This document shows positions 1-64,000 of a DNA stretch of 64,000 bases, piece by piece. The position numbers and the translations under genes were made by a program. Source of the DNA: Candidatus Doudnabacteria bacterium (GTDB taxonomy: Bacteria; Patescibacteriota; Doudnabacteria; UBA920); contig CAWINB010000004.1 of the NCBI GenBank assembly GCA_963837465.1, positions 724,393 through 788,392 on the forward strand. Direction: 5' to 3'. Within the stretch, counting starts at the first letter, position 1, and every line of letters begins with the position of its first letter. The notes below the pieces were generated by a model. That model did not search any database and was not told the origin of the DNA. It saw only the letters and a list, made by a program, of their open reading frames with translations.

Positions 1-752
1 CCGGAAATTTTGTACAATTCGTTTTTTGTGATATGCGGACTCCAGACTTTTTGCCAGCCCTTTTTGGCCCGCAGGCTTTGCGAATATTCATTCAGCAGTT
101 CACGGATTAAAGCGCCTTTGGGGGTAAACAAGGGCAGCCCTTTGCCTACCAAGTCGGAAATGGTGAACAAATCCAGTTGTTGCCCAAGTTTTCTGTGGTC
201 GCGTTTTTCCGCTTCGGCAATCATCGCGAGATATTTATCCAGTTCCTCCTTGGTGCCAAAAGCCACGCCGTAAACGCGCGTCAGCATTTTATTTTTTTCG
301 TTGCCGCGCCAGTAGGCGCCGGCGACTTTTGTGAGCTTAAAAGCGTCGGGTTTAATTTCTTTTTTTGGCGACAGCGAGTGGCCGCCTTTGCACAAGTCCA
401 CAAAACCGCCGGAAGTATAAAAAGTCAGGTTTTTGCCGGCGCCGGCTAATTCATCAATCAGTTCAGTCTTGTATTCGTTCCAGGCGAATTGTTTTTTTGC
501 TTCCTCAAGGGAAACTTCCGTGCCTTCAAAAGTCTCCCAGGTGGGTAAAAGTTGCCGCATCTTTTTTTCAATCTTGGGTAAATCTTTGTCCGTAATCGGC
601 GCGGGTAAATCAAAATCCTGGTAAAAGCCGTCGTCTATGGCCGGTCCGATGGCATTTTTGGAGCCGGGATACAGCTGAATTACGGCCGCGGCCAGCAAAT
701 GAGCCAGGGAGTGGCGGATGGGTTCAAGGTTTTTTTGGTTATTGTCGTCCAT
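1..752 (-). CDS. thrS: threonyl-tRNA synthetase, N-terminal part; the gene runs off the window start
   Basis: The minus strand 752->1 translates MDDNNQKNLEPIRHSLAHLLAAAV..., the ThrRS editing-domain signature. ATG is at 750-752 and there is no stop before the window edge. Confidence 0.8.
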   Translation of the reverse strand, partial: MDDNNQKNLEPIRHSLAHLLAAAVIQLYPGSKNAIGPAIDDGFYQDFDLPAPITDKDLPKIEKKMRQLLPTWETFEGTEVSLEEAKKQFAWNEYKTELIDELAGAGKNLTFYTSGGFVDLCKGGHSLSPKKEIKPDAFKLTKVAGAYWRGNEKNKMLTRVYGVAFGTKEELDKYLAMIAEAEKRDHRKLGQQLDLFTISDLVGKGLPLFTPKGALIRELLNEYSQSLRAKKGWQKVWSPHITKNELYKIS

Positions 753-756
753 AATA

Positions 757-1776
757 TTATTCGGTTAATTGATTACGCAAATACGCAAAAATTTGTTTGT
801 GAAGTTTTATAAAATGTTTAAACTGCTTTTTATTTTTAGCCAGTTCTTGGTTGCTGCCAACGTCCACCAAAATAGCGCCGAGCGAACGTTCCAGCAGCAG
901 CGTCAAAATCCGCCGCCGGAAATAACCGTCTTTTTTTACCCCGGGGATGGTTTGATAAATTTTCAGCCAATTGTTGATATATTTTTTTATTTGGCCGGTG
1001 CCGATTGATTCGTCTCTCAACTGCTGCAGGCGCGTGTAAACGTTAAAAGCCAGATCGTAATATTTGGGCTGCCAGCGCCAGAACAGATTGGACAGCAAAA
1101 TATACTGTCCATCTTTGCTGGCTAAAATATCATCCGGTGAAAGATGTCCGTGGCCAAAAACCATTGGGTGGTCGGCTAAAAATTTATCGGCTAAACCCCG
1201 GTAAGCAATCAGTTCATTTTTGTAATCTTTAAAACCGGTGTATTTTTTAAAACGGCACAACTCCGTCCATTTTAGCACGCGGTCAAAGGAAAAATCCAGC
1301 GCTCCAGGGCAGCTTTGTTTTATAAAGGCTTTTTTTACCGCCTTGGCCCGGAATTCCCGGTAAAAATCCGCGAAGATCCGCATATCTTTTTTAACCGCCA
1401 GCCCGTCACCGTAAATTTTTTTTCCGCTGACAAATTCCGAAATAATAAAACCGTATCCTTTGGCTTTGGACCATTTTTGCGACAGGTAGATTTTTGGCAG
1501 CCGTATAACCTTGCTTTTATTTTGTTTTTCAAAATCCGCCATCAAATCGGTTTCATTAACTTCCGGTTTTAGCCCCTGAAGTTTTAAAGCCGCGGGATTG
1601 TCTTTATAAATGCCGCTGTAAATAACACTGCCGACTTTGTTATTATCCAAAATCCTGCCGCGATAAATTTCCCCGCCCACTACGAAACCTGTTTGCCCGC
1701 AGACATCCCTTAAAGCCGCTTTGGCTTGGCCGGCAAAATTTTGGTGGCTGAAATATTTTTCGGTAATTTTGTTCAT
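757..1776 (-). CDS. phosphotransferase-family protein (APH/choline-kinase-like fold), function unknown
   Basis: 339-aa ORF 5 bp upstream of thrS. The motif HGHLSPDDIL...YDLAF resembles the APH-family HGDxHxxN...D catalytic and metal loops. Confidence 0.45.
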   Translation of the reverse strand: MNKITEKYFSHQNFAGQAKAALRDVCGQTGFVVGGEIYRGRILDNNKVGSVIYSGIYKDNPAALKLQGLKPEVNETDLMADFEKQNKSKVIRLPKIYLSQKWSKAKGYGFIISEFVSGKKIYGDGLAVKKDMRIFADFYREFRAKAVKKAFIKQSCPGALDFSFDRVLKWTELCRFKKYTGFKDYKNELIAYRGLADKFLADHPMVFGHGHLSPDDILASKDGQYILLSNLFWRWQPKYYDLAFNVYTRLQQLRDESIGTGQIKKYINNWLKIYQTIPGVKKDGYFRRRILTLLLERSLGAILVDVGSNQELAKNKKQFKHFIKLHKQIFAYLRNQLTE

Positions 1777-1794
1777 AAGTAAGGTGTCATCTCA

Positions 1795-1900
1795 ATCCAA
1801 GGGGAATCCTCGCGCAGGCAATTTGAGATTTATATAAAATTGATTCGATAGTAATCGTTAACTATATATTAATGCTACTGCGCGAGGATTCCCCTTGGAT
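1795..1900. repeat. perfect 23-bp inverted repeat (atccaaggggaatcctcgcgcag / ctgcgcgaggattccccttggat) around a 60-nt AT-rich loop; MITE-like or a structured RNA
   Basis: Seen directly in the sequence. It lies in the 500-bp dnaE-downstream spacer that also holds hairpins at 1921-1962 and 2003-2024. Confidence 0.6.
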
Positions 1901-2224
1901 TAGCGGCATAAAACAAAACCCCGGAATTTAATCACCGATAATCATCAGCGACTAAATTCCGGGGTCCCATTTAGAGACGTTTCCGTCCCAGAATTCCTTC
2001 CAAAATTTTGGAAGGACTTTTCATCAGCCGTGGCCTCTAGAACCAAAGCAGATTTATTGCGATTTGTTTCAAACTCCCCAGGCTGGTAAACCTGGATCGA
2101 TATTTGAGAAACTAAAATTACTATAACAAATAAGCAAACTATTGGCAAGAAGTGTTTTCCACAGGCAAATTGCCGTAACAAAGGCTTTAATTCCTTTGGT
2201 AGCTTCAAGGGAATTCCGAGACTT

Positions 2225-2258
2225 TTTCCGCCGGAGGCGGATCCGCCTCCGGCGGAAA
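2225..2258. repeat. 34-bp perfect GC-rich palindrome, family A (tttccgccggaggcggatccgcctccggcggaaa)
   Basis: Perfect palindrome 27 bp 3' of dnaE. A second, slightly imperfect copy lies inside ahcY at 52346-52381. Confidence 0.8.
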
Positions 2259-2284
2259 CTTTCTACTATCAACTTTCAACTGAC

Positions 2285-5200
2285 CTAATCCACCCCGACC
2301 ATGCCAATCTCATCCACCGATCTCAGCTCCGCCATCAAATCATTATTCATTCCCACCAGGGACTGGGTTTTTATTTTTTTGGCAGAATTCCCGCTGCCTA
2401 TGGACAGGTAAACTTGGGCGTTACCGGGGTATTTTTGTAAAATCCCCTTTATCCTGTTTAAAATTTCCATATTGGCCAGGCTGGACATATGCAGAACCAC
2501 GCTCTTGTTTTTTTCCATTTCCGACAGCGCCATATTGTATAAATCGTCGCCGGGCAGTTCCTTGATTTCGTCCGCGATGAGCTTTAGCTGCTCATCTTTG
2601 TCGCTGAGCCTGCCGGTAATCCGCAGGATTTTGTCATCGCTTAAGAACGGCAAAGCTTTTTCCATAACCTTGGGAAAAACCAAAACTTCCAGGCTGCCGC
2701 CGCCGTCGCCCAGGGTAAAAAAAGCCATAGGGTCGTTTTTACGCGTTAAAGTGCGCTTAAGCCGCGACACAATGCCGCCCAAAGTCAGGTTTAAACCCAC
2801 TTCTTCCAGGGACAAGCTTTTTATGGAGCGCAGCGTGGACAGGACTTTTTTGTGATTATCAAGAGGATGCGCCGAAACGTACATGCCCAAATGCTCTTTT
2901 TCCCAGACCAGTTTTTCTTCTTTGGTGGCGGGCGCCGAGTCCTTTAATTTTAATTTTCCCATTTGCAGGGATTTGCCGAACAGGGAATTTTGCCCGCTGT
3001 TTTGGTTTTTAAAATTTTCGCGGATAAAGTCCAAAATTTCCTCGGTATTATTAAGCAGCCGGCCGCGTTCGCCGTAAGCATCCAGCGCCCCGGCTTTGAC
3101 CAGGGCCTCCCAGGATTTTTTATTGAGATTTTTGGTGTAGGCGCGGGTCAGGAAATCTTCTAGGGACGAGAAAGGCGGCAGGGTAGGATAGAGGGGGCCA
3201 ACCGGGTTACTGTTCCCCAACAGCTCACCCCTAATCCCTATAATCTTGGCTATGACATCCGACCCCAGATTTTTAATCGCGTTAAGCCCAAACCTAATCG
3301 TGCTGTGATCCACCACCGTAAAATCCCCAAGCGATTCGTTAACATCCGGCGGCAGTACGCTGATACCCAAAGCTTTGCACTCCTCCACGGCTTCGTAAAT
3401 TTTTTCCTCGTCGCCGCTTTCCGCGGTCATTAAAGCCGCCATAAATTCCACCGGGTAGTTGGCTTTCATATAGGCCGTCTGGTAACTGACGGTGCTGTAA
3501 GAAGCCGCGTGCGCTTTGCCAAAACCGTAGGCGGCAAAAGGTTCTATTAAGGCGAAAAGTTCCGCCGCCTTTTCGGCGCGCATGCCGCCTTTAACGCAGC
3601 CATCTATGAATTTAATTTTTTGCTTGGTCATTTCCACCGGAATTTTTTTGCCCATGGCTTTGCGGAATTTATCCGCCTCTTCCCAGCTGTAGCCGGCGAT
3701 TTTAATGACAGTCAGCAAGACATCGTCCTGATAAACCAGCAGGCCCAGGCTCCGCTCCAGGTATTCTTTCATCCGGGGGTCAAAATAAGCGATTTTAGAC
3801 GGGTTATGCACGCGCTCTATATATTCGGGAATAATCCCCATGGGGCCCGGACGGTAAAGCGCTATCATGGCCATAATGTCAAAAATATTTTTCGGCTTGA
3901 GTTCTTTCAGATAGCGGGTAATGCCGGAAGACCCCAGCTGGAAAACGCCAAAAGTCAGGCCTTCGGAAAGCATTTTAAAAGTTTTCGCGTCGGGATGCGG
4001 AAGGTTGTAAATATCAATTGTTAAATTATGCCTTTTTTCCACCATTCTGACGGCGGATTCCAGGATGCTGAGGTTGCGAATGCCCAGCAAATCCAGTTTT
4101 ACGACGCCCAGAGCCCCGCTGCCGCCGGAATTCACATCCAGCGCGTACATGTCGTATTGGGTGATAATCCGCTCGCCGTCCGGCTCTTTTTGCAGAGGCA
4201 TGTAGTCGGTTAAGGCGGTGGGGGTTATGACGATTCCGGCGGCGTGCATGGAGGCGTGGCGCGCGCAACCCTCCAGTTTTTTGGCAATGTCCAAAACGCG
4301 TTTGGTTTCCGGGTCACGGTCGTAAATTTCCTTAAGTTCAGGGGTGTTTTGCAAAGCTTTTTCCAGCGTCATTAAAAAGCCCTGCTTTCCCAGAGGAATC
4401 ATTTTGGCAATTTGGTCGCACTTGGAATAAGGGATGGCCAGAGCGCGGCCGACATCCCTGACCGAGGCGCGCGCGGCCATGGTCCCAAAAGTTATAATTT
4501 GCGCGACTTTATCCGGGCCGTATTTTTTTGTGATGTAAACAATTGATTCGTCCCGGCGGTTATCGGCAATATCCAAATCTATATCGGGCGGAGCGGGGCG
4601 GTACATGGTTAAAAAACGCTCAAAGGGCAATTCGTAATATAAAGGGTCGACATTTGTAATGCCCAAAATCCGGCCCACGATGCTGCCGGCGGCGCTTCCT
4701 CTGGTGTTGGTAATAGCGCCGATATTATGGGCGCCCCGCACCACGTCCGCGACCATTAAAAAGTAACTGTCAAAACCTTTTTTGCAGATAATGTTGAGTT
4801 CGTAATCTATGCGGGTTTTAATTTCTTCCGGAATAGCAAGGTGTTCATCAACCCGGCTGTCATCGCGAGGAGCCCCGGAGGAATCCATCGGCGACGAAGC
4901 AATCTTTTCTTCGATGCTTGGATCAGATTGCTTCGGCCGCGCCCGCGATGACACATCTATAGGCTTGCCGTACAGCGGCAATGCTTTTTCATAAGTGACC
5001 TTCCTTAAATAATCCGCCGATGTTGTTCCTTGGGGGATTTCTACTTTTGGAAAGTATCTTTGGTCTGTCAAAATTTCCAAACTGCATAAATCCGCCACTT
5101 TTTGGGTATTTTGCACCGCCTCGGGAATATCGTAAAAAAGTTCCAGCATTCTTTCGCCGGATTTTAAAGACAGGTCATAACCGCGCATGTCCAAACGGTC

Positions 5201-5906
5201 GGCATCGTTTACCGTTCTGCCGGTACCGATGCAGACCATTACGTCCTGCGCTTCGGCATCTTCCGGGTATATATAGTGGCAGTCGGCCGTGGCCACCAGG
5301 TCAAGGTTGTTTTTTTTGGCCAGCGCCATTAATTTTTGGTTGAGCAGTTCTTCTTTAGGGTCGCCGGTTTTGCTGTTGCGCTGGATTTCTATAAACAATT
5401 TTTCCCTGCCGAAAATGTCCAGATATTTTTCCAAAACTTTTTGCGCCTCTTCCTCGGGTTTGCTCATAACCGACCGGGCAATCTCGCCGCGTTGGCAGCC
5501 GGAAAGGCAAATTAAGCCCTCGGCGTGGTTTTTCAGCAAGGCCAAATCTATCCGCGGCTTGTAATAAAATCCCCGCAAATGCGCTTCGGTGGTCAGCTTG
5601 ATTAAATTTTTATAGCCGGCGTCGTTTTGGGCCAGCAGGATTAGATGATGGTAATCGGCGTCAATTCTCCCTTCTTTTTCTTCCATGCCGCGCGGAGCAA
5701 TGTAAGCCTCAACTCCCACAATGGGTTTAACTCCGACTTCCCGGCAGTGATTATAAAATTCAATCGTCCCGTACATGACACCGTGATCCGTTACCGCAAT
5801 GCTGTCCATATCCAGTTCCTTGGCGCGTTCAACAAGCGGCTCGATTTTGCTTAAACCGTCCAGTAATGAATAATGGCTGTGGCAGTGGAGATGGGTGAAT
5901 TTCATT
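2285..5906 (-). CDS. dnaE: DNA polymerase III alpha subunit
   Basis: PHP-domain start MKFTHLHCHSHYSLLDG. The protein is collinear with DnaE along its full length. The ORF could extend to 6010, but the conserved start is at 5906. A roughly 45-aa low-complexity insert precedes the fingers region. Confidence 0.9.
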
Positions 5907-6071
5907 TTAATAGAAGCTGAGGGTGCGGCGCTGAACGCAAAGGCTGTATGTTGGCTCTGTGGTTGCGGCGTTTGTGTCAGCCCCGTTTTCGCAGCTTCCG
6001 CAAACAGCATACCAAAAATCCCCCGACTTTGCTATAATAAAATTGTAAAAAACAAACAAAATCGCGCTATT

Positions 6072-6944
6072 ATGTCGCTGTTAAAAGATAAAATTGAAAT
6101 TGGGATAGAAGAAGTCGAGCTTGAGGCGCAAACAACCCTGGGCCGCTTCCCGCCGTTTTTTAGGTGGGTGTTTATTTTTCTGATTTTGGCGATAATCCCG
6201 GCGTATTATATTGCCAAAGACGTTTCCTGCAGAATTTGGTTGTCCCGTTACGGCCAGGGCGCCATTACAGCCAAGCCGAGCTTTACCAATCCCCAGGCTC
6301 CGCAAATTTCTCCGGTCAGCGTTACCACTTTGGGTTCGGGCCAGTACGCGGCCATTGCCCAAATCAGCAATCCCAACCTGGATTTGTCGCTGGATAAAGT
6401 TCCGTATGAGTTTGATTTCTATAACGCCCAAAAACAGCAAATTTACAGCTACGATGGCGCTTTTTTTCTTTTACCCAACCAGACCAAGTACCTGACAGTG
6501 CCGACATTTTCCCTGCCCGCCCAGATAACTTATGCCAATGCGGCGCTGCCGCAAACCTTGCCCTGGCAAAAACGCCTGCGGATTCCCCAGGTTGCCTTAA
6601 ATACTTCGCTGCCGAGCACGTCAACCCAATTTTCCCCCGAAGCCTTTGTGGTCCAGGGTAATTTTGTAAACAACAGCCCTTACAGCCTGGGCCAGGTGCG
6701 CCTGACTTTTGTGCTGTTTGATACCGGCGGTAAAATCATCGGCGTAAGCCAGCGCGACGAATTCACCGTCGCCCCGTTTGAGACCCGCGCCTACAAGCAG
6801 CTGTGGCCAAATATGACCGTAAATAATCTTGGCCAGGTCCAGGTTACGGCGGATACCGATACGCTGGACCCGAACAATATTTCCATTCCAACGGTGGCTC
6901 CGGGCCCGGCATCGGATTTGAGCCATCCGGGGACCAATCCTTAA
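6072..6944 (+). CDS. hypothetical membrane-anchored protein (one N-terminal TM helix, Pro/Ser/Thr-rich beta-type ectodomain)
   Basis: The ORF starts at MSLLKDKIEIG within the 5895..6944 frame. There is a hydrophobic helix FRWVFIFLILAIIPAYYI and no recognisable family. Confidence 0.5.
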   Translation: MSLLKDKIEIGIEEVELEAQTTLGRFPPFFRWVFIFLILAIIPAYYIAKDVSCRIWLSRYGQGAITAKPSFTNPQAPQISPVSVTTLGSGQYAAIAQISNPNLDLSLDKVPYEFDFYNAQKQQIYSYDGAFFLLPNQTKYLTVPTFSLPAQITYANAALPQTLPWQKRLRIPQVALNTSLPSTSTQFSPEAFVVQGNFVNNSPYSLGQVRLTFVLFDTGGKIIGVSQRDEFTVAPFETRAYKQLWPNMTVNNLGQVQVTADTDTLDPNNISIPTVAPGPASDLSHPGTNP

Positions 6945-7002
6945 TCCTTAATCCTTGACCGGTTGAGGATGGAAATGTTAAAGATAAAGGATTAAGGGTA
7001 AA

Positions 7003-8103
7003 ATGATAAAATTCCTAAACCGTTTTAAATATATAGATATCCCGCTGCTCGTGGCCGTTGTGCTGTTGTCTTTGTCGGGTTCGGCCATTTTATACGCCAC
7101 CACGCTTTCGGAAGACAGCAAGGCGATTTTTTACCGCCAGCTGATTTTTTTCATCCTGGGTTTTGGCGGCTTTTTTTTCTTCAGCTTGTTTGATTATCAC
7201 CGTTTGGCCAAAATAAACCGCATTGTTTACGTGGCCTGCGTTTTGTTGTTGTTTTACGTTTTGGTATTCGGCACCCTTGTCCACGGCGGCCGCCGCTGGC
7301 TGAGCATAGCTTTTTTGGGTTTCCAGCCCGCGGAACTGGTGAAGCTTTCGGTAATTTTGGGTCTGTCGCGCCTGCTGTATTTAAAGCGCGGCCAGATAAA
7401 TTCCTGGAGCACTTTGCTGTGGTCTTTCGCTTATGCTTTTGTGCCCGCGGCGCTGATTTTGGTCCAGCCGGATTTAGGCTCGGCCATAATTATTTTAAGT
7501 CTTTGGATGGGTATAATTTTATTAAGTCCGATTAAAAAAAGGTTTTTGGCCGTACTGTTTATTTTGTTTCTGGTGTTTGTGGGAGCGGGCTGGAAGTTTG
7601 TTTTAAAGCCTTACCAAAAAGACAGGGTTATGGTTTTTATAAATCCGGGATTGGATCCCCAGGGCCGCGGCTACAACGTGGAGCAGGCCACCATTGCCGT
7701 GGGCAGCGGAGAATTTTTTGGCCGCGGCCTGGGCAAAGGCGTGCAAAGCCAGCGCAAATTTTTACCCGAACGCCAGACGGATTTTATTTACGCCGCCGCC
7801 AGCGAGGAAATTGGTTTTTTGGGTTCCTTTACCCTGCTCGGGCTGTATTTTTTCCTGATTTTCCGGCTGCTAAAAATTTTACGGGAAGCCAGGGACGATT
7901 TGGGTATGTATATTTGCGGGGGCGCGCTGTTTTTTTTCTTTTTTCAGGTCTTAATTAACGTTGGGATGAACGTAGGCCTTTTGCCGGTAACCGGCATTCC
8001 TTTGCCGTTTGTTTCGGCCGGCGGCAGTTCCCTGGTGGTAAGCTTGCTTATTTTAGGCATAGCGGAAAATGTCAGTCTGCAGTCCAAGGCTTTGCGGTTT
8101 TAA
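7003..8103 (+). CDS. SEDS-family peptidoglycan glycosyltransferase (FtsW/RodA)
   Basis: Polytopic membrane protein carrying the SEDS motifs VQPDLGSAII, RQTDFIYAAASEEIGFLG and PVTGIPLPFVSAGGSS. Confidence 0.85.
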   Translation: MIKFLNRFKYIDIPLLVAVVLLSLSGSAILYATTLSEDSKAIFYRQLIFFILGFGGFFFFSLFDYHRLAKINRIVYVACVLLLFYVLVFGTLVHGGRRWLSIAFLGFQPAELVKLSVILGLSRLLYLKRGQINSWSTLLWSFAYAFVPAALILVQPDLGSAIIILSLWMGIILLSPIKKRFLAVLFILFLVFVGAGWKFVLKPYQKDRVMVFINPGLDPQGRGYNVEQATIAVGSGEFFGRGLGKGVQSQRKFLPERQTDFIYAAASEEIGFLGSFTLLGLYFFLIFRLLKILREARDDLGMYICGGALFFFFFQVLINVGMNVGLLPVTGIPLPFVSAGGSSLVVSLLILGIAENVSLQSKALRF

Positions 8104-8140
8104 AGGACAATGCTATAATTTAGATGTTCGAATTTACGAA

Positions 8141-8215
8141 TGGAGACGAATCAGCGAGTGTTTATCAATTCGCGGATTCGTGACGATTCGTATATTCGTT
8201 TCAATTCGTAGATTA
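8141..8215. repeat. intergenic repeat family D (core cgattcgtatattcgtttcaattc), copy 1
   Basis: The 24-bp core is identical to 47709-47732. The surrounding acgaat/attcg-rich sequence is also shared. Confidence 0.6.
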
Positions 8216-8224
8216 GAATAGATT

Positions 8225-8599
8225 ATGAAAAATTTTGATTTGAAAAAAATCATTAAGTGGCTGGGGTTTATTTTAAAGTGCCCGGTTTGCGGCAACAAAT
8301 ACAACCTGGACAGGACCAGGATTTTGGAAACCCAGCAGCACGAAGCTTTTAACCAGGCCCGCATTTTAATCCACTCCGACTGCCACAAATGCAAAAGCTC
8401 GGTTATGTTCAACGTGGAGATTTCCGGTCCCGAAGTCTTTAGCGTGGGCGTAATTACAGACCTCACCTCCTCCGACAGCGCCAAGTTCAACAAGCTCCAA
8501 CCCATTGCCGCCAACGAAATTATAGGCATCCATCAGGCCTTAAAGGAATTTAAAGGGGATTTTGTCTCCGGATTTACCCACGTCCCGTCAAAAAATTAG
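8225..8599 (+). CDS. hypothetical zinc-ribbon protein
   Basis: Contains CPVCGN...CHKCKS, two Cys pairs. No other similarity was recognised. Confidence 0.5.
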   Translation: MKNFDLKKIIKWLGFILKCPVCGNKYNLDRTRILETQQHEAFNQARILIHSDCHKCKSSVMFNVEISGPEVFSVGVITDLTSSDSAKFNKLQPIAANEIIGIHQALKEFKGDFVSGFTHVPSKN

Positions 8600-8640
8600 C
8601 TAATTTTTTGACCCAAAGATGTGAGTCCAATAACCGTTGC

Positions 8641-8680
8641 CATCCCGGAATTTTCAGGGCTGTGAAAATATCCGGGATCC
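8641..8680. repeat. 40-bp near-palindromic intergenic element, family C (catcccggaattttcagggctgtgaaaatatccgggatcc)
   Basis: A reverse-complement copy lies at 20768-20809 with only a few differences. Confidence 0.65.
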
Positions 8681-8766
8681 AGAACCAGGCTTATTTACTG
8701 GACCCCGGATCTCGGACGCGCTTGTCCGGGGTGGACACTATAGAGGTTATCGGATTCACATCCAAA

Positions 8767-8794
8767 CCCCCTTGCCAAAAGCAGGGGCTTTTGT
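8767..8794 (+). terminator. putative rho-independent terminator downstream of 8225..8599
   Basis: Stem ccccttgc/gcagggg with one bulge, followed by cttttgtt. Confidence 0.4.
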
Positions 8795-8944
8795 TACAAT
8801 CATCAAACATTAAGATTTTGTGAGTAGGCAAGTAGGCTGTTATTTTGAATTTAATTGGCGATCCATTTTCTATTCTATGGATCCTGAAACAAGTTTAGGA
8901 TGACACTCGGAAGCTGATGGGCAAAGTCATCAAGAAAGATTTAA

Positions 8945-9643
8945 ATGGACAAATTGCAGCTACAAGCGCAGGCGCGCGATTTAAAAACCACCACGCCGGC
9001 CAAGTTGCGCAAAGTCGGCAGATTGCCCGCGGTTTTGTACGGGCATAAGGTGCAAAATGAGAATTTAACCGTAGACGCGCGGGAATTTGACAAGCTGTTA
9101 AAAAAAGCGGGCGAGAGCACGATTGTGGAATTGGTCACGGAAGACGGCAAAACGCATCCTGTTTTGCTCCACGACGTCCAAACCCATTACTTAACCAGCC
9201 AGCCCACGCACGTGGATTTTTACCAGGTCAGCATGACGGAAAAACTCAAAGCCAAAGTGGTTTTGGAATTTACCGGCGAAGCTCCGGCCGTAAAGACTCT
9301 GGGCGGTATTTTGGTCAAGGTTTTAAACGAACTGGAAGTGGAATGTTTACCGGCTGATTTGCCCCACAACATTATAGTTAGCCTGGATATTTTAAAAACT
9401 TTGCAGGACTCCATCCACATTAAAGACTTGGCAATTCCGGCTAAAGTTAAAGTTTTAACTCCCGCCGAGGAACTGGTTATTAAAGTCCAGCCGCCGCGCG
9501 ATGTGGAAGCGGAACTGGCCGCCCCGGTTGTGGAAGATATCAGCAAAGTGGAAGGCGCGGCCGAACAAAAGCCCGATGCCGCTTTAGCTCCCGCGGCCAA
9601 AGACGACAAGAAAAAAGAAGAAAAATCCGCGGAGAAGAAATAA
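8945..9643 (+). CDS. rplY: 50S ribosomal protein L25 (general stress protein Ctc form) with a Lys/Ala-rich C-terminal tail
   Basis: RKVGRLPAVLYGHK...VDFYQV and the L25 beta-barrel are present throughout. Confidence 0.85.
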   Translation: MDKLQLQAQARDLKTTTPAKLRKVGRLPAVLYGHKVQNENLTVDAREFDKLLKKAGESTIVELVTEDGKTHPVLLHDVQTHYLTSQPTHVDFYQVSMTEKLKAKVVLEFTGEAPAVKTLGGILVKVLNELEVECLPADLPHNIIVSLDILKTLQDSIHIKDLAIPAKVKVLTPAEELVIKVQPPRDVEAELAAPVVEDISKVEGAAEQKPDAALAPAAKDDKKKEEKSAEKK

Positions 9644-9748
9644 CATTTTTATTAAACGCTCTGATATTAAATCGGGGCGTTTTTTTGATGTAAATTTTTA
9701 CTTTAAATAAATTAAAGTATATACTTTTAGCAAGGAGGGTCTTATAAA

Positions 9749-10186
9749 ATGAGACTCGCGGCACTCGTGGTTTGTCTTTTCGTTTCTACGGCCGGAGGAG
9801 CGGCCGAGCAGGATAATAACTTTGAAAAGCTCAAAGAAAGGATGCCTTACCCGCCATTTGCCAGGATGGCTAAAATCAGCGGAAATGTAACGTTTGAGGT
9901 TCGGGCAGCAGAAGACGGAAAAGTTGGGATAGCTGTTTTAAATGGCCTCCGGCTTTTAACAGAAACAACTTCAAAAATTATACAAGATAACTGGCCTTCC
10001 AATGAAATCGGGGCTTGGACAGTAACTGTCCATTTCTCTCTGACATTACCAAAACAAACGGAGGGAAACAAGGTAATGAGGTTTCTTAGACGGGCAAGCG
10101 TTACCTTTTGGGTGCTTATTTCCGGAAATTTTTTTACGAAAAAACTTAATCAAAATCGCAATGTTCAAGAAATACGCGTGTTTTGA
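9749..10186 (+). CDS. secreted protein with a TonB-C-like domain
   Basis: A signal peptide is followed by YPPFARMAKISGNVTFEVRAAEDGKV, which matches the TonB C-terminal YPxxAxxxGxEGxVxVxFxVxxxGxV pattern. Confidence 0.4.
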   Translation: MRLAALVVCLFVSTAGGAAEQDNNFEKLKERMPYPPFARMAKISGNVTFEVRAAEDGKVGIAVLNGLRLLTETTSKIIQDNWPSNEIGAWTVTVHFSLTLPKQTEGNKVMRFLRRASVTFWVLISGNFFTKKLNQNRNVQEIRVF

Positions 10187-10325
10187 AATTTTCATTTCAA
10201 CACACACATATCCCTTGAAGCAACTTAACTAGTTAAACCACGATTTTTTGTCTTAATTGTGTTTTAAAAATACAATCTCACGCACCCAAAAGGTAACGCT
10301 CTCCGGAGGCGCACCTGTGCCTCCG

Positions 10326-11171
10326 CTATATATTTTTTATTTCCGCGTAGCGCCACAGATTATTAAAATCATGATAAAATTCAGCACTTGCTTTTGGCAG
10401 GTATTTTTTTTGCCATTTTGTAATCAAAGCTTTGGCTTTTGGATCTATTTCCAAATAAATTTTACCTTTGGGGTTTAAATGGCCAGAAACTTCCCGCAAA
10501 AATCTTTCATAAATATCAAAATCCTTTGTCTCGTCAATCAAAGCGATTTTCGGCTCCCATACTAGATACTTAATACTGGATACATAATACTCTTTTGGCA
10601 CATACGGCAGGTTGGCAATAATTACGTCAAACCTGCCGCCAATGTTTTTAAAAAGGTCCGATTGGATAAATTTTATTTTCACATTGTGGATTTTGGCATT
10701 TTGCTTGGCGACTTTTAAAGCCCCGGACGAAATGTCGGACGCGTAAAATTCAAAACAAGGGCGCCCCTTGCGCCGCGCAAGGGGTGCCCTTGTTAGCAGT
10801 TTCGCGAGGGAAACAGCAACGCACCCGCTGCCGGTGCCTACGTCCAGAATTTTTAGAGGCACTCCGACTTTATGAACTTTAGAAACTTTAAGAACTTTAC
10901 CAACCAATTCTTCCGTCTCCGGCCGCGGAACCAGCGCATCTTTATTAACCTTAAGCCTCAGCCCCATAAAATCCTTATATCCCAAAATATAAGCCACCGG
11001 CTCGCCATTTTCCCCGCGTTTTATCATCCGTGTTAATCTGTCTGTTTGCGTCCGTGTTAGTCTGCGTTCCCCGTTCATATACAAAAACTCTTTTGGCCTT
11101 TTAAGTACATAAGCCAAAAGGAGTTCCGTTTCAGTGTTGTTAACTTTTTTCAAAGCTTCCCGTATCGTCAT
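10326..11171 (-). CDS. prmC: release-factor glutamine N5-methyltransferase PrmC/HemK
   Basis: LDVGTGSGCVAVSLA...NLPYVPKEYY (NPPY-type motif). The gene is adjacent to prfA. A 13-aa insert is encoded by palindrome B. Confidence 0.85.
   Translation of the reverse strand: MTIREALKKVNNTETELLLAYVLKRPKEFLYMNGERRLTRTQTDRLTRMIKRGENGEPVAYILGYKDFMGLRLKVNKDALVPRPETEELVGKVLKVSKVHKVGVPLKILDVGTGSGCVAVSLAKLLTRAPLARRKGRPCFEFYASDISSGALKVAKQNAKIHNVKIKFIQSDLFKNIGGRFDVIIANLPYVPKEYYVSSIKYLVWEPKIALIDETKDFDIYERFLREVSGHLNPKGKIYLEIDPKAKALITKWQKKYLPKASAEFYHDFNNLWRYAEIKNI
10754..10793. repeat. 40-bp GC-rich palindrome, family B (aacaagggcgccccttgcgc | cgcgcaaggggtgcccttgtt), inserted in-frame in prmC
   Basis: One mismatch between arms. 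It sits in an AT-rich coding context and encodes TRAPLARRKGRPC, which is absent from canonical PrmC between the GxGxG loop and the next strand. Confidence 0.75.
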
Positions 11172-11547
11172 TTTGATTAAATTCTTGTCGCAGTTTTTCT
11201 ATAAAGATTTTTTCCTCCGGCGAAAAATGGTTATACCGGACGCCTTTAAAATCGTACGGATTATAACCGGTAATATGACGAAGCCACCTATAAGCGGCTT
11301 CGCGATCAATTTCCATATAGTTTGAATCCGATTTTGATATTTCCTGTTCTATTTTTCTGACATAAAAACTTAGGATCAAAAGTTCTTTATTAGTTAAATT
11401 TTCTAACTCAAAGATGTTATTTATGTATAAACGAGCCCTCGCCAACTTGCGGCTAAATTCACTTTTTCCCTCAAAAGCTTCCTTGTCTAAGGGGTTATCG
11501 CTTTCAATTTCCATTTTTCCATTCGCGTGACCGATTAATTTAACCAT
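11140..11547 (-). CDS. hypothetical protein
   Basis: 135-aa ORF between prfA and prmC. It overlaps the prmC start by about 30 bp. No family recognised. Confidence 0.4.
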   Translation of the reverse strand: MVKLIGHANGKMEIESDNPLDKEAFEGKSEFSRKLARARLYINNIFELENLTNKELLILSFYVRKIEQEISKSDSNYMEIDREAAYRWLRHITGYNPYDFKGVRYNHFSPEEKIFIEKLRQEFNQNDDTGSFEKS

Positions 11548-11556
11548 AGAAAAAAA

Positions 11557-12627
11557 TTATTTTTTTAATGCTTCCTTCTTCGCTTCCAAATCCGCTCTTT
11601 GCAAAGCGTCTATTATATCGGCAAATTTTCCTTCCATTATCAAATTTATCTGGTTGAAGTTTTCGTTTATGCGATGGTCCGTAACTCTATCCTGCGGGAA
11701 GTTGTAGGTGCGGATTTTTTCACTGCGGTCGCCGGTGCCAATTTGCGACTTGGTAAGGTCGCGGACTTTTTTGCTCTCAATCTGTTCGTAATGGGCGGCG
11801 ACTCGCGCGCGGATTACGGCCAGGGCTTTTTCCCTGTTTTGGGCCTGGGAGCGTTCGTCCTGGCATTGGGCGGTTATGCCGGTGGGAATATGCGTAATGC
11901 GGATGGCAGAATAAGTCGTGTTCACCGATTGCCCGCCGTGTCCGCTGGAAGTTGTCGCTTCAATTTTTAAATCTTTGTCCGCGATGGCGTAATCTTTTTC
12001 CTGCAAAATTGGCAAAACCGCCACCGTAATTGTAGATGTATGCACGCGTCCGGATTTTTCCGTATCCGGAACCCTTTGCACGCGGTGCACGCCGGATTCG
12101 TACTTAAGCATTTGGTATGGGTGATGCTCCGCGGAAACCCGTCCGTAAATTTCAAAAATCACTTCTTTGAATCCGCCGGCATCGCTTTTTGACGAAGAAA
12201 CAATGTGCGGTTTAAAGCCAAAACTCTCCGCGAATTTGCCGTAAGCCCTGAACATTTCCGCCGCAAAAAGCGTAGCCTCGTCGCCCCCGGCTCCGGCGCG
12301 GATTTCCACAATCACGTTTTTGTCGTCGTTGGCATCGTGCGGTAGGAGCATCTCTTCAATTTTAGATTTAAGGTCTAAGATTTTTGATTCCAGTCGCCGT
12401 CCTTCGTCCAAAGCCATGCTTTTAATTTCCGCGTCGCTGTCCGTTAAAAGTTTTTGGTTGCCTTCCAGCTCTTTTTCCAGTTTTTCCGCTTCCCGGATTT
12501 TTTCCACAATAGGCATCAGCCGCGCCTGCCTTTTTCCCAACTTGGCCATGTCGAAACCGCCGCCCTGGGACATATCCAGGGTCAGCTGGTTGTATTCGGT
12601 TAGGATTTTTTGAAAAGAAGTTTCCAT
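11557..12627 (-). CDS. prfA: peptide chain release factor 1
   Basis: GGQ motif (SSGHGGQSVNTT) and the RF1-type PxT-region RVPDTEKSGRVHTS. The start is taken at METSFQKIL (12627). Confidence 0.9.
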   Translation of the reverse strand: METSFQKILTEYNQLTLDMSQGGGFDMAKLGKRQARLMPIVEKIREAEKLEKELEGNQKLLTDSDAEIKSMALDEGRRLESKILDLKSKIEEMLLPHDANDDKNVIVEIRAGAGGDEATLFAAEMFRAYGKFAESFGFKPHIVSSSKSDAGGFKEVIFEIYGRVSAEHHPYQMLKYESGVHRVQRVPDTEKSGRVHTSTITVAVLPILQEKDYAIADKDLKIEATTSSGHGGQSVNTTYSAIRITHIPTGITAQCQDERSQAQNREKALAVIRARVAAHYEQIESKKVRDLTKSQIGTGDRSEKIRTYNFPQDRVTDHRINENFNQINLIMEGKFADIIDALQRADLEAKKEALKK

Positions 12628-12644
12628 AATATTACACAGATCAC

Positions 12645-12676
12645 AGATAAGCACAGATTCACAGATTGATTATCCG
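12645..12676. repeat. four direct cacagat repeats spaced 7-10 bp, immediately upstream of prfA
   Basis: cacagat occurs at 12645, 12652, 12662 and 12670. Confidence 0.6.
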
Positions 12677-12758
12677 GTTAGTAAAGTTCTTAGGAAAATT
12701 TCAACTATCCGTTCAGTAATCTGCGTCAATCCGTGATTTGTGGAGCAATTATATTCTA

Positions 12759-12792
12759 TCACAAAAACGCCCCCTTATTACAGAGGGCGTTG
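12759..12792 (-). terminator. putative rho-independent terminator of rpmE
   Basis: On the minus strand, aacgccc...gggcgtt is followed by tttgtgat. Confidence 0.45.
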
Positions 12793-12800
12793 TTAAGCGG

Positions 12801-13064
12801 TTACTTTTTGACAGTCCGGGCTTTGCGTTCTTTTTTCGGCTTTACGGCGGCCTTGATGCCGGCCGCGGCAATGGCGCGCTTTTTGAACTTGTCAATGCTT
12901 CCGGCCGCGTCCAAAAGCTTCTGCTTGCCGGTGTAAAAGGGATGGCACTGGCTGCAGACTTCGGTATGCAAAGCGGTTGCCGTGGAGCCGGTGGTAAAAC
13001 TGGCGCCGCAGGCGCAACTGACAACAACGGCGGTATTAAATTGGGGGTGGATGGCGGGTTTCAT
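12801..13064 (-). CDS. rpmE: 50S ribosomal protein L31 with a Lys-rich C-terminal extension
   Basis: [11 protein letters not shown]...[13 protein letters not shown]...DKFKKR. Confidence 0.85.
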
Positions 13065-13209
13065 GGAATTATATAAAATTAAATATTCAAAATATTTCCA
13101 CTTATTTCGCTATAATTCGTGAAGTATATTTCCGTTTATTTCTAAAATATGATGGAAATAAATAGAAATAAGGAAATATCCGGAAATACAGTTAACATCA
13201 TACAATGCC

Positions 13210-13238
13210 TTGCGTTTTTCGTCAAGCCCTGCTATAAT
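13210..13238 (+). promoter_or_regulatory. sigma70-like promoter for rpsB-tsf (ttgcgt - 17 bp - tataat)
   Basis: Hexamers are at 13210-13215 and 13233-13238. A GC hairpin ggcgccgat/atcggcgc in the leader at about 13380-13405 may be an S2 autoregulatory structure. Confidence 0.45.
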
Positions 13239-13415
13239 TCGGTAGTTACAAATTAATCAAACATATCCCGCATATCTTCCTCACTTTTAGCAATCAGGCC
13301 AAAGGTGCCGCGGGATAGAAGGAAAGGATAGTAGCGTATTCACCATTTATGGGCGGTCTTTGTATCTAAATACTTGGATACTTGGCGCCGATAAATCGGC
13401 GCGCTACATAAAACC

Positions 13416-14150
13416 ATGAAAGACATCACCCTGTTAGACCTGCTTAAAAGCGGGGCGCATTTTGGGCATACCACGTCGCGGTGGAACCCCAAAATGAAGC
13501 CGTATATTTTTACCACCCGCAACGACATCCATATTATAGATTTGGAGCAGACCAAAAAAGCTTTAATTAAAGCGGCGCAGTTTGCCAAAGATTTGGCCGG
13601 CAAAGGCGGCACCATTTTATTTGTCGGCACCAAGCGCCAGTCCAAGGATATTGTTAAAAATACGGCTTCTGCCTGCGGTATGCCGTACATAAACGTACGC
13701 TGGCTCGGCGGCACGTTTACCAATTTTAAAACCATCCAGCGGACCATCCGCAAGCTGGAAAAATTGGAGAGCATGAAAGCGTCCGGCGAACTGGAAAGCC
13801 ATTACACCAAAAAAGAACGGTTGATGGTGGAAAGGGAAATAGAGAAACTGAAGAAATTATTTGAGGGTATCCAGAATATGAAAAAATTGCCGGAAGCGAT
13901 TTTTGTCACGGACGTTAAGCATGACGACATCGCCATCCAGGAAGCCAAAAAAAGCAAAGTAAAAATTATCGGCCTGGTGGATACCAACTGCAGCCCCGAA
14001 GGCCTTGACTTTCCCGTTCCCTGCAACGACGACGCCACTAAAGTCATCGAACTTATGTGCGCCGCCGTTTCCGAAGCCATAACAGAAGGCCGCCAGGCGC
14101 AGACGGTGGTAAAGATTGAAGAGCAAAGCAAAGTTATTGAGCAAAAATAA
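13416..14150 (+). CDS. rpsB: 30S ribosomal protein S2
   Basis: LLKSGAHFGHTTSRWNPKM... The protein is collinear with S2. Confidence 0.95.
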   Translation: MKDITLLDLLKSGAHFGHTTSRWNPKMKPYIFTTRNDIHIIDLEQTKKALIKAAQFAKDLAGKGGTILFVGTKRQSKDIVKNTASACGMPYINVRWLGGTFTNFKTIQRTIRKLEKLESMKASGELESHYTKKERLMVEREIEKLKKLFEGIQNMKKLPEAIFVTDVKHDDIAIQEAKKSKVKIIGLVDTNCSPEGLDFPVPCNDDATKVIELMCAAVSEAITEGRQAQTVVKIEEQSKVIEQK

Positions 14151-14171
14151 ATAAAATTTTATTTAATTCAT

Positions 14172-14765
14172 ATGACACACGATCTCATTAAGGAACTCCG
14201 GGAACTGACCGGAGCCGGTATATTGGAAATTAAAGCCGCGCTGTCCGAAGCTGACAACAATAAAGAAAAGGCCGTGGAAATTTTGCGCAAAAAAGGCGCG
14301 GTTAAGGCCGGCAAAAAAGCGGACCGCGTAGCCAACGAGGGTTTGGTGGAAGCTTACATCCATCCCGGCGGCCGCGTGGGCGTGCTGCTGGAAATTAACT
14401 GCGAAACCGATTTCGTGGCCCGCACCGAAGATTTTAAAACTCTCGCCCGTGACCTGGCTCTGCACATTGCCGCGGCTAACCCTCTGTATGTTTCCATGAC
14501 CGATGTCCCGGCCGAAGTAGTGGAAAAGGAAAAGGAAATTTACAAAGAGCAATCGGCCGCCGGCATAAAGGGCAAGCCCGAAGACATTGTCAATAAAATC
14601 CTGGAAGGTAAAATTGCCAAATATTACGAGGAGGCCTGCTTATTGGAGCAGCCGTTTGCGAAAAACGGGGACTTAAAAGTAAAAGATCTCATTGCCCAGG
14701 CCGTGGGAAAAATGGGCGAGAACGTGGTGGTTAAAAGATTCTCCAGGTTTGTGCTGGGAAATTAA
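14172..14765 (+). CDS. tsf: elongation factor Ts (short form)
   Basis: LRELTGAGILEIKAAL...EINCETDFVAR. It is immediately downstream of rpsB. Confidence 0.9.
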   Translation: MTHDLIKELRELTGAGILEIKAALSEADNNKEKAVEILRKKGAVKAGKKADRVANEGLVEAYIHPGGRVGVLLEINCETDFVARTEDFKTLARDLALHIAAANPLYVSMTDVPAEVVEKEKEIYKEQSAAGIKGKPEDIVNKILEGKIAKYYEEACLLEQPFAKNGDLKVKDLIAQAVGKMGENVVVKRFSRFVLGN

Positions 14766-14812
14766 TTGACCGCGAATTAATTAACTGAGATAATGAAAAT
14801 GCGGATTAATTT

Positions 14813-15700
14813 TTGTCATTTTCGCTCAATTTTTTAATTTTGTCATTTCCTTTTCCCTTGTCCTACCAAATCATCCCCAACGTTATTTTTATTTTTTCCG
14901 TGCTGGCGATTTTGCTTATAATCCTGCGCCGCCTGCCGGATGCCGCCGTCGATTCCACCGAGCCCAGACAGCCGTCCGCCCACACCAACCTGGCCGCCAA
15001 GGGTCTGCCGGTGGAAGCGTTGTCCAAACTCCGCGTTTATTTGCGGCTGTGGTTTAAAAGGGCCTGGAATTTTATTCTAGAGGCCAAGGACTTAAAGCCT
15101 TATTCCGCGGCCGGCTATCAGATGAAAAAGATTTTTGGCGGTAAATTCCCTGGCGCGCAGAAAAGCCCCCAGCCAAAACCCGCGCCGGTAATCTACGATG
15201 TTAAAAACGAAAAATATTACCTGGACATTATTAAATTGCAGCCTAAAAATTTGGCCAATTACGATGGCCTGGGCAGGTTTTATATAGAGCGGGAAAATTT
15301 TAGCGATTCCCGGGATATCTATCTTTATTTAACCAGCCACCAGCCGGCCAATGCCGATTATCACGCCCGTTTGGCTTACTGCCTTTACCAGGTTAAAGAT
15401 TACCAAAAGGCGGCCGAAAGTTATAAACAATCCCTGGCTCTTGATTCCACTCAGCCAAACCGCTATTATAACCTGGCGCTTTGCCAGGAAGCAGCGGGGG
15501 ATTTGGCCAGCTCCGTAACCAGCCTGCAAACCGCGACGCGTTTGGAAAGCGGCAACATTAAGTATTATTTAAGCCTGTCCGCGATTTTGACAAAAACCGG
15601 CAACACCCAAAAAGCCAAAGAAATTTTACAGCAAGCCGCGCGGCTGGATCCGGCTAACGCGACCGTAAAGGAAAAGCTGGCCAGTTTGAATTACAATTAA
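14813..15700 (+). CDS. membrane-anchored TPR-repeat protein
   Basis: An N-terminal TM helix is followed by at least three TPR units (AxxY...A...Y...AL..DP). Confidence 0.6.
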   Translation: MSFSLNFLILSFPFPLSYQIIPNVIFIFSVLAILLIILRRLPDAAVDSTEPRQPSAHTNLAAKGLPVEALSKLRVYLRLWFKRAWNFILEAKDLKPYSAAGYQMKKIFGGKFPGAQKSPQPKPAPVIYDVKNEKYYLDIIKLQPKNLANYDGLGRFYIERENFSDSRDIYLYLTSHQPANADYHARLAYCLYQVKDYQKAAESYKQSLALDSTQPNRYYNLALCQEAAGDLASSVTSLQTATRLESGNIKYYLSLSAILTKTGNTQKAKEILQQAARLDPANATVKEKLASLNYN

Positions 15701-15769
15701 CAATTAACCTCGGCGCCACTGTCGTTAATTGTAAATTGTTAATCGTCAATTATTTGTCCCAACCCCCGC

Positions 15770-15845
15770 GCCGTTGTAGCTCAGTTGGTAGAGCAACTCC
15801 ATGGTAAGGAGTAGGTCATCGGTTCAATTCCGATCAACGGCTCCA
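15770..15845 (+). tRNA. tRNA-Thr (anticodon GGT)
   Basis: Cloverleaf as read: GCCGTTG/CAACGGC acceptor stem, anticodon loop ATGGTAA, T-loop TTCAATT, and an encoded CCA. Confidence 0.85.
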
Positions 15846-17330
15846 GTAACAAACATTTTCATTTTTTTCAAATTTTTTTAGAGATGCGCGAAGCGCATCG
15901 CTCGGTGGAATGGGGCGAAACTCAATTCTGCCATTATGCAGCAAGGGGTTCGAGCCGGAAATTTTCAATGCAATGGATTTTTTGGGGTGCAGTTCGGGCG
16001 AAAGCGTTATTTCGCCCAGTTTTTGTGCGTCTTTTATCCATTCCCGCATCGGTTCGAGCCAAGAAACAGACCCCCTGCGGAGATCGGTGATTTTCTCCTC
16101 CAGCGTCTTCTTATCCGAGAGCAGGCTTGCCTTCTCTCGAAGATATGACTCCCGGTCAATATCTTGGTCTAACAGGGCGGTAAGAAGGCGTTGGAGTTTT
16201 GCCTCAATAGCCAAAACTCGGCCTTTCATCTCTTGGCAGGCATTTGTGGATAACTGGCTATCCTGCTTAGCGTCCTGGTCCGCCATTTTTAAAAGTTCAG
16301 CTGCACCTTCCGGGGGCAGGACAAATTCTTTGAGAGTTTCGTTAAACAATCTGGCCAATGCTGCATCCCGGATGTATGACTGGGAACATTCAGTATTCTT
16401 TTTGGTACAGCGGTAATAGATATAATGATGAACTTTGCCGGAGACTTGCCGCTTGAGTTTGTTCTCGGCGGTAATGCTCCGACCGCACTCGCCGCACTTA
16501 AACAGCCCGCATAAGGGCTGCGACTCGTTCTTAGGCTTTTTATGAGGCCTACCACGGTCTTTAAGGACCGTTTGGACACGGTCAAACAACTTTTTGGTAA
16601 TTATGGCCTCGTGGTTACCTTGGTACAACTCACCGGCATACCAAAAATGACCGTAGTAAAAAGGGTTTGAGAGGATAACCGCCGACCGATCTCTGGGTAT
16701 GGTTTTTCCACCGGTTGTAAAAATTCCATGTTCAGCAAAAAAATTTGATATATCCTCCAAGCGGCTATCGCCTTGGGCGTAAAGTTCAAAAGCGGCCTTT
16801 ACGACTTTTGCTCGCTTGCGGTCAACGGTAACTTTTTTTATTCTGATGTCATTTAAATAGCCCAATGGGGCCAAGCATGGGTAGTCACCACGCCGGACTT
16901 TCTCGTAAAGTCCGCGTTTGGTGTTGGCGCTTAAGTCTAAAATAAACTGATTGGCCATACCGAGTTCAACCGCCATGACAAGAACATTGTCGGTAGGGTA
17001 ATAGCTTCGGTCGTGGGTTTGGACATGTTGAATCCTTCCCTTTTGGAGCATCCAGCTAATCTGGCCACCGTCAATCGGGTTACGGGCAAGGCGATCCAAC
17101 TTCCAGCAAATAATGCCCTGGGCTTCGCCCTGCTCAATCCGGGCTAGCATATCCGCAAACACCGGACGGCCGGGCTTCTGTGCGGATTGCTTTTCAACGA
17201 ACTCTTGGGCAATATGGAGGCCATCCTGGTTTGCTAATGCTCGCAATACAGCAAGCTGGTCATCAATAGACCGAACTTGCTTGTCTTCCACGTCAGTTGA
17301 TTTACGGGCGTAGAGAAAATAGTTTGACAT
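15834..17330 (-). CDS. large serine recombinase (resolvase catalytic domain + recombinase domain + zinc ribbon + coiled coil)
   Basis: YARKSTD...S..DQ catalytic region, a CxxC...CxxC zinc ribbon, and 498 aa in total. The last 4 codons overlap the tRNA-Thr 3' end. Confidence 0.85.
   Translation of the reverse strand: MSNYFLYARKSTDVEDKQVRSIDDQLAVLRALANQDGLHIAQEFVEKQSAQKPGRPVFADMLARIEQGEAQGIICWKLDRLARNPIDGGQISWMLQKGRIQHVQTHDRSYYPTDNVLVMAVELGMANQFILDLSANTKRGLYEKVRRGDYPCLAPLGYLNDIRIKKVTVDRKRAKVVKAAFELYAQGDSRLEDISNFFAEHGIFTTGGKTIPRDRSAVILSNPFYYGHFWYAGELYQGNHEAIITKKLFDRVQTVLKDRGRPHKKPKNESQPLCGLFKCGECGRSITAENKLKRQVSGKVHHYIYYRCTKKNTECSQSYIRDAALARLFNETLKEFVLPPEGAAELLKMADQDAKQDSQLSTNACQEMKGRVLAIEAKLQRLLTALLDQDIDRESYLREKASLLSDKKTLEEKITDLRRGSVSWLEPMREWIKDAQKLGEITLSPELHPKKSIALKISGSNPLLHNGRIEFRPIPPSDALRASLKKFEKNENVCYWSR
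15841..15987. repeat. IR-L: 147-bp segment (tRNA 3' end ctcca + recombinase 3' tail). Its inverted copy is at 19374-19520.
   Basis: Direct comparison of the reverse complement of 19374-19520 with 15841-15987 gives about 6 mismatches over 147 bp. Confidence 0.85.
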
Positions 17331-17418
17331 ATTTTGATTTGGCTTAGTGAATAAAGTTTGCTATCATTATATTGAAATAATAATACACTCAATATAATAC
17401 TATCAAGTTATTGAAATT

Positions 17419-17625
17419 ATGGCAATTCAAAATAACATAGGCGCAAATATTAAAAAGTTAAGGACTATATCGGGGTTATCGCAAGAAGACTTTGCAAAAA
17501 AGTCTGGCGTTAAATATACAACCCTGACAAAGATTGAAAGTGGGGTTATAAAAACTCCCTCGGTTTTAATTATGGCAAAAATTGCAAAGGCTTTAGGTGT
17601 TACGATTGAAAATTTAATAAAATAA
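17419..17625 (+). CDS. XRE-family helix-turn-helix transcriptional regulator
   Basis: LRTISGLSQEDFAKKSGVKYTTLTKIESG. It is transcribed divergently from the recombinase. Confidence 0.8.
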   Translation: MAIQNNIGANIKKLRTISGLSQEDFAKKSGVKYTTLTKIESGVIKTPSVLIMAKIAKALGVTIENLIK

Positions 17626-17637
17626 ATTTGCCCTTTT

Positions 17638-18741
17638 ATGGTGGAAGCGCCTGCGAACAAACAAATATGGTCTAACTCAAATCTATCAGAGGTTTTGCCT
17701 GGTATTGTTTTGCCTTTGGTTTCCAGCACTGTCATTAAAGTTGTGACAGAAGGCTTTGGGACTATCTTTCCCCTCAAAGCACAAGAGGAGATTTTAAAAG
17801 ACTTTAAAGGGAGAATTTATTTTAACGCCACCTTGGTAGAAGATATATTAAAAAAATTATTGGATTTGCATAAAGTCAGCCTTGAACAGATTTTGGGTGG
17901 TGACCAATCGGAATTTGGATTCGGGCAATCCCTAAAGTTTCCAAATAAGATACGCCTCGGAGCTTTTGTTATTAAACAGCTTTTACTTTCTTTTTTCGCC
18001 CAAATATATATTAAAGTTAGGTTTATTTCTTTTCGTAAGCACATTGATAATTATCTGCAAAACATAAAACGGGCTAATACGACCGATGAATTAAACCGAC
18101 AGTTTAGGCATATATCTAACTTTATTAGCAGTTTAGTAAACCCTGCTTTTCAAGCATTATTTTATCCTATTGCATTGCATCTTTTATTTTTAGAACTTTG
18201 TAAAAAATGGCTCGGGGCAGGATTTAACGAGCAGGCGCAAAATTTGCTGGCGGACGGTAAAAGCGACATTGAATTAGTGCACGCAATGGGTATGCTATGG
18301 AACATAAAGGAAGGGATAAGCAAAGACCCAAAATTCAAGCAGGAGTTTTTGGTTTCTTCCAATGCCAATGAGGCTATAAGCGTTCTCCGAAAGAACCAAG
18401 GGGTATATAAAAATTACTGTGATTTTTTGAATAAATTTGGCCAGCGTTGCATTAAGGAAATGGACTTTTCTTTGCCCCGCTGGAATGAAGACCCAACTTT
18501 TATAATTACGCTTATAAAAAAATATATTGAAACTCCCGACGGACAAAGCCCCTTAAAAAATAAAATTTTATTGGAGCAAAAAAATCTGATAGCAGTCAAC
18601 CAAGCTCGTCAGAATTTGTCCTGGTGGAAATATCATCTCTTAATGTTTGTTTTAAAGAAGTCAACTAAAGGATTGAATTTGAGAGAAAGGTGCAAGTTGG
18701 AATCTGGCCACATATTCCAAGTGCTTAGGTCTTTTTTTTAA
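17638..18741 (+). CDS. PEP-utilising-enzyme-family protein fragment (central region; no N-terminal ATP-grasp domain)
   Basis: Weak similarity to the middle part of PEP synthase/rifampicin-phosphotransferase-type enzymes. It continues in the next ORF after an 11-bp gap. Confidence 0.35.
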   Translation: MVEAPANKQIWSNSNLSEVLPGIVLPLVSSTVIKVVTEGFGTIFPLKAQEEILKDFKGRIYFNATLVEDILKKLLDLHKVSLEQILGGDQSEFGFGQSLKFPNKIRLGAFVIKQLLLSFFAQIYIKVRFISFRKHIDNYLQNIKRANTTDELNRQFRHISNFISSLVNPAFQALFYPIALHLLFLELCKKWLGAGFNEQAQNLLADGKSDIELVHAMGMLWNIKEGISKDPKFKQEFLVSSNANEAISVLRKNQGVYKNYCDFLNKFGQRCIKEMDFSLPRWNEDPTFIITLIKKYIETPDGQSPLKNKILLEQKNLIAVNQARQNLSWWKYHLLMFVLKKSTKGLNLRERCKLESGHIFQVLRSFF

Positions 18742-18752
18742 AGCTGGGCGAA

Positions 18753-19319
18753 TTGTGGGATAAAGAAAATTTAATTATAGAACCATCTGACATTTTTTAT
18801 TTTACTGCCTCGGAGCTAAATGGTTTTTTACAAACAAATTCTTTGGGTAATAAAAACCTATTCAATATCGTGGCCGAACGTAAAGCCGAATACCAGCACT
18901 ATGCCAAAATTAGTATGCCCGACAGAATTTTTGGAAATGAATATGACGAGTTTGCAAGTATTAAGGATGTTGCTCAAAAAGACCAGAGCTTGCCAATACA
19001 GAAGGAGCTCAAGGGGGTCGGAATTAGCGGCGGAGTTGTTGTAGGAATTGCACGGGTTCTTATGTCAGAAAATCAAATCTCGGAGATTAAGCCTGGAGAA
19101 ATTTTGGTCACAGACCATACTGACCCTGGTTGGACTCCAGTCTTTGGGGTGATTAAAGGGCTGGTTACCAATGTTGGTGGTCGCTTGTCCCACGCTTCCA
19201 TAGTAGCGAGAGAATACGGACTGCCGGCTGTTATAAGCGTTCCGAATGCCACAAAGATTATTTCAACAGGGCAACATATTTCACTTGATGCTAATAATGG
19301 AACGGTTAAAATTTTATAG
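18753..19319 (+). CDS. PEP-utilising enzyme mobile (phosphohistidine) domain protein
   Basis: VTDHTDPGWTPVFGVIKGLVTNVGGRLSHASIVAREYGLPAVIS is the canonical swivelling His-domain motif. Confidence 0.65.
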   Translation: MWDKENLIIEPSDIFYFTASELNGFLQTNSLGNKNLFNIVAERKAEYQHYAKISMPDRIFGNEYDEFASIKDVAQKDQSLPIQKELKGVGISGGVVVGIARVLMSENQISEIKPGEILVTDHTDPGWTPVFGVIKGLVTNVGGRLSHASIVAREYGLPAVISVPNATKIISTGQHISLDANNGTVKIL

Positions 19320-19373
19320 AATTTTACACAGTAACAATATTTAATTATTTTCTCTGCGTTTGCGCCCTGCGTC

Positions 19374-19520
19374 TCCCCAAAAAATCCATTGCATTGAAAA
19401 TTTCCGGCTCGAACCCCTTGCTAAAAAATGGCAGGATTGAGTTTGACCCCATTCCACCGAGCGATGCGCTTCGCGCATCTCTAAAAAAATTTGAAAAAAA
19501 TGAAAATGTTTGTTACTGGA
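19374..19520. repeat. IR-R: inverted copy of the tRNA-end/recombinase-tail segment
   Basis: See IR-L. The plus strand here encodes ...PKKSIALKISGSNPLLKNGRIEFDPIPPSDALRASLKKFEKNENVCYW. Confidence 0.85.
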
Positions 19521-19545
19521 GAGAGCTGTATGACAAAGTCCGCAC

Positions 19546-19800
19546 CTATTTTATCAAAAACAGGTTCAATCCAAAGATTTTTTGTGCAGCCGATTTTTTG
19601 GGGTGCAGCTCTGCGCTTTGCGTGATTGCGCCCAGTTTTTCTGCGTCTTTTATGAAGTTTTTGACCGGTTCAATCCAAGTTCCCTGGCTCCGCTCCAAAC
19701 GGGCGACTTGCTCGGTCAAAGTCTTCTTTTCCAAGGTCAACTTGTTCTTCTCCTGCCGGTACTGTTCTGGCTCAATATCTTCGGCCAGATAGGGTAACAT
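19546..19800 (-). pseudogene. diverged 3' fragment of a second large serine recombinase gene, in the same orientation as rec1
   Basis: LTLEKKTLTEQVARLERSQGTWIEPVKNFIKDAEKLGAITQSAELHPKKS aligns with rec1 residues about 395-450. It ends prematurely. Confidence 0.6.
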
Positions 19801-19909
19801 TTTATGGGGGTCAACCGAAGCAGGGGTAGTAACAAATTAGGCTGGTCAATTCGTAAATTTTGTAATTGTTCAAAAAAGGTGGTAAAATAAAGGTAAATTT
19901 TAACAAAAT

Positions 19910-20197
19910 ATGGCATTATCCTGGAATGAGATTAAAACCAGAGCGGTAGAGTTTTCCAAAGAGTGGGAAAATGAAACCAGTGAAGACGCCGAGGCCAAAA
20001 GTTTTTGGGACGGCTTTTTTAATGTCTTTGGCATGACCCGCAAACGTCTGGCCAGCTTTGAATTTGAAGTCAAAAAGCGCGGCGGCAACAGCGGCTTTAT
20101 AGATCTATTTTGGCCAGGCACTTTGATTGTTGAACATAAGTCCCGAGGCAAGAACTTAGAAAAGGCTTACGCTCGATTCCCAGCAGCATTTACCTGA
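19910..20197 (+). pseudogene. N-terminal fragment (95 aa) of an MmeI/PglX-type N6-adenine methyltransferase-restriction protein
   Basis: SWNEIKTRAVEFSKEWENETSEDAEAKSFWDGFFNVFG...IDLFWPGTLIVEHKSRGK is the conserved N-terminal domain of MmeI-like/BREX PglX proteins. The ORF stops after 95 aa. Confidence 0.6.
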
Positions 20198-20466
20198 AGA
20201 AAGCTTTGCCAGTGATTATTTATTAGGGCAATTGGCAGGCGTATCTGGAACTTTAAGCTCTGTAACGGCCTCAGGTTATGCAGAAGTAAAATATAGCAAA
20301 TCGGACTGGAGTCCTCCGCAAAATTTTATCTAAATATAGCCTATGACATATTAAAAACCCGCCGGGTTCGCGTGGTCTGTAAAGACTAGAGGCGCAGCGG
20401 GTGTTGATAGTTGAATTATACACTATTTTAACAAAAAGCAACACTGTGTGGATAAGTTAACATAAA

Positions 20467-20634
20467 ATGCTAGAAAATAAGGAAAAATACAATAAACCCC
20501 CATTATCTATTAAGGAACAGATAGAGCTTTTAAAGAGCCGCGGTTGGTTCAATACCTCGCGGCTTGCCGCGATATTGCAAAAAAACCCGGGCATTAATAC
20601 CCCGCTGCTTGCGGCGGGGAACCTTTATTTTTAA
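20467..20634 (+). pseudogene. N-terminal fragment (55 aa) of an Abi_2 (AbiD/AbiF-like) abortive-infection protein
   Basis: MLENKEKYNKPPLSIKEQIELLKSRGWF matches the Abi_2 N-terminus. Confidence 0.45.
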
Positions 20635-20755
20635 AAAGTTAGGCGAGCTTTCGGGGCGGAGTAGAAAATTAGAGGGGATTTATAGGCGGAAGCTGGAGCT
20701 TTTGGAGGAGCTGAAGAAATCGGTTTTGCAGAAGGCTTTTAGGGGAGAGCTGTAA
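20564..20755 (+). pseudogene. C-terminal remnant of a type I R-M specificity subunit (HsdS)
   Basis: Only the last approximately 22 aa (LELLEELKKSVLQKAFRGEL) are recognisable as the conserved HsdS C-terminal helix. Confidence 0.45.
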
Positions 20756-20767
20756 GTCATTAGTACT

Positions 20768-20809
20768 GGATCCCGGATATTTTTAACAGCCCTTAAAAAT
20801 TCCGGGATG
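20768..20809. repeat. family C palindromic element, inverted copy
   Basis: ggatcccggatatttttaacagcccttaaaaattccgggatg matches the reverse complement of 8641-8680. Confidence 0.65.
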
Positions 20810-20900
20810 ACAGCACTGGCCCAGGCTTTGGACAGGTTATTGCCAATGTGTCCAAAATTTAAGGTTTTTTGGACAAATGGGCCTTAATTTAAAGGGTTCT

Positions 20901-20940
20901 TTGACAAGATGTATACAAACTAGTATACTTTGTATACATC
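20901..20940 (+). promoter_or_regulatory. Fic promoter (ttgaca - 17 bp - tatact) embedded in a 33-bp palindrome gatgtatacaaa-ctagtatac-tttgtatacatc
   Basis: Seen directly. The arms are perfect 12-mers. This is the classic autoregulated promoter/operator arrangement. Confidence 0.6.
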
Positions 20941-20962
20941 TTTAAAAAGATAGATACAAAGT

Positions 20963-22108
20963 ATGAAGAAGCAAGAAATTGGTGTTTATATAAAACAGAC
21001 CGAAGGCTTTAAGGCTTTTGTCCCTTATCCTTTTCCACCAAACGGCGGCTTTGACTTTGGCCATGAGATATTAAAGAAAAATGACCAGGCAAGCAGGTTA
21101 CTGGGAAAACTGGATGGCATTACCAAGTTGTTGCCGGATTCAGACTTCTTTTTGCTTATGTATTTAAGAAAGGATGCCGCTTCTTCCAGCCAGATTGAAG
21201 GAACCAGGGCTACCATGATAAATGCCATAGAAGCGGAAGCTAAAGTAAGCGGCAACGTGCCCGCGGACGTAGACGACATTTTGCATTATATAAAAGCCCT
21301 AAACTACGGCATGAAACGGGTGGTTGCGGATGAGTTTCCTGTGTCACTTCGCTTTTTAAGAGAGCTGCATAAAAAACTCATGGACCAAGCCAGGGCAACT
21401 CATTTTTCCGACCCCGGAGAATTCCGCAAAACACAAAATTGGATTGGCGGGAATAAACCAGGCAACGCCAGTTTTGTCCCTCCGCCCGTTTCAGAAATGC
21501 ATCGCGCGTTAAATGACTTGGAAAAATTTATGCATTCGCGGGACGCCACCCTGACGCTAATTAAAGCCGCTCTGCTTCACGCGCAATTTGAAACTATCCA
21601 CCCGTTTTTGGACGGTAATGGCCGCACCGGAAGGATGCTGATAACTTTTTACTTGTGGAAAGAAGGTTTTCTGGAAAAACCCGTTTTGTTCTTGTCTTCC
21701 TACTTCAAAAAATTTCAACAGGTTTATTATCAAAAATTGTTTGGCTACCACCATGGTGAAGTTGAGTTTTGGGTTGATTTTTTTCTGGACGGAGTTATTG
21801 AAATTGCCAACGAAGCCATAGACATTGTAGGAAAAATTACCACTCTCAGAGAACAAGACATGCAAAAAATACAAAAGCTGGGAACTCGCGCCTCGGAAAG
21901 CGCTGCCTCTATTTTACCTAAATTGTACGGACAGCCAATTGTTAATAACGCGTTAGTACAAAAATGGACCGGCTTTACCCGGGCAGGCGCTCAAAGAGTG
22001 ATAGATAGATTTATTAAAATGCGGATTCTTTTGCCTAAAGACCAGGACATAAAATACGGGCAATCTTACGCTTATACAAAATATATTGCCATTTTTGGGA
22101 ATAAGTAG
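20963..22108 (+). CDS. Fic/DOC-family adenylyltransferase (Fic_N + Fic domains)
   Basis: The Fic motif HPFLDGNGRTGRML is present. Confidence 0.85.
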   Translation: MKKQEIGVYIKQTEGFKAFVPYPFPPNGGFDFGHEILKKNDQASRLLGKLDGITKLLPDSDFFLLMYLRKDAASSSQIEGTRATMINAIEAEAKVSGNVPADVDDILHYIKALNYGMKRVVADEFPVSLRFLRELHKKLMDQARATHFSDPGEFRKTQNWIGGNKPGNASFVPPPVSEMHRALNDLEKFMHSRDATLTLIKAALLHAQFETIHPFLDGNGRTGRMLITFYLWKEGFLEKPVLFLSSYFKKFQQVYYQKLFGYHHGEVEFWVDFFLDGVIEIANEAIDIVGKITTLREQDMQKIQKLGTRASESAASILPKLYGQPIVNNALVQKWTGFTRAGAQRVIDRFIKMRILLPKDQDIKYGQSYAYTKYIAIFGNK

Positions 22109-22115
22109 AATTACC

Positions 22116-22442
22116 ATGAACGAAGCCGAAACAAGAGCTGAATATGTTGACCCAAAACTAAAGGCGGGCGGCTGGGGCGAGACCGAAGGATCAAAAGTCC
22201 TGCGGGAATTTCGTATTACCGAAGGGCGTATCCAAGTCGGCGGGGAGCGCGCCAAACCGGAAATTGCCGATTATATTTTGGTTTATAAAAACCAAAAGCT
22301 CGCGGTTATCGAAGCAAAAAAAGAAGACCTTTTGCCAACCGAAGGCGTAGCCCAGGCCATAGCCAGAAATTGTTCCCAGCAGGAGAAGTTTTTAACCCGA
22401 TACTCGCCCCTGTACCTGGCAACACATTTATTGAATTTGTAA
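22116..22442 (+). pseudogene. N-terminal fragment (about 108 aa) of a type I/III restriction endonuclease R subunit
   Basis: MNEAETRAEYVDPKLKAGGWGE...ADYILVYKNQKLAVIEAKK is the conserved HsdR/Res N-terminal nuclease-domain start. The ORF terminates early. Confidence 0.55.
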
Positions 22443-22620
22443 CGAACTACTTGTTCCATAATCTGTGAAAAAACATACTTTCCTTGGTTCATAAAGATAA
22501 TCAAAGGTTAATTCCCTTAATTATCCCATAGCCCAAATTCAAATCGAAAAATATGTTTTTGTCAGATTACGGCTCAATTAAAATCATTTTAAACTTTTAT
22601 TAAAAATTAACCGGACACGA

Positions 22621-22875
22621 GTGATGCGACGGTATCAGTTTACACCAGAGCAAATAAGTCAATATTTTGCTTCAATGGATAGTATCTACACTCAAACCGG
22701 TTTGCCAAAGGTAACCGATTTTACGGAGGATTTTATTTGGGCAAAAAGCGTATGGTCAACAACCAGAATGCAGAGGTATCCAAAATTGCAACAGTGGCGG
22801 TATGATAAATTCAAAAGAATGACTGGTGAATATTTGAACGATAAGTCATTAATAAAAATGGCCTTAGAATTTTAA
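22621..22875 (+). CDS. hypothetical protein
   Basis: 84-aa ORF with no recognisable family. Confidence 0.3.
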   Translation: MMRRYQFTPEQISQYFASMDSIYTQTGLPKVTDFTEDFIWAKSVWSTTRMQRYPKLQQWRYDKFKRMTGEYLNDKSLIKMALEF

Positions 22876-22880
22876 TACTT

Positions 22881-22975
22881 TTTAATTTCTTTTTTGCCTC
22901 CGCGCCCCGCGCCCCCAAAAAATCCTTCGCACTGAAAATTTCCGCGTTGAACCCTTTGCTAAAAAGGGCTGTTGA
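22881..22975. repeat. third, degenerate copy of the recombinase-tail/att-like segment, in the same orientation as IR-R
   Basis: ccccaaaaaatccttcgcactgaaaatttccgcgttgaaccctttgctaaaaa aligns with 19371-19430. The upstream GC-rich run is also shared. Confidence 0.6.
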
Positions 22976-23039
22976 GTTATCCACTTGACGATTTATTTGA
23001 ATGTACGTTATTATGTACGTATCATTAATAATAAAATAT

Positions 23040-23237
23040 ATGCCAAAAATACAAAAGTTTCGGGTGGATATTTGGTTCAATGAGCTTCCCAATAAAATTA
23101 AACTGGGGAGCGTGCGTATTTACGCGGACACCGAGGATATAGCTTTGGGGCTTGCGCGCGCCCATACCGACTACCAGGTCAGCGGGGTGGATGAAACCAT
23201 CTGGCAGGTTAAGGAGCGACAGGTCGTTTACGCTTGA
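23040..23237 (+). CDS. small hypothetical protein, paralogue of 38192..38413
   Basis: Shared pattern F+VxIWF..P.KI.LG...EE.A..LARAHT.Y..SG.D..W...ER. Confidence 0.5.
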   Translation: MPKIQKFRVDIWFNELPNKIKLGSVRIYADTEDIALGLARAHTDYQVSGVDETIWQVKERQVVYA

Positions 23238-23359
23238 CAAGGAACTTGTTTGATTACAGATCCCTCGGCAAGCTCGGGACGGCATGAATGCCGTTTTTGT
23301 CATTTTTTCCGCGCGAGGCGTATCTGCCTACGGCATAATAATTTTCTGTCATTTCTATC

Positions 23360-23722
23360 ATGAATTCCAAAACCACACTATCAATTTCCGAAGCCAGAAA
23401 AAGGATTTTTGAAATCGCGGAAGAAGTCCAAAGACCTGGCGTTTATTATACTTTAACCGATAAGGGCAGGCCCAAAGCGGTAATGGTATCTTTTGACGAA
23501 TACGAATCTTTAATGGAGACTATTGAAGTAACGGGGGAAATGCCTGAACTGGATAAAGATATTAAAGAAGCGCGCGAGGCTTACAAGAGCGGCGAATATA
23601 AAACCTGGACTACTTTGGAAGGTTTGTTAGCCAAGCAAGGTTTTGTTTTGGCGGAAAAAGCAAAAAAACAATATGGCGTTTCTTCTAAGGCTCAATCCAA
23701 ACGCAGAAAAACAATTAAATAA
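23360..23722 (+). CDS. Phd/YefM-family antitoxin
   Basis: N-terminal LSISEARKRIFEIAEEV...KAVMVSFDEYESLMETIE. Confidence 0.75.
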   Translation: MNSKTTLSISEARKRIFEIAEEVQRPGVYYTLTDKGRPKAVMVSFDEYESLMETIEVTGEMPELDKDIKEAREAYKSGEYKTWTTLEGLLAKQGFVLAEKAKKQYGVSSKAQSKRRKTIK

Positions 23723-23927
23723 AATTCCAAATCCTTACAAAGACCGGATTACTGTTACTTTATCCGTAATTGCTGGCAACCCTTGGTTGGGGAAGAAACT
23801 AAAAGGCAAATTTCAAGGTTCTTATTCAGTTAAGGTTTGGCCTTACCGGATTATTTATGATATTTACAAAAATGATTTACTGGTTTTGATAATCAAAATA
23901 AAGCATCGCGGCAATGCTTATGATTAA
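23673..23927 (+). CDS. RelE/ParE-family toxin
   Basis: YRIIYDIYKNDLLVLIIKIKHR C-terminal signature. It overlaps the antitoxin 3' end. Confidence 0.7.
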   Translation: MAFLLRLNPNAEKQLNKIPNPYKDRITVTLSVIAGNPWLGKKLKGKFQGSYSVKVWPYRIIYDIYKNDLLVLIIKIKHRGNAYD

Positions 23928-23936
23928 GGTCCGGCG

Positions 23937-24182
23937 CTAATCACTTATTTTTTTCAGCTCGCTTTGGGTTTTGGCGTGGGCCAGGGCTACCGCAGGGTCC
24001 TTGTGGATGGCGTGGTAGTAATTTTTTTCAAAAGCGCTGCCGTCAGCTTTAGGTTTGAGCAGTTGTTCGCGGTAGGCCAGCATATTGGCGTATTTTTGCG
24101 GACCAGCTTCCTGTTTGCTGTCTAAAAGCTCGTCTATCCCCACCACCAATTCCGAAATTTGCCTCAGCCACGCTGTTGTCAA
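23937..24182 (-). CDS. hypothetical protein
   Basis: 81-aa ORF with no family. Confidence 0.3.
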   Translation of the reverse strand: MTTAWLRQISELVVGIDELLDSKQEAGPQKYANMLAYREQLLKPKADGSAFEKNYYHAIHKDPAVALAHAKTQSELKKISD

Positions 24183-24216
24183 AAATATCCCATTGGGCTA
24201 AAATAAGCTTACTTTT

Positions 24217-25814
24217 ATGCTCAATGAGACCAGGGTTAATTTAAAGCATCTGCTGGAAGACATTCGCGACGCCTATACTTCTCCCCTGGAAGAGGTTATT
24301 TTAACCGAATTGGCTGCCAATGCATTGGACAGCAAGGCTAAGGTTTTACATTTCACGGTGGACGCGGAGCGTAAGTTTTTGCGCTGCGTGGACGACGGCA
24401 ACGGCATGAAGCGGGAGCAACTGAAGAATTACCATAATATCGCGGCTTCCACCAAAACGCGCGGACAGGGCATTGGTTTTGCCGGCGTAGGCGCCAAACT
24501 TTCTTTATTGATTGCCGATAAGGTTGTAACGGAAAGCAAGGGAGGACACGGGACCAAGTCCGCCACGGAATGGCAATTGACCCAAACCTACCGCGCGCCA
24601 TGGAAATTTGTTCCTTATTCCGGGACCGTGCAAACCCCCCGCGGCACTTCCGTTACCATCCATTTTACGGACAGCCGGTCGCGCCTGCTCAGTGAAGATT
24701 TCGTGGAGCAAGCTATTATCCGCCATTTTTATCCGCTGCTTTCCGAACAGTTTTACAATCAGTTTTTAAAATATTTTTATAAAGTTCCCGTCAGTTTTGT
24801 TATTAATGGTCGGCATATTGTTTTGCCGGAAGCCGGGCAGGAAGCGCTGCAACATTGGTTTAAGGTATCGTTGGGAAAAACACGGGCTGCCGCCGGAGTC
24901 GGCTTTTTGGTGCGCGCGGGGATGGGCCAGGCTGGCTGCGGAAGATGCTGGGCAAAAGCGCTGCTGTTTCTTCGCTTTCATCAGGCCTGTGGATTTCCAC
25001 TTTCGGCAAGGTTATTAAAGGCGGTTGGGAGTGGCTGGGTCTTATGCCCAAAAATGCCGCGCAAATTTCCGGCCTGGTGGAAATTCCGGGTATGTCGGAA
25101 ATTTTGACTACCAACAAAAATGATTTTTTAAGCGATGCCAACAGCCTGAAAAAATACTACAAATTCCGCAAGGCCGCGCAGGAGGCGGTGCTGCCGATAC
25201 TGCAGGACATGGGAGAGACGGCTTCTCCCGCCGATATCGCCCCGGAAAAAATTTTGCGTCCTCTTAGCCAGTCTATTACCGGGGCGTTAACGAGCTTGGT
25301 CGGCGATTTTCCCGAGCTGGAAACGTTAATCGGCCAACACCGGACGGAAGCTTTGGGCAGTCCGAGAAAAGAAAAAGATGATAAAAAAATTACGGTTGCC
25401 GAACCCCCGGCGGATTACGGCGGAGATGGGGCCGGGCAGGATTCCGGGAACAGGCCCGATGCCGATCCGGAAGGGGAAAAGTCCGCTCCAACCCCGGCCG
25501 GCATTGCCGATGACTCCAAATCCAAAACAGTCAGGACAAAAACCGCCGGCTTAAAATTGGTGCTGGGGGAAATTGACAACGAAAACGGCGCAATTCTGGG
25601 CCGCGTTATGGAGGATACCCTGACGGTAAACACCGCGCATCCTGCCTGGAAAAAAGCAAAACAAAAAGGCTTGGAAGAATACCATATAGTAATTACGGTA
25701 GCGTCGGTCCTTTCCCAGTTTTTGGAAAGCGAAAAGAACCCGCGGGACTTCTTAAACCGCCTGCTCATAGCGTGGGCAGCTGAAAGTGAAAAAATGGCGG
25801 GAAAATTATTTTAA
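24217..25814 (+). pseudogene. GHKL (HATPase_c, MORC/MutL-like) ATPase, about 530 aa, split by a frameshift near 24900-24945
   Basis: Bergerat-fold motifs ELAANALD (N-box), DDGNGM and GQGIGFAGVGAKLS are present. The reading frame changes from the 24217 frame to the 24945 frame. The tail of frame 1 is nonsense-like. Confidence 0.6.
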
Positions 25815-26238
25815 TATGCCGTTTATTTCTTTTTTAAAATTTTATAATGACCTGGGCCTGAAAGAGATGCGCAGTTTCGCCGTTCCCAGCGGCGCTTTTG
25901 GGGTGCCCATCGGAGAGTACGATCTATTGGAAAATTATTGCGATGAAAGGGGATGCGATTGCCGCAAAGTTATGGTAAATATCATCTCGGTAGAAAACGA
26001 CTCGGTGAAAATTTGGGCCACAATCCATTTTGGCTGGGAAAATCCGTCTTATTATCACGAATACTTTTCAAAAGACATTGCTATTGCCCAAAAAATGTCC
26101 GGTTCGTATCTGGAGCCGCTTGGCGAGCAATCCAAACACGCGCCGCGATTTTTGGGAATCTGGGCGCAAATAATACGAGACGAAAATTATGTGGAACGTT
26201 TGAAAAGACATTATAAACTGTTTAAGGAAAAAATTTAA
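25786..26238 (+). CDS. hypothetical protein
   Basis: 150-aa ORF (possible start MPFISFL at 25816) with no family. Confidence 0.35.
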   Translation: MKKWRENYFNMPFISFLKFYNDLGLKEMRSFAVPSGAFGVPIGEYDLLENYCDERGCDCRKVMVNIISVENDSVKIWATIHFGWENPSYYHEYFSKDIAIAQKMSGSYLEPLGEQSKHAPRFLGIWAQIIRDENYVERLKRHYKLFKEKI

Positions 26239-26263
26239 GCGACCCAATTAAATTTATACATTT

Positions 26264-26473
26264 ATGCTCAAAAATAAAAAAATAAAAGTCAGCGGCAAAA
26301 GCAAAGACATAATAATCCCGGCGCGTATAGCCGACGAGTCCGAATGGGCGAAACTCCTGAAACAAAAACAAGACCCAAAAAAATCCGCCTCCCCAAAAAC
26401 CCCGGTAAAAGGCTTCAAGCTCAGCGACGGCAGGCAGGTTACGCATAACTTACGGAGAAGGATGGGGAGATAG
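26264..26473 (+). CDS. small basic hypothetical protein
   Basis: 69 aa, Lys-rich. Confidence 0.3.
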   Translation: MLKNKKIKVSGKSKDIIIPARIADESEWAKLLKQKQDPKKSASPKTPVKGFKLSDGRQVTHNLRRRMGR

Positions 26474-26522
26474 CATAAAAGATAAAAAAGTAGTAAAATA
26501 AGCCTAAGAAAGGCTTATTTTT

Positions 26523-28064
26523 ATGGCTACAAAAACTAAAAATGGTACATCGGCAAACATAGGTTTTGAAGAAAAGCTTTGGGCCACAGCGGATAAAATG
26601 CGCAACAATATGGACCCGGCCGAATATAAGCACGTTATTCTGGGGCTTATATTTTTAAAGTATATTTCCGACTCTTTTGAAGAACTCTATCAAAAGTTAA
26701 AAACTGATTCTGAATCCGATCCGGAAGATAAAGACGAGTATTTGGCGGAAAACGTTTTTTGGGTGCCGCAGGAGGCACGCTGGAACTATTTACAGGATAA
26801 CGCCAAAAAGCCCGGTATCGGCACTTTGGTAGATGGGGCTATGGTCGCCATTGAAAAAGAAAACCCCACGCTTCGGGGCGTGCTGCCAAAAATTTACGCG
26901 CGCCCGGACCTGGACAAAACCAGGCTCGGTGAAATAATAGATTTAATGAGTTCCCTTGGCCTGGGGGATAACGAAAGTAAGGCTAAGGATTTGTTGGGCC
27001 GGGTATATGAATATTTCATCGGCCGCTTTGCCAGCGCCGAGGGTAAGGGTGGCGGAGAATTTTTTACTCCGCGGTCTGTTGTAAAATTACTGGTGGGAAT
27101 GATTGAGCCTTATAAAGGCAGAATTTATGATCCCTGCTGCGGCAGTGGTGGTATGTTTGTGCAGAGCGAGAAATTTGTGGAAGCGAACGACGGCCGCAAA
27201 GGGGATATTGCGGTGTACGGACAGGAGTTAAATCCTACTACCTGGCGCTTGTGTAAAATGAACCTGGCTATTCGCGGTATAGAAGGAAATATCGGGTCGC
27301 AGCATGCCGATTCGTTCCATAATGACCAGCACAAAGACTTAAAAGCGGATTTTATCTTGGCCAATCCGCCATTTAATATCAGCGATTGGGGAGGGGAGCG
27401 CTTGCGCGATGATGTCCGCTGGCAATACGGCGTGCCGCCAACCGGTAACGCCAACTATGCCTGGATTCAGCATATGGTTTACCATCTTGCTCCAACCGGT
27501 ATAGCCGGTTTTGTTATGGCTAATGGCAGTCTTTCTTCCAATACTTCCGGCGAAGGTGAAATTAGAAAAAATTTAATAGAAAAAGGTTTGGTCGATTGTA
27601 TTGTAGCCATGCCCAGCCAACTTTTTTATACCACACAAATTCCGGCCTGTTTGTGGTTTGTGTCCCGCGACCGTTACGATCACAAATTCCGCAACCGCCA
27701 CGACGAAATACTGTTTATAGACGCCCGTAAAATGGGCGCTATGGTTAGCCGCAAAAACCGCGAATTTGCCGCGGAAGATTTAAACAAAATCACCGGTACC
27801 TACCACAACTGGCGCAACGTCAACGGTAAATACCAGGACGTAAAAGGCTTCTGCAAAGCCGCCAAAATTACGGAAGTGGAAAAAGCCGGCTTCGTCCTAA
27901 CCCCCGGCCGCTATGTTGGCTCGGAAATTGTGGAAGAAGACGATGAAGTCTTTGGAGAAAAAATGAAGCGATTGACCACGGAACTATCAAGCCAATTTAA
28001 GGAATCTAAAGAGCTGGAAGAAAGAATAAAGAAAAATTTGGATTCAATAGGGTTTAAAATATAA
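26523..28064 (+). CDS. hsdM: type I restriction-modification system methyltransferase subunit
   Basis: HsdM N-terminal domain, the motif [13 protein letters not shown], and the FxGxG AdoMet region. Confidence 0.9.
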
Positions 28065-28071
28065 ATAGCAT

Positions 28072-28713
28072 ATGTTGATATTTATTGACGAATCCGGGGA
28101 TCCTGGGTTAAAACTTGGTGAAGGTTCAAGTAAATATTTTACTGTGGCTTTAGTAGTGTTTGAGGAAAATGATGAAGCGCTTGCTTGCGACCAAAAGATT
28201 GAATTGTTCAAGCGAGAATTGGGATGGAAGCCAAAAAGCGAATTTCATTTTAAAAATAACTCAGACAGAGTCCGCAAAGGCTTTTTGCAGGCAGTCGCGC
28301 CGTACAATTTTTTTTATTATGGAATTGTTTTAAACAAAGACCCTAAAAAGTTATGGGGCGAAGGATTTAAGGACAAGCAATCCTTTTACAAATACGCTTG
28401 CGGCCTGGTTTTTGAAAATGCAAAACCCAAACTTACAGAAGCAACAGTTATTATTGATGCCAGCGGCAGTTTGGATTTTAAAAATCAGCTGACTAAATAC
28501 CTGCGCCGCAAATTTAATGAGCAAGGAAATTCAGGTTCTAAAATAATCAAAAATGTAAAGATGCAACGCTCGGAAAGTAATAATTTATTGCAGCTGGCGG
28601 ATTATATTGCAGGCGTAATTAACCGCTCAATCAATAACACTAAAAAATACTCCGGCGATTACAGAAAGCTTATAGCTCACAGGGAGATAAGGGTACAAAT
28701 TTGGCCAAATTAA
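28072..28713 (+). CDS. DUF3800-family protein embedded between hsdM and hsdS
   Basis: N-terminal IFIDESGD and C-terminal LLQLADYIAG signatures. It starts 8 bp after the hsdM stop. Confidence 0.6.
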   Translation: MLIFIDESGDPGLKLGEGSSKYFTVALVVFEENDEALACDQKIELFKRELGWKPKSEFHFKNNSDRVRKGFLQAVAPYNFFYYGIVLNKDPKKLWGEGFKDKQSFYKYACGLVFENAKPKLTEATVIIDASGSLDFKNQLTKYLRRKFNEQGNSGSKIIKNVKMQRSESNNLLQLADYIAGVINRSINNTKKYSGDYRKLIAHREIRVQIWPN

Positions 28714-28886
28714 AACTTCCGACCCTATCCCTTGCGGGAACGCGGCGATAAACGCCACAGTTCAGATCGGAAGCGATTCCATTGTTATTATATCTGACTA
28801 TTAACCTTTGTCAAGAACTGTTAAGACTTGTTAAGCAATTATTCCCTTAATAACAAAAAAAGCCTATAATTAAGGCACTATAATTA

Positions 28887-28914
28887 CCGCAAAATGCCTA
28901 AAGGCATTTTGCGG
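28887..28914. promoter_or_regulatory. perfect 12-bp-stem hairpin ccgcaaaatgcc-taaa-ggcattttgcgg in the hsdM-DUF3800 / downstream-operon spacer
   Basis: Seen directly. It is preceded by tataat-like boxes (cctataattaagg, cactataatta). Confidence 0.45.
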
Positions 28915-28927
28915 TCAAAAACCAGTT

Positions 28928-29257
28928 TTGTCAAACAAGTTTATGAAAAAAGGCTCAAAAAAAGAACTGGAAATTAGCGCGAAAGATCTAAAAACCATTT
29001 TTGGCAAAGACTATAAAAAATTCCAGACAAAAATACTCACCAACTGTTTTTGTATGAACTGCGCAGATAAAAAAGCAAACGCAACAATAATAAACTATAA
29101 AATAATCCTCAACCCCCTAAACGACCTAACCCTCCTCGGCTCCTGCAAAACCTGCGGCTCCAGAATTAACCGATATGTGGAGACTGGGGAAGTGAAGGGG
29201 TATGCGGGAAGGATTAAAAAAATAAGAAAAACATATGACGACTCTGGAAAAAATTAA
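28928..29257 (+). CDS. hypothetical zinc-ribbon protein
   Basis: Contains CFCMNC...CKTCG. It is translationally coupled to downstream ORFs. Confidence 0.4.
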   Translation: MSNKFMKKGSKKELEISAKDLKTIFGKDYKKFQTKILTNCFCMNCADKKANATIINYKIILNPLNDLTLLGSCKTCGSRINRYVETGEVKGYAGRIKKIRKTYDDSGKN

Positions 29258-29552
29258 TCTATGGCAGGCCATATTTACCGGTGTGGCAGTTTTGGTTGCC
29301 GGTGTTGCAACTTATTTGGCTTATAAAATTGGCAAAAAACAGAATAAAATAAATGAGATTGCTTTAAGTATTACCAATTTTGTAGAAATATTTTTGATGC
29401 CGCAACAGGTAATTCTAGAAAATGAACTTAAAGAAAGAATTATCAAATGGAGCATTCTTAATAAAAAATGTCAGCTCTTATCCAATATACTTAAACGAAT
29501 ACAGTCTCAACGGGCTGAAAAATCACGTGGGGAGCAGTGCGATACCAAATGA
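29235..29552 (+). CDS. hypothetical single-TM protein
   Basis: TM helix AIFTGVAVLVAGVATYLAY. Its 3' part overlaps the next ORF in another frame (possible frameshift or overlap). Confidence 0.3.
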   Translation: MTTLEKINLWQAIFTGVAVLVAGVATYLAYKIGKKQNKINEIALSITNFVEIFLMPQQVILENELKERIIKWSILNKKCQLLSNILKRIQSQRAEKSRGEQCDTK

Positions 29553-29724
29553 TTTAGACAGTTGGTATACGGTCCCAATCCCCGAAGATGTACAAACTAA
29601 AGGCGAATTTTCTTTGATCGTTGAATTTGAAGACTACTTGGGTAAAAAATACAAGGCGGAAGGTTTTGGAATTTTTAGAGGCACAGGCTGGGAAATAAAA
29701 TCCAAAAAGAGAATTGAAATATGA
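29422..29724 (+). CDS. hypothetical protein
   Basis: 100 aa, ending 3 bp into hsdS. Confidence 0.3.
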   Translation: MNLKKELSNGAFLIKNVSSYPIYLNEYSLNGLKNHVGSSAIPNDLDSWYTVPIPEDVQTKGEFSLIVEFEDYLGKKYKAEGFGIFRGTGWEIKSKKRIEI

Positions 29725-30980
29725 AACAAATCACTACAAAATTCAAACAAACCGAAATCGGCCTTGTTCCGGAAGAATGGGATGTTTTAAAGGTGTCTGA
29801 TGTTGCAGTGGTGGATGAAGAAGTTATTTCAAAAAATGATAATTTTAGCGAAATTCAGTACTTGGACGTTGCGGCAACAGATCAAGGACAGGTACTAGAA
29901 GTTCAAAAACTAAATCTAGCAGATGCTCCAAGTCGTGCCAAAAGAAAAGTCAAAGACAATGACATTTTAATATCCACAGTAAGGCCAAATTTAAAACATT
30001 ATACTTTTATTAAAAAAGCGCCAAATAATCTAGTGGCTTCTACTGGTTATGCGGTAATAAGTTCAAAAAAAGCAGATCCAAGATATTTATATTACGCTTT
30101 AACAACAGAAGAATTTACAGAATTTCTTGGAAGAATTGCGGATAGCCATACTTCGACTTATCCAGCAATTAATCCAGATGTGATCGAAAACGCTTTAATA
30201 GCAGTACCATCAATAACCGAACAAAAACAAATCGCGGAGATTCTTTGTTCTTTGGACGACAAAATAGAACTGAACCGCAGAATGAATAAAACTTTAGAAG
30301 CAATCGGACAGGCAATTTTTAAACGGTGGTTTGTGGATTTTGAATTCCCAAACGAACAAAGCAAACCTTACAAATCGTCGGGTGGGGAAATGGTAGAAAG
30401 CGAATTGGGTGAAATTCCGAAAAATTGGAATGTTGGAAAGCTAAGTGATATTGCTAATATAATTATGGGCCAATCGCCAAAATCTAAATATTATAATAGC
30501 AATAAAGAAGGTTTGCCGTTTTATCAAGGCGCAACGGATTTTGGAGATCGTTTTCCTACTGAGCGTGTCTATTGCATAAAAAATAGCAGGGTTGCAGAAG
30601 AAAATGATATATTGATGAGTGTTCGCGCTCCTGTAGGGAGAATTAATGTTGCAAACGGCAAACTATCCTTAGGAAGAGGAGTTTGCGCAATGCGCAGCAA
30701 AATTGGAAGTCAGTCACATTTATTGTATTTATTAAAAGTGTTTTTCCATACAGAAGATATTATAGGCGATGGCTCAGTTTTTGCTTCTGTAGCGCGCGAT
30801 GAGCTTTCAAAAATACCGGTTATAGTACCCCCACAAGAGATTGTTAATTTATTTGAAAGAATTACCGGGCAGACGGATAGACAATATGAACTACTAGCAA
30901 AAGAGAATACTAACTTATCCCAAATCCGAGACTCGCTTTTGCCTCGGTTGATGAGTGGAAAAATTAGAGTAATTATATGA
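29721..30980 (+). CDS. hsdS: type I restriction-modification system specificity subunit (two target-recognition domains)
   Basis: Duplicated TRD architecture with conserved spacer helices and a C-terminal ...LPRLMSGKIRV. Confidence 0.85.
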   Translation: MKQITTKFKQTEIGLVPEEWDVLKVSDVAVVDEEVISKNDNFSEIQYLDVAATDQGQVLEVQKLNLADAPSRAKRKVKDNDILISTVRPNLKHYTFIKKAPNNLVASTGYAVISSKKADPRYLYYALTTEEFTEFLGRIADSHTSTYPAINPDVIENALIAVPSITEQKQIAEILCSLDDKIELNRRMNKTLEAIGQAIFKRWFVDFEFPNEQSKPYKSSGGEMVESELGEIPKNWNVGKLSDIANIIMGQSPKSKYYNSNKEGLPFYQGATDFGDRFPTERVYCIKNSRVAEENDILMSVRAPVGRINVANGKLSLGRGVCAMRSKIGSQSHLLYLLKVFFHTEDIIGDGSVFASVARDELSKIPVIVPPQEIVNLFERITGQTDRQYELLAKENTNLSQIRDSLLPRLMSGKIRVII

Positions 30981-31732
30981 TTAGACTTGTTGTGAATTTA
31001 ACATTTTTAGAAAAAATTAAATCTGGGGATTTTCTGACTTTTTTTGCGGTTGTCCTCGCATATCTTGCTTATTCAAAATCAATAAATGATAAATATGAAT
31101 CTTGGCGGTCATTGCTTTTATCTCTCAAGGCTGATTTAGAAAGCCAATCTGCATGGCTGTCTTCTGAATATAAAGAAGAAACTTATAAAGATAAGACTGC
31201 TTTTTCTCCTAGAAAAATTATTTTCCCCCTCTCGTTTAAATCGTTAGAAGAAATAATAAGTCGTGGCGCTAGCGATTTTAATTTTTCGGAAAAATTTATA
31301 AAAAATATTTCAATTTTTGATGAAAGAATAGAAACATTTAACAAGCTCCTTGAACAGCAGAGGCTGAATGTAACTGCAAATCCTGTATTAACACATAATT
31401 TGGTAGAAATTTTGGATTCAAATGGGGCTTGTGATTGCGCCACAACTTATGATAATTTTTTTCAATCTATTGAGAATATGAAGGTTTCTCAGCCGGATTG
31501 TTATGCTTTAGCCAAAAGAATACACTCAATTAATAGGATTATACATATCAACATCATATCAAACGAGGACGACGAAAGCGGCCTGCACTATCTATACAAA
31601 TATTTGTTAAATGAAGTACAAAATAAGCTTTCTAATCTAGAAAAATCTAAGCCGTGGCATTTAAGGTATAAATGGCCGCTATTGATTCTTGGATGCGTTT
31701 TGTTTATTCTTATTGAATCGTTACTAAAATAA
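30977..31732 (+). CDS. hypothetical membrane protein (TM helices at both ends) embedded between hsdS and hsdR
   Basis: 251 aa. It overlaps the hsdS stop by 4 bp and ends 4 bp before hsdR. Confidence 0.45.
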   Translation: MIRLVVNLTFLEKIKSGDFLTFFAVVLAYLAYSKSINDKYESWRSLLLSLKADLESQSAWLSSEYKEETYKDKTAFSPRKIIFPLSFKSLEEIISRGASDFNFSEKFIKNISIFDERIETFNKLLEQQRLNVTANPVLTHNLVEILDSNGACDCATTYDNFFQSIENMKVSQPDCYALAKRIHSINRIIHINIISNEDDESGLHYLYKYLLNEVQNKLSNLEKSKPWHLRYKWPLLILGCVLFILIESLLK

Positions 31733-31735
31733 TAT

Positions 31736-34700
31736 ATGTCAACTTACAAATATACCGAATCAGATTTTGAAGAAGCAACATTGGAATGGCTCCAAGAGCT
31801 TGGTTTTAATATTGCTTTTGGGCCGGATTTAGCGCCGGAGGGGGAGAGTGCGGAGAGGGAAAGTTATGGGGATGTGGTTTTGGTGGGGAGGCTTAGGGCG
31901 GCTGTTGAACGGATTAATCCTGGGGTGCCGGAAGCGGCTAGGAATGATGCTGTGGAGAAGGTTTTGGGTTTGCCCTGGATGAAGCCGAACTTGATGGGGG
32001 TGAATGAGATTTTCCATAAATGGTTGGCGGAAGGGGTGGATGTTACGGTAAAGGAGAAGGATGGTTTTGTGCGGGGAGATAAAGTTTATTTAATAGATGA
32101 GAAAAATTTAAAGAATAACGACTGGTTAGCGGTTAACCAGTTTACGGTTATAGAAAATAACAATAATCGGCGCCCGGATGTTGTGGCTTTTGTGAATGGG
32201 TTGCCGCTGGCAGTTTTTGAGTTAAAAAATCCGGCTAATCCGAATGCTCCAATTGGGGATGCTTTTAACCAGATTCAGACTTACAAAAAAGAAATTCCAT
32301 CTTTATTTGCTTATAACGAACTGTGCGTAATTAGCGACGGAGTGGAAGCTAAGCTCGGCAGCTTTGGCGCGGATTTGGATAGGTTTATGAAGTGGCGGAC
32401 AATAAACGGCGGAGACGTAGAGCCAAAGTCGCGGCCGGAAATGGAAGTTTTGCTTCGCGGGGTGTTTGAAAAACAAAGATTTTTGGATATCGTTAAAAAC
32501 TTTATAGTTTTTGAGGCAACGGAAAAAGAAACCATAAAAAAACTGGCAGCTTACCACCAGTATTATGCCGTGAACAAGGCCCTGCAAAAAACCGTGGAAG
32601 CTACAGCCGAAAATGGCGACAGGCGTTGCGGTGTGGTTTGGCACACACAAGGGTCGGGGAAAAGCTTGAGTATGGTATTTTATGCCGGAAAAGTTATTCA
32701 GACTTTAAACAATCCAACTATAGTTGTGCTAACTGACAGGAATGACTTAGACGGCCAATTGTTTGATGTGTTCGGCAAGTGCAAAGAGCTGCTGCGTCAA
32801 ACCCCGGTGCAGGCGGAAAGCAGGGCGAATTTAAAGGACTTGTTAAAAGTCGCTTCCGGGGGCGTAGTGTTTACAACTATCCAGAAATTTTTTCCGGATA
32901 ACAACGCGCAACAACATCCATTACTTTCTGACAGAAAAAACATTGTAGTAATCGCGGACGAAGCGCACAGAAGCCAGTACGACTTCATAGACGGCTTTGC
33001 CCGGCATACGCGCGACGCTTTGCCCAATGCCAGCTTTATTGGCTTTACCGGCACGCCCATTGAACACACCGACGCCAATACCCGCGCCGTGTTTGGTGAA
33101 TATATAGACATTTACGATATTGCCCGCGCGGTGGAAGACCATGCCACCGTGCCAATTTACTACGAGGCCCGTTTGGCCAAAATAGATTTACCGCCATCGG
33201 AAAAGCCAAAAATAGACAGCGAGTTTGAAGAAATAACCGAAGGCGAAGAAACAGAAAAGGTAGAAAAACTAAAAAGCAAATGGGCGCGGTTTGAAGCTAT
33301 GATTGGCGCGGAAAAAAGAATTCAGCTGATAGCCAAAGACATTGTAGAGCATTTTGAAAACCGTTTGGGAGTTATAGACGGCAAGGGAATGGTTGTTGCC
33401 ATGAGCAGGCGGATTGCTGTTGAGCTGTACGAAGAAATCATCAAACTAAGGCCTCAGTGGGCAACTGCCGACGACCAAACCGGCTTTTTAAAAGTAGTTA
33501 TAACCGGTTCCGCGGCGGACCCGGCAAACTTTCAGCCGCATATTCGCGCCAAACCCGAGCGGGAAAAAATGGGCGACAGAATGCGCGACCCAAAAAACGA
33601 ATTAAAATTGGTAATTGTGCGCGATATGTGGCTAACGGGTTTTGACGTGCCCAGCATGCACACCATGTACATAGACAAACCTATGAAAGGCCACGGCCTT
33701 ATGCAGGCCATTGCCCGAGTCAACAGAATTTACAAAGACAAACAAGGCGGCTTGGTAGTGGATTATTTAGGAATTGCCCAGCAGCTTAAAGAAGCAATGG
33801 CAGATTATACCGACAGCGAGCGCGAAGCGCCAACTATACCGCAGGAAGAAGCGGTAAGTATACTGCTGGAAAAGTATGAAGTCATAAAAGGCTTATTCCA
33901 CGGCTTTGATTACTCCAAATATTTTACCGGCACTAAAGCCAGTCAAAACCAGGTTATGGTTGCGGCGGTGGATTTTATCTTAAAGCCGCAAGATGGCAAA
34001 AAAAGATTTCTGCAGTCCGCGCGGGAACTGTCTTTTGCTTTTTCGCTTTCCGTTCCAAATGATCAGGCTTTAAAAATTCGCGACCAGGTTGCTTTTTTCC
34101 AGGCCGTACGCGGCTATTTGATTAAACTGGAAAGCGGCGGCGGTCTCGGCGGCCCCACGCGGCACGATTACGACATGGCCATTAAACAAATAGTGGCCAA
34201 TGCCATAACCTCCACCGAAGTTATAGACGTTTTTACCGTGGCCGGTTTAAAACGTCCGGACATTTCTATCTTATCCGACGAATTTTTGGAAGAAGTAAAA
34301 AATCTCGAACACAAAAATTTGGCTTTGGAACTTTTAAAGAAACTCCTCAACAACGAAATTCTAACTTTGCAGAAAAAGCATTTGGTAAAATCACGCCTAT
34401 TTTCCCAAATGCTGGAGGAAACATTAAGGAAATATCAAAACCAAACTATAGAATCCGCGCAGGTTATTGCCGAACTCATTGAGCTGGCCAAAAAAATTCG
34501 TGCCGACCAGAACAGGGGAGTGGATTTAAAGCTTTCCGATGACGAAGTTGCTTTTTATGACGCCCTGGCTGATAATGAAAGCGCGCAGGAATTAGGGGAC
34601 GAAACCCTAAAACAAATTGCCCGGGAGCTGGTCCAATTATTGCGGAAAAATACCACCATAGACTGGACGCTTAAAGAAAGCATTCAGGCAAAGCTTAGGG

Positions 34701-34873
34701 TGATGGTCAAAAAACTTTTACGCAAATACCAATATCCTCCAGACAAGCAGGAAAGCGCTGCGAAGTTGGTTTTGGAACAAGCGGAAATTTTATGCAAAGA
34801 TTGGGACGGAGAAGAATTGCCAAAATACAGCTATCATTTTGTGAAAGAAGAAAGAGCTCTTTATAACTCATAA
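31736..34873 (+). CDS. hsdR: type I restriction enzyme R subunit
   Basis: SF2 helicase motifs ([23 protein letters not shown]), an N-terminal nuclease domain, and 1045 aa in total. Confidence 0.9.
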
Positions 34874-34880
34874 ATAGCTT

Positions 34881-35144
34881 ATGAACAAATACGAGCGTAT
34901 TCCCGAATATGTTTTAGATCTTCACGGGTTTACTACCAGGGAGGCTAAGGAGGTTTTGGATGATATTGTAGAGGAGGGTAGGTTTAGGCATATCCGGGTT
35001 ATTACCGGCAAAGGGACTTTTCGGGAGACCGGGCCGGTGATGAGGAATTTTGTGGAGGGGTATTTGAGGCGGCACGAAATTAGGTTTGAGACGGCTAAGC
35101 TTTATAATGGCGGCGATGGCGCGCTTGAAGTTTACTTTGAATAA
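34881..35144 (+). CDS. Smr-domain protein
   Basis: LDLHGFTTREAKEVL...IRVITGKG. Confidence 0.55.
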   Translation: MNKYERIPEYVLDLHGFTTREAKEVLDDIVEEGRFRHIRVITGKGTFRETGPVMRNFVEGYLRRHEIRFETAKLYNGGDGALEVYFE

Positions 35145-35157
35145 TCGGAATATTTTT

Positions 35158-35352
35158 ATGAACGGACAAAACAGGGAAGATGTACGAATTGGCCTGACTG
35201 TGGATATTGCGCTTAAGCAGGATCAGGGAAGCGGAAAATTAACCCGTGGTATTATAGCGGACATTTTAACCAACTCCGGTTTTCATCCGCATGGAATTAA
35301 AGTAAGGCTGGAGGGCGGCGAGGTCGGCAGGATCCAAAATATTTTAAAGTAA
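35158..35352 (+). CDS. YwbE-family small protein
   Basis: MNGQNREDVRIGLTVDIALKQDQGSGKLTRGII...HPHGIKVRL matches the YwbE signature. Confidence 0.55.
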   Translation: MNGQNREDVRIGLTVDIALKQDQGSGKLTRGIIADILTNSGFHPHGIKVRLEGGEVGRIQNILK

Positions 35353-35354
35353 TT

Positions 35355-36599
35355 ATGGAAACAAAAATAATTCAAACCAAGGTTTGTATAGCCGGCGGGG
35401 GACCGGCCGGAGTTTGCTTAGGCTATCTTTTGGCGCGGGCGGGGATTGAAGTTGTGGTTTTGGAAAAATGGCCGGATTTTTTTAGGGATTTTCGGGGCGA
35501 TACTATCCATCCGTCTACAATGGAAGTTTTGGGGGAGCTGGGGCTTTTGGAGGAGTTTTTAAAGCTGCCGCATAATGAAGTGAAAAAGATATTTGGCATT
35601 ATCGGCGGCCAGGAAGTACAGATGGCGGACTTTACGCATTTAAAAGTCCGTTGTCCTTTTGTGGCGCTGATCCCGCAGTGGGATTTTTTAAATTTTATCG
35701 CAGGGCATGGGCGGAAGTATCCTCAGTTTAAGCTGATGATGGAAACAGAGGCCGTGGATATTATAGATGAAAACGGAATAATCGTCGGCGCGCGCGCGAA
35801 ATCCAAAACCGGGGAGCTGGAAATTCGGGCGGAATTGGTGGTTGGCGCCGACGGTCGGCATTCCATAGTGCGGGAAAAAAGCGGACTTGCCGCCAGGGAG
35901 CTTGGCGTACCCATAGATGTTTTGTGGTTTAAGCTCACCCGGCTGGCATCGGATCCTGAGCAATCCATGGGAAACGCGGACCGCGGCAGGCTTATGGTAA
36001 TGCTGGACAGGGGCGATTATTGGCAATGCGCGTTCGTGATTAAAAAAGGCGCACTCGGAGAATTTAAAAATTCGGGTTTGCGGGCTTTTCGCCGGGATGT
36101 GGAAAAGTTGGTGCCGTTTTTGGCCGGCCGTATGGAAGAAATTAAAGATTGGGACCAGGTTAAATTGCTCAGCGTAACCGTGGACCATTTGCAAAAATGG
36201 TACAAACCGGGACTGGTTTGCATTGGTGACTCGGCGCACGCTATGTCGCCGATTGGGGGAGTCGGGATTAACCTGGCCATTCAGGACGCGGTGGCGGCCG
36301 CTAATATTTTAATTCCAAAATTTAAGCAGGGAAGCGTTGAATCAAAAGATTTGGCTGCCATACAAAAACGCCGGCAAAGCCCGACGCTCAAAACCCAAAA
36401 GCTGCAGTTGTTTTTGCAAAATCATATTATCAGCAGAGTTTTGGATTCCGAGCGGCATATAAATCTACCCCTGTTTTTCAGGATCCTCCGGCGTTTTCCT
36501 TACTTAACCCGTTTTCCTGCCCGGGCTTTGGGCCTGGGATTTCGCGCTGAACACGTCAATTATTTAAGTTATTACGCGGGGGCGGAAAAACCATTATGA
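35355..36599 (+). CDS. FAD-dependent (group A flavin) monooxygenase
   Basis: N-terminal GGGPAGVCLGYLLARAG Rossmann motif, plus DGRHSIVRE and GDSAHAMSPIGG motifs. Confidence 0.7.
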   Translation: METKIIQTKVCIAGGGPAGVCLGYLLARAGIEVVVLEKWPDFFRDFRGDTIHPSTMEVLGELGLLEEFLKLPHNEVKKIFGIIGGQEVQMADFTHLKVRCPFVALIPQWDFLNFIAGHGRKYPQFKLMMETEAVDIIDENGIIVGARAKSKTGELEIRAELVVGADGRHSIVREKSGLAARELGVPIDVLWFKLTRLASDPEQSMGNADRGRLMVMLDRGDYWQCAFVIKKGALGEFKNSGLRAFRRDVEKLVPFLAGRMEEIKDWDQVKLLSVTVDHLQKWYKPGLVCIGDSAHAMSPIGGVGINLAIQDAVAAANILIPKFKQGSVESKDLAAIQKRRQSPTLKTQKLQLFLQNHIISRVLDSERHINLPLFFRILRRFPYLTRFPARALGLGFRAEHVNYLSYYAGAEKPL

Positions 36600-37366
36600 A
36601 AAAACCAACAACTTCCTGGGGCAAAGTAGCCGGGTGGTATGACAAACTTTTGGAAGATAATAGTGAAAGTTACCAGGAAAAATTAATTAAGCCCAATTTA
36701 TTGCGGATGTTGGGTATTAAGCCCGGGCAGCAGGTTTTGGATGTGGGCTGCGGCCAGGGGTTTTTTGGGCGGGCCATGGCGGCGGAGGGTGCTGTAGTAG
36801 TGGGTATAGATGTAGCGGGCGAACTTGTAAAAATAGCCAAGGGCAACGCCGGCGGAAATGAAACTTATTTAACAATGTCGGCGGAAAAAATGAGCGGCCT
36901 TGTGGCCGGGCGGTTTGACGCGGCTGTTTGCGTGCTGGCTTTGCAGAACATTAAAAATTTTCAGGCCGCGATTTTGGAAATCGCCCGTGTGTTAAAAAAA
37001 GGCGGACGGTGCCTGCTTGTGCTGAACCATCCGGCGTTTAGGGTACCCACGGCTTCTTCCTGGGGTTATGACCAAGGCAAAAATATCCAATACCGCCGCG
37101 TGGATAAATATTTGTCCGAAATTGCCCAGGCGGTTGATATGACGCAGGGCGAAAAAAACCCAAAAAACAAAAAATTTACGTATTCTTTCCATCGGCCGCT
37201 GCAGCTGCATTTTAAAACTTTTGCCAAGGCCGGTTTTTGCGTCCTTCGCTTGGAGGAGTGGACCTCCCACAAAACCAGCGACAAAGGACCCCGTAAAATC
37301 GCGGAAGACATGGCTCGCTATGAGATACCATTGTTCATGGCTTTGGAATTAAGCAAGATATTTTAA
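36596..37366 (+). CDS. class I SAM-dependent methyltransferase
   Basis: VLDVGCGQGFFG motif I. It overlaps the monooxygenase stop by 4 bp. Confidence 0.7.
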   Translation: MKKPTTSWGKVAGWYDKLLEDNSESYQEKLIKPNLLRMLGIKPGQQVLDVGCGQGFFGRAMAAEGAVVVGIDVAGELVKIAKGNAGGNETYLTMSAEKMSGLVAGRFDAAVCVLALQNIKNFQAAILEIARVLKKGGRCLLVLNHPAFRVPTASSWGYDQGKNIQYRRVDKYLSEIAQAVDMTQGEKNPKNKKFTYSFHRPLQLHFKTFAKAGFCVLRLEEWTSHKTSDKGPRKIAEDMARYEIPLFMALELSKIF

Positions 37367-37459
37367 AAAGTTACTTATATATAAGTAGTTTTCTGTGGAT
37401 AACTTATGAGAAATATATAAATAAAGCAGTAAATACGGCATTTTACAAAAAGTGAACGA

Positions 37460-38164
37460 ATGTTCATAATTAAAGCAGGGTTCATTATTAATGCCGAGAA
37501 AATGTCTATTCCGAATCTTCATAAAATTGAACAGCCCCGCGAACGTCTGCAAAAATACGGTATGGGCAGATTATCCAATCCACAGCTTTTGGCTGTTATG
37601 CTGGGTAGCGGCGTAAAGGGGAAAAATGTTCTGGATTTGTCCGCGGGAATTTTCAGGCAGTTTAAGGACAACAGGCTGGCCAATGCCAGCTTGCCGGAGC
37701 TGGAAAAAGTCTACGGGCTTGGGCCGGCCAAGGCTTGTGAAATTGTGGCATGCTTTGAGCTCGGCAGGCGCCTGCTTAAAGACAAACAGGTGCAGTTGCT
37801 GCTTTCGCCCCGGGAAGTATGGCAGCAGCTGTCCGACATCCGCGCCAGTAAAAAAGAACACTTCGTGGTTTTTTTCTTGGACACGCAAAGTCAGCTGGTT
37901 AAAAGGGAAATAATCACCATAGGCACTCTTAATTCCAGTTTAATTCATCCACGGGAAATTTTTGAGCCGGCTATTAAGCATTTGGCTTCCCATATTATTA
38001 TTGCCCATAACCATCCATCCGGCAGTCTTGAGCCGAGTCCGGAGGACATTAGCGTCACCAAAAGGCTGGCCGATATAGGACGGCTCCTGGATATGGAAGT
38101 TATGGATCATGTTATCGTTACTTTAAAAGGTTATGTCAGTTTTAAGGAAAAGAATTTGCTGTAA
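37460..38164 (+). CDS. radC: RadC-like JAB-domain protein
   Basis: HNHPSGSLEPSPEDI (JAMM motif) and an N-terminal HhH region. An alternative start is at 37505. Confidence 0.8.
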   Translation: MFIIKAGFIINAEKMSIPNLHKIEQPRERLQKYGMGRLSNPQLLAVMLGSGVKGKNVLDLSAGIFRQFKDNRLANASLPELEKVYGLGPAKACEIVACFELGRRLLKDKQVQLLLSPREVWQQLSDIRASKKEHFVVFFLDTQSQLVKREIITIGTLNSSLIHPREIFEPAIKHLASHIIIAHNHPSGSLEPSPEDISVTKRLADIGRLLDMEVMDHVIVTLKGYVSFKEKNLL

Positions 38165-38191
38165 GTTGTAATTGAAATCTGTTTTAAAAAT

Positions 38192-38413
38192 ATGCAGAAT
38201 GTATTTACCAAAAATTTTCGCGTCCAGATTTGGTTTGACGCGCCGCCTGACAAAATTTTGCTGGGAACAATATCGCTTTGCGCCCAGGATGAGGAATCGG
38301 CCATGAGGCTGGCCCGCGCGCACACCAGTTATTGTCAGTCCGGAACCGATAACATAAACTGGACACTGGAAGAACGGGGCAGGCTCTATATATGTTTGGG
38401 CAAAGCGGTTTAA
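38192..38413 (+). CDS. small hypothetical protein, paralogue of 23040..23237
   Basis: See 23040..23237. Confidence 0.5.
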   Translation: MQNVFTKNFRVQIWFDAPPDKILLGTISLCAQDEESAMRLARAHTSYCQSGTDNINWTLEERGRLYICLGKAV

Positions 38414-38422
38414 AATTAATTA

Positions 38423-40402
38423 TTGTTTGCTATGGACGACCAGCAAAAGCCAAAGTTTGGCATGGCCGAGCTGCGCAAAACTTATCCACGCGCGGGCATG
38501 AAATGGGATAAGGAAGAAGATCAAAGGTTGCAAAGGCTTTATATTGATCATCGCGAAAGCGCGAGCGGGGATTTTGAAGTTTTTGTCAGGGGTTTATCCC
38601 GGCAATTCGGCCGCGCTGCCGGCGGGCTTAAAGCCAGGCTGGCTATGCATTTTGACGATGTTCCCGGCTGGGATTACGGCCGGGATCAATTTAGGGCTGA
38701 GGAGTTAAATAAACGCACGGAGGAAGCGTTGCCCTCGCTTCATGACGAATTGCTTAAAACCGAATATCAGCGGTACGTTAAAAATAAGGACCAAACTTAC
38801 CATGCTTTTTTAAAGCAGTTGTCCGCGCGTTTAGGCGGAGTAAAAGGCGAGCTTATCCGTAACCGATTGGAGCAGCTGGCAGGTATGGTTCAAAAGTATG
38901 GCCGGGAAGATATCGGTTTCAGTACTCCGGCATCGCGGCTTGCCGGCCGCAAAGGAAGCGAAATCCCGCGGTTGGATATCAGCGGCAATTCTTTGGCCCA
39001 GGAGGCTTTGCGTCTGATGAACGAAACCTCCCAAAATCTTTTCCTAACCGGCGAAGCCGGCACCGGCAAATCCACGCTTTTAAACTATTTCCGCAAAACG
39101 GCCAAAAAGAACGTTGTAGTCTTGGCGCCCACAGGCGTGGCCGCGCTGAACGTGGAAGGCCAGACCATCCATTCATTCTGCGCTTTTGGCCCGGACATTA
39201 CCCCGCGAAAGGTAAAAAAATTGTCGCCCTGGTCGGCCAAAAAAAAACTTCTGGAAAAACTCAACACCATAGTTATAGATGAAATTTCCATGGTCCGCGC
39301 CGATTTGCTTGACTGCGTGGATAAATTTTTGCGTTTGAACGGCTTAACCAACCAACAGCCTTTTGGCGGCTATCAAATGGTCTTTATCGGCGACCTGTAC
39401 CAGTTGCCGCCTGTGGATAAAGATTTTGGCGCAGGTGATGGTTTAATAAAAGAATACAACAGCCCCTATTTTTTTGAAGCAAGAGCCTTTAAAAGTTCGG
39501 TTTTTGAGTTTATTGAGCTAAAAACCATTTATCGCCAAAAAGACCGGGTGTTTAAGGACTTGCTTAATGCCGTGCGCAATAACGCGGCAACCTCGGAACA
39601 TTTAACTTTGCTGAACCGTCGCGCTTTGGACGAAGGCGAAAAATTTACTTTTGAAGAATTTGCCATTTATCTCACTCCTCACAATGCCAGGGCTCGGCAA
39701 ATAAATAATTTTTTCCTGGAACGCGTACAATCGCCCGTAAAAGTTTATATGGGTACCGTTAAGGGAAGTTTTGAAGGTCGGGAACTGCCCACGGACTTGG
39801 AACTGAACGTTAAATCCGGAGCCCAGGTTATGATGCTTAACAACGACAGCCGCAGGCGGTGGGTTAACGGGACAATGGGAAAAATTGTCAGGGTGGAAAA
39901 GTCTGTGGCGGAGAATGATAGTAATAATCGGGACAATAATTACTATAGCAAGGATGATAATTTTATTATAGGAGATGAAGCTGTGGCCGACAGATTTATT
40001 GTCCCAAAAGATGATAGCGACACAAGCTCAAGTCCGGACGTCATTGTTATAGAGCTGGAAACGGGTTAGACGGTGTATGTTGAGCCACATACCTGGGAAA
40101 TGTTTAAATTTATTTTGGATAAAGACACACAAAGCGTAGACAGCGAGGCAACCGGAACTTTTAGCCAGTATCCTTTTAAGCTGGCCTGGGCGGTTACCAT
40201 CCACAAAGCCCAGGGCAAAACTTTTGATAAGGTTTATGTGGACCTTTCAACCGGCACTTTTGCCCACGGACAGCTTTATGTCGCCCTTTCCCGCTGCCGC
40301 ACGCTGGAAGGCTTGTATCTGAAGCGCCCCATTGCTTCCCGGGACATAATTTTAGACGACCGCATAGTCAAATTTTTGGAAAGTTTTACGGCTCCAAATT
40401 GA
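38423..40402 (+). pseudogene. Pif1/RecD-like helicase with a roughly 200-aa N-terminal extension, interrupted by an in-frame TAG at 40067-40069
   Basis: Walker A GEAGTGKST, DEISM and GDLYQLPPV motifs lie upstream of the stop. [13 protein letters not shown] and LYVALSRCR lie downstream in the same frame. Conservation continues across the stop. Confidence 0.65.
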
Positions 40403-40486
40403 AATTAAAAACCAATTTTATAAGGGGCTCACGATTTATAAAAATGTAAGTAAATTTTATAAGTTTGGCTTATCCACAAGCAAAAT

Positions 40487-40519
40487 TTGACATATGGTGA
40501 ACGCTGGTTTACTATAATA
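40487..40519 (+). promoter_or_regulatory. strong sigma70-like promoter (ttgaca ... tactataat) with a roughly 120-nt GC-structured leader before 40639
   Basis: Hexamers were seen directly. The leader contains nested complementary segments (cagcaa...ttgctg, ctgcgg...tcgcag). Confidence 0.4.
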
Positions 40520-40638
40520 AAGTAGATGTCCTCGGAACTTTGCCCGGGGTTTACAGCAACTCCTTTGCGGTCTGCGGTTCATACCTCGCAGTTTGCTGAG
40601 GGGGCAATTGATTTAAAATATTATTATCGCGAGAAAAA

Positions 40639-41439
40639 ATGAAAAATTTTTATTATTTAGCAACTGTTTTTGGTGTTTTGATGTTCCTGGGCATACCTGG
40701 CAGAAGCTTGGCTGCGGGACAAAAAACTTTAACCGGCACGGTAACCGGTATAAGCCCAAGCGGTATTGGGTTTACAAACAGCACGGCCGCTACTTACACT
40801 GCCGAACTTGGCTCCGCGGTTCTGTCGCGCAAGAACGGCGCGGCTATGCAATTTTCCGATATCATTGTCGGCGACAAGGTGCAAGTCACCGGTGTATTGT
40901 GGCCGGACAACAGCATGAATGCTGTAAATTTTAAAGACCTGTCTTTGTATGCCCACAACAGCAGCTTTAGCGGAAAAATTATCGGCATAAATCCCATCGA
41001 CTTAAGTTTTATAATCCAAAACAAGCAGCAGGGCATCCAGACCGTGCTTACAAATAATTTTACCTCCTTTAGTAAAAACGGCAGCTTGGCCGCTTTTGGC
41101 GATCTTGCGCTAGGCATGGGAACAACGGTAAAAGCGATGTGGGACCGGAATCCTGATACCCTGACGGCTACGCGAGTGCAGGGCAGTTTCCGCCTGATTG
41201 ACATTTATTTTACCGGCAACCTGTCTATAAAAAACGGCAACAGCATAACCGTGGTGGGAAACGGCAATGTACTTTATGGAGTGGACACCACTAACGCCCA
41301 ACTGGAAAATAAAAACGGCAAAGCGGCGGTTTTGGCCCGTTACAACGTCGGAGACATCGTAAAAGTTTGGGGTAAGCATTTGTCCGGAAGCGTGCGGGTA
41401 ACCGGCTCTTTGGTCAAAGACTCCTCGGTTTTAAATTAA
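40639..41439 (+). CDS. secreted hypothetical protein (signal peptide, Gly/Ser/Thr/Asn-rich beta domain)
   Basis: N-terminal signal peptide. It shares a short beta-domain pattern with 42807.. and 47773.. Confidence 0.5.
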   Translation: MKNFYYLATVFGVLMFLGIPGRSLAAGQKTLTGTVTGISPSGIGFTNSTAATYTAELGSAVLSRKNGAAMQFSDIIVGDKVQVTGVLWPDNSMNAVNFKDLSLYAHNSSFSGKIIGINPIDLSFIIQNKQQGIQTVLTNNFTSFSKNGSLAAFGDLALGMGTTVKAMWDRNPDTLTATRVQGSFRLIDIYFTGNLSIKNGNSITVVGNGNVLYGVDTTNAQLENKNGKAAVLARYNVGDIVKVWGKHLSGSVRVTGSLVKDSSVLN

Positions 41440-41560
41440 GAACCTGTTTGAAAAATAATTTGCGGGCGGAATCGCGGCAATTTCCGGCAGATTGGCGCAA
41501 ATAAATTTTGATGTTTAACCTAAGTTAAAAGGAATAATTTTTTGCGGCAGGATGCCGAAT
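41440..41560 (+). mobile_element. MITE-like element E1 (left TIR gaacctgtttgaaaaat; right end degenerate)
   Basis: About 120 bp nearly identical to the reverse complement of 58635-58757. It starts at the stop codon of 40639..41439. Confidence 0.7.
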
Positions 41561-41644
41561 TTAAATTAATGGAGCACTAGCCAAATATTTAAGCGGCAGG
41601 ATATTTATCCTGAAATTGCGGCATAAAATAAAAATCCTCTAAGG

Positions 41645-41673
41645 TTGAGCGTTGCGCGCGCAGGTGGTATAGT
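41645..41673 (+). promoter_or_regulatory. sigma70-like promoter (ttgagc - 17 bp - tatagt) for the ECF sigma operon
   Basis: Seen directly, 8 bp upstream of the ATG at 41681. Confidence 0.4.
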
Positions 41674-41680
41674 ATTAGTT

Positions 41681-42271
41681 ATGCAGGAATTTACAGATGC
41701 CGAACTCGTAGTTAAGTACCTAAAAGGGGATAGTGCGGCACTGGATAGTCTCATCCAGCGCCATTTCAGGCAAGTATTCCTTTTTGCCAAAAGCTACGTT
41801 AAGGAAGACCAGCAGGCCGAGGACATTACCCAGGAGGTTTTTGTCAAGCTTTGGAAAAACATAAAAAAATTTGATCTCAATAAAAAGTTCACAACCTGGC
41901 TGCTGCAAATAACCAAAAATACCTGCATAGACTATTTGCGCAAAACCAAAAAATTGGTGGCGGCGCAAACTCTGGATGAGGACGTTATGCGGGATAATCT
42001 GGAAAAGATTACCGATCCGGCTCCGCTCCCCGAGGAACTGCTGGATTCCCAGGGCTTTGCCGACCAGCTGGATTCGGCCATCGCGACCCTGCCGGAATCT
42101 TATGCCTTGGTAGTCAGGCTCCATTTACAGCAAGATTTGACTTTTCAGGAAATTTCCGAGGTTTTAAGCCAGCCTCTTAACACAATCAAAAGCCGTTACA
42201 GGCGGGCTCTGCTGGGAATTAGAGGTAATTTGGGCGTAAATAAAGCCCCGAGCGCACCTAAAGTGCCTTAA
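41681..42271 (+). CDS. ECF-subfamily RNA polymerase sigma factor
   Basis: Region 2 (ITQEVFVKLWKN...FTTWLLQITKN) and region 4 (LTFQEISEVLSQPLNTIKSR). Confidence 0.85.
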   Translation: MQEFTDAELVVKYLKGDSAALDSLIQRHFRQVFLFAKSYVKEDQQAEDITQEVFVKLWKNIKKFDLNKKFTTWLLQITKNTCIDYLRKTKKLVAAQTLDEDVMRDNLEKITDPAPLPEELLDSQGFADQLDSAIATLPESYALVVRLHLQQDLTFQEISEVLSQPLNTIKSRYRRALLGIRGNLGVNKAPSAPKVP

Positions 42272-42308
42272 ATCACGTATTAATTTTGAGTTAATTATTA
42301 TCTTTTTT

Positions 42309-42770
42309 ATGGAAATTCGGGAAAGCGGTAAAAATCAAACAATTTTGGAAGTAGCCTTAAAAGGTCGGTTGCAAAAAAACGATTTACGGGATTTTTCCGG
42401 CTATTTATTTTATAAAATTTTGAACCGCATCCACTACGAGCAGCAGCTGAAAAGTTTAAAGCCCAAACTCTGGGCCGCGGTTAGTGTGCTCATTGCCAGT
42501 GTGGCTGTTCTGATTGTGGCCGCCGATGTTTCGTTTAGGGCTTTCGCTCAAGCCCCTGTTTTAAGGTTTATAACTTTAAGTTTTACCGATTTCGGCCAAG
42601 TCGCCGCCAATTGGCAGGATTACGCTTTTTCCATTCTGGAAAGTTTGCCTTTGGGCGCCATGGCTTTTTTGCTGTCCGCCTGTCTTGCCACTATTCTACT
42701 TTTTGATTTCAGTACCCACCAGTGGTCCAATTTTCGTAAACTTTTGCATGGTCACCAAGGTCCGCGTTAA
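42309..42770 (+). CDS. putative membrane anti-sigma factor
   Basis: Lies immediately downstream of the ECF sigma. It has a single TM helix. The call is by position only. Confidence 0.4.
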   Translation: MEIRESGKNQTILEVALKGRLQKNDLRDFSGYLFYKILNRIHYEQQLKSLKPKLWAAVSVLIASVAVLIVAADVSFRAFAQAPVLRFITLSFTDFGQVAANWQDYAFSILESLPLGAMAFLLSACLATILLFDFSTHQWSNFRKLLHGHQGPR

Positions 42771-42806
42771 CCTTAAAATAGGCTTTAAGCAACCCAAGCT
42801 GAATAT

Positions 42807-43331
42807 TTGCAAATTATGGAAAATTTTAAAACAGATACGGCCAACTCAAGCGGTTCACCCGTGGTAGACAACGCAGCAACAGCCTCCAAAAGCCAGTTTT
42901 CGGGCCATCAACACTCCAGGCTTTTTAAGTGGATAGTAGGCACGCTGCTTGAGCTTATTATTGTACTGGGAGTTTTTGCCCTTGGCGTTCAGGTGGGATT
43001 TCATAAGGCCGGTTTTACATATTCCTGGATAAATAATTATCCCAATAATTTTGGAGGCTCACGGCCGCCGGTAAAGCTTCCCAGCAGCAGCGAATTTTTA
43101 AACGCCCACGGGTTATTTGGCACTATTTTAAGCACAGGCCAAAATACTTTAATTGTAAAAGACGACGATAATAACGAAAAAACTGTTGTGGTTCCCGCAA
43201 ACGCCGTTCTTCGGGAAAACTTCCAGGACATCCATTCTTCGGACTTAAAGACCGGTCAGCAGATAATAGTCATAGGCAGTCCCGACAATCAGGGCCGCAT
43301 TGACGCTAAGTTTATAAGAGTCCTGAACTAA
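42807..43331 (+). CDS. hypothetical membrane-anchored protein
   Basis: A TM helix is followed by a beta domain similar to 47773... Confidence 0.4.
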   Translation: MQIMENFKTDTANSSGSPVVDNAATASKSQFSGHQHSRLFKWIVGTLLELIIVLGVFALGVQVGFHKAGFTYSWINNYPNNFGGSRPPVKLPSSSEFLNAHGLFGTILSTGQNTLIVKDDDNNEKTVVVPANAVLRENFQDIHSSDLKTGQQIIVIGSPDNQGRIDAKFIRVLN

Positions 43332-43494
43332 GAGCCTGTTTTAAAAATACTTCGGGCCGCGATTTAAGAATTTTGGCCAAAATCCCAAAAAAATTGTTCC
43401 GCTTAACTTAGGAGGTTAAATATTAAAATTTGTTTTTAAATTTTGTCTCAAAACTCTTAAATTCCGCCCGCGGATTATTTTTCAAATAAATTCT
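43332..43494 (-). mobile_element. MITE-like element E2 (complete; TIRs gagcctgttttaaaaata / ttatttttcaaataaattc), opposite orientation to E1
   Basis: Its reverse complement begins gaatttatttgaaaaataatccgcgggcggaat, matching the E1 start. It starts 1 bp after the stop of 42807..43331. Confidence 0.7.
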
Positions 43495-43595
43495 AAATCA
43501 GTTATCCCGGAATTTCCCTATCTCAACAAATATTTTAAAATTATTTTTAAAAAGAGGTTTTAAACAACAAGTCTAAAAGCCCGATCGTAACAATT

Positions 43596-45332
43596 ATGAA
43601 AGATTTTTTTAAATCGCTTTTCACCAATAAAAAAAGACTGGCAATTTTTATAATTTTAATTCTGGCCGCGGGCTACTTTATTTACAGGCATTATTCCGCC
43701 AAAGCCTCGCCGGTATCCTATTTAACCGCCCAGGCTTCCGACCAGACTATTATCAGCTCGGTATCCGGCACCGGTCAGGTTTCGGAAGACCGCGATGTAG
43801 ATATTACCCCGCAAACATCAGGACAACTGACCGCGGTAGATGTTACCCAGGGGCAGCAGGTTAAAGCCGGACAGACTATCGCGGTTGTAGACGAAACCAA
43901 TAATACCATTGCCTTAAACCAGGCCAGAGCGTCTGTTGCCAGCGCCCAGGCCAACTATGACCAGGTTCTGGCCGGCAGCACTTCTCAGGCTATAGAGTTG
44001 GCGCAACTGGCAGTCGCTGCCGATCAGGAAGCCGTTACCACCGCCAGCACCAGCCTTCAAACCACCAAACAACAGGATGCTACCAACGTAGCCAATGCCC
44101 TGACAAATCTTTTAAATTCCTCTCCCTCAGCCATGGCTTCCAATACCAATATTGGCACCGGAACGGTCAATATTACAGGTAACTACACCGGTACCCAGCA
44201 AGGTACATATACCATACAGATTTACAGCACCGGTTCTGGCAAACAGTTTGACTATACCGGTCTTGAAAGCGGTACGGGAGTAATCAGCAGCGTGCCGCAG
44301 CCTTTAGGCACAAAAGGTTTGTATGTTGCCTTTACCGGCCAGCCGATTGATACTGATACCTGGACCGTTTCCATCCCCAATACTTTAGCGTCCAACTACA
44401 CGGCTAATTACAATGCTTACCAAACAGCCTTAACCAGCCAAGCCAACGATATTACGACTGCCCAAAACCAAATTGTATCCGCCCAAAATAAATTGCAGCA
44501 GGACGAAGTTAATTTACAGGTTCAGCAGCAACCGCCTACCAACCAGGCCGTGGAAAGCGCTAAAGCCTCCTTAATTCAGGCTCAGGCCCAGTTGCAGGAT
44601 GCTCAAATTACATATAATAATAATATTTTAAAAGCGCCCTTTGACGGTGAAGTTGCTCAGCTAAATAACCAAGTCGGCGACCAAGTAAGCGCTTCCACCG
44701 ACGTGGCGGTAATGGTTACCAATCAATCGGTAGCTATAATCCCATTAAATGAGGTTGATGTGGCAAATGTCCAGCTCGGGGATAAAGTCAGCATGACTTT
44801 TGACGCCGTTACGAACCTGACAATTACCGGTACCGTAGTGGAAATAGACAATATAGGTACCGTTAGCCAAGGGGTGGTAAGCTATAATGTAAAAATTACT
44901 TTTGATACCGAAGATCCTCGCGTTAAGTCGGGCATGAGTGTTTCCGCTTCCATAATTACCAACATAGCGGCTGATGTTCTCTCGGTCCCCAGTACGGCTA
45001 TTCAAATCCAGGGGACAAACAGCTATGTGGAAGTTTTAACTTCCGGCGATACGACTCCGGCGGTTAGCGGTCAAGGTGTAACTTCCAAAGTAGCCCCCAC
45101 AAACGTAGTGGTGCAAACAGGGGTTACCGATGATACCAATACCCAGATTACCGGAGGTAACCTGAAAGTCGGTGATACGGTGGTAACGCAAACTATTAAT
45201 CCTACGGCTACCAAATCGGCTGCCAGTTCAGCCACCAGCGCTTTGCGCCTTGGGGGCGGAGGCGGAGGCTTTGGCGGCGGCGGAGGCGGGGGAGCCGTCA
45301 GAGTTACCACGGGAGCGGCCGGGGCAAGATAA
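43596..45332 (+). CDS. HlyD/MacA-type periplasmic adaptor (membrane fusion protein) with a long Thr/Gln-rich insert and a Gly-rich C-terminus
   Basis: N-terminal TM anchor, a biotinyl-lipoyl-like motif, and LKAPFDGEVAQLNNQVGDQVS beta-barrel motifs. Confidence 0.7.
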   Translation: MKDFFKSLFTNKKRLAIFIILILAAGYFIYRHYSAKASPVSYLTAQASDQTIISSVSGTGQVSEDRDVDITPQTSGQLTAVDVTQGQQVKAGQTIAVVDETNNTIALNQARASVASAQANYDQVLAGSTSQAIELAQLAVAADQEAVTTASTSLQTTKQQDATNVANALTNLLNSSPSAMASNTNIGTGTVNITGNYTGTQQGTYTIQIYSTGSGKQFDYTGLESGTGVISSVPQPLGTKGLYVAFTGQPIDTDTWTVSIPNTLASNYTANYNAYQTALTSQANDITTAQNQIVSAQNKLQQDEVNLQVQQQPPTNQAVESAKASLIQAQAQLQDAQITYNNNILKAPFDGEVAQLNNQVGDQVSASTDVAVMVTNQSVAIIPLNEVDVANVQLGDKVSMTFDAVTNLTITGTVVEIDNIGTVSQGVVSYNVKITFDTEDPRVKSGMSVSASIITNIAADVLSVPSTAIQIQGTNSYVEVLTSGDTTPAVSGQGVTSKVAPTNVVVQTGVTDDTNTQITGGNLKVGDTVVTQTINPTATKSAASSATSALRLGGGGGGFGGGGGGGAVRVTTGAAGAR

Positions 45333-45418
45333 AGTAAGTAATTGAACAAAATTGACATGATTGAACAAAATTGACAAGAGTGTCAGCAATTAATCTTTTA
45401 AATCATGTCAATTAGTCT

Positions 45419-46141
45419 ATGATTGAAATCCAGAATGTCACCAAAACTTATAAAAGCGGGGATAACGAAACCACCGCGCTCAAGGGCGTCAGTTTTACAG
45501 TGAAGGACGGGGAGTTTGTGGCTATTATGGGTCCTTCCGGCAGCGGCAAGTCCACGCTTATGCATATTATCGGCGCGCTGGATAATCCGACCTCCGGCAA
45601 ATACCTGCTCGACGGCCGCGATGTTTCCACTATGAGCGAACAGGAGCTTGGTAATATCCGCAAAGACCACATAGGTTTTGTTTTTCAGGCTTTTAACCTT
45701 CTTCCGAGGACTACTGTTTTGCGCAATGTGGAGTTGCCTCTTATGTACGCCGAGGTGCCTAAAGCGCAGAGGGAACAACTGGCCAAAAAAGCGCTGCTCG
45801 CGGCCGGAATGAGCGAAGACAGATTTTCCCACTATTCCAACCAGCTTTCCGGCGGCCAGATGCAAAGAGTGGCCATTGCCCGCGCTTTGGTAAATAACCC
45901 TTCCCTAATTTTGGCCGATGAACCAACCGGCAACCTTGATACCAAAACAGGGGAAATAGTTTTGGGAACTTTTCAAAAATTAAATCGCGAAGGCCACACG
46001 GTTGTTTTAATTACCCATGAGCGCGACGTGGCTGAGCACGCGCAAAAAATCATACTTCTCCGCGACGGCCTTATAGTTAAGGAAGAGACCGCGCACCGGC
46101 AAAAAGCCGCCAGTCCGGATCAGGTCAATGATATTATTTAA
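45419..46141 (+). CDS. ABC transporter ATP-binding protein (MacB/LolD family)
   Basis: Walker [10 protein letters not shown], the signature [15 protein letters not shown], and Walker [12 protein letters not shown]. Confidence 0.9.
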
Positions 46142-46208
46142 TAATTTCAAATTCCAAATATCAAATTTTAAATGACGGACAAATGTTAAATTTTTGAAAT
46201 TTAAGCCT

Positions 46209-46362
46209 TAGAAGCTGTTTAAAAAGTCATTTGGGCCGCAATTCCGGAATGTTTGGCGCCTTGCCGAAAAAAATTTTTCCGCTTAGCTTTAGGCTAAACG
46301 TCAAAATTTGTTTCCGTCAATCCGCGCAAAATTCTGTAATTTCGCCTACAAAGCACTTTTTA
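46209..46362 (-). mobile_element. MITE-like element E3 (diverged; TIRs agaagctgtttaaaaagtc / gactttttaaacatcttct)
   Basis: The internal sequence aligns with E4 (ccgcttagctttaggctaaacgtcaaaatttgtttccg...). It lies between the macB ATPase and the permease. Confidence 0.6.
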
Positions 46363-46417
46363 AACATCTTCTTAGGATTTTATTTGAAATTTGTAATTGG
46401 AAATTTGAAATTCCCCC

Positions 46418-47648
46418 ATGCTTACAAAAGATTTGATGGAAGAAACATATTGGGCACTTTCCGCCAATAAAGTGCGGTCATTTTTGACAATTTTAGGCAT
46501 TGTTATTGGAGTTGCCTCGGTGATAGCCATGATAGCCGTAGGGCAGGGCTCCCAAAGCAGCATCCAAAACAGCATCCAGTCCGCCGGAGCCAATTTGTTA
46601 ACAATTAGTCCCGGAGCCCAGGTGGGAGTTGGGGTTACGGTAAGCTCCGGTCGTGGCAGCGCCCAGACCTTGCTGCAAACCGACGCCACCGCCATTACCC
46701 AAAATGTGCCGCTGGTTTCCGCCGTATCTCCGGAATTTAGCGGGCGTTACCAGGTCACGGCAAAAGGCACCAACACCAACACCAGCGTAATTGGTGTTTT
46801 ACCGGCCTACCTACAGGTTCACAACGTGCAGATTCAGGAAGGCAGCTTTATTACCGCCGAGCAAAATACCCAGTTGGCCAGAGTTGTGGTTTTGGGCCCG
46901 ACGGCGCGCGACGATTTATTCGGCGTGGGAGCGGAAGCCGTAGGCCAGACAATAATAATTAAAAGCGAAGAGTTTAAAGTTATCGGTATAACAGTTTCCA
47001 AGGGCGGCACCGGTTTTAACAATCCGGATGACGCGATTTACAGCGCCTTTATCAACGGTGCAGCATTTTTTAGCCGGGGATACCACAGGTTATCTCACGA
47101 GTATCGCCGTCCAGGTTCAAAATCAGAGTGATATGGACGCGGCGCAAAACGAGATAACCACCCTCCTGCTGCAACGGCACAATATTTCAAACCCGACCAA
47201 CGCGGACTTTAGTATTGTCAATCAGGCCGATATTGTGGCATCCGCTTCCACCGTTACCAATACTTTTACCATACTTTTGGCTTCGGTGGCGGGAATTTCC
47301 CTGTTGGTGGGCGGTATTGGCATCATGAATATGATGCTGACTACTGTAACCGAACGTACCCGGGAAATCGGCTTGCGCAAAGCTATCGGCGCGCAAAAAA
47401 CCGATATTACCAAGCAATTTTTGAGCGAAGCCGTTATGCTGACTTTTTTGGGCGGAATGATAGGTATTGTACTGGGGTGGCTGATTACCTTGGCTGTAAC
47501 TTATTTTGCCAATATCGCGACCCAAGTTTCGTATTCATCCATCCTTTTGGCTTTTGGGGTTTCCGCGGCCATTGGTATAATTTTTGGCTATTACCCTTCC
47601 AGAAGGGCGGCTGCCTTAAATCCGATTGAGGCGCTGAGGTATGAATAA
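46418..47648 (+). pseudogene. ABC transporter permease (MacB/FtsX family) with a +1 frameshift in a T6 run at 47066-47071
   Basis: Frame a ends ...DDAIYSAFINGAAF. Removing one T gives ...AFLAGDTTGYLTSIAVQV, continuing into the FtsX domain (frame of 47028..47648). Confidence 0.7.
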
Positions 47649-47654
47649 TAAATC

Positions 47655-47740
47655 TAATCAACGAATTGAAACGAATATACGAATGCCTACGAATTCGCAG
47701 ATTCGCAACGATTCGTATATTCGTTTCAATTCATAAATTC
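47655..47740. repeat. intergenic repeat family D, copy 2, forming an internal 23-bp inverted repeat
   Basis: cgaattgaaacgaatatacgaat ... attcgtatattcgtttcaattc. The right arm is identical to 8188-8211. Confidence 0.6.
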
Positions 47741-47772
47741 GATACATTAATAATTAAAAGTAATAACAAAAT

Positions 47773-48222
47773 ATGACAAGCAAGCAAATTGTTACATTGG
47801 TGGTTGTTGCCGTTGTTTTTGGCGGCGGAGGTTTTTTTGGAGGGGTAAAGTATCAGGAGTCTAAAACCCCGACGGTGGCCGCGAGGACCGGAGCCGGAGC
47901 CGGAGCCGCGGGCGGCTTTGCCGGCCGAAGGACAGGGGGCGGCGGCAGCGCCGCGAGTTTTGTCAGCGGTCAGGTATTAAGTGTAACCAGCAACACCATA
48001 ACGGTCAAAAATATGGCCGGAGGTTCAGAGATTGTGATTTTAGCGCCCTCTACCCAGTACAGAAAAGCCGTGGACGGAACGGTATCAGATGTTACCGTGG
48101 GCAGCCAGGTTACGGTAACCGGCAATACCGATTCCACCGGCAGTCTAACAGCGCAAAGCGTGCAAATAAGAACAGGTACTTCCACGCCGCCTTCCATGAT
48201 GCCGATGATTCCGGCTAAATAA
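47773..48222 (+). CDS. hypothetical membrane-anchored Gly-rich protein
   Basis: TM helix followed by a GGGG run and a beta domain. Confidence 0.4.
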   Translation: MTSKQIVTLVVVAVVFGGGGFFGGVKYQESKTPTVAARTGAGAGAAGGFAGRRTGGGGSAASFVSGQVLSVTSNTITVKNMAGGSEIVILAPSTQYRKAVDGTVSDVTVGSQVTVTGNTDSTGSLTAQSVQIRTGTSTPPSMMPMIPAK

Positions 48223-48337
48223 AAATCTTGCCGTAAGTTTTGCCTTAAAGGCTGTCTGAAAAGATTTATTTCCGCCCAATTTAAGAATTTCGCGACGAAA
48301 ACGATTTCCACACAGCCTCTTAACCAATCAGCCAAAA

Positions 48338-48366
48338 CCCGTACCGATTGTTTCGGTACGGGTTTT
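48338..48366 (+). terminator. rho-independent terminator (cccgtaccg-attgttt-cggtacggg-tttt)
   Basis: Perfect 9-bp stem followed by a T-run. Confidence 0.6.
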
Positions 48367-48400
48367 AAAGTCGGGCTGAAATTGTGGTAGAATAAAGCAT

Positions 48401-48886
48401 ATGAAAAATTTTAACAATTCCACTCCCGGACTTATCAGCAAAATAATCCAGCCGGGCCTTTTGGGACTTATGGACGGTTCGGTATCAACACTTGCTCCGC
48501 TGTTTGCCACGGCTTTTGCCACCCACAGTCCGCGTATTGCTTTTTTGGTCGGACTTTCGGCCGCGGCCGGCGCCGGTATCAGCATGGCTTTTGCAGAGGG
48601 GCTTTCCGACGACGGCGTCATTACCGGCCGCGGCCACCCGCTAATCCGGGGCAGTATTGTGGGCGGTATGACTTTTATAGGCGGCATTTTTCACACGCTG
48701 CCGTTTTTGCTTTCCAATCTGCACTCAGCTTTGTATCTGGCCTATCTGGTCGTAGGTTTGGAATTGGTTGTTATCGCCTTTATTCGCTACTACTACCTAA
48801 AAACCAGCTTCTGGCTGTCTTGCCTCCAGGTCATCGTAGGCGGCGGCCTGGTATTTTTAGCCGGATATTTAATAGGGCAGAGTTGA
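48401..48886 (+). CDS. VIT1/CCC1-like (DUF125) membrane protein
   Basis: LGLMDGSVSTLAPLFA and ISMAFAEGLSD patterns. The length is short for this family. Confidence 0.4.
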   Translation: MKNFNNSTPGLISKIIQPGLLGLMDGSVSTLAPLFATAFATHSPRIAFLVGLSAAAGAGISMAFAEGLSDDGVITGRGHPLIRGSIVGGMTFIGGIFHTLPFLLSNLHSALYLAYLVVGLELVVIAFIRYYYLKTSFWLSCLQVIVGGGLVFLAGYLIGQS

Positions 48887-48937
48887 TATTTTTACCCAAA
48901 ACTGGTAAAATTATCAAAGTAAAAATTAAATAAATTC

Positions 48938-49024
48938 GGGCAGGTACTCAAGCGGTCAACGAGGACTGACTGTAAATCAGTTGGCTTTACGCCTTCATAG
49001 GTTCGAATCCTATCCTGCCCACCA
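48938..49024 (+). tRNA. tRNA-Tyr (anticodon GTA), class II with a long variable arm
   Basis: GGGCAGG/CCTGCCC acceptor stem, anticodon loop CTGTAAA, T-loop TTCGAAT, and an encoded CCA. Confidence 0.8.
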
Positions 49025-50475
49025 TTGAAAAATTTCCAGCTTTTTTGGCGATTCCGCTATTAGCTGATAAGGTTGTTTGAGCTGAAAACATTGTGTGTTA
49101 CCATCTTGGAGCTTAAGGTTCCAAAGTAACTTTTTCAGCAATTCAAACTTTTTAGCGTTATCGCCGGAAAGATAATCAAAACTAGCAGAATTGGCCTGTA
49201 AGAAGGCCTTTTTTGTTTGTTCCAAAGTTGCCAACTGTTGTTCGGGAGTAATCTTGCCTAAATCGGAAATCTGCTTTGTGATAGTTTCCACATCCTGCTT
49301 CAGAGATAAAATTTTAGGCTTGAGCGTTTCTTTCATATCGGGGTCAGAGGAAATCATCTCAATTAGGTTTGCGAGTTTGCCTTGAGCCGTTTTAAGCTGT
49401 TTGGCCAGTTCTGATTTTTTGTCATCAGTTGAACCGCCCTGTTTTAGGATTTTATGCTTGGCCGCTTCGTAAGCCATTTCCATTTCATTGATGTCAAACT
49501 GAACATTGCTAAAAACTTTAGCCACTAACTCATCGTTGCCTTATCCCTTAAATATTTTCTGTGCTGTTCACAATTTCCTTTGCCATTGGTGCAGTACCAA
49601 TAAATGTGGCCTTTTTTAGTTGTTGCTGTTAAAGCACAACCACAAGAAAAGCAATTCATAAAACCTCTTAATGGAAAAAAGTGTTTTTGGGCTTTGGGGT
49701 GATGTTTGCCGTTTAAGACATCTTGGACATTATCAAACAGGGTTTTGCTGATTAATGGCGGATGATTGCCGGGGTAAAGCTGGCCGTTACTCCGCATTGT
49801 GCCATAGTAAAATGGCTGGGTTAAGATTTTATGCAATAAGGCTTTGCTGACTTTAAAGCCCTCTCTAGTGTTTAAGCCCTGCTTTTCTAAAATTTCATTA
49901 ACCTGCTTAAGAGAATAGCCGCCGGTAGCGTAAAGTTCAAAGGCTTGTTTAACTAATGAACCTCTAATGGGGTCAATTTCTTTTAGCTTGGTAATTTTGT
50001 TATCAATGTAACCCAAGGGGGAGCGGTTCGGCCATTCACCCCTTTCTAATTTGGTGCGGTTGCCACGCTTCACATTTTTGGACAGGTCGATGCTGTATTG
50101 TGCGGCCATACTAAACTCCACGCCGGAAACCAAAACATTGTCTTCGGGATAGTAAGTTTTTTCGGGAGTGATTATTTTACCGATTATTCCAGTTTGCAAT
50201 AGCCATTTAATTTTACCCTCGTCAATGGGGTTTCTGGCGAGCCGGTCAAGTTTCCAAACCAAAACCACAGAGCCAGGGTTACGCTCAATTAAACTTACAA
50301 GCTTTGCAAATTCAGGACGGCCGGGTTTTCTTGCCGACATACTTTCGGTAAAACTTTTATCAACAGCAATATTTTGTTTTTCCGCAAAAGCCGCCAACTC
50401 CTTTTCTTGGCTCTCAATGGAAAGCACCTGATGATAGGAATCTTCGGACGAATGAACAATGGGGACATGACCCAT
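49010..50475 (-). pseudogene. second large serine recombinase, split by a frameshift at about 49525
   Basis: 49525..50475 encodes the catalytic + recombinase + zinc-ribbon region. It lacks the conserved N-terminal Y/R residues, and its start codon lies inside an IS hairpin. 49010..49525 encodes the coiled-coil C-terminal region in another frame. The 3' end overlaps tRNA-Tyr, the same layout as at tRNA-Thr. Confidence 0.7.
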
Positions 50476-51203
50476 TGTTTTGGCTTAATTATTGTTTAAA
50501 AGGCCTTCCCGGCTGTCTAAGGGTATAGCCTAAATCATATCTGTCGACTTGTTTGCCAACCCAAGCCTCACTGCCAAAAGGCCTGCTTTTTTCAACCGAA
50601 GTCCTAATGTTATCAAGCTGTGTTTTTGCTAATGGGTGATTAACCAAGCTTAAATAATTCTTTGGTATTTCTATGGGCCAAGGCATTAAAATCTTCTTAG
50701 CCAATTCGGAATTCTTTAATCTTAAACACAAACTGCTCCAAGGCCAATCCTCGGCGTTTTTTACCATTTTGGCTCGAAGGGCATTGGCTTCTACATATTT
50801 TGCCAGTTGTATAAAATATTCATCTTTTTCAACCAAAAAAGACTTGAATCGGCCCTGAAATAAATGCCCCGTCCCCACCGTACCGTGTTTTGTGTGCCAT
50901 CGCTGGGTTGTTTTTTGGGTAAACTTACCAAAAAATCCACCCATATCCCCATTAGCTTTAGGCCTGACTACAAAATGCCAATGATTAGACATTATGCAAA
51001 AAGCAAAGATGTCTATGGGAATTAACTCCAATGTTTCCACTAAGGATTTTACCACGCCTTGGAAATCTTTGTCGGATTTAAATATATCCCAACGGGCGTT
51101 GGATCTATTTATGACATGAAAAATCTGATCGGCTATGTCCAGCCGCGGTTGTCTAGCCATTGCTAAAGTATAACATAAAAAAATTAATGGGTCATGTCCC
51201 CAT
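50458..51203 (-). mobile_element. IS200/IS605-family (RAYT-like) element bounded by 19-nt hairpin ends aatggggacatgacccatt / aatgggtcatgtccccatt
   Basis: The two ends are exact reverse complements, and each is an imperfect hairpin. These are subterminal-hairpin ends, not TIRs. Confidence 0.65.
50489..51160 (-). CDS. tnpA: IS200-like / REP-associated tyrosine transposase (HUH Y1)
   Basis: IMSNHWHFVV (HuH) and GHLFQGRFKS...YVEANALRA (catalytic Tyr region). 223 aa. Confidence 0.75.
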   Translation of the reverse strand: MARQPRLDIADQIFHVINRSNARWDIFKSDKDFQGVVKSLVETLELIPIDIFAFCIMSNHWHFVVRPKANGDMGGFFGKFTQKTTQRWHTKHGTVGTGHLFQGRFKSFLVEKDEYFIQLAKYVEANALRAKMVKNAEDWPWSSLCLRLKNSELAKKILMPWPIEIPKNYLSLVNHPLAKTQLDNIRTSVEKSRPFGSEAWVGKQVDRYDLGYTLRQPGRPFKQ

Positions 51204-51207
51204 TCAT

Positions 51208-52494
51208 TTAAGTCCCTTCCTGCCAGCTGGCCAAATATTTTTGCTGGGCTGGTGTTAGTACGTCTATTTTAACTCCAAGTGCCGCTAATTTTAGCCGGGA
51301 AACTTTTTCGTCTATTTCTTTTGGTACGTTGTAGACTTTATTTTCCAGGGTTTTGTAATTTTTGGCCAGCCACCGGCAGGTTAGGGCTTGGTCGGCAAAG
51401 GACATATCCATAACCGCCGCCGGGTGGCCTTCGGCCGCGGCCAGGTTCATCAGCCGTCCTTCGGCAATCAAAAATATTTTTCGCCCATTCTTCATACTAA
51501 ATTCCTGCAAGTTGTCCCTGACGAGCTGACAGCTGACAGCTGACAGCTTTAAGCTTGCTATATCAATCTCCACATTAAAATGCCCGCTGTTGCCTAAAAT
51601 CGCGCCATCTTTCATTAGTTTAAAATGCGCGGCGGTTAAAACGTCTTTGTCTCCCGTGGCCGTTAAAAAAATGTCTCCGATTTTTGCCGCTTGCGCCATT
51701 GGCATAACTTCAAAGCCGTCCATGGCCGCCTGTAAAGCCGGCAGGGGATCAACTTCAGTCACTATCACCCTGGCCCCTAAACCCTTACCCCTTAGCGCCA
51801 TTCCCTTGCCGCAATAACCGTAACCGGCGACCACTAAAATTTTTCCGGCTAACAGGATATTGGTGGCGCGCAATAAACCGTCCATGGTGGATTGCCCGGT
51901 ACCGTAATAGTTGTCGAACATATGCTTGGTCGGCGTATCGTTAACCGCCACTATCGGGTACTTAAGCGCGCCGTCTTTGGCCATAGCCCTGAGCCTGATT
52001 ACTCCGGTCGTGGTTTCTTCCTGTCCCGCCCGGACAGTTTTAAGAAGTTCGGAGCGATCCGAATGGATAAGTGAAATTAAATCCGCGCCATCGTCAATGG
52101 TAATGTCGGGCTTAAAATCCAGGACATCGTTTAAAGCTTTGTAATAGTCTTTATGATTGATTCCGCGCCAGGCAAAAACGTGGATTTTATGTTCTGCCAG
52201 CGCGGCGGCCACGTCATCCTGGGTAGAAAGGGGATTACTGCCGCACAGCGCGACATTCGCGCCTCCGGCCACCAGCGCCTTCATTAACACCGCGGTTTCT
52301 TTGGTCACGTGCAGGCAACAGGCAATATTTAAATTTTTTCCGCCGGAGGCGGATCCGCCTTTGGCGGAAAACGGTTGTTGCTGTTTAAAATCGGCTGTTA
52401 TGGACCGCAGTACTGGCATTTCCCGCTCGGCTAAGTCTATGTTGGCGCGCCCCTTGGCGGCCAGCTTTTGATTCTTGACCTGAAAACTTTTCAT
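51208..52494 (-). CDS. ahcY: adenosylhomocysteinase
   Basis: Collinear with SAH hydrolase, including the NAD-binding GYGxxGKG region. It contains a roughly 10-aa Gly/Ser insert encoded by palindrome A' and a (gctgaca)3 tract. Confidence 0.9.
   Translation of the reverse strand: MKSFQVKNQKLAAKGRANIDLAEREMPVLRSITADFKQQQPFSAKGGSASGGKNLNIACCLHVTKETAVLMKALVAGGANVALCGSNPLSTQDDVAAALAEHKIHVFAWRGINHKDYYKALNDVLDFKPDITIDDGADLISLIHSDRSELLKTVRAGQEETTTGVIRLRAMAKDGALKYPIVAVNDTPTKHMFDNYYGTGQSTMDGLLRATNILLAGKILVVAGYGYCGKGMALRGKGLGARVIVTEVDPLPALQAAMDGFEVMPMAQAAKIGDIFLTATGDKDVLTAAHFKLMKDGAILGNSGHFNVEIDIASLKLSAVSCQLVRDNLQEFSMKNGRKIFLIAEGRLMNLAAAEGHPAAVMDMSFADQALTCRWLAKNYKTLENKVYNVPKEIDEKVSRLKLAALGVKIDVLTPAQQKYLASWQEGT
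51524..51547. repeat. heptanucleotide tandem repeat (gctgaca)x3 inside ahcY
   Basis: Seen directly. It encodes SAVSCQL and is in-frame because 21 bp is a multiple of 3. Confidence 0.6.
52346..52381. repeat. family A GC-rich palindrome, second copy, in-frame inside ahcY
   Basis: ttttccgccggaggcggatccgcctttggcggaaaa compared with 2225-2258. It encodes the SAKGGSASGG-type insert absent from canonical AhcY. Confidence 0.75.
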
Positions 52495-52539
52495 CGGAAA
52501 TTTTTGTTAATTAGTTAGACCTGTTTTAAAAACAGGCTC

Positions 52540-53025
52540 TTAAGCATTAAACCCGGAAATTTTAACCTTATAATTATATTCGTGGATAATAGTAATTACA
52601 AACAGGATGTCAAGCGCGGTCAGAATCTCCAAAAACAAGGAATGATTCATGGCGATACGGTAAATTTGATAAACAATAAAAGACAAAAGAACTCCGATGG
52701 CTATTAAGTAAGCCTGGAGTTTTTGCTTCCACAGGCCCCAGACCAAACAAAGGTTTATAAGGCCGTGAGCCAAAATGTAAAAACCGGCGAATATCCTGGT
52801 CTCCACGGTCAGGTGCTGGATGTAGCGGTAAGAGTAGTCAAAAAAAAAGTCGGTCGGATCTTTGGAAAACTCACCCCTGGAGACCCGGATTAAAAAAGAG
52901 CGCAAAATAGCAGACTGGACAAACAGCAGCAAAAGGCCGCTTGTGGTCTCAATAAGTCCGGTAAGCGATTTAACGCATACTCCAATGAAAAAAAAATCGT
53001 GCCAGTATTTTTCCGATAACTTCAT
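52540..53025 (-). CDS. hypothetical polytopic membrane protein
   Basis: Four predicted TM helices. The start is taken at MKLSEKYW. Confidence 0.4.
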   Translation of the reverse strand: MKLSEKYWHDFFFIGVCVKSLTGLIETTSGLLLLFVQSAILRSFLIRVSRGEFSKDPTDFFFDYSYRYIQHLTVETRIFAGFYILAHGLINLCLVWGLWKQKLQAYLIAIGVLLSFIVYQIYRIAMNHSLFLEILTALDILFVITIIHEYNYKVKISGFNA

Positions 53026-53213
53026 GTGTTTAGTATAACAAAAACGGCAGTCAATAACAAGCGGCAAGGCTTTATTTTTGGCGGAAAAAAATAAATTTTG
53101 GCGGATTTAAGCAGGCGGTAGTTTTTTGTGAATTCTGAAACAATTCAAGAACTTTTTGCGTACTATGATTGCCGGACAAATTCAAATACATCCAAAGAAG
53201 AAAGGCCATAAAT

Positions 53214-54158
53214 ATGAAAACAATTTTAAAACTGACTTTTTTGACAGCTATAGTGACGTTGCTATCCGGTGTTTTAATCCAACCTTCGCTGGTCGCGGCG
53301 GCTGCTTTACCGACTGCGCCTAATTCGGGCGCTGGCGCCAGCGCTTCCTACAACTGGGCCGGCTACACGGCCACCGGCGCTGACTTCACAGCGGTTAACG
53401 GAAGTTGGATGGTGCCTGAGGCTACCGCGGCCAGCAACAGTAATTTGTCGGCGGATGCCACCTGGATAGGCATCGGCGGCATCAGCGGCAATGATTTAAT
53501 CCAGGTCGGTACCCAAGCCATTTTTAGCAACGGCCAGGCTACCTACCAAACTTGGTATGAACTTTTACCGAATGCTTCACAAAATATTGCCATGACGGTG
53601 AATCCCGGCGACTTTATTACCGCTTCGTTAAACGAGCAGGCCGCCAATCAATGGAGCGTGTCCTTGCGCGACAATACCACAGGACAAAATTTCCAAACCG
53701 TGGTCAGCTACAACTCTTCGCGGTCCTCGGCGGAATGGGTGGAAGAAATGCCTACCCAAACCGGCAGCGGTTTTATCCCCCTGGATAATTTCGGCGCGGC
53801 GCAATTCAGCAATTCTTCGGCCGTGGAAAACGGCAACCTTGAAAACCTTTCAGCCTTAAATGCCCAGCCTTTGACAATGCTGACCACAACCAGCCAGGCT
53901 TTGGCGACGGTTTCTGCCATAGGCAGCGATGGCGCGAGCTTTACGGTAACCAGGACCGGCGTGGCGGCGGCTTCCGGTGTTGGCGGATTTGGCGGAGGGC
54001 GCGGTGGTTATCGCAGAGTCGGCCGCGGCGCCCAGGGTTTTGGTTCCATGCCGGGCCCGCAGTCCCAGCCCCCATCGATAAGAAGTTTTTCCCGTTTTAG
54101 GTTCCATTCTCTCCAAAGACAAAACTTCGGCTATTCATATTTTTTCCTGATCAAATAG
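53214..54158 (+). CDS. secreted peptidase G1 (eqolisin/scytalidoglutamic peptidase) family protein with a Gly/Arg-rich tail
   Basis: SYNWAGY, ATWIGIGG, LIQVGTQ and QTWYELLP match the G1 SxNWAG / WVGIDG / LQTG / WYEWYP pattern. A signal peptide is present. Confidence 0.6.
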   Translation: MKTILKLTFLTAIVTLLSGVLIQPSLVAAAALPTAPNSGAGASASYNWAGYTATGADFTAVNGSWMVPEATAASNSNLSADATWIGIGGISGNDLIQVGTQAIFSNGQATYQTWYELLPNASQNIAMTVNPGDFITASLNEQAANQWSVSLRDNTTGQNFQTVVSYNSSRSSAEWVEEMPTQTGSGFIPLDNFGAAQFSNSSAVENGNLENLSALNAQPLTMLTTTSQALATVSAIGSDGASFTVTRTGVAAASGVGGFGGGRGGYRRVGRGAQGFGSMPGPQSQPPSIRSFSRFRFHSLQRQNFGYSYFFLIK

Positions 54159-54170
54159 AATTTTTACGCG

Positions 54171-54204
54171 CCCCCGCTTTTATTTAAGGCGGGGGTGTTT
54201 TGTC
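54171..54204 (+). terminator. rho-independent terminator (cgcccccgc...gcgggggtg + tttt)
   Basis: Seen directly after the peptidase gene. Confidence 0.65.
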
Positions 54205-54418
54205 GTAGTTAGACGATCCCGGGACCTGACGGAGTCCGGGACAGGTTTGCGGGCCTATAAATCGGCTAACCATACTACCCGCTAAATCAATTTTTATCAG
54301 ATTAAAATTCGCGATACGGGCTTTGTATATTTGATTATTTTGTGGCATAATATTTACATACAGCGTGAAATGATGGGTATCGTAAAAAGCTTAATCCGGA
54401 CAAAAATAAACAGTAATT

Positions 54419-55642
54419 ATGGGCCAGAAACAAAAACTGATCTTCCCCGAAAATTTCTTGTGGGGCGCGGCGATTTCAACTCACCAAACAGAAGGCGGTA
54501 ATGCCAATAACGATTGGTGGGCTTTTGAGCATAGCGCCGGGCGTGAGAAAGACCTGCGCCGGGAAAACAAAAACCCGGAAGATTATTACAGCGGCGCGGC
54601 CTGCGATTTTTATAATCGGTACGAAGAGGATTTCGACCTCGCCAGTCAACTGCGCCACAATACCGTCCGTTTCGGGGTTGAGTGGTCCAGGGTAGAGCCC
54701 CGGGAAGGCTTTTTTGACGAGGCCGCGCTTGATCATTATGAAAAAATGCTGCAGGCGGCCCAAGTACGGGGGCTGACCGTGTTTTTGACTTTGCACCATT
54801 ATGCCAACCCCTTGTGGTTCGCGGACAGGGGGGCTTTCACAAAAAAAGAAAATGTCGATTATTTTGTCCGTTACGCCAAAACCATTGCCGCGCGGCTTGG
54901 TCAATACGTGGATTTTTGGCTTACAATCAACGAGCCGAAAGTCTACACATTTTTTTCCTACGCGGTCGGCACCTATCCTCCGCGCAAGAGGAACCTGTGG
55001 CTTGCCGCCGCCGTGGCGCATAATCTTATCCGGGCTCACAACAGGTCGGCGCGGGAACTGAAAAACCTTACAGCTAAGCCGGTCAGCATGGCTTTCCAGC
55101 TTTCGGATATCCAGCCCAAAAGCATCCTGAGCCGGCCGCTAATAGGCATGCTTAATTATTTTGTTAATGATTATTTTCTCAGCCGCACAATAGACCATTG
55201 CGATTTTATCGGCGTCAATTATTATTTTCACCATCACGTGGGTTGGTTTGGAGAGCGGAAGATGAGCAAAAGCGAACATGAAAAAAACGACCTTGATTGG
55301 GGCATACACCCCGAGGGCATTGAAAGGGTCCTGATGCGCCTGCATAAAAAATATAACAAACCAATGTATATTACGGAAAACGGCATTGCTGACGCCAAAG
55401 ACAATAAACGCGAGAAGTTTATTGTTAATCATTTGGCGCACATCCATAAAGCCATCCAGCAGGGCGCCGATGTCCAAGCCTATTTGTATTGGTCGCTTAC
55501 AGACAACTTTGAGTGGCTGTACGGGTTTGGTCCGCGTTTTGGGCTTATTGAAATTGATCGTGAGGATGGGCTTAAGCGCGCGGCGCGTCCCAGCGCCCTG
55601 AAGTTCGCGGAAATCTGCAAAAATAATTATTTGGAATATTAA
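54419..55642 (+). CDS. glycoside hydrolase family 1 beta-glucosidase
   Basis: FLWGAAISTHQTEGG, TINEP and YITENG catalytic motifs. Confidence 0.9.
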   Translation: MGQKQKLIFPENFLWGAAISTHQTEGGNANNDWWAFEHSAGREKDLRRENKNPEDYYSGAACDFYNRYEEDFDLASQLRHNTVRFGVEWSRVEPREGFFDEAALDHYEKMLQAAQVRGLTVFLTLHHYANPLWFADRGAFTKKENVDYFVRYAKTIAARLGQYVDFWLTINEPKVYTFFSYAVGTYPPRKRNLWLAAAVAHNLIRAHNRSARELKNLTAKPVSMAFQLSDIQPKSILSRPLIGMLNYFVNDYFLSRTIDHCDFIGVNYYFHHHVGWFGERKMSKSEHEKNDLDWGIHPEGIERVLMRLHKKYNKPMYITENGIADAKDNKREKFIVNHLAHIHKAIQQGADVQAYLYWSLTDNFEWLYGFGPRFGLIEIDREDGLKRAARPSALKFAEICKNNYLEY

Positions 55643-56526
55643 TGCTTATCCTGCTGATCATTCTACAATATTTTGTCCTTTCCACGCTGGACATTTCGGA
55701 TAAATTTTTAATCAGCAAAAGGAAGGTTGAGCCGCTGAGCTATACTTTTTATACCGTGGTATTCGGTATTCTGCTGGCTGTGATTTGGCCCTGGGTTTAC
55801 GCGTCGCTGCCGTTATCCTCCGTAATTTTGGATATGGGAGCCGGTGTTTGGTTTACGCTGGCCGCGCTTGTATTTTACACTACGCTGGCCGAGGGGGAAG
55901 TCAGCCGCGTGGTGCCCTTTGTTTATGGGATAGTGCCGGTTTTTGATATTGCGTTCCAGGCCATTTTTAGGATCAGCGATCTCCATGTCCAGCAGGCGGC
56001 CGCGCTGTGCCTGCTTATTCCCGGGGCCTTGTTGTTGACTTACAAGCGGGGCAAATTTTTGGGCAGGCATGTGGCCATGAAAGTTCTGGCCGCGGGGATG
56101 ATTAGCAGTTACAATCTTTTATGGCACTTTAGCTCCCAAACCGGACCCGTGCTTAACAGCCTTATCTGGAACCGCGTCGGCGCCACTGTAATAGCGCTAA
56201 GCTTTTTGCTGGTTCCGGGGGTTCAAAAGCGGATTTTTACCGTTAAGCATGTCAAACAGAAAAAAAATACATCCGTGGTTTTTCTTATCAAGCAGTTTGT
56301 CGGCGGCCTGAACTTTACCTTTATGAGTTTCCTTTATTCCGCCGGATCGGTCCCGATTGTAGACGGGCTGCAGGGTTTCAGGTATTTGTTCTTACTGGCA
56401 GGCAGCTTGTTTTTAAGCAAAAAACACAAACATATTGTTGAAGAAGACGTTAATCATCGGGAAGTTTGGCAGAAAACTTTTGCCATTGGGTTGATTTTTT
56501 TGGGAACCTTGATTTTATTTTTGTAG
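55642..56526 (+). CDS. hypothetical polytopic membrane protein
   Basis: About 8 TM helices. No family assigned. Confidence 0.4.
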   Translation: MLILLIILQYFVLSTLDISDKFLISKRKVEPLSYTFYTVVFGILLAVIWPWVYASLPLSSVILDMGAGVWFTLAALVFYTTLAEGEVSRVVPFVYGIVPVFDIAFQAIFRISDLHVQQAAALCLLIPGALLLTYKRGKFLGRHVAMKVLAAGMISSYNLLWHFSSQTGPVLNSLIWNRVGATVIALSFLLVPGVQKRIFTVKHVKQKKNTSVVFLIKQFVGGLNFTFMSFLYSAGSVPIVDGLQGFRYLFLLAGSLFLSKKHKHIVEEDVNHREVWQKTFAIGLIFLGTLILFL

Positions 56527-56546
56527 CGGGAAATTAACCAAACCAG

Positions 56547-57548
56547 ATGAAGTGGCTTAAAAGAATTATTATTTGCGTTGGGATTGTCGCCCTGGTTTTA
56601 TGGTTGCTGGCCCTTAATGCCGGCCCTAAAGCTAAAACCATCCAGTACGGCGTAACTTTCAGCGTGCCTTACGCCCAAAGTTTGGGGCTGAACTGGCAAG
56701 CAGCATACGCAGCGACGCTGACGGATCTTAACGTAAAACTTTTGCGCATACCGGTCTATTGGGATGAAGTGGAAACCAGCCCCAACCACTACGATTTTTC
56801 CGACATTGATTTCATGCTTAATCTCGCCGCGCAAAACCACGCCCAGGTTATTTTGGCGGTGGGCAAGCGCCTGCCGCGCTGGCCGGAATGCCACGAGCCG
56901 GACTGGGCCGGAAAGCTTTCCGTCGGCGATGAACAGGCCGCCCAGCTTTCTTATATGGAAACCACGGTCCAGCGTTACTACAATAACTCCGTCGTTACAA
57001 CCTGGCAGGTGGAAAACGAGCCTTATGTTTCCAGTTTCGGGCCGTGCCCGCCTCTTGACCAAAGTTTTTTTGACGCGGAAATCGCCGCGGTCAGGAGCAT
57101 CGATCCGTCCCGCCCGGTTTTGGTTACGGACAGCGGCGAACTGAACTGGTGGATACACGCCAGCTCCCGCGGAGATGAATTCGGCACGACTTTTTACCGC
57201 TATGTTTACTCCGACGTTTTGCGCCGTTATTGGACAAATTTTTATTTTCTGCCGTTTGTCTATAGAATAAAAGCAGGTATAATAAGGTTACTGCATCCGG
57301 GCAAGTCTGTGATGATAGCGGAACTTGAGGCCGAACCCTGGACGACCAACGGCATTACCAGCACGCCTATAAACGAGCAGTTCCAGACAATGAGCCTGAG
57401 TCACTTTAAGACCATAACTTCGCTGGCCGCGCAAACGGGTTTTTCCCCGCAGTATTTATGGGGCGTGGAGTGGTGGTACTGGATGAAAACGACCCAGAAC
57501 CACCCGGAGTTTTGGGAAACGGCTAAGCAGCTGATAAATAAAAAGTAA
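56547..57548 (+). CDS. glycoside hydrolase, clan GH-A TIM-barrel (GH5-like)
   Basis: N-terminal TM/signal, WQVENEP (acid/base) and IAELEAEPW (nucleophile) motifs. Confidence 0.5.
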   Translation: MKWLKRIIICVGIVALVLWLLALNAGPKAKTIQYGVTFSVPYAQSLGLNWQAAYAATLTDLNVKLLRIPVYWDEVETSPNHYDFSDIDFMLNLAAQNHAQVILAVGKRLPRWPECHEPDWAGKLSVGDEQAAQLSYMETTVQRYYNNSVVTTWQVENEPYVSSFGPCPPLDQSFFDAEIAAVRSIDPSRPVLVTDSGELNWWIHASSRGDEFGTTFYRYVYSDVLRRYWTNFYFLPFVYRIKAGIIRLLHPGKSVMIAELEAEPWTTNGITSTPINEQFQTMSLSHFKTITSLAAQTGFSPQYLWGVEWWYWMKTTQNHPEFWETAKQLINKK

Positions 57549-57615
57549 TATCCATAAATATCCCAATATTCTTAAAATTTAAGATAGCGGGATATTAATG
57601 ACGACAATTTAAATT

Positions 57616-58386
57616 ATGGCAAATATTATTGGTTTGGATATAGGCGGGACAAAAATCAGCGGTGTTGTCTGGGACGGCAAAAAAGTTATTGAGGAATTGA
57701 CGATTGTTACGCCGAAAAATTTGTTTGAATTTGAAAAAAATGTTTTAAAATTGGCCGATTTTCTGTCGGCCAGCAGGAACATCCGCGGAATAGGCGTCGG
57801 CGTTGCCGGAAAGGTGGATCCCAAAAGCGGAGTCGTGGCATATTCGCCCAACATTAAATTCGTTCAGGATTTGCGATTAACAAAGCTTTTTAAGCTTAAG
57901 GGCTTTAACAAAGTCAAAATCGACAATGACTCAAAATGTTTTACCAGGGCGGAGGCGTTGCTGGGGCAGGGACGCGGCCGGGCTACTCTTGTCTGCGTTA
58001 CTTTGGGCACGGGCATTGGCGGCGGCTTGGCGGCGGCAGGGCAGGTCTATGGCGGAGCTAATTTTGCCGCCGGCGAATTCGGCCATATGATTTACGGCGG
58101 CAATCAGACTTTTGAACGGCTCTACCAGCAGGCGCGCGACAGCCATGACGATGCCGCCCTCGCGGAAATAATCGGCTCCTTGCTGACAAATATTTATCGC
58201 GTTGTCGATCCCGAAACTATAGTACTTGGAGGGGGCGTGGTTTTCGATCGCGAACGGAATTTTTTAAAACGGGCCGCGGCTGTTTGCGCCAAAAACCTGG
58301 CTTCTTATAAAATCAAGGCCGATAATATTAAAATATCTAAATTAAAACACGCCGGCGCGGTGGGCGCGGCGTTATTGGTAAAATAA
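57616..58386 (+). CDS. ROK-family sugar kinase (glucokinase-like)
   Basis: GLDIGGTKISGVV and the GxGxGGG / ExGH pattern. Confidence 0.75.
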   Translation: MANIIGLDIGGTKISGVVWDGKKVIEELTIVTPKNLFEFEKNVLKLADFLSASRNIRGIGVGVAGKVDPKSGVVAYSPNIKFVQDLRLTKLFKLKGFNKVKIDNDSKCFTRAEALLGQGRGRATLVCVTLGTGIGGGLAAAGQVYGGANFAAGEFGHMIYGGNQTFERLYQQARDSHDDAALAEIIGSLLTNIYRVVDPETIVLGGGVVFDRERNFLKRAAAVCAKNLASYKIKADNIKISKLKHAGAVGAALLVK

Positions 58387-58460
58387 TTGACTCAAAATTT
58401 GGCATAATAAAGCGCGGCCGCGCTTTATTATGCCAAGCATTTAACAAAAAAATAAAAGCC

Positions 58461-58583
58461 ATGAAAAAAATACTTTTTTCTTTAATTCTAATATCTCTTT
58501 TGGCCGCCGGCTGCGCCAGGGTGACTTTACGGCAAAATGTTCCCACGGTTCCCAAAGAGTCTTACGAACAGCTGCCGCAGTAA
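58461..58583 (+). CDS. small lipoprotein (40 aa)
   Basis: MKKILFSLILISLLAAGC is a signal peptide plus lipobox. It falls below the ORF-track size cut-off. Confidence 0.4.
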   Translation: MKKILFSLILISLLAAGCARVTLRQNVPTVPKESYEQLPQ

Positions 58584-58597
58584 TAACGGGGTATTAA

Positions 58598-58757
58598 GAA
58601 CCTGTTTTAAAAATCTTTATGGCTGAAGCAGCGGAATTTCGGCATCCTGCCGCAAAAAATTATTCCTTTTAACTTAGGTTAAACATCAAAATTTATTTGC
58701 GCCAATCTGCCGGAAATTGCCGCGATTCCGCCCGCAAATTATTTTTAAAATAGGTTC
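58598..58757 (-). mobile_element. MITE-like element E4 (complete; 17-bp TIRs gaacctgttttaaaaat / atttttaaaataggttc)
   Basis: The TIRs are perfect apart from 1 mismatch. The internal sequence is nearly identical to E1 in reverse complement. It abuts the scpB stop codon. Confidence 0.75.
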
Positions 58758-59479
58758 TAGATATTATCTTCTTCTTCGTCGTCGCTATCCTCTTCTTCAT
58801 CATCAATATCATCTTCTGCCGTCTCTTCGGCCGCGACTTCTTTTGGTTCCCGGCTTTCGATGTTCGGTAAACCAACTTCTGTAACCGCTGAAGCTTGCTG
58901 ACTTTTTGTTTCCAAAGCTTGCTCCAAAACGCCGTTATTTTCTAATGCCGGGGTTTGGGGCAGTTTTATTTGTCCCACAAGTTTTTCAAATTCCGGGAGT
59001 TCGCTTACCGAAGCCATGCCCATGTGCATCAGAAATTCCGTGGTTGTTTGGTACAAAAAACTTCTGTTGTCCGCCGGATTGGGGGTTTTTTCAATCATCC
59101 CTCTTATGAGCAGGTTGCGCAGGCTGTATTGGGAATTTACGCCGCGGATGGCCTCGATTTCCGCCTTGGAAATAGGCTGGCGGTAGGCAATAATGGCAAG
59201 AACTTCCACTGTCGCGTCCGTGAGTTTCTCGCGCAGTTCCGCGTTCAGGAAATTTTTTACGCGGGTGGAATTTTTACCGCTGGTGGATAATTGGTATTCG
59301 CCGCCGTTTTCCAGCAAAATAACGCCGGAATTTTTTTTGGCTTCCGCTATGCTGCCCAGCGCGAGTGTTACGGACCCGCTGTCAACCTCCAAAATCTTTG
59401 CCAAGTCTTTGGCCTTTAAAGGGCGCGCCGAGACAAACAGCAGCGATTCCAGAATTGAAGCTAATTGTTCCTGTTCCAT
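58757..59479 (-). CDS. scpB: segregation and condensation protein B with an acidic C-terminal tail
   Basis: ILESLLFVSARPL...winged-helix pattern. It lies downstream of scpA. Confidence 0.8.
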   Translation of the reverse strand: MEQEQLASILESLLFVSARPLKAKDLAKILEVDSGSVTLALGSIAEAKKNSGVILLENGGEYQLSTSGKNSTRVKNFLNAELREKLTDATVEVLAIIAYRQPISKAEIEAIRGVNSQYSLRNLLIRGMIEKTPNPADNRSFLYQTTTEFLMHMGMASVSELPEFEKLVGQIKLPQTPALENNGVLEQALETKSQQASAVTEVGLPNIESREPKEVAAEETAEDDIDDEEEDSDDEEEDNI

Positions 59480-59700
59480 AAAATAAATATGCCGATAATT
59501 ATTAAAATTCCAGCGTAAACTAAAATGGCGGATTTGCGTCCCAGTATGGCCTTAAGGTCATTTTTTCCGGTGGACGCGGGTTTGACCCATTTGTTTTCAA
59601 CCAACCATCCCAAAGTAGGGGCATAAAATTTATCAAAGGCCAAACCTGAATAAATAAGCCCGGCCAGGATGAAAAGCGATCCAATGATGGTTTTGCTCAT
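59461..59700 (-). CDS. small hypothetical membrane protein
   Basis: Two TM helices. It overlaps scpB by 19 bp. Confidence 0.35.
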   Translation of the reverse strand: MSKTIIGSLFILAGLIYSGLAFDKFYAPTLGWLVENKWVKPASTGKNDLKAILGRKSAILVYAGILIIIGIFILWNRNN

Positions 59701-59747
59701 AAAATAAATTACACGGATATACCGATTGGATCAGGATTCGCGGATGT

Positions 59748-60509
59748 TTACGGATTCCTGTTTTCGCCGGCTGCCGGTATTCCAACGCTGACACTTTCCG
59801 CCGCATCAGATTGACGCTTCTTGATAATCACATCCGCGAACAGAGTTTCCTGGTCGGCGACGAATATTTTTTGCTTGATAAGCTCAAGCAGCGCCAAAAA
59901 AGTTATAATTATTTCACCTTTATTTTTGGCGGTCTTGAGCAAATCGCTGAGCCTGGTTTCTATTTTATCTCCCAGCGACTGCCGCAAGTGGTCAATTTTT
60001 TCCTGAATGGAAACGGCTTCCTTGAGTTTGGCTTTGGGCAGCGCGTCCAGTTCTTTTAGTCCGTTTAATACCGTTAAGATGCGGTTGTGGAGTAGTTTGG
60101 CGTTAACGGAAGGGTCGGGATAAAAACTGATTTTTTGCTCAAAGGTTACAGCGCGTAAAAAACCCTGTTTTCTTTTGTTGTCCAGAGTTTTCAGATATTT
60201 TCCGACTTCCTTAAACTGTTTATACAAAAGCAGTTTGGCTTCCAAATCAAAAGCCGCGTCTTCTTCCTCGGGCTCGATTTCCAAAGTCGGCAAAATGGCT
60301 TTGGATTTTATGACCAGGAGTTTGGCGGCTATGGATAAATAATCGGCCAGGGTAGTCGGGTCAACTTTTTCCAGCTGTTTTAAATACCGCAAAAACTGCT
60401 CCGTGACTTCCGCCAGCGCGATTTGCGTAATATCCAGCTGCCGCTGTTCTATCAGCGAAAGCAATAGGTCAAGCGGGCCTTCAAATTGTCGCACTTTCGC
60501 GTGAAGCAT
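59748..60509 (-). CDS. scpA: segregation and condensation protein A
   Basis: FEGPLDLLLSLIEQRQLDITQIALAEVTEQFL. Confidence 0.85.
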   Translation of the reverse strand: MLHAKVRQFEGPLDLLLSLIEQRQLDITQIALAEVTEQFLRYLKQLEKVDPTTLADYLSIAAKLLVIKSKAILPTLEIEPEEEDAAFDLEAKLLLYKQFKEVGKYLKTLDNKRKQGFLRAVTFEQKISFYPDPSVNAKLLHNRILTVLNGLKELDALPKAKLKEAVSIQEKIDHLRQSLGDKIETRLSDLLKTAKNKGEIIITFLALLELIKQKIFVADQETLFADVIIKKRQSDAAESVSVGIPAAGENRNP

Positions 60510-60512
60510 AAG

Positions 60513-61028
60513 TTATTTTTTTGCCCTGGAGAACGAGCCTTTTATCGGCCTGACAAGTTTTTCAAAATCCTTAAGGGCGATTTCCACGCTGTCGGTGTAA
60601 GTGCCGGCGCTGGCTATCATTTTTTTTGCCCGGGACATTGTTTTGTCCAGTAATGTTTGGATATTGTATTCGGAGCCAAAGGGGTGCAATAAGCCAATCC
60701 TGGTTTTTAAATGTTTGGTAATGTCTTTTTCATTTGCCATGCTGACTTTTTTTGCCTTTAAGGCTTTTTTGATTCCTGAAAAATCCACATATTTTCCCGC
60801 GGGCAAAACTATTAAAACAAAATCTTTATCCGCCTTAACCAAAACCACCTTGGCAATCCCGCCAAGCTTTTTTTTGGTCGTCGCGCCTACATCATAGGCC
60901 GTAAAAACCACTTTGTGGGCCAAAATTTTGTATTTGACTTTGGCGGCGTCGAGTAATTTAGTGACCTTGGTTTCGAGCTTTTTTACAATAATCTTTTTCG
61001 TTTTTTTTACCGTTTTTTTCTTTGGCAT
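60513..61028 (-). CDS. YbaK/ProX-like aminoacyl-tRNA deacylase domain protein with a Lys-rich N-terminus
   Basis: KILAHKVVFTAYDV...VVLVKADKDFVLIVLPAGKYVDF...HPFG pattern. It lies upstream of aspS. Confidence 0.55.
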   Translation of the reverse strand: MPKKKTVKKTKKIIVKKLETKVTKLLDAAKVKYKILAHKVVFTAYDVGATTKKKLGGIAKVVLVKADKDFVLIVLPAGKYVDFSGIKKALKAKKVSMANEKDITKHLKTRIGLLHPFGSEYNIQTLLDKTMSRAKKMIASAGTYTDSVEIALKDFEKLVRPIKGSFSRAKK

Positions 61029-61231
61029 GGGTATTTCAGTCGCCTAATTTTTTTAAAAGTTATTTTCAAGCTTTCCCCGTCCATAGTCGTAACCGTTTCC
61101 AGGTTTTTAATTTCCGCGAGCAAGTTTTGGTTGTCCGCTCCAAATAATTTATAGCGATGACCAATTTGTATGTCTCTGCCAAATATTGCCGGGAAATAAA
61201 TTTTATTTCACCTATTTTAATTTCTCCCAGT

Positions 61232-63073
61232 TCATTTTTCCTTAGTTTTTGGTATATCCAGCTTAATATGCAGCTCCTTAAGCTGTTTTTCTTCCACCGT
61301 TCCCGGCGCGCCCATCATTACGTCTTCGGCGCTGCCGTTTTTGGGGAAGGCGATGACTTCGCGGATGTTGGGTTCGTTTTCAAGCAGCATCAGCAAGCGG
61401 TCAATTCCCGGCGCGAAACCGCCGTGGGGCGGCGCGCCGTATTCAAAGGCGCGGATCATGCCGCCGAATTTTTCATCCACCACGTCTTTGCTGTAGCCGA
61501 CAATCTCAAAAGCCTTGTACATAATTTCCGGCTTGTAGTTGCGGATGGCGCCGCTGGAAAGTTCCAGGCCGTTGGCGATGATGTCGTATTGATAAGCCCG
61601 GACATCCAAAGGATCCTGGGTATTTAAGGCTTCCAAACCGCCCTGCGGCATGGAAAAAGGATTGTGCGTAAAATCCACGTTGCCGTCTTTATTCATTTCG
61701 TACATGGGAAAATCCGTAATCCAGGCCCAGGCCATAAGCCCCGGATCTTTTAAGCCAAAAACATCGCCAAGTTTGTCGCGCAGTTTGCCCAGAATTTTGT
61801 TGACAATGGCTTTTTGGTCCGCGCCAAAGAAAATAATATCACCTGCTTGAAGGTTTGTTTTCGCGAGGATGGCCGAGAGTTCCTTCTCTGAAAGGAACTT
61901 TAAAATGGGCGATTTGGGATTAAACACAGCTCCGCTTTCATCGGATTTTAACCAATGAGGCAAGTCATCCACAGGCGCGGTTTCAGCAGGCTCCGCTATA
62001 ATATAAGCTAGGCCGCCCGCGCCTTCCTTTTTAACCATTTCAGTTAGTTCATCTATTTGCGAACGGGTTAACCTGGCGCCGTCCCGGCAGCAAATGGCTT
62101 TTACGCAGCCCCCGTTTTTTATGGCGCCGCCGAAAACGGAAAATTTGGTATCCCGCAGGTCGTCGGTCAAATTTACCAGTTTCATTTCAAAACGCAAATC
62201 CGGGCGGTCGCTGCCGTAAAGTTCCATGGCCTCCAAAAACGGGATGCGCGGAAACGGTTTTTGCATGCATTTTTTTCCGGCAAAGTCTTCGGTCAGTTTA
62301 ATGAACAGGGGCTCCAGTTCGTTAAACACGGTTTCGTCTTTGTCGGCAAAGGCAATTTCCAAATCCAGTTGGTAGAATTCGCCGGGCGAGCGGTCGGCCC
62401 TTGGATCTTCATCGCGGAAACACGGGGCGATTTGGAAATATTTTGGCACGCCGGCGACCATCAGCAGCTGTTTAAATTGCTGGGGCGCCTGCGGCAACGC
62501 GTAAAATTTTCCCGGATGCAGGCGCGAAGGCACCAAAAAGTCCCGCGCGCCTTCAGGCGAGCTGCTGGTTAAAATCGGCGTGGTAATTTCTATAAAACCC
62601 TGTGCGTCCATCCAGTCGCGGATGAATTTAATCATCCTGTGGCGCTTGACAAGCATCTTTTGCATCTTGTCGCGACGCAGATCTAAAAATCTGTACTTGA
62701 GCCGCAACTCCTCGTTTATTGCCTGCTCTTCGCTGCGCGCGATTTGAAACGGCAGGGGCTTGGAAGAATTTAAAATACTGATGGAAGAGGTAAAAATTTC
62801 CACGCCGCCGGTCGGGATACCGGGGTTTTTTGTGGCTTCCGATCGCTCTATGATTTTGCCCGTTACTTTAAGCACAAACTCGTCGCGGCATTTTTCCGCG
62901 GCGGCGAAAGCTTCCTTGTTTTCCGGATGAATGGACAGCTGTACAATGCCGGTATGGTCCCTTAAATCGATAAAAATAACGCCTCCGTGGTCGCGCCGGG
63001 AATTAACCCAGCCCGAAACCGAGACGTCGCGCCCGATTTTTTCGGGTGTTTCTGAAGATAACGTTCGTTGCAT
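61232..63073 (-). CDS. aspS: aspartyl-tRNA synthetase
   Basis: Class II motifs [20 protein letters not shown] and [13 protein letters not shown]. The start is taken at [12 protein letters not shown]. Confidence 0.95.
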
Positions 63074-63201
63074 TTTGGCTTTCCCTCCGCGTCCCGCCCA
63101 ATCCCGCGACAAGCTTATTGGGCCGCAGAGTTTGCCCTCATTTGATAAATAGTCGGCAGGGCAGTTAATGTTTGCGGTTATTTTAACAAAAATCCGCGTT
63201 T

Positions 63202-63840
63202 TTGCCAAATCATTTTTTTTTGAATATAATGGCTAAGCTTGAAACAGTAACAGAAATAAAAATGCTTAAAAAGATAGTTTTAGACCTTGAGACCCAGAAA
63301 TCTTTCCAGGATGTGGGCGGCCGCGGAAAAAACCATTTATTAAAAGTCAGCGTGGCCGTGATTTACGATTATTCCACGGACAAATATTCGGCGTTTGAGG
63401 AACACGAGCTGCCTAAACTGGCGCCAATCTTACAGACCGCCGATGAGATTATCGGCTACAATATTAAAGATTTTGATTTTGAAGTCATTCAGCCGTATTT
63501 GAACTTTAACATCAACGAAGTGCCGTACCTTGACTTGCTCAGTGAAATTGAAAAAGTTTTGCGCCATCGTATAAAGCTGGAACTGGTGGCGCAGGGGACT
63601 TTGGGCGGCGGCAAGTCCGGCAGCGGCCTGGAGGCTATTTTGTATTACCAGAACGGCCGGATGGATTTGCTGAAAAAATACTGCCAGGACGACGTAAAAA
63701 TTACCAAACAAATTTACGATTACGCCCTAAAAAACGGCAAACTGCTGTATAAAGATTTTTTTAAAACCAAAGAAATAGCGCTTAAGATAAAAGAAGCCGT
63801 GCCGCGTATGGGTGTGCAGCATCAAGCGCCGCTTTTTTAA
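63202..63840 (+). CDS. DEDD-family 3'-5' exonuclease
   Basis: Exo I-like KIVLDLETQ and Exo III-like [13 protein letters not shown]. Alternative starts are at 63229 and 63262. Confidence 0.45.
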
Positions 63841-64000
63841 ATAGGTTCTGACAAGAATGACGAAAATTACGAAAATTAAAACTGCGGTTTATTTTTGCTC
63901 ATTTTTGCTGATTTTTTTATTTTTTGCCATTTTCCTTGCGCTTGTTTTTTCCGGCGGATTAATTTTGCCCCAAACTTTCCATATCGGATTTTTGGCCATC

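Follow-up and report, generated by a model that had tools for sequence, protein, structure and literature searches.

Short palindromes carried in frame in ahcY and prmC of a Doudnabacteria-like genome: candidate hairpin-forming selfish elements

Here, we describe two short GC-rich palindromes, palA and palB, which lie in frame in the housekeeping genes ahcY and prmC of a Patescibacteria (Doudnabacteria-like) genome from a small uncultivated bacterium. We think it likely that both are ultra-short, hairpin-forming, non-autonomous selfish insertion elements, tolerated inside essential genes. palA in particular is a 30-base element that recurs with the same sequence in many bacterial phyla, carried in frame by core genes such as those for DNA polymerase, gyrase and tRNA synthetase.

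Until now, selfish palindromes inside protein-coding genes have been seen as peculiar to Rickettsia and a small number of other lineages. If our reading is correct, palA suggests a widespread means by which proteins gain loops, implies that uncultivated bacteria which occur together have a route for exchanging DNA, and represents a hairpin-based mechanism of insertion. It would also explain many of the short low-complexity inserts and length differences met in the annotation of CPR proteins. That REPs can occur inside genes is already known (PMC3733652).

Results

The window, i.e. the whole 64-kb stretch of DNA analysed here, is part of an 868-kb genome and holds two copies of palA and one of palB (Table 1). 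Together with its flanks, the intergenic copy of palA forms a perfect 34-nt palindrome at 2225-2258, TTTCCGCCGGAGGCGGATCCGCCTCCGGCGGAAA, just as an earlier note on this DNA had it; with GGA and TCC as its two loops, the symmetry is complete. In the ahcY copy, the two 15-nt hairpin units read TCCGCC-AAA-GGCGGA and TCCGCC-TCC-GGCGGA, and with its TT/AA flanks this copy gives a 34-nt near-palindrome with two adjacent mismatches. The earlier note had recognised this copy and its peptide, SAKGGSASGG, but placed it at 52346-52381; it sits at 52337-52370, about 9 nt to the left. In prmC, palB plus one flanking base on each side forms a palindrome of 20+1+20 nt, which reads AACAAGGGCGCCCCTTGCGC-C-GCGCAAGGGGTGCCCTTGTT on the + strand and has a GC content of 0.68. 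Here, the single mismatch and the 13-aa insert described before both hold, but the length is 41 nt (10754-10794) rather than 40 bp (10754-10793). The inserts, at 30 and 39 nt, both have a length divisible by three and keep the reading frame, also as claimed before.

Table 1. Positions of the palindromic elements, their host genes and the Y1 transposase locus in the window (the caret marks a point of insertion)
Feature	Position	Strand	Remarks
palA, intergenic copy	2227..2256		loops GGA and TCC; 27 nt downstream of dnaE stop codon
prmC (release-factor glutamine methyltransferase), palB host gene	10326..11171	-	281-aa ORF; Pfam PrmC_N and MTS
palB	10755..10793	-	39 nt, 13 codons, encodes TRAPLARRKGRPC; bounds of the insert from orthologue comparison
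Y1 gene, inverted repeat	50458..50476		19 nt, AATGGGGACATGACCCATT
Y1 transposase ORF	50489..51160	-	Pfam Y1_Tnp (IS200-like)
Y1 gene, inverted repeat	51186..51204		19 nt, perfect counterpart of the first
ahcY (adenosylhomocysteinase), palA host gene	51208..52494	-	428-aa ORF
palA in ahcY	52339..52368	-	30 nt, encodes SAKGGSASGG
Empty TTT^AAA site in ahcY	52384..52389	-	codons Phe-Lys of 'DFK'

By chance, about 4e-6 perfect 17+17 palindromes are expected per 64 kb, and the palA 34-mer found no match across 100 shuffles. The three palindromes of the window have fold z-scores of -7.2, -4.9 and -5.9. A scan of the window for GC-rich islands was uninformative because the genome, like the window, is 45% GC.

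Each arm of palA is itself a small palindrome, and the element as a whole consists of two tandem 15-nt units of the form T-CCGCC-NNN-GGCGG-A. In a flank logo built from 105 oriented copies, variation falls mostly in the two 3-nt loops (AAA 41, GGA 22, ATA 17), which explains the two mismatches of the ahcY copy; in the flanks, conservation is limited to TTY on the left side and RAA on the right. Variants of the stem are compensated inside one unit (CCAGCC..GGCTGG, CCCGCC..GGCGGG, TCCCGC..GCGGGA and TCAGCT..GGCTGA), and no compensatory changes were seen across units. The module of palA is therefore the 15-nt mini-hairpin. In about 1 Mb of fetched DNA, where about one unit would be expected by chance, we counted 99 double arrays, 56 stretches scored as single, many of them doubles in which one unit has mutated, and one triple array. 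All frames of palA are free of stop codons. There is a BamHI site at its centre, and its peptide resembles a synthetic linker.

Comparison of filled and empty sites in ahcY indicates that palA is an insertion element. The closest AhcY orthologues, which are 416 aa long and 81-82% identical, lack SAKGGSASGG, in agreement with the earlier view that this peptide is an addition to the canonical protein. Across lineages, peptides of the same kind, with minor variants, are found at three separate AhcY positions: the window alone has one after QPF, five other orthologues have one between DF and KKRRPF, and four have one within the hairpin turn EYTM^KDGRK. The second of these positions is the vacant TTT^AAA site of the window gene, where the five orthologues carry the same 30-nt element. 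Filled and empty sites are exactly 30 nt apart in all three site pairs (TTT^AAR, TTY^AAA and ATG^AAR): CCT TTT^AAG is found empty and CCG TTT[30]AAA filled, GAT TTT^AAA empty and GAT TTC[30]AAA filled, and AGT ATG^AAG empty and ACG ATG[30]AAG filled. The point at which palA enters is thus precise, with a T-rich step before it and an A-rich step after it (TTT^AAA, ATG^AAA), and none of the three AhcY sites has a target-site duplication.

We searched species-representative genomes for exact matches to a 20-mer of palA, for which about one chance match is expected in the collection. More than 117 loci were found in more than ten phyla, almost all of them in MAGs. Carriers include many CPR bacteria, Omnitrophota, Kiritimatiellia, Verrucomicrobiota, Lentisphaerae, Planctomycetota and Elusimicrobia, as well as Firestonebacteria, Ignavibacteria, Bacteroidota, Chloroflexota, Acidobacteriota and proteobacterial MAGs. 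Among the matches listed, several MAGs have three to six loci, and the non-MAG matches are two partial ones in GC-rich actinomycete isolates. Many independent studies contributed carriers, through both short-read and long-read assemblies, and the GC content of the loci ranges from 35% to 70%. Vertical descent hardly explains the identity of palA across phyla. As for possible vectors, no exact match to palA was found in IMG/VR viral contigs, and BLASTN searches of INPHARED phages and PLSDB plasmids returned no match.

Among the matches listed, 88 of 128 palA copies lie inside stop-free ORFs of at least 450 nt (host ORFs being defined from stop codon to stop codon), and about a third are intergenic. 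The earlier note had proposed recording the frame of each genic copy, and for palA the outcome is one-sided: 77 of the 88 are read in frame 0, as S-A-x-G-G-S-A-x-G-G (binomial P = 7e-26 against equal frames). The hosts themselves have little in common, with 79 host ORFs among the matches listed falling into 72 unrelated clusters, and the inserts are evenly spread along them. This diversity, together with the clean 30-nt sites, upholds the earlier description of a selfish-like invasion of coding sequence. A Pfam scan of 20 hosts identified, among others, DnaE, GyrA, GyrB, two class I tRNA synthetases of the IleRS/ValRS type, ThrRS, a class II synthetase, GatB, glutamine synthetase (GlnA), RecG, HypF and an enzyme of the EPSP-synthase family (MurA/AroA type). 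On the coding strand, the peptides include SAKGGSASGG (21 copies), its reverse-complement product SAGGGSAFGG (12 copies) and the symmetric SAGGGSASGG (11 copies). Since both orientations of palA are coding, it is the DNA that is conserved, and not the peptide.

We infer that the inserts are translated, giving peptides such as ...PFSAKGGSASGGK..., because the frame bias would otherwise have no reason. Purifying selection presumably removes the other two frames of palA, which would yield a basic peptide (RRRIRLRR) and a proline-rich one (PPEADPP). The earlier note had suggested modelling the inserts, and in AlphaFold models built from orthologue alignments both are placed in coil. The PrmC insert (aa 127-139; model pLDDT 86) is modelled as coil that links helix 117-127 to strand 140-146, and its pLDDT drops below 50 at aa 130-134. 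In AhcY (model pLDDT 82), the insert (aa 43-52) is part of a predicted coil (40-55) that follows helix 27-39 and precedes strand 56-61. According to these models, both inserts are at fold-compatible positions, with lowered pLDDT.

In contrast to palA, palB is one long hairpin, and it is known from few places. The nearest PrmC relatives lack it, as the nearest AhcY relatives lack palA, while scattered lineages carry it; in a simple distance tree of PrmC, the carriers fall in separate clades, adjoining non-carriers. Four other lineages have related palindromes of 37-45 nt in the same PrmC loop (L123, L122, L138 and L139), one further homologue (L124) has a variant of palA there, and several others have short inserts of other kinds. 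Among the five palB copies of this loop, the 18-bp stem is 97.8% paired, and 8 of its 18 pairs have changed on both sides; none of 500 shuffles reaches these values. The peptide changes while the pairing is kept. Between the window and L123, the palB insert is 87% identical, vs 62% for the rest of prmC. A scan of JGI metagenome contigs with a strict pattern, in which both arms had to be nearly intact, gave two matches, both intergenic, so that seven copies are known in total. One of these intergenic copies (L125) lies downstream of a large gene, between an A-run and a T-run, much like a bidirectional terminator. The roughly 1 Mb of fetched loci contains no further full copies. In L124, CAATTTTCAAT is found on both sides of the PrmC insert; we considered it as a target-site duplication and take it to be a local duplication, the three AhcY sites having none.

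Discussion

In behavior, palA and palB resemble the Rickettsia palindromic elements (RPEs), with which the earlier note had compared them. RPEs are palindromic, lie in frame in unrelated and often essential genes, are translated, and have no transposase of their own that is known (Ogata et al. 2000, as summarised in PMC10969869). They measure about 150 bp, make up ten families and occur only in Rickettsia; the first report counted 44 of them inserted in R. conorii, in metabolic genes unrelated to one another (PMC10969869). RPEs end in a CGTC tag (PMC3733652). Like them, palA and palB are in frame in unrelated housekeeping genes, at positions that the models suggest are compatible with the fold. 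However, palA is only 30 nt and palB 39 nt long, neither has the CGTC tag or the GTAG tag of REPs, and palA is present in more than ten phyla. The comparison thus holds for behavior and not for membership: judged by description, palA and palB are not members of the RPE families, being set apart by size, tag and host.

REPs and REPINs are GC-rich palindromes of 20-40 nt, some of them inside genes, and HUH Y1 transposases are their suspected movers (PMC3733652, PMC3116915). They carry a GTAG tag, are mostly extragenic and lineage-specific, and flank their RAYT gene (PMC3733652, PMC3116915). Within one genome, REPs number in the tens to hundreds. palA and palB, at 34 and 41 nt with their flanking bases, are of similar size and form strong hairpins, and there is a RAYT-like gene in the window. 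On the other hand, the flanks of both lack GTAG and CGTC, and palA is mostly genic and common to many phyla. The RAYT-like gene of the window has unrelated flanking repeats, like the 'TIRtrons' (PMC3733652), and is not flanked by REPs. palA and palB are therefore not REPs, as membership fails on the tag, on extragenic location and on RAYT association.

In structure, the closest counterparts of palA, compared by description, appear to be the mitochondrial double-hairpin elements (DHEs). DHEs, from the mitochondria of chytrids and fission yeasts, are very short, GC-rich and composed of two adjacent hairpins (Paquin et al. 2000, cited in PMC10085805). Their copies are identical across species and differ chiefly in the loop bases; mobility is suspected, though no enzyme for it is known, and most DHEs lie in intergenic regions or rRNA genes (PMC10085805). 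palA likewise consists of two adjacent GC-rich hairpins with variable loops and fixed stems, but it is bacterial, mostly in protein-coding sequence, and in one frame. palB, as a single long hairpin, is unlike DHEs.

Elements of the IS200/IS605 family, with their hairpin-only derivatives, have hairpins at their ends and insert at short targets without duplication, through single-stranded DNA intermediates. Their cleavage sites and guide sequences lie some distance from the hairpins, and they are moved by a cognate TnpA. palA shares the lack of a target-site duplication and a T-rich 5′ flank; however, it consists of two hairpins alone, and no cognate TnpA was found at the 117 palA loci or at the loci of the Y1 homologues described below. 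The classical description of a MITE, with terminal inverted repeats and a target-site duplication, does not fit palA either, since no duplication is seen at the three sites. PARCELs are dyad-symmetric coding DNA, patchily distributed across distant microbes and thought to be horizontally mobile; they encode amphipathic domains of 25 residues, in long tandem arrays, in surface proteins or proteins of unknown function. palA and palB are also dyad-symmetric coding DNA with a patchy spread over distant microbes, but they are single inserts of 10-13 residues in housekeeping enzymes. In the searchable literature, which is incomplete, we found no account of palA or palB, nor of palindromes that are inserted in frame in CPR bacteria or Omnitrophota.

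How would such elements move? We propose that palA and palB are mobilised by a trans-acting enzyme that recognises hairpins in single-stranded DNA. It is conceivable, though doubtful, that this enzyme is an HUH-type nuclease or transposase working by 'peel and paste', as in IS200/IS605 or REP-RAYT systems; the features fit this route best, and it, too, is free of duplications and inserts next to a short target. Insertion of palA is precise and duplication-free, at T^A steps, and copies landing in essential genes would persist as a flexible translated peptide, Ser-Ala-x-Gly-Gly twice over. The insertion events may be old. Linkage at the 117 palA loci and at the Y1-homologue loci revealed no mobilising enzyme. 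A broader statement can be offered only tentatively, namely that no mobile DNA element smaller than palA has been described so far. As a 15-nt hairpin module, mostly in pairs, palA would spread horizontally among more than ten phyla of largely uncultivated bacteria, insert at T^A without duplication, be moved by a class of enzyme not yet linked to such elements or by no enzyme at all, and persist as a harmless translated Gly/Ser/Ala loop in essential proteins.

A candidate mover nearer at hand is the RAYT/IS200-type gene of the window, to which the earlier note had drawn attention. Its ORF indeed encodes a Y1_Tnp (IS200-like) protein (E 1.8e-11) and lies 1.2 kb from palA in ahcY. Homologues occur in Doudnabacteria, Paceibacterota and Planctomycetota, and at one other palA locus (L053) the distance to a homologue is 1.6 kb. 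Mobilisation of palA and palB by this transposase, in the way RAYTs are thought to act on REPs, is nonetheless most unlikely. The gene is bounded by its own perfect inverted repeats, AATGGGGACATGACCCATT (Table 1). Repeats of an analogous type, GGGGAC...GTCCCC, enclose four homologues (L127, L128, L130 and L053; from Doudnabacteria, another CPR genome, a Planctomycetota-like contig and an Omnitrophota MAG), and none of these repeats resembles palA or palB. The CCGCC-NNN-GGCGG unit is absent from the loci of the homologues, with the exception of L053. Conversely, L053 is the only one of 117 palA loci with a Y1 homologue within 8 kb, which is about the level of chance, and relatives that have palA in ahcY have no Y1 gene beside it. 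The gene was thus correctly identified, but the link drawn from it to the palindromes does not hold up, and the Y1 transposase of the window is probably not the mobiliser of palA or palB.

It is also possible that no transposase is involved. Template switching or gene conversion, in the course of either replication or repair, could copy palA to new sites, with TTT/AAA microhomology as a guide, hairpins that stall the polymerase, and horizontal transfer to seed new genomes. The exactness of the insertions, the lack of target duplications and the failure to find a cognate enzyme at the palA or Y1-homologue loci are in line with such a process, as are the T-runs and A-runs that border these sites and most other copies, and the existence of single, double and triple arrays of the 15-nt unit. 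Yet three bases of microhomology are very little to steer repeated precise events, template switching alone leaves the identity of a 30-mer across phyla unexplained, and no pairs of donor and recipient were traced. We consider this route unlikely, though less so than the other alternatives to a selfish element moved in trans. A sequencing or assembly artefact, such as an adapter or chimera in the contigs, comes to mind because nearly all palA carriers are MAGs, because of the BamHI site and linker-like peptide, and because literature matches to the palA sequence and peptide are cloning primers and synthetic linkers. Its probability is minimal, however, given clean insertions with continuous gene sequence on both sides, a strong bias of genic copies towards a single frame, occurrence in short-read and long-read assemblies of many studies, and orthologous positions that diverged genes from independent projects have in common, with synonymous differences.

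Two further readings grant that the sequences are real and give them a function. If the inserts were old functional parts of proteins, either flexible linkers or lineage-specific loops, their palindromy would be incidental. Peptides of the palB kind do occur in the same PrmC loop in five lineages, and the peptides of both elements lie in loops that tolerate extra residues. But this reading is very improbable, as unrelated proteins and phyla have identical codons for palA and not only the same residues, the reversed element is common and yields a different peptide (SAGGGSAFGG), a third of the copies are intergenic, the nearest orthologues lack either insert, and palB keeps its pairing through eight compensatory pairs despite changes of the peptide. 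For palA, we regard the idea of an old functional peptide as refuted. Alternatively, the palindromes would not be selfish DNA but hairpins of nucleic acid with a function, as terminators, attenuators, mRNA stabilisers or protein-binding sites. The terminator-like flanks of L125 are suggestive in this respect, a terminator consensus scan flagged 2225-2258 on the + strand, and each 15-nt unit of palA has the shape of a binding site for a dimer. Against this, the palA stem has Ts before and As after it, and a terminator would have the opposite polarity; 2225-2258 has its neighbouring genes on the - strand, and none ends on the flagged strand. A terminator within ahcY, prmC, gyrase or tRNA synthetase genes would do harm, and the frame bias of palA shows that selection acts through the protein. 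Nor does any Rfam family match the palA or palB sites at the gathering threshold; with relaxed settings, generic hairpins (miRNA precursors) are matched, far below threshold. Functional hairpins are therefore a highly unlikely explanation overall, and for palA a role as terminator is ruled out by polarity and strand.

Returning to selfish elements, the two palindromes stand on different footings. palB is rarer than palA, and the evidence for its dispersal is thin and much weaker. It may be that palB is an old, lineage-specific loop of PrmC that has been lost repeatedly. Single palB half-sites are also seen, at 127-147 of the window and in L051, and these are probably due to chance.

Palindromic inserts in PrmC and DnaE

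The loop of PrmC directly past the GxGxG AdoMet motif is a hot spot for inserts. Counted over different lineages, it holds five palindromes resembling palB, the 39-nt single long hairpin found in prmC of the window. The same loop also carries one variant of palA (a 30-nt GC-rich element made of two tandem 15-nt mini-hairpins), with the direct repeat CAATTTTCAAT on its flanks, and, in different lineages, several other short GC-rich inserts, e.g. LRAKGLGLR and SPLPVGEGARRAGEG. Inserts of 40–70 aa are also seen in other PrmC homologues, after the N-terminal domain.

The window contains a third palindromic insert in a housekeeping gene, dnaE. This in-frame insert of ~40 aa, which contains ...SSRARPKQSDPSIEEKIASSPMDSSGAPRDDSRVDEHLA..., is absent from the DnaE of a relative (L122), 72% identical to that of the window. 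At the DNA level the insert is an imperfect palindrome, ~96 nt long and thus similar in size to the Rickettsia palindromic elements. The motifs GTCATCGCGAGGAGC and GAAGCAATCT within this DNA recur in repeats found in other MAGs. A second insert, of 13 aa, lies near aa 930.

Positions of inserts, repeats and other features (L-numbers, loci fetched from other genomes)
Feature	Sequence	Position	Strand	Remark
dnaE	window	2285..6010	-	host gene of insert
dnaE insert	window	4838-4963
Palindrome of dnaE insert	window	4858-4953
PrmC loop inserts	window	10755-10793
	L123	about 477-515
	L122, L124, L138, L139	corresponding loop
palA in composite repeat, MAG STD1_155	L002	4587 and 6408
	L021	7325
	L050	7925
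palA upstream of L33	L122	994-1023
Serine-recombinase ORF	window	49525..50475
Y1_Tnp (IS200-like) unit	window	50458-51204		747 bp, compact
Inverted repeats at unit ends	window	50458-50476 and 51186-51204		19 nt, perfect
DUF3800-IX RNA	window	28711-28774	-	54.7 bits
Two tRNAs	window	15770-15842 and 48938-49021
38-nt palindrome	window	58399-58436		perfect

Genomic contexts of palA

In a Kiritimatiellae MAG (STD1_155) and in the Kiritimatiellia MAG that holds locus L088, palA sits within a longer composite repeat of ~230 nt that is present at least 4 times. L088 has five palA copies in 8 kb, and here additional inverted repeats (AGCCGGT...ACCGGCT) surround the element, which occupies their centre. 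Such an arrangement suggests either that palA was co-mobilised with other hairpin repeats or that it inserted into their loops. In L122, a perfect copy precedes the gene for ribosomal protein L33, 25 nt ahead of its start codon; the public gene call reads through this copy to give an 'L33' of 116 aa, compared with 51 aa in the gene call of a relative.

Other features of the window

The Y1_Tnp unit is located between ahcY and a serine-recombinase ORF, whose predicted start falls within one of the terminal repeats. Relatives lack such a unit downstream of ahcY. Many Y1_Tnp homologues reside on contigs of ~1 kb, which is what a repeated or assembly-breaking unit should produce.

The 38-nt palindrome (TTGGCATAATAAAGCGCGGCCGCGCTTTATTATGCCAA), which has a NotI-like centre, is unrelated to palA or palB and lies inside no stop-free ORF of ≥300 nt. 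The window additionally encodes two tRNAs and an Rfam match to DUF3800-IX RNA that scores above the gathering score.

What the first reader, a model, noticed from the sequence alone, without database searches (positions are those of the whole stretch)
15770..19800. tRNA-Thr-anchored 3.7-kb unit: large serine recombinase whose 3' end overlaps the tRNA, bracketed by 147-bp near-perfect inverted repeats
The recombinase stop lies inside the tRNA-Thr 3' end. The 147 bp spanning ctcca + the last 48 codons (15841-15987) recur in inverted orientation at 19374-19520 with about 6 mismatches. Directly beyond IR-R there is another, diverged recombinase 3' fragment in direct orientation (19546-19800). Serine-integrase attL/attR pairs share only a few bp, so 147-bp inverted repeats are not expected from simple integration. 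Three explanations are possible. One is a recombinase-controlled invertible segment that would swap the recombinase's C-terminal 48 codons (...VCYWSR* versus ...VCYWRELYDK...). Another is a serine-transposon-like element with long terminal repeats. The third is scarring from tandem integrations followed by inversion. The cargo is an XRE repressor plus PEP-utilising-enzyme fragments.
Basis: seen in the sequence. Interest (0 to 1): 0.75.

Follow-up and report, generated by a model that had tools for sequence, protein, structure and literature searches.

The report
Spare inverted attP inside tRNA-integrated element
The 147-bp inverted repeat is real, but it is not a transposon end: it is a second, intact, flipped copy of the recombinase's own attachment site, a feature shared by a large and apparently undescribed family of tRNA-targeting integrative elements in Patescibacteria, of which this window holds a truncated, decaying copy.

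Summary
The arms lie at 15841-15987 and 19375-19521 (141 of 147 bases match), and the recombinase stop lies inside tRNA-Thr. The recombinase is a 498-aa large serine recombinase (LSR). I examined 160 related loci, all those with named organisms from Patescibacteria. In 93 of them the gene reads into the antisense 3' end of one of 13 tRNA species. Of the 46 with at least 3 kb upstream, 41 carry the same inverted copy of the last ~150 nt. That copy continues past the crossover into a conserved "native tail" (xLYxxARTYFxxN*), so it is an intact inverted attP. In complete relatives the true ends are an ordinary attL/attR pair sharing 3-5 nt, and the attR abuts host genes. One relative occurs at 100% identity in two forms: integrated at tRNA-Tyr, and circularly permuted with two inverted 537-bp attP-bearing repeats. 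The P arm carries the tRNA T-arm motif 4 bp further from the crossover, the known LSR attP/attB geometry. In the window the P side is cut about 40 nt beyond the core. The cargo module and attR are missing, and remnants of an older element follow. An inversion switch remains possible but is not shown. What the second attP does is unknown.

The parts
15770..15845 (+). tRNA-Thr(GGT). This is the integration target and forms the B arm of attL. Its last 5 nt (CTCCA) are shared with the element.
   Evidence: ARAGORN; Rfam RF00005, 71.6 bits.
15841..15846 (.). Core of the attL junction (CTCCAG). It is the last stretch shared by the tRNA junction and the inverted attP copy, so the crossover dinucleotide must lie within it.
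   Evidence: The alignment of the two arms ends here. In relatives, attL, the internal attP and attR share 3-5 nt at the equivalent place.
15841..15987 (-). IR-L. It comprises the P' side of the attachment site and the last 48 codons of the recombinase.
15834..17330 (-). rec1, an intact 498-aa large serine recombinase in the integrated form. Its native ~14-aa tail is replaced by SR*.
   Evidence: Homologues carry PF00239, PF07508 and PF13408. The catalytic-region residues R9 and S11 are invariant. PDB matches are the SPbeta YokA and A118 integrases.
17331..17418 (.). Divergent rec/XRE intergenic region with two 21-nt direct repeats (17361-17381 and 17400-17420). These are candidate operators.
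   Evidence: the repeat finder family D6. The operator role is an inference.
17419..17625 (+). XRE-type HTH gene, a conserved divergent partner of the recombinase.
   Evidence: HTH_3, E = 3.7e-16. A divergent XRE-like gene lies 38-126 nt upstream of rec in 42 of 160 loci.
17638..19319 (+). Cargo of the rec module: a 367-aa ORF without a Pfam hit, followed by a 188-aa ORF with a PEP-utilizers mobile domain. It is probably one disrupted gene.
19375..19521 (+). IR-R, the P' side of a second, inverted attachment site. It is a copy of the last 48 codons with no gene body attached.
   Evidence: The same feature is found in 103 related loci.
19522..19562 (+). P arm of the inverted attP. It encodes the family's native tail (R)ELYDKVRTYFIKN. 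It has lost its stop codon and everything beyond.
   Evidence: Native tails of homologues. The arm is unique in the window.
19546..19800 (-). rec2, a 3' fragment of an older recombinase of the same family. It is truncated at both ends and lacks about the last 34 codons.
   Evidence: tblastn matches aa 387-464 at 53% identity. Direct repeat D1 is 72% identical.
22913..22960 (+). Remnant of the inner end of another inverted attP copy, probably belonging to the older element.
   Evidence: blastn gives 85-87% identity to IR-R with the same inner boundary. The sequence is shown.

Best explanation
Region 15841 to about 19560 is the tRNA-proximal part of a decayed integrative element. The element belongs to a widespread Patescibacteria family driven by a large serine recombinase (LSR).

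In this family attP overlaps the last ~15 codons of the recombinase gene. The crossover falls in the last few nucleotides of a tRNA gene. Integration therefore replaces the native tail, which is a predicted terminal helix, with whatever the antisense tRNA encodes. Here that is SR*.

IR-R is not an element end. It is a second, intact, inverted attP: about 147 nt of P' flank, the core, and the P arm encoding the native tail. Most family members carry such a copy inside the element, between the recombinase module (M1) and a cargo module (M2).

The real right end in complete relatives is an ordinary attR (P arm, a 3-5 nt core, then host DNA). Excision gives a circle with two inverted attP-bearing repeats of about 300-540 bp.

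In the window the P side is cut about 40 nt beyond the core, and M2 and attR are gone. A 3' fragment of an older recombinase and an older attP remnant follow. This is tandem accretion and decay at tRNA-Thr.

Shown: the anatomy, its recurrence, the attL/attR/internal-attP architecture, and the existence of both integrated and unintegrated forms of one relative. Inferred: the crossover position, the deletion that removed M2 and attR, and any function of the second attP.
For: 1. Homologue C-termini fall into two classes after a conserved stretch: a native tail (..LV|ALYxxVRTYFIKNS*) or antisense-tRNA read-through.

2. Of 160 loci, 93 are tRNA-fused, across 13 tRNA species. Of the 46 with at least 3 kb upstream, 41 carry the inverted copy. 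Of 103 inverted copies, 64 continue into a native-tail ORF with a stop, and 26 end at a contig end (examples).

3. The inverted copy sits mid-contig in long contigs (L066, L028), including MFD assemblies (L008) that I take to be long-read.

4. Eight loci show three sites. S1 is rec|tRNA. S2 is the inverted full attP. S3 is X|P in direct orientation to S1 and shares only 3-5 nt with it. The P side (148-344 nt) is repeated between S2 and S3. S3 abuts a release factor (L060), alanine racemase (L067) and Hsp20/PrsW (L024).

5. L163 and L167 are 100% identical over 9.4 kb and diverge exactly at the core. L167 is integrated at tRNA-Tyr and holds a 537-nt inverted attP copy. In L163 the rec attP is intact and is followed by M2, and both contig ends run into the second copy.

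6. L001 is the closest long relative (69% identity, also at tRNA-Thr). L001 and L054 are single-attP elements with a direct attR carrying the native tail.

7. The P arm carries TCGAACC, the antisense of the tRNA T-arm, 4 bp further from the junction than in the tRNA arm. This mirrors the 5-bp shift of the zinc-ribbon motif between attP and attB (PMC3783163).

8. The window has no second P arm and no other native-tail ORF. Gene fragments follow: MmeI_N and HSDR_N.
Against: - No reads are available, so the state of this particular locus (fixed or flipping) is unknown.
- The circular form is inferred from a circularly permuted contig (L163) and could instead be a tandem array. No contig with a direct terminal overlap was found.
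- In about 15 long loci no second P-side repeat was found within 4-9 kb. The attR may be further away or absent there.
- If both attP copies of a circle were equivalent, integration should fuse the tRNA to rec only half the time. Yet tRNA-fused forms outnumber native ones 93 to 6. Something unexplained favours one copy or one state.
- The closest relatives (L001, L084) lack the inverted copy.
Confidence: 0.78

Rival explanations
1. This is an active inversion switch. The 3.4-kb segment flips between IR-L and IR-R, either by the recombinase acting on attL and the inverted attP, or by RecA acting on the 147-bp repeats. Flipping toggles the recombinase between a tail-less (SR*) form and a native-tail form, which would be a built-in on/off or directionality control.
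For: - Both inner arms are P', so inversion regenerates the same two site types (logic derived).
- L132 and L140 are chromosomal arrays in which rec points the same way as the tRNA and reads into the internal attP with a native tail. L140 shows rec in the opposite orientation relative to M2/attR when compared with L060.
- Repeat identity is at least 98% in 37 of 103 loci, even though elements differ by 40-50% at the protein level. This implies concerted evolution.
- The repeats (about 150 nt) are much longer than a 25-bp half-site.
- The tail is predicted to form the last helix of a folded C-terminal module.
Against: - tRNA-fused forms outnumber native-tail forms 93 to 6.
- The gene order of L163 excludes a flip and fits excision.
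- The same state-2 layout can arise from integration through the other attP copy, without any flipping.
- One subfamily has a ~10-nt indel between the two copies, which would frameshift rec if RecA recombined internal to it.
- In the window the flipped ORF would run on for about 70 junk codions because the stop is lost. The repeat is only 96% identical.
- Known LSRs do not synapse attL with attP (PMC3783163).
Confidence: 0.14
2. This is a serine-recombinase transposon whose termini are the 147-bp inverted repeats. On this view the unit 15841-19521 moves as such.
For: Minimal relatives consist of little more than the rec gene between the two copies, with only 124-280 nt between the distal copy and the rec start (L070, L060, L045).
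Against: - The flank outside the distal repeat is a conserved, element-encoded P arm. It is found fused to rec in unintegrated forms.
- Complete relatives end at a direct attR further away, next to host genes.
- Inverted LSR sites give inversion, not excision.
Confidence: 0.03
3. This is a one-off rearrangement scar (tandem integration followed by an accidental inversion or duplication) or an assembly artefact.
For: The neighbourhood is scarred. It holds the rec2 fragment, the MmeI_N and HSDR_N fragments, a split PEP gene, and a truncated P side.
Against: - The same inverted copy, with the same inner boundary region and a native-tail P arm, recurs in 103 independent loci at 13 tRNA species. 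These include copies lying mid-contig in contigs of 200-600 kb.
- The two arms differ at 6 positions, so they are not a collapsed or duplicated assembly path.
Confidence: 0.03

Closest known systems
Phage-type large serine recombinases / serine integrases (A118/LI integrase, SPbeta SprA, phiC31, Bxb1)
   Same: - The domain set is the same: Resolvase, Recombinase and Zn_ribbon_recom, with long coiled-coil helices.
- attL and attR share only a few nt.
- The same DNA motif occurs in the attP-type and attB-type half-sites, displaced by 4 bp here and 5 bp in A118.
   Different: - attP lies inside the 3' end of the recombinase's own gene, so integration swaps its C-terminus.
- The target is the extreme 3' end of tRNA genes (13 species), and the P arm mimics the T-arm.
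- Most elements carry a second, inverted attP inside a 300-540-bp repeat.
- No relatives were found in IMG/VR. The cargo is defence genes plus T4CP-like and Replic_Relax genes.
Integration-dependent immunity of mycobacteriophages (BPs, Brujita, Charlie) and SSV1-type integrases whose attP lies within a gene (recalled from my own knowledge)
   Same: attP sits inside a coding sequence, so integration changes the gene product. The integrated and free forms of the element make different proteins.
   Different: Those systems use tyrosine integrases. The altered gene is the repressor (loss of a degradation tag) or an integrase split in two. Here the altered gene is a serine recombinase that loses only its last ~15 residues. 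No functional consequence has been shown.
Yeast 2-micron plasmid (Flp/FRT inside 599-bp inverted repeats) and other flip-flop inverted-repeat replicons (own knowledge)
   Same: The inferred circular form has two long inverted repeats, each holding a target of the element's own site-specific recombinase. They split the circle into two unique segments, one of which carries the recombinase gene.
   Different: The recombinase is a serine enzyme, not a tyrosine one. Inversion has not been demonstrated and no replication origin has been identified. The element integrates into the chromosome. LSRs are not known to recombine attP with attP.
Serine DNA invertase switches (Hin, Gin, Cin, Pin; the P1 C segment with 0.6-kb inverted repeats) (own knowledge)
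   Same: A segment is bracketed by inverted repeats and associated with a serine recombinase. As with Hin, the recombinase gene lies inside the segment. Alternative C-termini are possible in principle.
   Different: The enzyme is a 498-aa LSR, not a ~190-aa invertase with a C-terminal HTH. The sites are att-type (tRNA arm and P arm), not hix/gix sites. There is no evidence of both orientations.
Tycheposons and other tRNA-targeting genomic islands
   Same: They integrate at tRNA 3' ends, accumulate in tandem with decaying remnants, and carry defence or accessory cargo. A minority of tycheposons carry an LSR (10.1101/2020.12.28.424599).
   Different: Tycheposons are overwhelmingly tyrosine-recombinase elements of Prochlorococcus. 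A term search of that paper found no mention of an attP overlapping the recombinase gene or of an internal inverted attP.

Membership tests
Large serine recombinase (serine integrase) family | N-terminal resolvase catalytic domain with the serine nucleophile | tested here: met
   PF00239 is present in all 120 listed homologues. R9, K10, S11 and D13 are invariant in the alignment headed by the window protein. phmmer hits the SPbeta YokA integrase over residues 3-193.
Large serine recombinase (serine integrase) family | Recombinase domain plus zinc-ribbon domain with an inserted coiled coil | tested here: met
   PF07508 and PF13408 are present. C274, C279, C282 and C308 are invariant. Residues 165-313 match A118 integrase. 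The AF2 model of homologue P0012 has long paired helices at 340-388 and 393-420.
Large serine recombinase (serine integrase) family | attP x attB gives attL and attR that share only a short core | tested here: inconclusive
   This is met in relatives, where S1 and S3 share 3-5 nt and an attL and an intact attP of the same element are 100% identical up to the core. In the window only attL and an intact attP are present. No attR was found.
Large serine recombinase (serine integrase) family | The distal (zinc-ribbon) DNA motif lies closer to the centre in attB half-sites than in attP half-sites | tested here: met
   GAACC starts at +16 in the tRNA arm and at +20 in the P arm. The difference is 4 nt in 28 of 40 loci, and the remaining +9 cases are mis-hits on GAATC. 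In A118 the shift is 5 bp (PMC3783163).
Large serine recombinase (serine integrase) family | Unidirectional catalysis, with excision dependent on a directionality factor | not testable with these tools
   This needs biochemistry. No candidate directionality factor was identified.
Double-attP, tRNA-targeting LSR elements of Patescibacteria (a group defined here; no published name found) | The recombinase ORF reads across the crossover into the antisense 3' end of a tRNA gene | tested here: met
   In the window the stop at 15834-15836 lies inside tRNA-Thr. 93 of 160 relatives show the same arrangement.
Double-attP, tRNA-targeting LSR elements of Patescibacteria (a group defined here; no published name found) | An inverted copy of the last ~110-180 nt of rec lies upstream of the gene and continues into a P arm encoding the native tail | tested here: met
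   The window has 19375-19521 plus RELYDKVRTYFIKN. 103 loci have the copy, and 64 of these have a tail ORF with a stop. In the window the stop is lost.
Double-attP, tRNA-targeting LSR elements of Patescibacteria (a group defined here; no published name found) | A second inverted repeat (P side), a cargo module and a direct attR next to host DNA | tested here: not met
   The window holds no second P arm and no other native-tail ORF. The P side ends after about 40 nt, at the rec2 fragment. I therefore file the window copy as a truncated member.
Double-attP, tRNA-targeting LSR elements of Patescibacteria (a group defined here; no published name found) | A divergent XRE-type HTH gene immediately upstream of rec | tested here: met
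   HTH_3 at 17419-17625. 42 of 160 loci have one 38-126 nt upstream of rec. It is also present in L081, L082 and L163-L167.
Serine DNA invertase switches (Hin/Gin/Cin/Pin) | A small (~190 aa) recombinase with a C-terminal HTH acting on short inverted crossover sites | tested here: not met
   The enzyme is a 498-aa LSR. The sites are att-type and have different outer arms, one the tRNA and one the P arm.
Serine DNA invertase switches (Hin/Gin/Cin/Pin) | Both orientations of the segment coexist in a population | not testable with these tools
   No reads are available. Among relatives only L132, L140 and possibly L043 show the other relative orientation.
Serine transposons (IS607, Tn4451/TnpX, Tn5397/TndX) | The recombinase sites are the element termini, with target DNA beyond them | tested here: not met
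   The DNA beyond the distal repeat is the conserved P arm, which is joined to rec in unintegrated forms. The true ends are attL and attR.
2-micron-like flip-flop replicons | A circle divided by two long inverted repeats, each carrying the recombinase target | tested here: inconclusive
   Comparison of L163 with L167 implies a circle of about 16.5 kb, or a tandem form, with two inverted 537-bp attP-bearing repeats. No closed circular contig was recovered. Inversion and replication were not tested.

The most novel reading that the evidence does not exclude
This LSR family has a built-in, factor-free control of its own activity and direction. Integration removes the recombinase's last helix because attP lies in its own 3' end. 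A spare inverted attP, held in a long repeat, lets the gene regain that helix by flipping. Alternatively the spare attP gives the free circle a 2-micron-like flip-flop. Recognition of the universal tRNA T-arm, mimicked in the P arm, would let the family retarget among at least 13 tRNA species.
Probability: 0.22. Interest if true: 0.85.

Novelty: new variant of a known kind. Interest (0 to 1): 0.62.

Why it matters
LSRs are leading tools for inserting large DNA into genomes, and their direction is normally set by a separate directionality factor. This family departs from the textbook layout in three ways:

- Its attP overlaps the recombinase's own stop region, so integration rewrites the enzyme's C-terminus.
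- It targets the conserved T-arm end of many different tRNA genes, with a T-arm mimic in attP.
- It usually keeps a second inverted attP.

The family is very common in Patescibacteria: 5645 of the 8000 candidates scored were protein hits, and each of the two collection scans yielded more than 540 confirmed loci. These bacteria have small genomes and their mobile elements are poorly known. Many short-read contigs end within about 50-140 nt beyond the distal attP copy. Knowing the architecture would therefore also help assembly and island annotation.

The particular copy in this window is a decaying example and is of little functional interest in itself.

Tried and rejected
- I searched the window for a second P arm or attR. 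A pattern search with 3 mismatches, blastn-short and a six-frame native-tail regex all found nothing.
- I searched for an inverted copy belonging to the second, frameshifted LSR at tRNA-Tyr. There is none within the window.
- The IMG/VR scan found no relatives, so a phage origin was set aside.
- I looked for closed circular contigs with a direct terminal overlap. None was found. Only contigs with inverted terminal repeats turned up (L002, L095, L106, L162). These are what an unresolved inverted repeat yields. The ~1.5-kb palindromic arms of L162 are probably an assembler choice and I did not use them.
- I first suspected that contigs end exactly k nt past the repeat, which would be an artefact signature. 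Sequence inspection showed instead repeat and hairpin motifs just after the tail stop, so I dropped that idea.
- I first read the synonymous-codon pattern of the tail (R = CGA/AGA, F = TTT/TTC) as clean evidence for protein-level selection. I tempered this after finding that CGAACC is also a DNA motif shared with the tRNA arm.
- Seven literature searches found no description of this architecture.
- The simple tandem model does not explain the orientation of the P arm next to rec2 unless an extra deletion is assumed.

Full report
**Check of the observation.** The window holds tRNA-Thr(GGT) at 15770-15845. A 498-aa ORF lies on the minus strand at 15834..17330, and its TGA stop sits inside the tRNA. 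The repeat finder and MAFFT give inverted arms at 15841-15987 and 19375-19521, matching at 141 of 147 bases. The next-longest inverted repeat in the 6-kb region is 25 nt. The arm next to the tRNA ends ...VCYW|SR*. The distal arm reads ...VCYW|RELYDKVRTYFIKN... on the plus strand. A diverged recombinase 3' fragment follows at about 19546-19800 on the minus strand (tblastn, aa 387-464, 53% identity). A third copy, 48 nt long, of the inner end of the repeat lies at 22913-22960 in the orientation of IR-R. The cargo is an HTH_3 protein and a PEP-utilizers domain ORF.

**The protein.** It is a large serine recombinase (LSR). All listed homologues carry PF00239, PF07508 and PF13408. The catalytic-region residues and the zinc-ribbon cysteines are invariant. 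The solved relatives are the SPbeta and A118 integrases. The family is large: 5645 of the 8000 candidates scored were hits, and the best hit is 76% identical. Where named, the organisms belong to Patescibacteria.

**The key lead.** Homologues share a conserved C-terminal stretch and then split into two classes. One class ends in a short conserved native tail, such as ...LV|AFYNELRTYFIKNP*. The other class runs into sequences such as RRDSNPRP or GIEPTT, which are translations of antisense tRNA. The attachment site of this family therefore overlaps the 3' end of the recombinase gene, and integration into a tRNA replaces the tail. In the window, IR-L is the integrated junction. IR-R together with the next ~40 nt encodes the native tail, so IR-R is an intact attP lying in inverted orientation.

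**Recurrence.** I fetched 80 loci from species genomes and 80 from metagenomes and analysed them with scripts.
- 93 of 160 loci have the ORF reading into an antisense tRNA. Thirteen tRNA species are used.
- 41 of the 46 tRNA-fused loci with at least 3 kb upstream have an inverted copy of the last ~150 nt of rec upstream of the gene. The median length is 158 nt and the median identity 92%; 37 of the 103 copies found are at least 98% identical.
- The copy lies 59 to 8995 nt from the rec start.
- Of 103 such copies, 64 continue past the junction into a native-tail ORF with a stop. In 26 the contig ends first.
- The feature lies mid-contig in 200-600-kb contigs and in MFD assemblies, which I take to be long-read (L008, L028, L066).

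The repeat is therefore an inherited family feature. It is neither a scar nor an assembly artefact.

**The real ends.** In at least eight long loci the P side of the internal site (148-344 nt) is itself repeated, inverted, further upstream. At that third site the P arm is joined to unrelated DNA. The third site is in direct orientation to the tRNA junction and shares only 3-5 nt with it. Its outer flank is host DNA: a release factor in L060, alanine racemase in L067, and Hsp20 and PrsW in L024. This gives the following layout:
- attL (tRNA | P')
- the rec module M1
- the inverted intact attP
- the cargo module M2
- attR (P | host)

M2 often carries T4CP-like (TrwB/TraG/DUF87) and Replic_Relax genes. 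M1 often carries restriction-modification genes, DUF3800 genes and an XRE gene divergent from rec (42 of 160 loci). No relatives were found in IMG/VR. Two relatives, L001 and L054, lack the internal copy and have only a direct attR carrying the native tail. L001 is the window's closest long relative and also sits at tRNA-Thr. These are ordinary single-attP elements.

**Both forms of one element.** A 90% protein cluster (P0048) contains two kinds of protein that are identical up to ...ENELSCILV. One kind continues into antisense tRNA-Tyr; the other continues into AIYNTGWTYFSRKL*. The corresponding contigs are 100% identical over 9.4 kb and diverge exactly at the core.
- In L165-L167 the element is integrated at tRNA-Tyr next to host genes. 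L167 holds a 537-nt inverted attP copy (372 nt of P side, the core, and 165 nt of P') between M2 and M1.
- In L163 the attP at the end of rec is intact and is followed by M2. Both contig ends run into the second copy.
- The order of M2 genes in L163 fits a circular permutation, meaning an excised circle of about 16.5 kb or a tandem. It excludes a flip of M1.

Other clusters also mix native tails with several different tRNA-derived tails.

**Site geometry.** The tRNA arm carries TCGAACC, the antisense of the T-arm, with GAACC starting 16 nt after the junction. The P arm carries the same motif starting at +20, a shift of 4 nt in most loci. In the window the shift is 5 nt and the motif has one mismatch. 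For A118 integrase the zinc-ribbon motif lies 5 bp closer to the centre in attB than in attP (PMC3783163). The P arm thus behaves as a genuine attP half-site and the tRNA T-arm as the attB half-site. This would also explain how the family spreads over many tRNAs.

The shared motif also means that conservation of the tail (LYxxARTYF) is partly a DNA constraint. The synonymous variation (R = CGA 36, AGA 19; F = TTT 33, TTC 30) is compatible with protein-level selection as well. An AF2 model of a native-tail homologue (mean pLDDT 87) places the tail as the last helix (residues 492-509) of a C-terminal helix/hairpin/helix module.

**The window copy.** The P side stops about 40 nt beyond the core. 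The stop codon of the tail and everything beyond it are gone. No second P arm or native-tail ORF exists in the 64 kb. Next comes rec2, in the orientation expected for an older element that was pushed away from the tRNA. It is followed by MmeI_N and HSDR_N fragments and a Fic gene. After that comes a remnant of another inverted attP copy at 22913-22960. I infer tandem accretion of two generations of the family at tRNA-Thr. I also infer one deletion running from the P side of the newer element's internal attP into the 3' end of rec2. This is an inference; the junction shows only a short CAAAAAC/GTTTTTG overlap.

**Function of the second attP.** This is not settled. An inversion between attL and the inverted attP would regenerate the same site types and would give rec its native tail back. 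L132 and L140 show that layout in chromosomal arrays. The high identity of many repeats implies concerted evolution.

Several points argue against frequent flipping:
- the 93-to-6 excess of tRNA-fused forms;
- the ~10-nt indels between the copies in one subfamily;
- the fact that the alternative layout can also arise by integration through the other attP.

The strong excess of the tRNA-fused state is itself unexplained if the two attP copies of a circle are equivalent.

**Comparison and novelty.** The enzyme is a member of the LSR family. The element works like an LSR integrative element, possibly a mobilisable one. Three things differ from described systems: attP lies inside the recombinase's own 3' end, the target is the tRNA T-arm with a mimic in attP, and there is an internal inverted attP within 300-540-bp repeats. 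The nearest analogies are integration-dependent immunity of mycobacteriophages and SSV-type integrases (attP within a gene), the 2-micron plasmid (recombinase targets inside long inverted repeats), and invertase switches. Seven full-text searches found no description of this layout. Tycheposons include a few LSR elements, but a term search of that paper found no mention of these features. I rate it a new variant of a known kind. The window's own copy is a decaying member.

Noticed in passing
window 48938-50475: A second, more distant LSR (41% identity to rec1) lies on the minus strand. It is split by a frameshift into ORFs 49525-50475 and 49010-49525. Its 3' end overlaps the 3' end of tRNA-Tyr (48938-49024), the same gene-into-tRNA arrangement. 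No inverted copy of its 3' end exists in the window.
   Followed up: partly
window 28711-28774 (- strand), 28072-28713: Rfam finds a DUF3800-IX RNA (54.7 bits). It lies directly after a DUF3800 gene that sits inside a type I restriction-modification operon (hsdM 26523, hsdS 29721, hsdR 31736). DUF3800 genes also recur in the rec modules of related elements (L028, L067, L068).
   Followed up: no
window 19910-20197, 22086-22442, 20963-22108, 23360-23722: The stretch after the rec2 fragment holds gene fragments (MmeI N-terminal domain, HsdR N-terminus) alongside intact Fic and Phd-antitoxin genes. The region from 15.8 kb to about 40 kb looks like a defence and accessory island built by accretion at tRNA-Thr. 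Host-like genes (sigma factor, MacAB-type transporter) resume at about 40.6 kb.
   Followed up: partly
related loci, just after the native-tail stop (e.g. L004 1-119, L014 1-116, L056 1-122, L081 5676-5725): Directly beyond the tail stop many elements carry two direct copies and one inverted copy of a ~10-12-nt motif, for example ACCCCTTCA x2 followed by TGAAGGGGT. Many short-read contigs end within or near this motif. It could be an accessory binding site, an oriT-like site or a terminator.
   Followed up: no
related loci, P arm +17 to +28 from the junction; window 19538-19552: The P arm of attP carries CTCGAACCTATTT. Its TCGAACC core equals the antisense tRNA T-arm but lies 4 nt further from the crossover. 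The conserved RTYF of the protein tail is the translation of this DNA motif.
   Followed up: yes
L066 746-2335 and 2241-2528: An unrelated LSR (32% identity) reads toward the attR of the main element, and its 3' end overlaps the attR outer flank. This suggests tandem stacking of different LSR elements at one tRNA.
   Followed up: no
L081 32-2077 vs 11173-13206: A 13.6-kb contig with a native-tail rec carries two paralogous AAA_15/AAA_21 modules (73% identical), each starting right after an inverted attP copy. It is probably a composite or tandem of two related elements and was not resolved.
   Followed up: partly
L163 14397-14470: The cargo module of the tRNA-Tyr element carries its own tRNA-Arg(TCT) gene between T4CP-like genes.
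   Followed up: no
window 17361-17381 and 17400-17420: Two 21-nt direct repeats (CTATCATTATATTGAAATAAT and CTATCAAGTTATTGAAATTAT) lie in the 88-nt divergent rec/XRE intergenic region. They are likely operator sites.
   Followed up: no
protein hits P0050 and P0134: Some homologues have long C-terminal extensions: a PF00486 Trans_reg_C domain in P0050, and a total length of 700 aa in P0134. These presumably arise from read-through beyond the junction into neighbouring genes.
   Followed up: no

Follow-up and report, generated by a model that had tools for sequence, protein, structure and literature searches.

Positions 19546-22985 of the window, by which we mean the whole 64,000-nt stretch of Candidatus Doudnabacteria DNA analysed here, are in our reading the decayed cargo of a mobile tRNA-Thr island with a large serine recombinase, and hold the remnants of three defence systems; we put the probability of this reading at about 0.8. 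Between 19900 and 22450 lie the head of an MmeI-family Type IIG gene, the leader of an Abi_2-family gene, the tail of an hsdS gene, an intact fic gene and the head of a type IB hsdR gene. Judged by sequence comparison, the dead systems are three, as against four plus a separate toxin, because the hsdS tail, fic and hsdR head form a single remnant. The defence remnants and fic represent the ordinary decay of a mobile defence island and no new kind of system. The features of this part of the window are as follows.

19910..20170, + strand: MmeI-family Type IIG restriction-methylase, first 87 codons (Pfam MmeI_N, PADLOC REase_MTase_IIG; ORF to 20197)
20476..20544, + strand: Abi_2/AbiD-family N-terminal leader, about 23 aa (PADLOC AbiD, plasmid tblastn, P0129; ORF 20467-20634)
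20627..20755, + strand: type I hsdS, last 42 codons (PADLOC Specificity_I; degenerate homology possibly from 20588, up to 55 codons)
20901..20960, + strand: putative fic promoter and operator (-35 at 20901-20906, -10 at 20924-20929; sites 20909-20919, 20929-20939 and 20950-20960)
20963..22108, + strand: fic, SoFic-type class II, 381 aa, intact (Pfam Fic_N and Fic; PADLOC SoFic)
22116..22364, + strand: EcoAI-type (type IB) hsdR, first 83-93 codons (NCBIfam EcoAI/FtnUII HsdR; ORF to 22442)
22342..22486, - strand: IS4-family transposase, N-terminal 53 aa or so (Pfam DUF4372, 2.7e-16; tblastn to IS4 and ISGme2 transposases)

The initial annotation had listed four truncated defence-gene pieces around an intact Fic gene. 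Profile searches confirm the pieces, their positions and their truncation: the matches to MmeI_N, Specificity_I and EcoAI/FtnUII HsdR are significant, and the Abi piece reaches E=0.03 with AbiD and has no Pfam match. The comparison with relatives that it proposed did find counterparts: full hsdS-fic-hsdR loci in about a dozen genomes and a near-intact MmeI gene in L073. What did not stand is the picture of four separate systems around an unrelated Fic, since synteny assigns the hsdS tail, fic and hsdR head to one type IB operon.

In those dozen or so genomes, which come from several phyla, fic is flanked by complete genes, hsdS on one side and type IB hsdR on the other, with the hsdR start 3-10 nt past the fic stop. 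The full-length order hsdM-(variable genes)-hsdS-fic-hsdR is present in L014 (Candidatus Brocadia pituitae), L015, L031, L035 and L043, and L013 has the same arrangement with its hsdS split by masked sequence. HsdR is the sole recurrent neighbour downstream of fic (11/55), and HsdS is the commonest upstream (7/52), every other family there occurring in two loci at most. Of 66 loci, 17 have an hsdR-like ORF that begins 3-10 nt beyond the fic stop, five of these ORFs being stubs of 8 to about 27 codons. Near-full-length fic matches have an uninterrupted frame in 61 of 63 cases.

The window pieces fit this pattern. Positions 20627-20752 match 18 PADLOC Specificity_I models at their C-terminal end (best 2.4e-8), and the hsdS piece is 64% identical to the HsdS C-termini of L043 and L014. 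Positions 22116-22364 match the NCBIfam EcoAI/FtnUII HsdR model (1.4e-19, positions 1-85 of 768); this hsdR head is about 80% identical to the hsdR found 3' of fic in L035, L031, L026 and L043, and begins 7 nt after the fic stop, a gap that L031 shares. By homology and gene order, then, the hsdS tail, fic and hsdR head are recognised as adjoining parts of a single type IB R-M operon in which a SoFic-type fic was embedded. Were they instead the products of four independent systems (MmeI/PglX, Abi_2, and separate sources of HsdS and HsdR), each truncated and with an unrelated autoregulated Fic toxin between them, it would be natural for the four fragments to come from different protein families and for MmeI and Abi_2 to occur near fic in none of the relatives examined, as is the case. 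The hsdS tail, fic and hsdR head nevertheless stand exactly as in the intact operons of about a dozen genomes, in orientation, spacing and order alike and down to the gap length of L031, which contradicts independence for the HsdS, Fic and HsdR pieces and makes it quite improbable overall.

Only the ends of hsdS and hsdR are left and no matching hsdM was found anywhere in the window, so the type IB R-M here is a remnant and not a system. Nor is there much chance that the fragments have a function, as silent cassettes or as partners in phase variation by recombination with full genes, for example through recombinase-driven hsdS shuffling. Type I hsdS shufflons are well known, and a recombinase and long inverted repeats lie close by, but the hsdS piece has no target-recognition domain, BLASTP relates neither hsd piece to the intact Type I system (26523-34873), and no repeat connects the fragments to any full gene; we rate this explanation as very unlikely. 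As shuffling partners of that intact system in particular, the hsd fragments are ruled out by the lack of similarity: the hsdS piece is unrelated to the intact hsdS at 29721, and the hsdR head has no BLASTP similarity to the intact hsdR at 31736, a difference that the initial annotation had already pointed out.

A further question is whether the operon decayed in this genome. The R-M remnant is missing at about 80% of related fic loci, and for this reason the fic piece may have arrived with its stubs. On this account the hsdS tail, operator, fic and hsdR head would be a mobile segment imported in truncated form, its hsd ends being left over from, or homology arms for, exchange between type IB loci. 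The fic cassette and its operator are found at 70-82% identity across many phyla, mostly amid unrelated housekeeping neighbours. Several such loci retain only tiny hsdR stubs beside an intact fic (L003, L025, L032, L041 and L052), and some fic loci have hsdS-like ends upstream. Stub lengths vary between loci, however, with no common boundary or repeat to define a unit; in the window the hsdR stub ends at the IS4 transposase fragment that abuts it and the hsdS stub ends at the Abi fragment, an arrangement resembling local deletion. We regard import of a pre-truncated segment as a possibility to be kept in mind, though not as a likely one. The description of defence turnover as rapid, made in the initial annotation, was not upheld, as the window sequence permits no dating and the fic piece may have come with its stubs already formed.

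Under the preferred reading of decayed island cargo, the first system would have been an MmeI-family Type IIG enzyme, cut after codon 87, and the second an Abi_2-family gene, cut after about codon 26. The third would have been a type IB (EcoAI/EcoEI-like) Type I R-M operon with a SoFic-type fic between hsdS and hsdR, of which the end of hsdS, the start of hsdR and, between them, fic together with its promoter and operator would have survived, while hsdM and most of hsdS and hsdR were lost. The junctions run from fragment to fragment and would thus point to illegitimate deletions (their order is a reconstruction). For annotation, the region is best recorded as pseudogene remnants plus one candidate single-gene defence of the SoFic type. 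Several defence systems should not be listed for 19900-22450, where automated finders that go by domain counts would give too many. A fic gene that outlives its type IB R-M operon is a recurrent pattern, which is useful for the study of SoFic regulation and leaves current understanding unchanged.

The MmeI piece had been described as an MmeI/PglX N-domain. The 95-aa ORF at 19910-20197 matches Pfam MmeI_N (1e-18, profile positions 2-78 of 181) and PADLOC REase_MTase_IIG (7.8e-20, positions 2-89 of 912), and it retains the nuclease motif D65-X9-E75-X-K77. Because this motif is present and the best profile is REase_MTase_IIG rather than PglX, the piece is assigned by sequence to Type IIG; the MmeI half of the description holds and the PglX half falls. 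Homology to full-length relatives ends after codon 87. A plasmid homologue of 915 aa shares 65% identity with the piece over residues 1-87, and its residues 88-915 match nothing significant in the window. The piece is 84% identical to the near-intact gene in L073, which has all the MmeI domains. Like MmeI-family Type IIG enzymes it has the N-terminal PD-ExK domain with D-X9-E-X-K, but in contrast to them it keeps 87 of about 900 codons and lacks the helicase-like, methylase and specificity domains. Many short MmeI_N-only proteins exist in the database, and we considered whether they form a stand-alone family or mark a phase-variation hotspot; the inspected cases led us to reject this, that in L073 being a single frameshift at low coverage and that in L074 a multiply broken pseudogene. 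Neither an MmeI C-terminus nor an hsdM tail, which could have connected the MmeI or Abi piece with an adjoining one, was found in 20171-20466. The slight likeness of this interval to MmeI codons 90-105, which involves a frameshift, is not significant.

The Abi_2 assignment, drawn from roughly 23 residues that fall below significance in every single profile search, is the weakest of the pieces but is supported. The 55-aa ORF at 20467-20634 is Abi-like over residues 4-26 only, and its PADLOC AbiD match (E=0.03) covers profile positions 2-25. Among the 24 weak matches of a tblastn search against plasmids, 20 are annotated 'Abi family protein', and the two that were inspected both fall at the first codons of an annotated Abi family gene; comparison with the window gives E of about 1e-4. 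Protein P0129 has KPPLSIKEQIELLKSRG in common with the piece and then continues into the Pfam Abi_2 domain. In intact proteins the Pfam model begins at residue 33-40, and the fragment lacks a Pfam match because it stops before that point: only the leader is left, and the Abi_2/HEPN domain is missing. The Abi gene beside a plasmid MmeI homologue belongs to a different family, Abi_C.

That an assembly chimera or sequencing frameshifts make complete genes seem truncated is scarcely credible. The source is a metagenome-type contig, and related public MmeI genes do have single frameshifts (L073). Nevertheless a separate run yielded Logan contig L072, which has the same arrangement and matches 19579-22383 at 99.93% identity, with two differences in 2.8 kb, and none of the six frames of the window encodes the 90% that each gene lacks. 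Searches of the window with full-length MmeI-family, hsdS and hsdR relatives and with two Abi_2 references gave no match beyond the known pieces, so that the fragments are not genes completed elsewhere by frameshift. A near-identical contig from another run has a frameshift in fic, at position 21176, for which reason fic may be decaying in part of the population. The spacers at 20160-20330, 20756-20884, 20683-20883, 22621-22872 and 23040-23234 and the recombinase-like pieces yielded nothing credible in Pfam searches of stop-to-stop pieces with E up to 10, and the small ORFs had no PHROGs match.

The remnants lie about 4 kb from the junction of tRNA-Thr and the large serine recombinase and among recombinase gene fragments, in agreement with the earlier placement of them near an integration site. 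The features of the island edge are these.

15770..15845, + strand: tRNA-Thr(GGT), integration site at the island's left edge (ARAGORN)
15834..17330, - strand: large serine recombinase, intact, 498 aa (Pfam Resolvase, Recombinase, Zn_ribbon_recom)
15841..15987, no strand: inverted-repeat arm over the recombinase 3' end (147 nt, 96% complementary to 19375-19521)
19375..19521, no strand: second inverted-repeat arm (partner of 15841-15987), followed by a conserved 40-nt stretch, 19522-19562
19546..19800, - strand: second recombinase gene remnant, about residues 385-470, without the repeat part (72% nt identity to 15947-16063)
22874..22985, + strand: recombinase-end repeat fragment in the orientation of 19375-19521 (85% complementary to 15940-15987; 73% identical to 19336-19427)

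The CCA end of the tRNA gene overlaps the stop codon of the recombinase as well as the outer limit of the inverted repeat, and many relatives of the recombinase are likewise convergent against a tRNA gene. Fragments of large serine recombinase genes bracket the region of defence remnants. With a recombinase adjoining a tRNA gene and fragmented recombinase genes inside it, the locus has the make-up of an island. The translation of 19546-19800 parallels the recombinase C-terminus, and the flank of 22874-22985 weakly resembles that of the copy at 19375 (33/50 against a null of 27 +/- 2.6); there is weak support for the suggestion that a single decayed element had these two pieces as its ends. L081, L083 and L085 share the inverted-repeat design. 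That the 147-nt repeats might delimit a compact insertion sequence as its terminal repeats was ruled out, since in relatives the conserved sequence runs on past the inner copy. The 3' 25-mer of tRNA-Thr has no second copy, even with up to 3 mismatches, nor was any partial tRNA copy found, and the tRNA end shares only 5-7 nt with the repeats. The tycheposon islands of Prochlorococcus grow by displacing older elements inward and contain dispersed fragments of integrases (bioRxiv 10.1101/2020.12.28.424599). These islands resemble the window in having a site-specific recombinase beside a tRNA gene, fragmented recombinase genes and cargo that includes defence genes, whereas the window recombinase is of the large serine type, is bracketed by 147-nt inverted repeats and has no partial tRNA copies.

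The fic gene is intact, as first described: its 381-aa product has Fic_N and Fic domains and a full-length PADLOC SoFic match (2.5e-106, residues 15-378 on profile positions 5-358 of 361). The NCBIfam SoFic score is 118 bits against an equivalog cut-off of 550 bits, and the match to the PDB SoFic chains is a distant one (phmmer, E about 1e-22); a profile of its relatives aligns with SoFic crystal chains throughout, to residue 360, the C-terminal domain included. The active-site motif HxFx(D/E)GNGRxxR is found as HPFLDGNGRTGR at residues 213-224 and is invariant in a 62-sequence alignment. The inhibitory helix (S/T)xxxE(G/N) lies in cis, N-terminal to the Fic core, as S75-S-Q-I-E-G80 (SSQIEG), also invariant in relatives. 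Matches to Doc/VbhT models are far below cut-off, and among fic neighbours of at least 100 aa no family besides hsdS/hsdR recurs as a class I Fic/Doc antitoxin would. From these motifs the protein is classed as a cis-inhibited class II enzyme of the SoFic type, not as the toxin of a two-gene toxin-antitoxin pair. An autoregulated Fic toxin had been proposed; the conserved candidate operator described below fits the regulatory part of that proposal, and the class II inhibitory motif in cis speaks against a two-gene toxin.

The protein would most likely work like SoFic, as a dimeric class II AMP-transferase that poisons translation (EF-Tu) in phage infection. SoFic is a toxic anti-phage protein (PMC12249575), and its dimer binds the first 100 bp 5' of its own gene and AMPylates EF-Tu (bioRxiv 10.64898/2026.07.09.737422). 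SoFic, the class II Fic single-gene defence of Shewanella oneidensis and E. coli, and CccR of Yersinia pseudotuberculosis share the architecture of the window Fic: an N-terminal dimerisation/inhibitory helix (S/T)xxxE(G/N), the Fic motif and a C-terminal winged helix. In contrast to both, the window fic has no evident AS1-like small gene downstream, and a subset of its relatives is embedded in a type IB R-M operon. PrrC-EcoprrI, an anticodon nuclease in a Type I R-M locus, is likewise a toxic abortive-infection-type gene inside such a locus, with prrC likewise between hsdS and hsdR. Unlike PrrC, Fic is an AMP-transferase and not a HEPN RNase, and unlike in PrrC-EcoprrI the R-M part is dead in the window and the embedded gene alone survives; we know of no interaction of Fic with an R-M enzyme. 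By analogy, a SoFic-type protein might have a double role, as a controller of restriction-subunit expression like the Type II C proteins and as a PrrC-like killer when the R-M enzyme is disabled, an idea that we offer tentatively and think rather doubtful. If it were true, solo fic genes with hsdS/hsdR stubs, that of the window included, would be leftovers after loss of the R-M partner, with fic still under selection. Fic/Doc-like and Abi2 genes linked to or embedded in R-M operons have been described (Anantharaman 2013, PMC3710099; Payne 2024, bioRxiv 10.1101/2024.01.29.577857).

The claim of a promoter inside a palindrome was confirmed. A promoter scan places TTGACA-17-TATACT at 20901-20929 (11/12, the best in the region), within the palindrome 20898-20950. 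The operator region is conserved in 56 loci, with a mean pairwise identity of 0.68, compared with 0.43 for third codon positions and 0.35 for sequence farther upstream, and the palindrome is judged to be a probable operator. Relatives have up to four TTTGTATACAT sites, at -73, -52, -31 and -11, which are 20-21 bp apart and interspersed with TTGAC and TATACT; no gene but fic accompanies this array in every case. CccR auto-represses via palindromes in its own promoter (PMC10628234). The conserved array fits both this autorepression and the published promoter binding of SoFic, and like them the window fic has a palindromic candidate operator no more than 100 bp upstream; the window Fic clade differs from SoFic and CccR in its defined array of up to four sites at 20-21 bp spacing. 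The C-terminal winged-helix domains of Fic would bind the TTTGTATACAT sites over the -35 and -10 and repress transcription of their own gene, and fic is probably self-regulating. The comparison thus yields a precise candidate operator for a widespread Fic clade, in which as many as four TTTGTATACAT sites share one face of the DNA and are interspersed with the -35 and -10; it too is of use for work on SoFic regulation and alters no current view. The window fic lacks the outermost upstream site, and its regulation may therefore differ from that of its relatives.

The pieces of defence genes in window 19900-22450 are real, being located by profile matches and by direct reading of 19500-22900 together with an ORF listing. 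The initial annotation had described a graveyard of four separate defence fragments (MmeI/PglX, Abi_2, HsdS and HsdR) around an autoregulated Fic toxin. This is right in spirit, as the remnants are true ones, but it overcounts the systems: the hsdS tail, fic and the hsdR head belong to a single type IB restriction-modification (R-M) operon, and the separate toxin label misnames what is better described as a SoFic-type class II gene belonging to that remnant.

Features in and around the fic region (window positions; strand where assigned)
15770-15845: tRNA-Thr(GGT), start of the island, following rpsB, tsf and a TPR gene
15834-17330, minus strand: large serine recombinase, 498 aa, overlapping the CCA end of tRNA-Thr
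19546-19800, minus strand: C-terminal fragment of a second recombinase, without the repeat part
19910-20197: MmeI piece, 95-aa ORF; Pfam MmeI_N 1e-18, profile positions 2-78 of 181
20467-20634: Abi piece, 55-aa ORF; PADLOC AbiD, weak (E=0.03), residues 7-30 on profile positions 2-25
20564-20755: hsdS tail, 63-aa ORF; residues 21-63 align with the very C-terminal end of 18 PADLOC HsdS models, best 2.4e-8
20901-20929: fic promoter TTGACA-17-TATACT, 11 of 12, best promoter-like site in 19300-23400
20909-20919, 20929-20939, 20950-20960: putative operator sites among the promoter elements, ATGTATACAAA, TTTGTATACAT and ATAGATACAAA
20963-22108: fic, 381-aa ORF; Fic_N and Fic domains, full-length PADLOC SoFic match 2.5e-106
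22086/22116-22442: hsdR head; NCBIfam EcoAI/FtnUII HsdR 1.4e-19, positions 1-85 of 768; Pfam HSDR_N
22874-22985, plus strand: repeat-like fragment

A one-genome-per-species scan gave 68 loci encoding Fic relatives (54-82% identity), from Patescibacteria/CPR, Proteobacteria, Omnitrophota, Brocadia, Actinomycetota and other groups. At L014, L015, L031, L035 and L043, hsdM is followed by one to three variable genes and then by hsdS, fic and an hsdR of 770-870 aa. L013 is arranged in the same way, with hsdS split by masked sequence, and at L026, where the contig starts, only the end of hsdS is visible ahead of fic. The window hsdR stub is 79-80% identical to the post-fic hsdR of L035, L031, L026 and L043, and the hsdS tail up to 64% identical to the hsdS ends of the same loci. 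When the largest ORF (100 aa or longer) on either side of fic was considered, the downstream neighbour was a Type I R subunit in 11 of 55 cases, eight of them with the type IB marker EcoEI_R_C, and the upstream neighbour was HsdS in 7 of 52; other families supplied at most a few neighbours each, mostly single occurrences. An ORF starting MNE(A/S)ETRAE begins 3-10 nt past the fic stop in 17 of 66 loci; the corresponding window gap is 7 nt and has the ATTACC of L031. Given this synteny, the stub identities and the short gap in relatives, the three window pieces are the middle of one type IB operon.

Twelve of the 17 post-fic hsdR-like ORFs are full or split hsdR genes and five are stubs. The stubs, of 8 to about 27 codons after an intact fic (L003, L025, L032, L041 and L052, from different phyla), show the window's pattern at later stages of erosion. 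The fic reading frame is uninterrupted in 61 of 63 near-full-length matches; the two interrupted ones come from MAGs of Gracilibacteria and Peribacteria, and use of an alternative genetic code may account for at least the former. Retention of fic with loss of the R-M genes is a recurrent outcome. By eye, still more eroded hsdR traces are seen at L011, L023 and L046, and several loci retain just the ...AF.GEL end of hsdS upstream of fic.

Frameshifted complete genes or an assembly artefact could give a similar picture. Full-length relatives (a 915-aa MmeI homologue, two Abi_2, three type IB HsdR, four HsdS and three HsdM proteins) were compared with the whole window by tblastn, and matches were limited to MmeI 1-87, Abi 2-24, HsdR 1-83 (up to 95) and the last 42-71 residues of HsdS. 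No further parts were found in the window, the only other credible matches being distant ones to the intact, unrelated Type I system at 26523-34873. Neither the hsdS tail nor the hsdR head has BLASTP similarity to that system, which bears out the earlier view that the hsdR head differs from the intact hsdR. The Logan contig L072, assembled from another run (ERR10755945), is 99.93% identical to window 19579-22383; it gives the same arrangement, which is therefore no assembly chimera. The pieces are true truncations. L072 differs by a substitution at 21221 and an extra C at 21176, which frameshifts fic immediately before the inhibitory helix and could reflect either population variation or an error in the reads.

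For the MmeI piece, the PADLOC Type IIG model gives a second match (7.8e-20, positions 2-89 of 912), and the piece retains D65-X9-E75-X-K77, the nuclease motif of MmeI-type enzymes. A counterpart is a near-intact MmeI-family gene at L073 (4815-8728), located 176 nt past a tRNA-Trp just beyond a tRNA cluster and having a single frameshift at about codon 83, at an assembly coverage of 1.75x. Homology begins 10 nt before the ATG and stops at 20169, with 84% identity across the first 81 residues. The L073 genome is only distantly related, sharing the rpsB-tsf-TPR-tRNA-Thr neighbourhood with rpsB just 41% identical, and since the fragment is 84% identical despite this, the L073 gene is itself horizontally mobile.

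The Abi piece is the weakest of the fragments. Of its 24 weak tblastn matches to plasmids, 20 are annotated 'Abi family protein', and all 20 fall within query residues 1-36, nearly all within 1-26; in both plasmid records inspected the match coincides with the opening codons of an Abi gene. Two Abi proteins searched against the window alone matched only 20476-20544 (E about 1e-4). The database protein P0129 shares KPPLSIKEQIELLKSRG with the window and then runs into ...YYRLSGY, the start of Abi_2 according to Pfam, whose model begins at residue 33-40 in intact proteins. The window thus holds just the pre-domain leader, and the ORF therefore has no Pfam match. We accept it, on about 23 residues, as an Abi_2-family N-terminal leader. 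The 63-aa hsdS ORF likewise has no Pfam match. Another Abi_2 N-terminal stub, of 39 aa (P0128, MPENKEKYNKPPLSIKEQIDLLKSRGLIV...), recurs on 12 contigs and follows a PemK/MazE pair at 5 of the 6 places shown (L108-L113).

The Abi leader extends to about 20544, and hsdS homology becomes clear at 20627, with a terminator-like hairpin between the two (20600-20619). The hsdR stub stops at about 22364 against roughly the N-terminal 53 residues of an IS4-family transposase on the opposite strand (22342-22486), a junction inside the transposase gene and away from the insertion-sequence end. None of the junctions between the pieces coincides with an IS end or any other boundary of a known kind of element, and this suggests illegitimate deletions, either in this genome or before import of an already clipped fic segment.

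Fic carries the class II inhibitory motif SSQIEG at residues 75-80 and the Fic motif HPFLDGNGRTGR, both invariant among 62 relatives, and the profile of the relatives aligns with SoFic crystal chains over their full length, including the C-terminal domain. Upstream regions aligned from 56 loci show a fourth operator-like site farther upstream, giving cores at about -73, -52, -31 and -11, spaced by two helical turns in alternating orientation with the -35 and -10 elements in between. Mean pairwise identity from -85 to -1 is 0.68; first codon positions reach 0.72, third positions 0.43 and the sequence farther upstream 0.35. This non-coding stretch is under strong constraint. As fic alone is always linked to the array, Fic is the most economical candidate for its binder. 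As a dimer, SoFic uses a C-terminal winged helix to bind specifically within the 100 bp that precede its own start codon, and it AMPylates EF-Tu (bioRxiv 10.64898/2026.07.09.737422); the related CccR, as cited in PMC10628234, represses its own promoter through palindromes. The conserved array agrees with both, and the window gene is probably live and self-regulated.

The window lacks the upstream-most site, and its hsdS stop lies about 145 nt from the -35. A 45-nt hairpin element (CTGGATCCCGGATATTTT...AAAATTCCGGGATG) at 20768-20812 takes the position of the relatives' first site; it has a second copy at 8640-8685 (minus strand), and both copies lie a short way past a TAA triplet, here the hsdS stop (20753-20755). 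Three TTTGGACA/TGTCCAAA motifs lie between this stop and the -35, just upstream of the promoter (20827-20875); these 49 nt hold three of the window's nine TTTGGACA octamers, forward-reverse-forward, operator-like in layout with a core unlike the Fic sites.

Toxic or abortive-infection genes embedded in Type I loci are established, PrrC in EcoprrI being the classic case. Linkage to R-M operons, or embedding in them, has been reported for Fic/Doc-like genes and Abi2 (PMC3710099), and 'guilt by embedding' has been surveyed systematically (bioRxiv 10.1101/2024.01.29.577857). SoFic is a toxic protein that defends against phage as a single gene (PMC12249575; Millman et al. preprint), and winged-helix Fic autoregulation is already published. 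What is added here is the clade's explicit, putative four-site operator, the close coupling of fic to hsdR in type IB operons and the repeated persistence of fic beside hsd stubs; we found no paper stating any of these, with incomplete literature coverage, so novelty is unproven. The region is ordinary decayed defence-island cargo with one probably live SoFic-type gene.

A less ordinary feature nearby is a recombinase bracketed by long inverted repeats. Metagenomic relatives of the enzyme lie convergently against many different tRNAs, so it belongs to a tRNA-end-targeting family. Its last 147 nt (15841-15987) recur inverted at 19375-19521 with 96% identity, and we know of no described element with a recombinase bracketed by such long inverted repeats. 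Relatives from independent metagenomes (L080-L085) have the same design (144-149 nt, 94-100% identity), the second copy lying 90-200 nt ahead of the start codon. Each repeat terminates in the last 5-7 nt of the adjoining tRNA, and a conserved 40-nt stretch follows the tRNA-distal copy. At L080 and L082 the recombinase ORF runs through the repeat into this stretch, with no tRNA there. The alternatives are that the two orientations both occur or that integrated as well as free forms do.

All the defence remnants lie between the fragments at 19546-19800 and 22874-22985, whose order and orientation are those expected of the ends of a second decayed copy. Flank similarity is 33 of 50, where shuffling gives 27 +/- 2.6 on average, and we assign the two to one element only tentatively. 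It is well documented, as in tycheposon islands, that elements accrete and decay at tRNA sites and leave integrase fragments behind.

Inside the repeat pair, with an XRE-type regulator, adjacent ORFs of 367 and 188 aa (17638-19319), the latter with a PEP-utilizers mobile domain, look like a split, N-terminally truncated PEP-synthase/phosphotransferase-like gene. Past 23 kb lie a Phd/ParE pair (23360-23927), a split HATPase_c_3 gene and the intact Type I system, which contains a DUF3800 gene. The split gene, a GHKL ATPase in overlapping ORFs of 296 and 289 aa (24217-25814) beside the Phd/ParE pair, is probably another frameshifted defence-type pseudogene.

Follow-up and report, generated by a model that had tools for sequence, protein, structure and literature searches.

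The 64,000-nt stretch of DNA analysed here (the window) contains a genomic island that extends from a tRNA-Thr gene to about 35 kb and has a GC content of 41-43%, as opposed to 46% in its flanks. Among named organisms, the ribosomal protein S2 of the host comes closest to that of Candidatus Doudnabacteria, and the host is a CPR bacterium. A complete type I restriction-modification operon (hsdM, hsdS, hsdR; 26523-34873) lies at the end of the island, with a DUF3800 gene (28072-28713) between hsdM and hsdS. Next to the tRNA lies a compact unit, unit A, in which a recombinase gene, a regulator gene and cargo are enclosed by an inverted repeat of the recombinase tail. Farther out lie a fragment of a second recombinase gene, decayed cargo genes, an intact defence gene and a truncated third copy of the repeat (copy 3). 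The features are listed below.

15770-15845, + strand: tRNA-Thr(GGT), putative integration target and B' half of attB (ARAGORN; Rfam tRNA at 15770-15842, 71.6 bits)
15834-17330, - strand: recA, intact gene for a predicted large serine recombinase of 498 aa (Pfam Resolvase, Recombinase, Zn_ribbon_recom)
15841-15987, - strand: proximal arm IR-L, the last 49 codons of recA and putative P half of the arm-tRNA junction, attL type (tail model, E=1.5e-41)
17419-17625, + strand: HTH_XRE regulator gene, divergent from recA, a conserved backbone gene (Pfam HTH_3, E=3.7e-16)
17638-19319, + strand: unit A cargo, a PEP-utilising-enzyme mobile-domain gene present as two ORFs (PF00391, E=1e-24 on the second ORF)
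19332-19374, + strand: non-coding sequence leading into the unit A distal arm (alignable to 22873-22912 and to the distal arm of L033, a metagenome locus, but to no recombinase coding sequence)
19375-19521, + strand: distal arm IR-R, a copy of the recombinase tail without the gene body (147-nt repeat; tail model, E=3.5e-42)
19522-19565, + strand: Y motif, putative P' half-site (Y model matches 19524-19564, E=1.5e-5)
19546-19800, - strand: recB fragment, remnant of a second recombinase gene comprising its 84 C-terminal codons (tblastn at 19555-19791; tail model, E=2.7e-6)
19910-20197, + strand: N-terminal fragment of an MmeI-type gene, decayed cargo (PF20464, E=1e-18, profile positions 2-78 of 181 only)
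20963-22108, + strand: SoFic/Fic defence gene, intact, apparently surviving cargo of an older unit (Pfam Fic and Fic_N; PADLOC SoFic, E=2.5e-106, full length)
22086-22442, + strand: N-terminal fragment of a type I HsdR gene, decayed cargo (PF04313, E=9e-7, partial match)
22873-22912, + strand: lead-in of copy 3 (aligns with 19332-19374 and with the L033 distal arm)
22913-22978, + strand: body of copy 3, corresponding to the inner 66 nt of a distal arm, i.e. the module and 17 nt (alignments, tail profile)

The product of recA has a resolvase catalytic domain with the serine nucleophile (PF00239, E=7e-20, residues 5-149), and S11 in the motif ARKST is invariant across 35 homologues. The Recombinase domain (PF07508, E=8e-12) and a zinc ribbon (PF13408, E=5e-9) both lie C-terminal to the catalytic domain. 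Large serine recombinases have a coiled-coil motif, inserted in the zinc-ribbon domain, by which directionality is controlled; in recA, residues ~340-440 are helix-like as judged by eye. Classified by this domain content, recA appears to be an ordinary large serine recombinase (serine integrase). It has more than 5,600 homologues, the best of which is 76% identical. The ORF converges on tRNA-Thr and continues through the proximal arm into the 3' end of the tRNA gene. The two arms (15841-15987 and 19375-19521) form an inverted repeat of 147 nt with 96% identity, and the final 5 nt of the tRNA (CTCCA) fall within it. An exact 57-nt core of the repeat occurs at two places only, 15931-15987 on the minus strand and 19375-19431 on the plus strand. 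The cargo ORFs of unit A (17638-18741 and 18753-19319; 367 and 188 aa, 11 nt apart) are directed towards the distal arm. This cargo gene may be split or frameshifted, and PADLOC gave no match to it. The sequence TGGAG is common to the arm-tRNA and arm-Y junctions. A CCGCACC word begins at +19 in Y, and the T-loop word of the tRNA begins at +14. By these sequence features, IR-R and Y together (19375-19565) look like an apparently intact internal attP.

A tRNA island built by a tyrosine integrase would encode a tyrosine recombinase and have the 3' segment of the tRNA directly repeated at its far end. Here, the 27-nt 3' end of tRNA-Thr occurs once in the window with up to 3 mismatches allowed, and no Phage_integrase domain was found in the 17 Pfam-scanned ORFs of 15.8-35 kb, which include all the long ones. 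A host-Y junction was not found in the window, and a search for an inverted Y at the far end of the island gave no significant match.

Copy 3 was first recognized as a truncated repeat in the same orientation as IR-R. Alignment and a profile match both bear out this placement and orientation, at 22873-22978. The similarity also stands, but it is longer than originally predicted, ~106 nt instead of ~70 bp. In a gapped local alignment, 22873-22978 and 19332-19443 share 87 identities over 106/112 nt (77.7%), whereas the prediction was to be given up at <65% over <40 bp. The alignment covers the GC-rich lead-in (22873-22912), which is thus present in IR-R as had been claimed. Its score is 90, and 500 shuffles gave a mean of 19.3 (sd 2.5) and a maximum of 34; under a second scoring scheme the values were 52 and 9.0±1.3. 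Without gaps, 22874-22965 is 73% identical to 19336-19427, and the core at 22913-22960 is 85% complementary to 15940-15987. A family tail profile, built from recombinase tails of unrelated loci, matches 22913-22978 with E=5.9e-10. The search for a fourth copy gave one weak match at 26081-26110, which is not significant (E=0.09). The in-frame translation of copy 3 is PKKSFALKISALNPLLKRAVEL, in a fuller reading ...APRAPKKSFALKISALNPLLKRAVELST*, and its peptide PKKSFALKISALNPLLK is of the recA type and not of the recB type. Downstream of copy 3, a good promoter match (22985-23014) starts ~10 nt past its end, and a Phd/YefM-ParE toxin-antitoxin pair (23360-23927) is located ~400 nt away, with a 78-aa ORF (23001-23237) in between.

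The recB fragment directly follows the Y motif of unit A. Its arm (19548-19603) is cut after the module, following ...KIFGLNLFL. It is 66-71% identical to the homologues P0015, P0094 and P0241 and only 53% identical to recA; the P0094/P0241 sequence reads AAQKIFGSNLFLKNQ, and the tail of the P0015/P0094/P0241 lineage reads ...AAQKIFGSNLFLKNQKIEF. P0015 and P0094 appear to be encoded elsewhere in the source genome, outside the window, and this genome therefore probably contains more units. Between recB and copy 3 (19910-22875), every ORF is on the plus strand and points towards copy 3, including the MmeI and HsdR fragments, SoFic and an 84-aa ORF. A tblastn search of 19.5-23.4 kb with intact HsdR found nothing.

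The architecture of unit A was compared with that of related loci, 12 of them from genomes, 80 from metagenomes and a few more collected by exact look-up. An inverted, gene-less copy of the tail is present upstream in 54 of the 77 loci that contain the recombinase C-terminus, and in 27 of the 32 where at least 3 kb of upstream sequence exists. The arms have a median length of 144.5 nt and 92% identity, and 23 are at least 95% identical (the arm of L013, for example, is 144 nt long and 100% identical, and one listing of such loci has ~35 cases). The gene-less arm lies 1.7-9 kb upstream, past the HTH gene and the defence cargo. Between the arms, a divergent HTH_XRE gene (65-83 aa) always precedes the recombinase gene, and beyond it comes variable cargo directed towards the gene-less arm; the same small HTH gene is found beside the recombinase in more than 15 loci. 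The inverted repeat is the standard architecture of the whole element family and no accident of the island in this window. The cargo is largely defence-related and includes SoFic, Shedu SduA, OLD/AriA-like ATPases, Mrr, HNH, DUF3800, MTase+ResIII and reverse transcriptase. DUF3800-like genes recur as cargo, identified by Pfam DUF3800 in L020 and by the same N-terminal sequence in L040 and L082. In L003, a reverse-transcriptase-like cargo gene (200-900, minus strand) with the motif ...LSLELHPKKIYLQDFHNGVSFLGA... is followed by the gene-less arm. A second 'LHPKK' match in L003 was considered as a recombinase stump and rejected, as it belongs to the reverse-transcriptase motif.

The recombinases of the family share the C-terminal motif PKKSxAxKI(F/S)GSN(L/P)xLKN, and the family has more than 5,600 matches. 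Many homologue ORFs extend into GIEPA, RIELA or LPLY, which are translations of reverse-complemented tRNA genes, and the family therefore habitually adjoins tRNA 3' ends. A scan of a viral contig collection found no relatives, and no phage, replication or transfer genes were present among the proteins scanned. Rfam found no known RNA family in the arms, Y or W. Full-text literature searches found no description of the family, which is weak evidence of novelty because their coverage is incomplete. The element family is widespread in ultra-small (CPR) bacteria and apparently undescribed. Many family recombinases are located at contig ends. Two contigs, L092 and L093, are perfectly palindromic, with identical inverted repeats flanking the recombinase segment to both ends (1421 and 896 nt). 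These palindromes are probably assembly artefacts that reflect how the assembler handled a segment with inverted-repeat flanks.

The outer ends of the arms are informative about the mode of integration. In 31 loci, representing 10 isotypes, the recombinase-side arm runs into the reverse complement of a tRNA, and in 7 it runs into Y. At the gene-less arm, the adjoining sequence is almost always Y. In six loci (L072, L078, L079, L081, L039 and L062), a second, inverted Y is found 2.5-7 kb farther out. The segments enclosed in this manner (Q segments) have inverted Y-W repeats at their two ends (99-257 nt, 83-100% identity), and the outer ends of these repeats coincide exactly with the junctions. 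In L072, a 4-nt core, GGCT, is common to the arm-Y, arm-tRNA and host-Y junctions. Because it is shared by all three junction types, GGCT reads as an attP/attL/attR signature of a serine integrase that would cross over in the discriminator-CC(A) end of the tRNA. The core shared by junctions is only 3-5 nt long. A TCGAAC-like word starts at +13/14 in the tRNA, in the T-loop, and at +17-19 in the Y motif that belongs to that locus; this applies to 21 loci as well as to the window. Measured from the junction, the word thus lies 4-5 nt farther out in Y. In serine integrases, the motif of the zinc-ribbon domain (ZD) is shifted outward from the centre by 5 bp in attP relative to attB (PMC3783163). 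As the offset fits this rule, Y appears to behave like a half-site of the P type, and the T-arm of the tRNA like one of the B type. Comparison of the junctions thus suggests that arm-Y corresponds to attP, arm-tRNA to attL and host-Y to attR. A short common core without a long target duplication, together with a P-type motif that lies farther out, is what a set of serine-integrase attachment sites displays. Two loci deviate from the usual layout. L069 has a simple form with one attP, in which Y, the recombinase and an arm-tRNA junction are present and the distal arm is absent. L088 is the opposite isomer: its gene-less arm, with a conserved lead-in, abuts the tRNA end, and the recombinase is 7.6 kb away and points outward. 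Another reading of Y, as a reverse-complement copy of the tail segment that follows the module, was dropped; the Y model has no such matches inside the arms.

Within the arms, two elements stand out. One is a palindrome of 8-9 bp with a 3-nt spacer, present in both arms (15881-15901 and 19461-19481; columns 88-108 of alignment A2) and embedded in the 'ALRAxR' codons. Across 45 loci, 85% of its cells are paired and 7 of 9 pairs have changed on both sides, with a covariation score of 0.379 versus 0.109 for shuffles and at most 0.086 for slid controls. The palindrome may serve as an operator or accessory site, or it may form an RNA hairpin. A role as terminator of the tRNA was rejected, as the T-runs lie on the wrong side of GATGCGC-TTC-GCGCATC in both directions. 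The other element is a 48-nt module (15940-15987, 19375-19422 and 22913-22960), the best-conserved part of the arm, in which synonymous codons are nearly fixed family-wide (AAA AAA ... AAA ATC TTC GGC TCG AAC). Lysine is encoded by AAA in the module and mostly by AAG upstream of it, and the module consensus holds a tandem CTCCAAAAAATC. The unusual fixation of synonymous sites suggests that the module is under DNA- or RNA-level constraint besides coding constraint. Outside the arm, most distal arms of other lineages are preceded by a conserved motif, CGCGCACGGG..GGG.GGGGCAAGTGTTATA (L013 395-420, L003 170-205, L088 1165-1200 and many others), which from its sequence looks like an outward-facing extended -10 promoter. 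The lead-in of the lineage in the window differs and reads TTCTCTGCG..TGCGCCCTGCGTC.

In the orientation of the recombinase, a unit consists of the gene-less tail copy with its lead-in, then cargo and the HTH gene pointing towards it, and then the recombinase gene pointing the other way into its own tail, so that the tails form an outward-facing inverted repeat of ~150 nt. The outer end of the recombinase-side arm, joined to the last nucleotides of the tRNA, would be an attL-type junction made by a large serine recombinase, and the outer end of the gene-less arm with Y would be an uncut attP. In the most economical model, the free element would be a circle in which two inverted attP sites separate a segment S (recombinase, HTH and cargo) from segment Q, which would hold more cargo, such as MTase+ResIII, helicases and methyltransferases. 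Integration through one attP into the tRNA 3' end would give the order host, Y-Q-Y, arm-S-arm, tRNA. Newer units would enter the same tRNA and displace older ones outward, where decay would follow, although this order of events is itself deduced. We can only infer the two-attP free form, since no circular contig is present among the 95 loci and no empty attB was found. The distribution of isomers counts against the model. The recombinase-side arm is at the tRNA in 31 loci as opposed to one clear case for the gene-less arm, an inequality that two equivalent attP sites would not predict. The arm is also ~3 times as long as a normal attP half. We propose only tentatively, at somewhat less than even odds, a hitherto undescribed class of integrative defence cassette of CPR bacteria in which the large serine recombinase (LSR) targets the CCA end of almost any tRNA, two inverted, extended attP sites (~150 + 100-250 nt) overlap the 3' end of the integrase gene, a live internal attP is always kept, and the halves flip or integrate in either permutation.

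Within this family, copy 3 is probably what decay has left of the cargo-side (distal) arm of an integrative cassette that was older than unit A and related to it. Two observations favour its reading as a distal arm, namely the homology of its lead-in to that of IR-R and the upstream plus-strand genes, which point at copy 3 like family cargo. The original prediction described it as a copy of the recombinase tail, and the first 66 nt of the tail arm are indeed present. They are preceded by ~40 nt of non-coding lead-in, and copy 3 is thus no plain recombinase pseudogene. It is unlikely, for the same reason, to be a proximal arm, the 3' end of a recombinase gene itself that an upstream deletion left as a stump, as recB is. 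Such an origin would account for the family C-terminal motif PKKSFALKISALNPLLK encoded in frame and for the fact that the recB arm is cut at almost the same point. Copy 3, however, resembles recombinase genes only from the PKKS codons onward. The preceding 40 nt correspond to the non-coding lead-in of IR-R and of the L033 distal arm, not to the coding sequence before PKKS in recA or recB, and the upstream ORFs head towards copy 3 as cargo does. A proximal-arm stump should also be preceded, on its own strand, by the body of a recombinase gene, and tblastn found none. An old local duplication of IR-R is another possible origin of copy 3, which would then represent no separate arrival.

The original prediction called the segment att-like, and this part has to be withdrawn. 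In this family the crossover core lies at the outer end of the arm, where the arm meets the tRNA or Y, and copy 3 is without that end. It lacks the outer 80 nt of a 148-nt arm and, with them, the palindrome, the TGGAG crossover core and the Y motif. A functional attachment site has a crossover core with a half-site on each side, an arrangement that copy 3 does not show. Having lost these 80 nt, it would be unable to serve as a recombination site. The conservation of the module, with its fixed synonymous sites, gives some reason to ask if copy 3 is still used, either as a secondary recombination or inversion partner of IR-L or IR-R or as a regulatory module that binds protein or RNA, since 85% of the module is preserved in it. 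We consider continued function improbable. In addition to the missing parts, the family-invariant base G33 is altered, small indels are present just after the module, and the adjoining cargo genes are fragments. Copy 3 is therefore better described as a fossil than as a working site.

It could also be asked if the units are integrative cassettes at all. An IS-like transposon with terminal inverted repeats of 150 nt, inserted between the tRNA end and a pre-existing Y, would leave copy 3 as a surviving end, and the smallest units (1.7-2.5 kb), with little beyond the recombinase and HTH genes between perfect inverted repeats, do look like insertion sequences. Such a transposon has little to recommend it, however, when the junctions are considered. 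Y and W are conserved over different tRNAs and hosts and also occur, inverted, at the far end of Q, where they are joined to the host flank. L069 has Y, the recombinase and a tRNA junction without a distal arm. The half-site offset agrees with attP and attB, and no target duplication was seen. Lastly, the segment is short and A-rich, but chance or low-complexity similarity is already refuted for practical purposes by a score ~28 sd above shuffles, a profile E-value of 6e-10 and homology that reaches into the GC-rich lead-in.

The island thus appears to record more than one arrival. Repeated integration of related elements at tRNA-Thr had been suggested from the repeats, and this suggestion is supported by the intact recA unit, a recB fragment of another lineage and a copy 3 of recA type. 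Recombinase-mediated rearrangement within the island, the alternative suggested with it, may also have taken place. On these sequence relationships, at least three units would have arrived at this tRNA: unit A, which is intact, a second unit of which recB would be the stump, and a third, recA-like unit of which copy 3 would be the stump. Copy 3 as the partner arm of recB was considered and rejected, as recB belongs to the P0094/P0241 lineage and copy 3 to the recA lineage. The identity of copy 3 to the unit A arms is 85%, and its identity to recB is ~68% of the first 47 module positions by hand count, 73% over 41 nt and 74.6% over 55/59 nt. For the unit behind copy 3, the window yielded no partner recombinase, Y motif or far-end host-Y junction. 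In L062, L024 and L010, too, two or three family recombinases are stacked at one tRNA. To our knowledge, recombination of attP with attL is not carried out by canonical serine integrases. The arrival of another unit at a tRNA that is already occupied would therefore call for heterologous specificity or a different route.

Elsewhere in the window, the gene of another large serine recombinase, more distant in sequence, converges on tRNA-Tyr (48938-49024), and its ORF overlaps the tRNA 3' end. On the minus strand the gene is split in two (ORFs at 49525-50475 and at 49010-49525), with 41% identity to recA across residues 18-338. No inverted copy of its tail of at least 40 nt was found in 48-64 kb. 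Directly upstream, an IS200-like Y1 transposase gene (50489-51160, minus strand) is bracketed by a 41-nt inverted repeat (50458-50498 and 51164-51204), and the locus at 50458-51204 is probably an IS200/IS605-type insertion.

Copy 3 alone is a minor relic. It would nevertheless date three or more arrivals, one after the other, at a single tRNA of an 868-kb genome. In CPR/Patescibacteria, defence genes (SoFic, Shedu, OLD/AriA-like ATPases and restriction-modification) appear to be gained and lost to a major extent through this family. The conserved T-arm and CCA end of tRNAs, used as a target by serine integrases, would be a near-universal landing site. The design appears to combine two inverted attP regions with a covarying palindrome. 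Integrases specific for tRNA ends and having well-defined attP/attB pairs could serve genome engineering.

The closest known enzymes are the large serine integrases of phages and ICEs, such as those of phiC31, Bxb1, Listeria A118/LI and SPbeta (SprA). They have the same three domains and an attP beside the integrase gene, and they are also alike in the short core common to the att sites and in a P-type outer motif located 4-5 bp farther out. Unlike them, the family targets the extreme 3' end (discriminator-CC(A)) of many tRNA genes, its attP extends over the final codons of the integrase gene, a second, inverted copy of the attP region is present so that there are two arms of ~150 nt, and phage, replication and transfer genes are absent from the family proteins scanned. 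In its junction logic the family follows the serine integrases, and it is in these four properties that it departs from them.

The SCC elements of staphylococci have short direct repeats at rlmH and often paired CcrA/CcrB recombinases. The family differs from SCCmec in its tRNA target, its one recombinase and its arms, which are inverted copies of the recombinase gene tail. The two are alike in the use of large serine recombinases, insertion at the 3' end of one conserved gene, tandem stacking and carriage of anti-phage defence genes (compare PMC11470126 on staphylococcal SCCmec/ccr). Tycheposons and other tRNA islands, which mostly have tyrosine integrases, also use tRNA hotspots where small cargo islands accumulate and decay (bioRxiv 10.1101/2020.12.28.424599). 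In these islands the tRNA is regenerated by a direct repeat of its 3' part, whereas in the family the tRNA 3' segment is unrepeated, the core is 3-5 nt and the recombinase is a serine recombinase.

In the Hin/Gin/Pin segments and in the FLP/FRT system of the yeast 2-micron plasmid, the recombinase gene lies between inverted repeats that bear the recombination sites, the repeat overlaps the coding sequence and two isomers are possible. The family resembles Hin/Gin and 2-micron in that its recombinase segment lies between inverted repeats and the opposite isomer is found in L088. The Hin-type systems, however, rely on small serine invertases with a C-terminal HTH, on 26-bp sites and on an enhancer, and have both orientations of the segment in one population, whereas FLP belongs to the tyrosine recombinases. 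The window departs from a serine invertase in its 498-aa LSR and 147-nt arms, and another locus, L088, is the only one in which the opposite isomer was seen. We know of no recombination between two attP sites by canonical serine integrases. If the two-attP cassette class is real, it would allow defence genes to be acquired, stacked and shuffled in a modular way in genomes of less than 1 Mb; it would then be a loose analogue of the yeast 2-micron plasmid, and copy 3 a fossil of that turnover.
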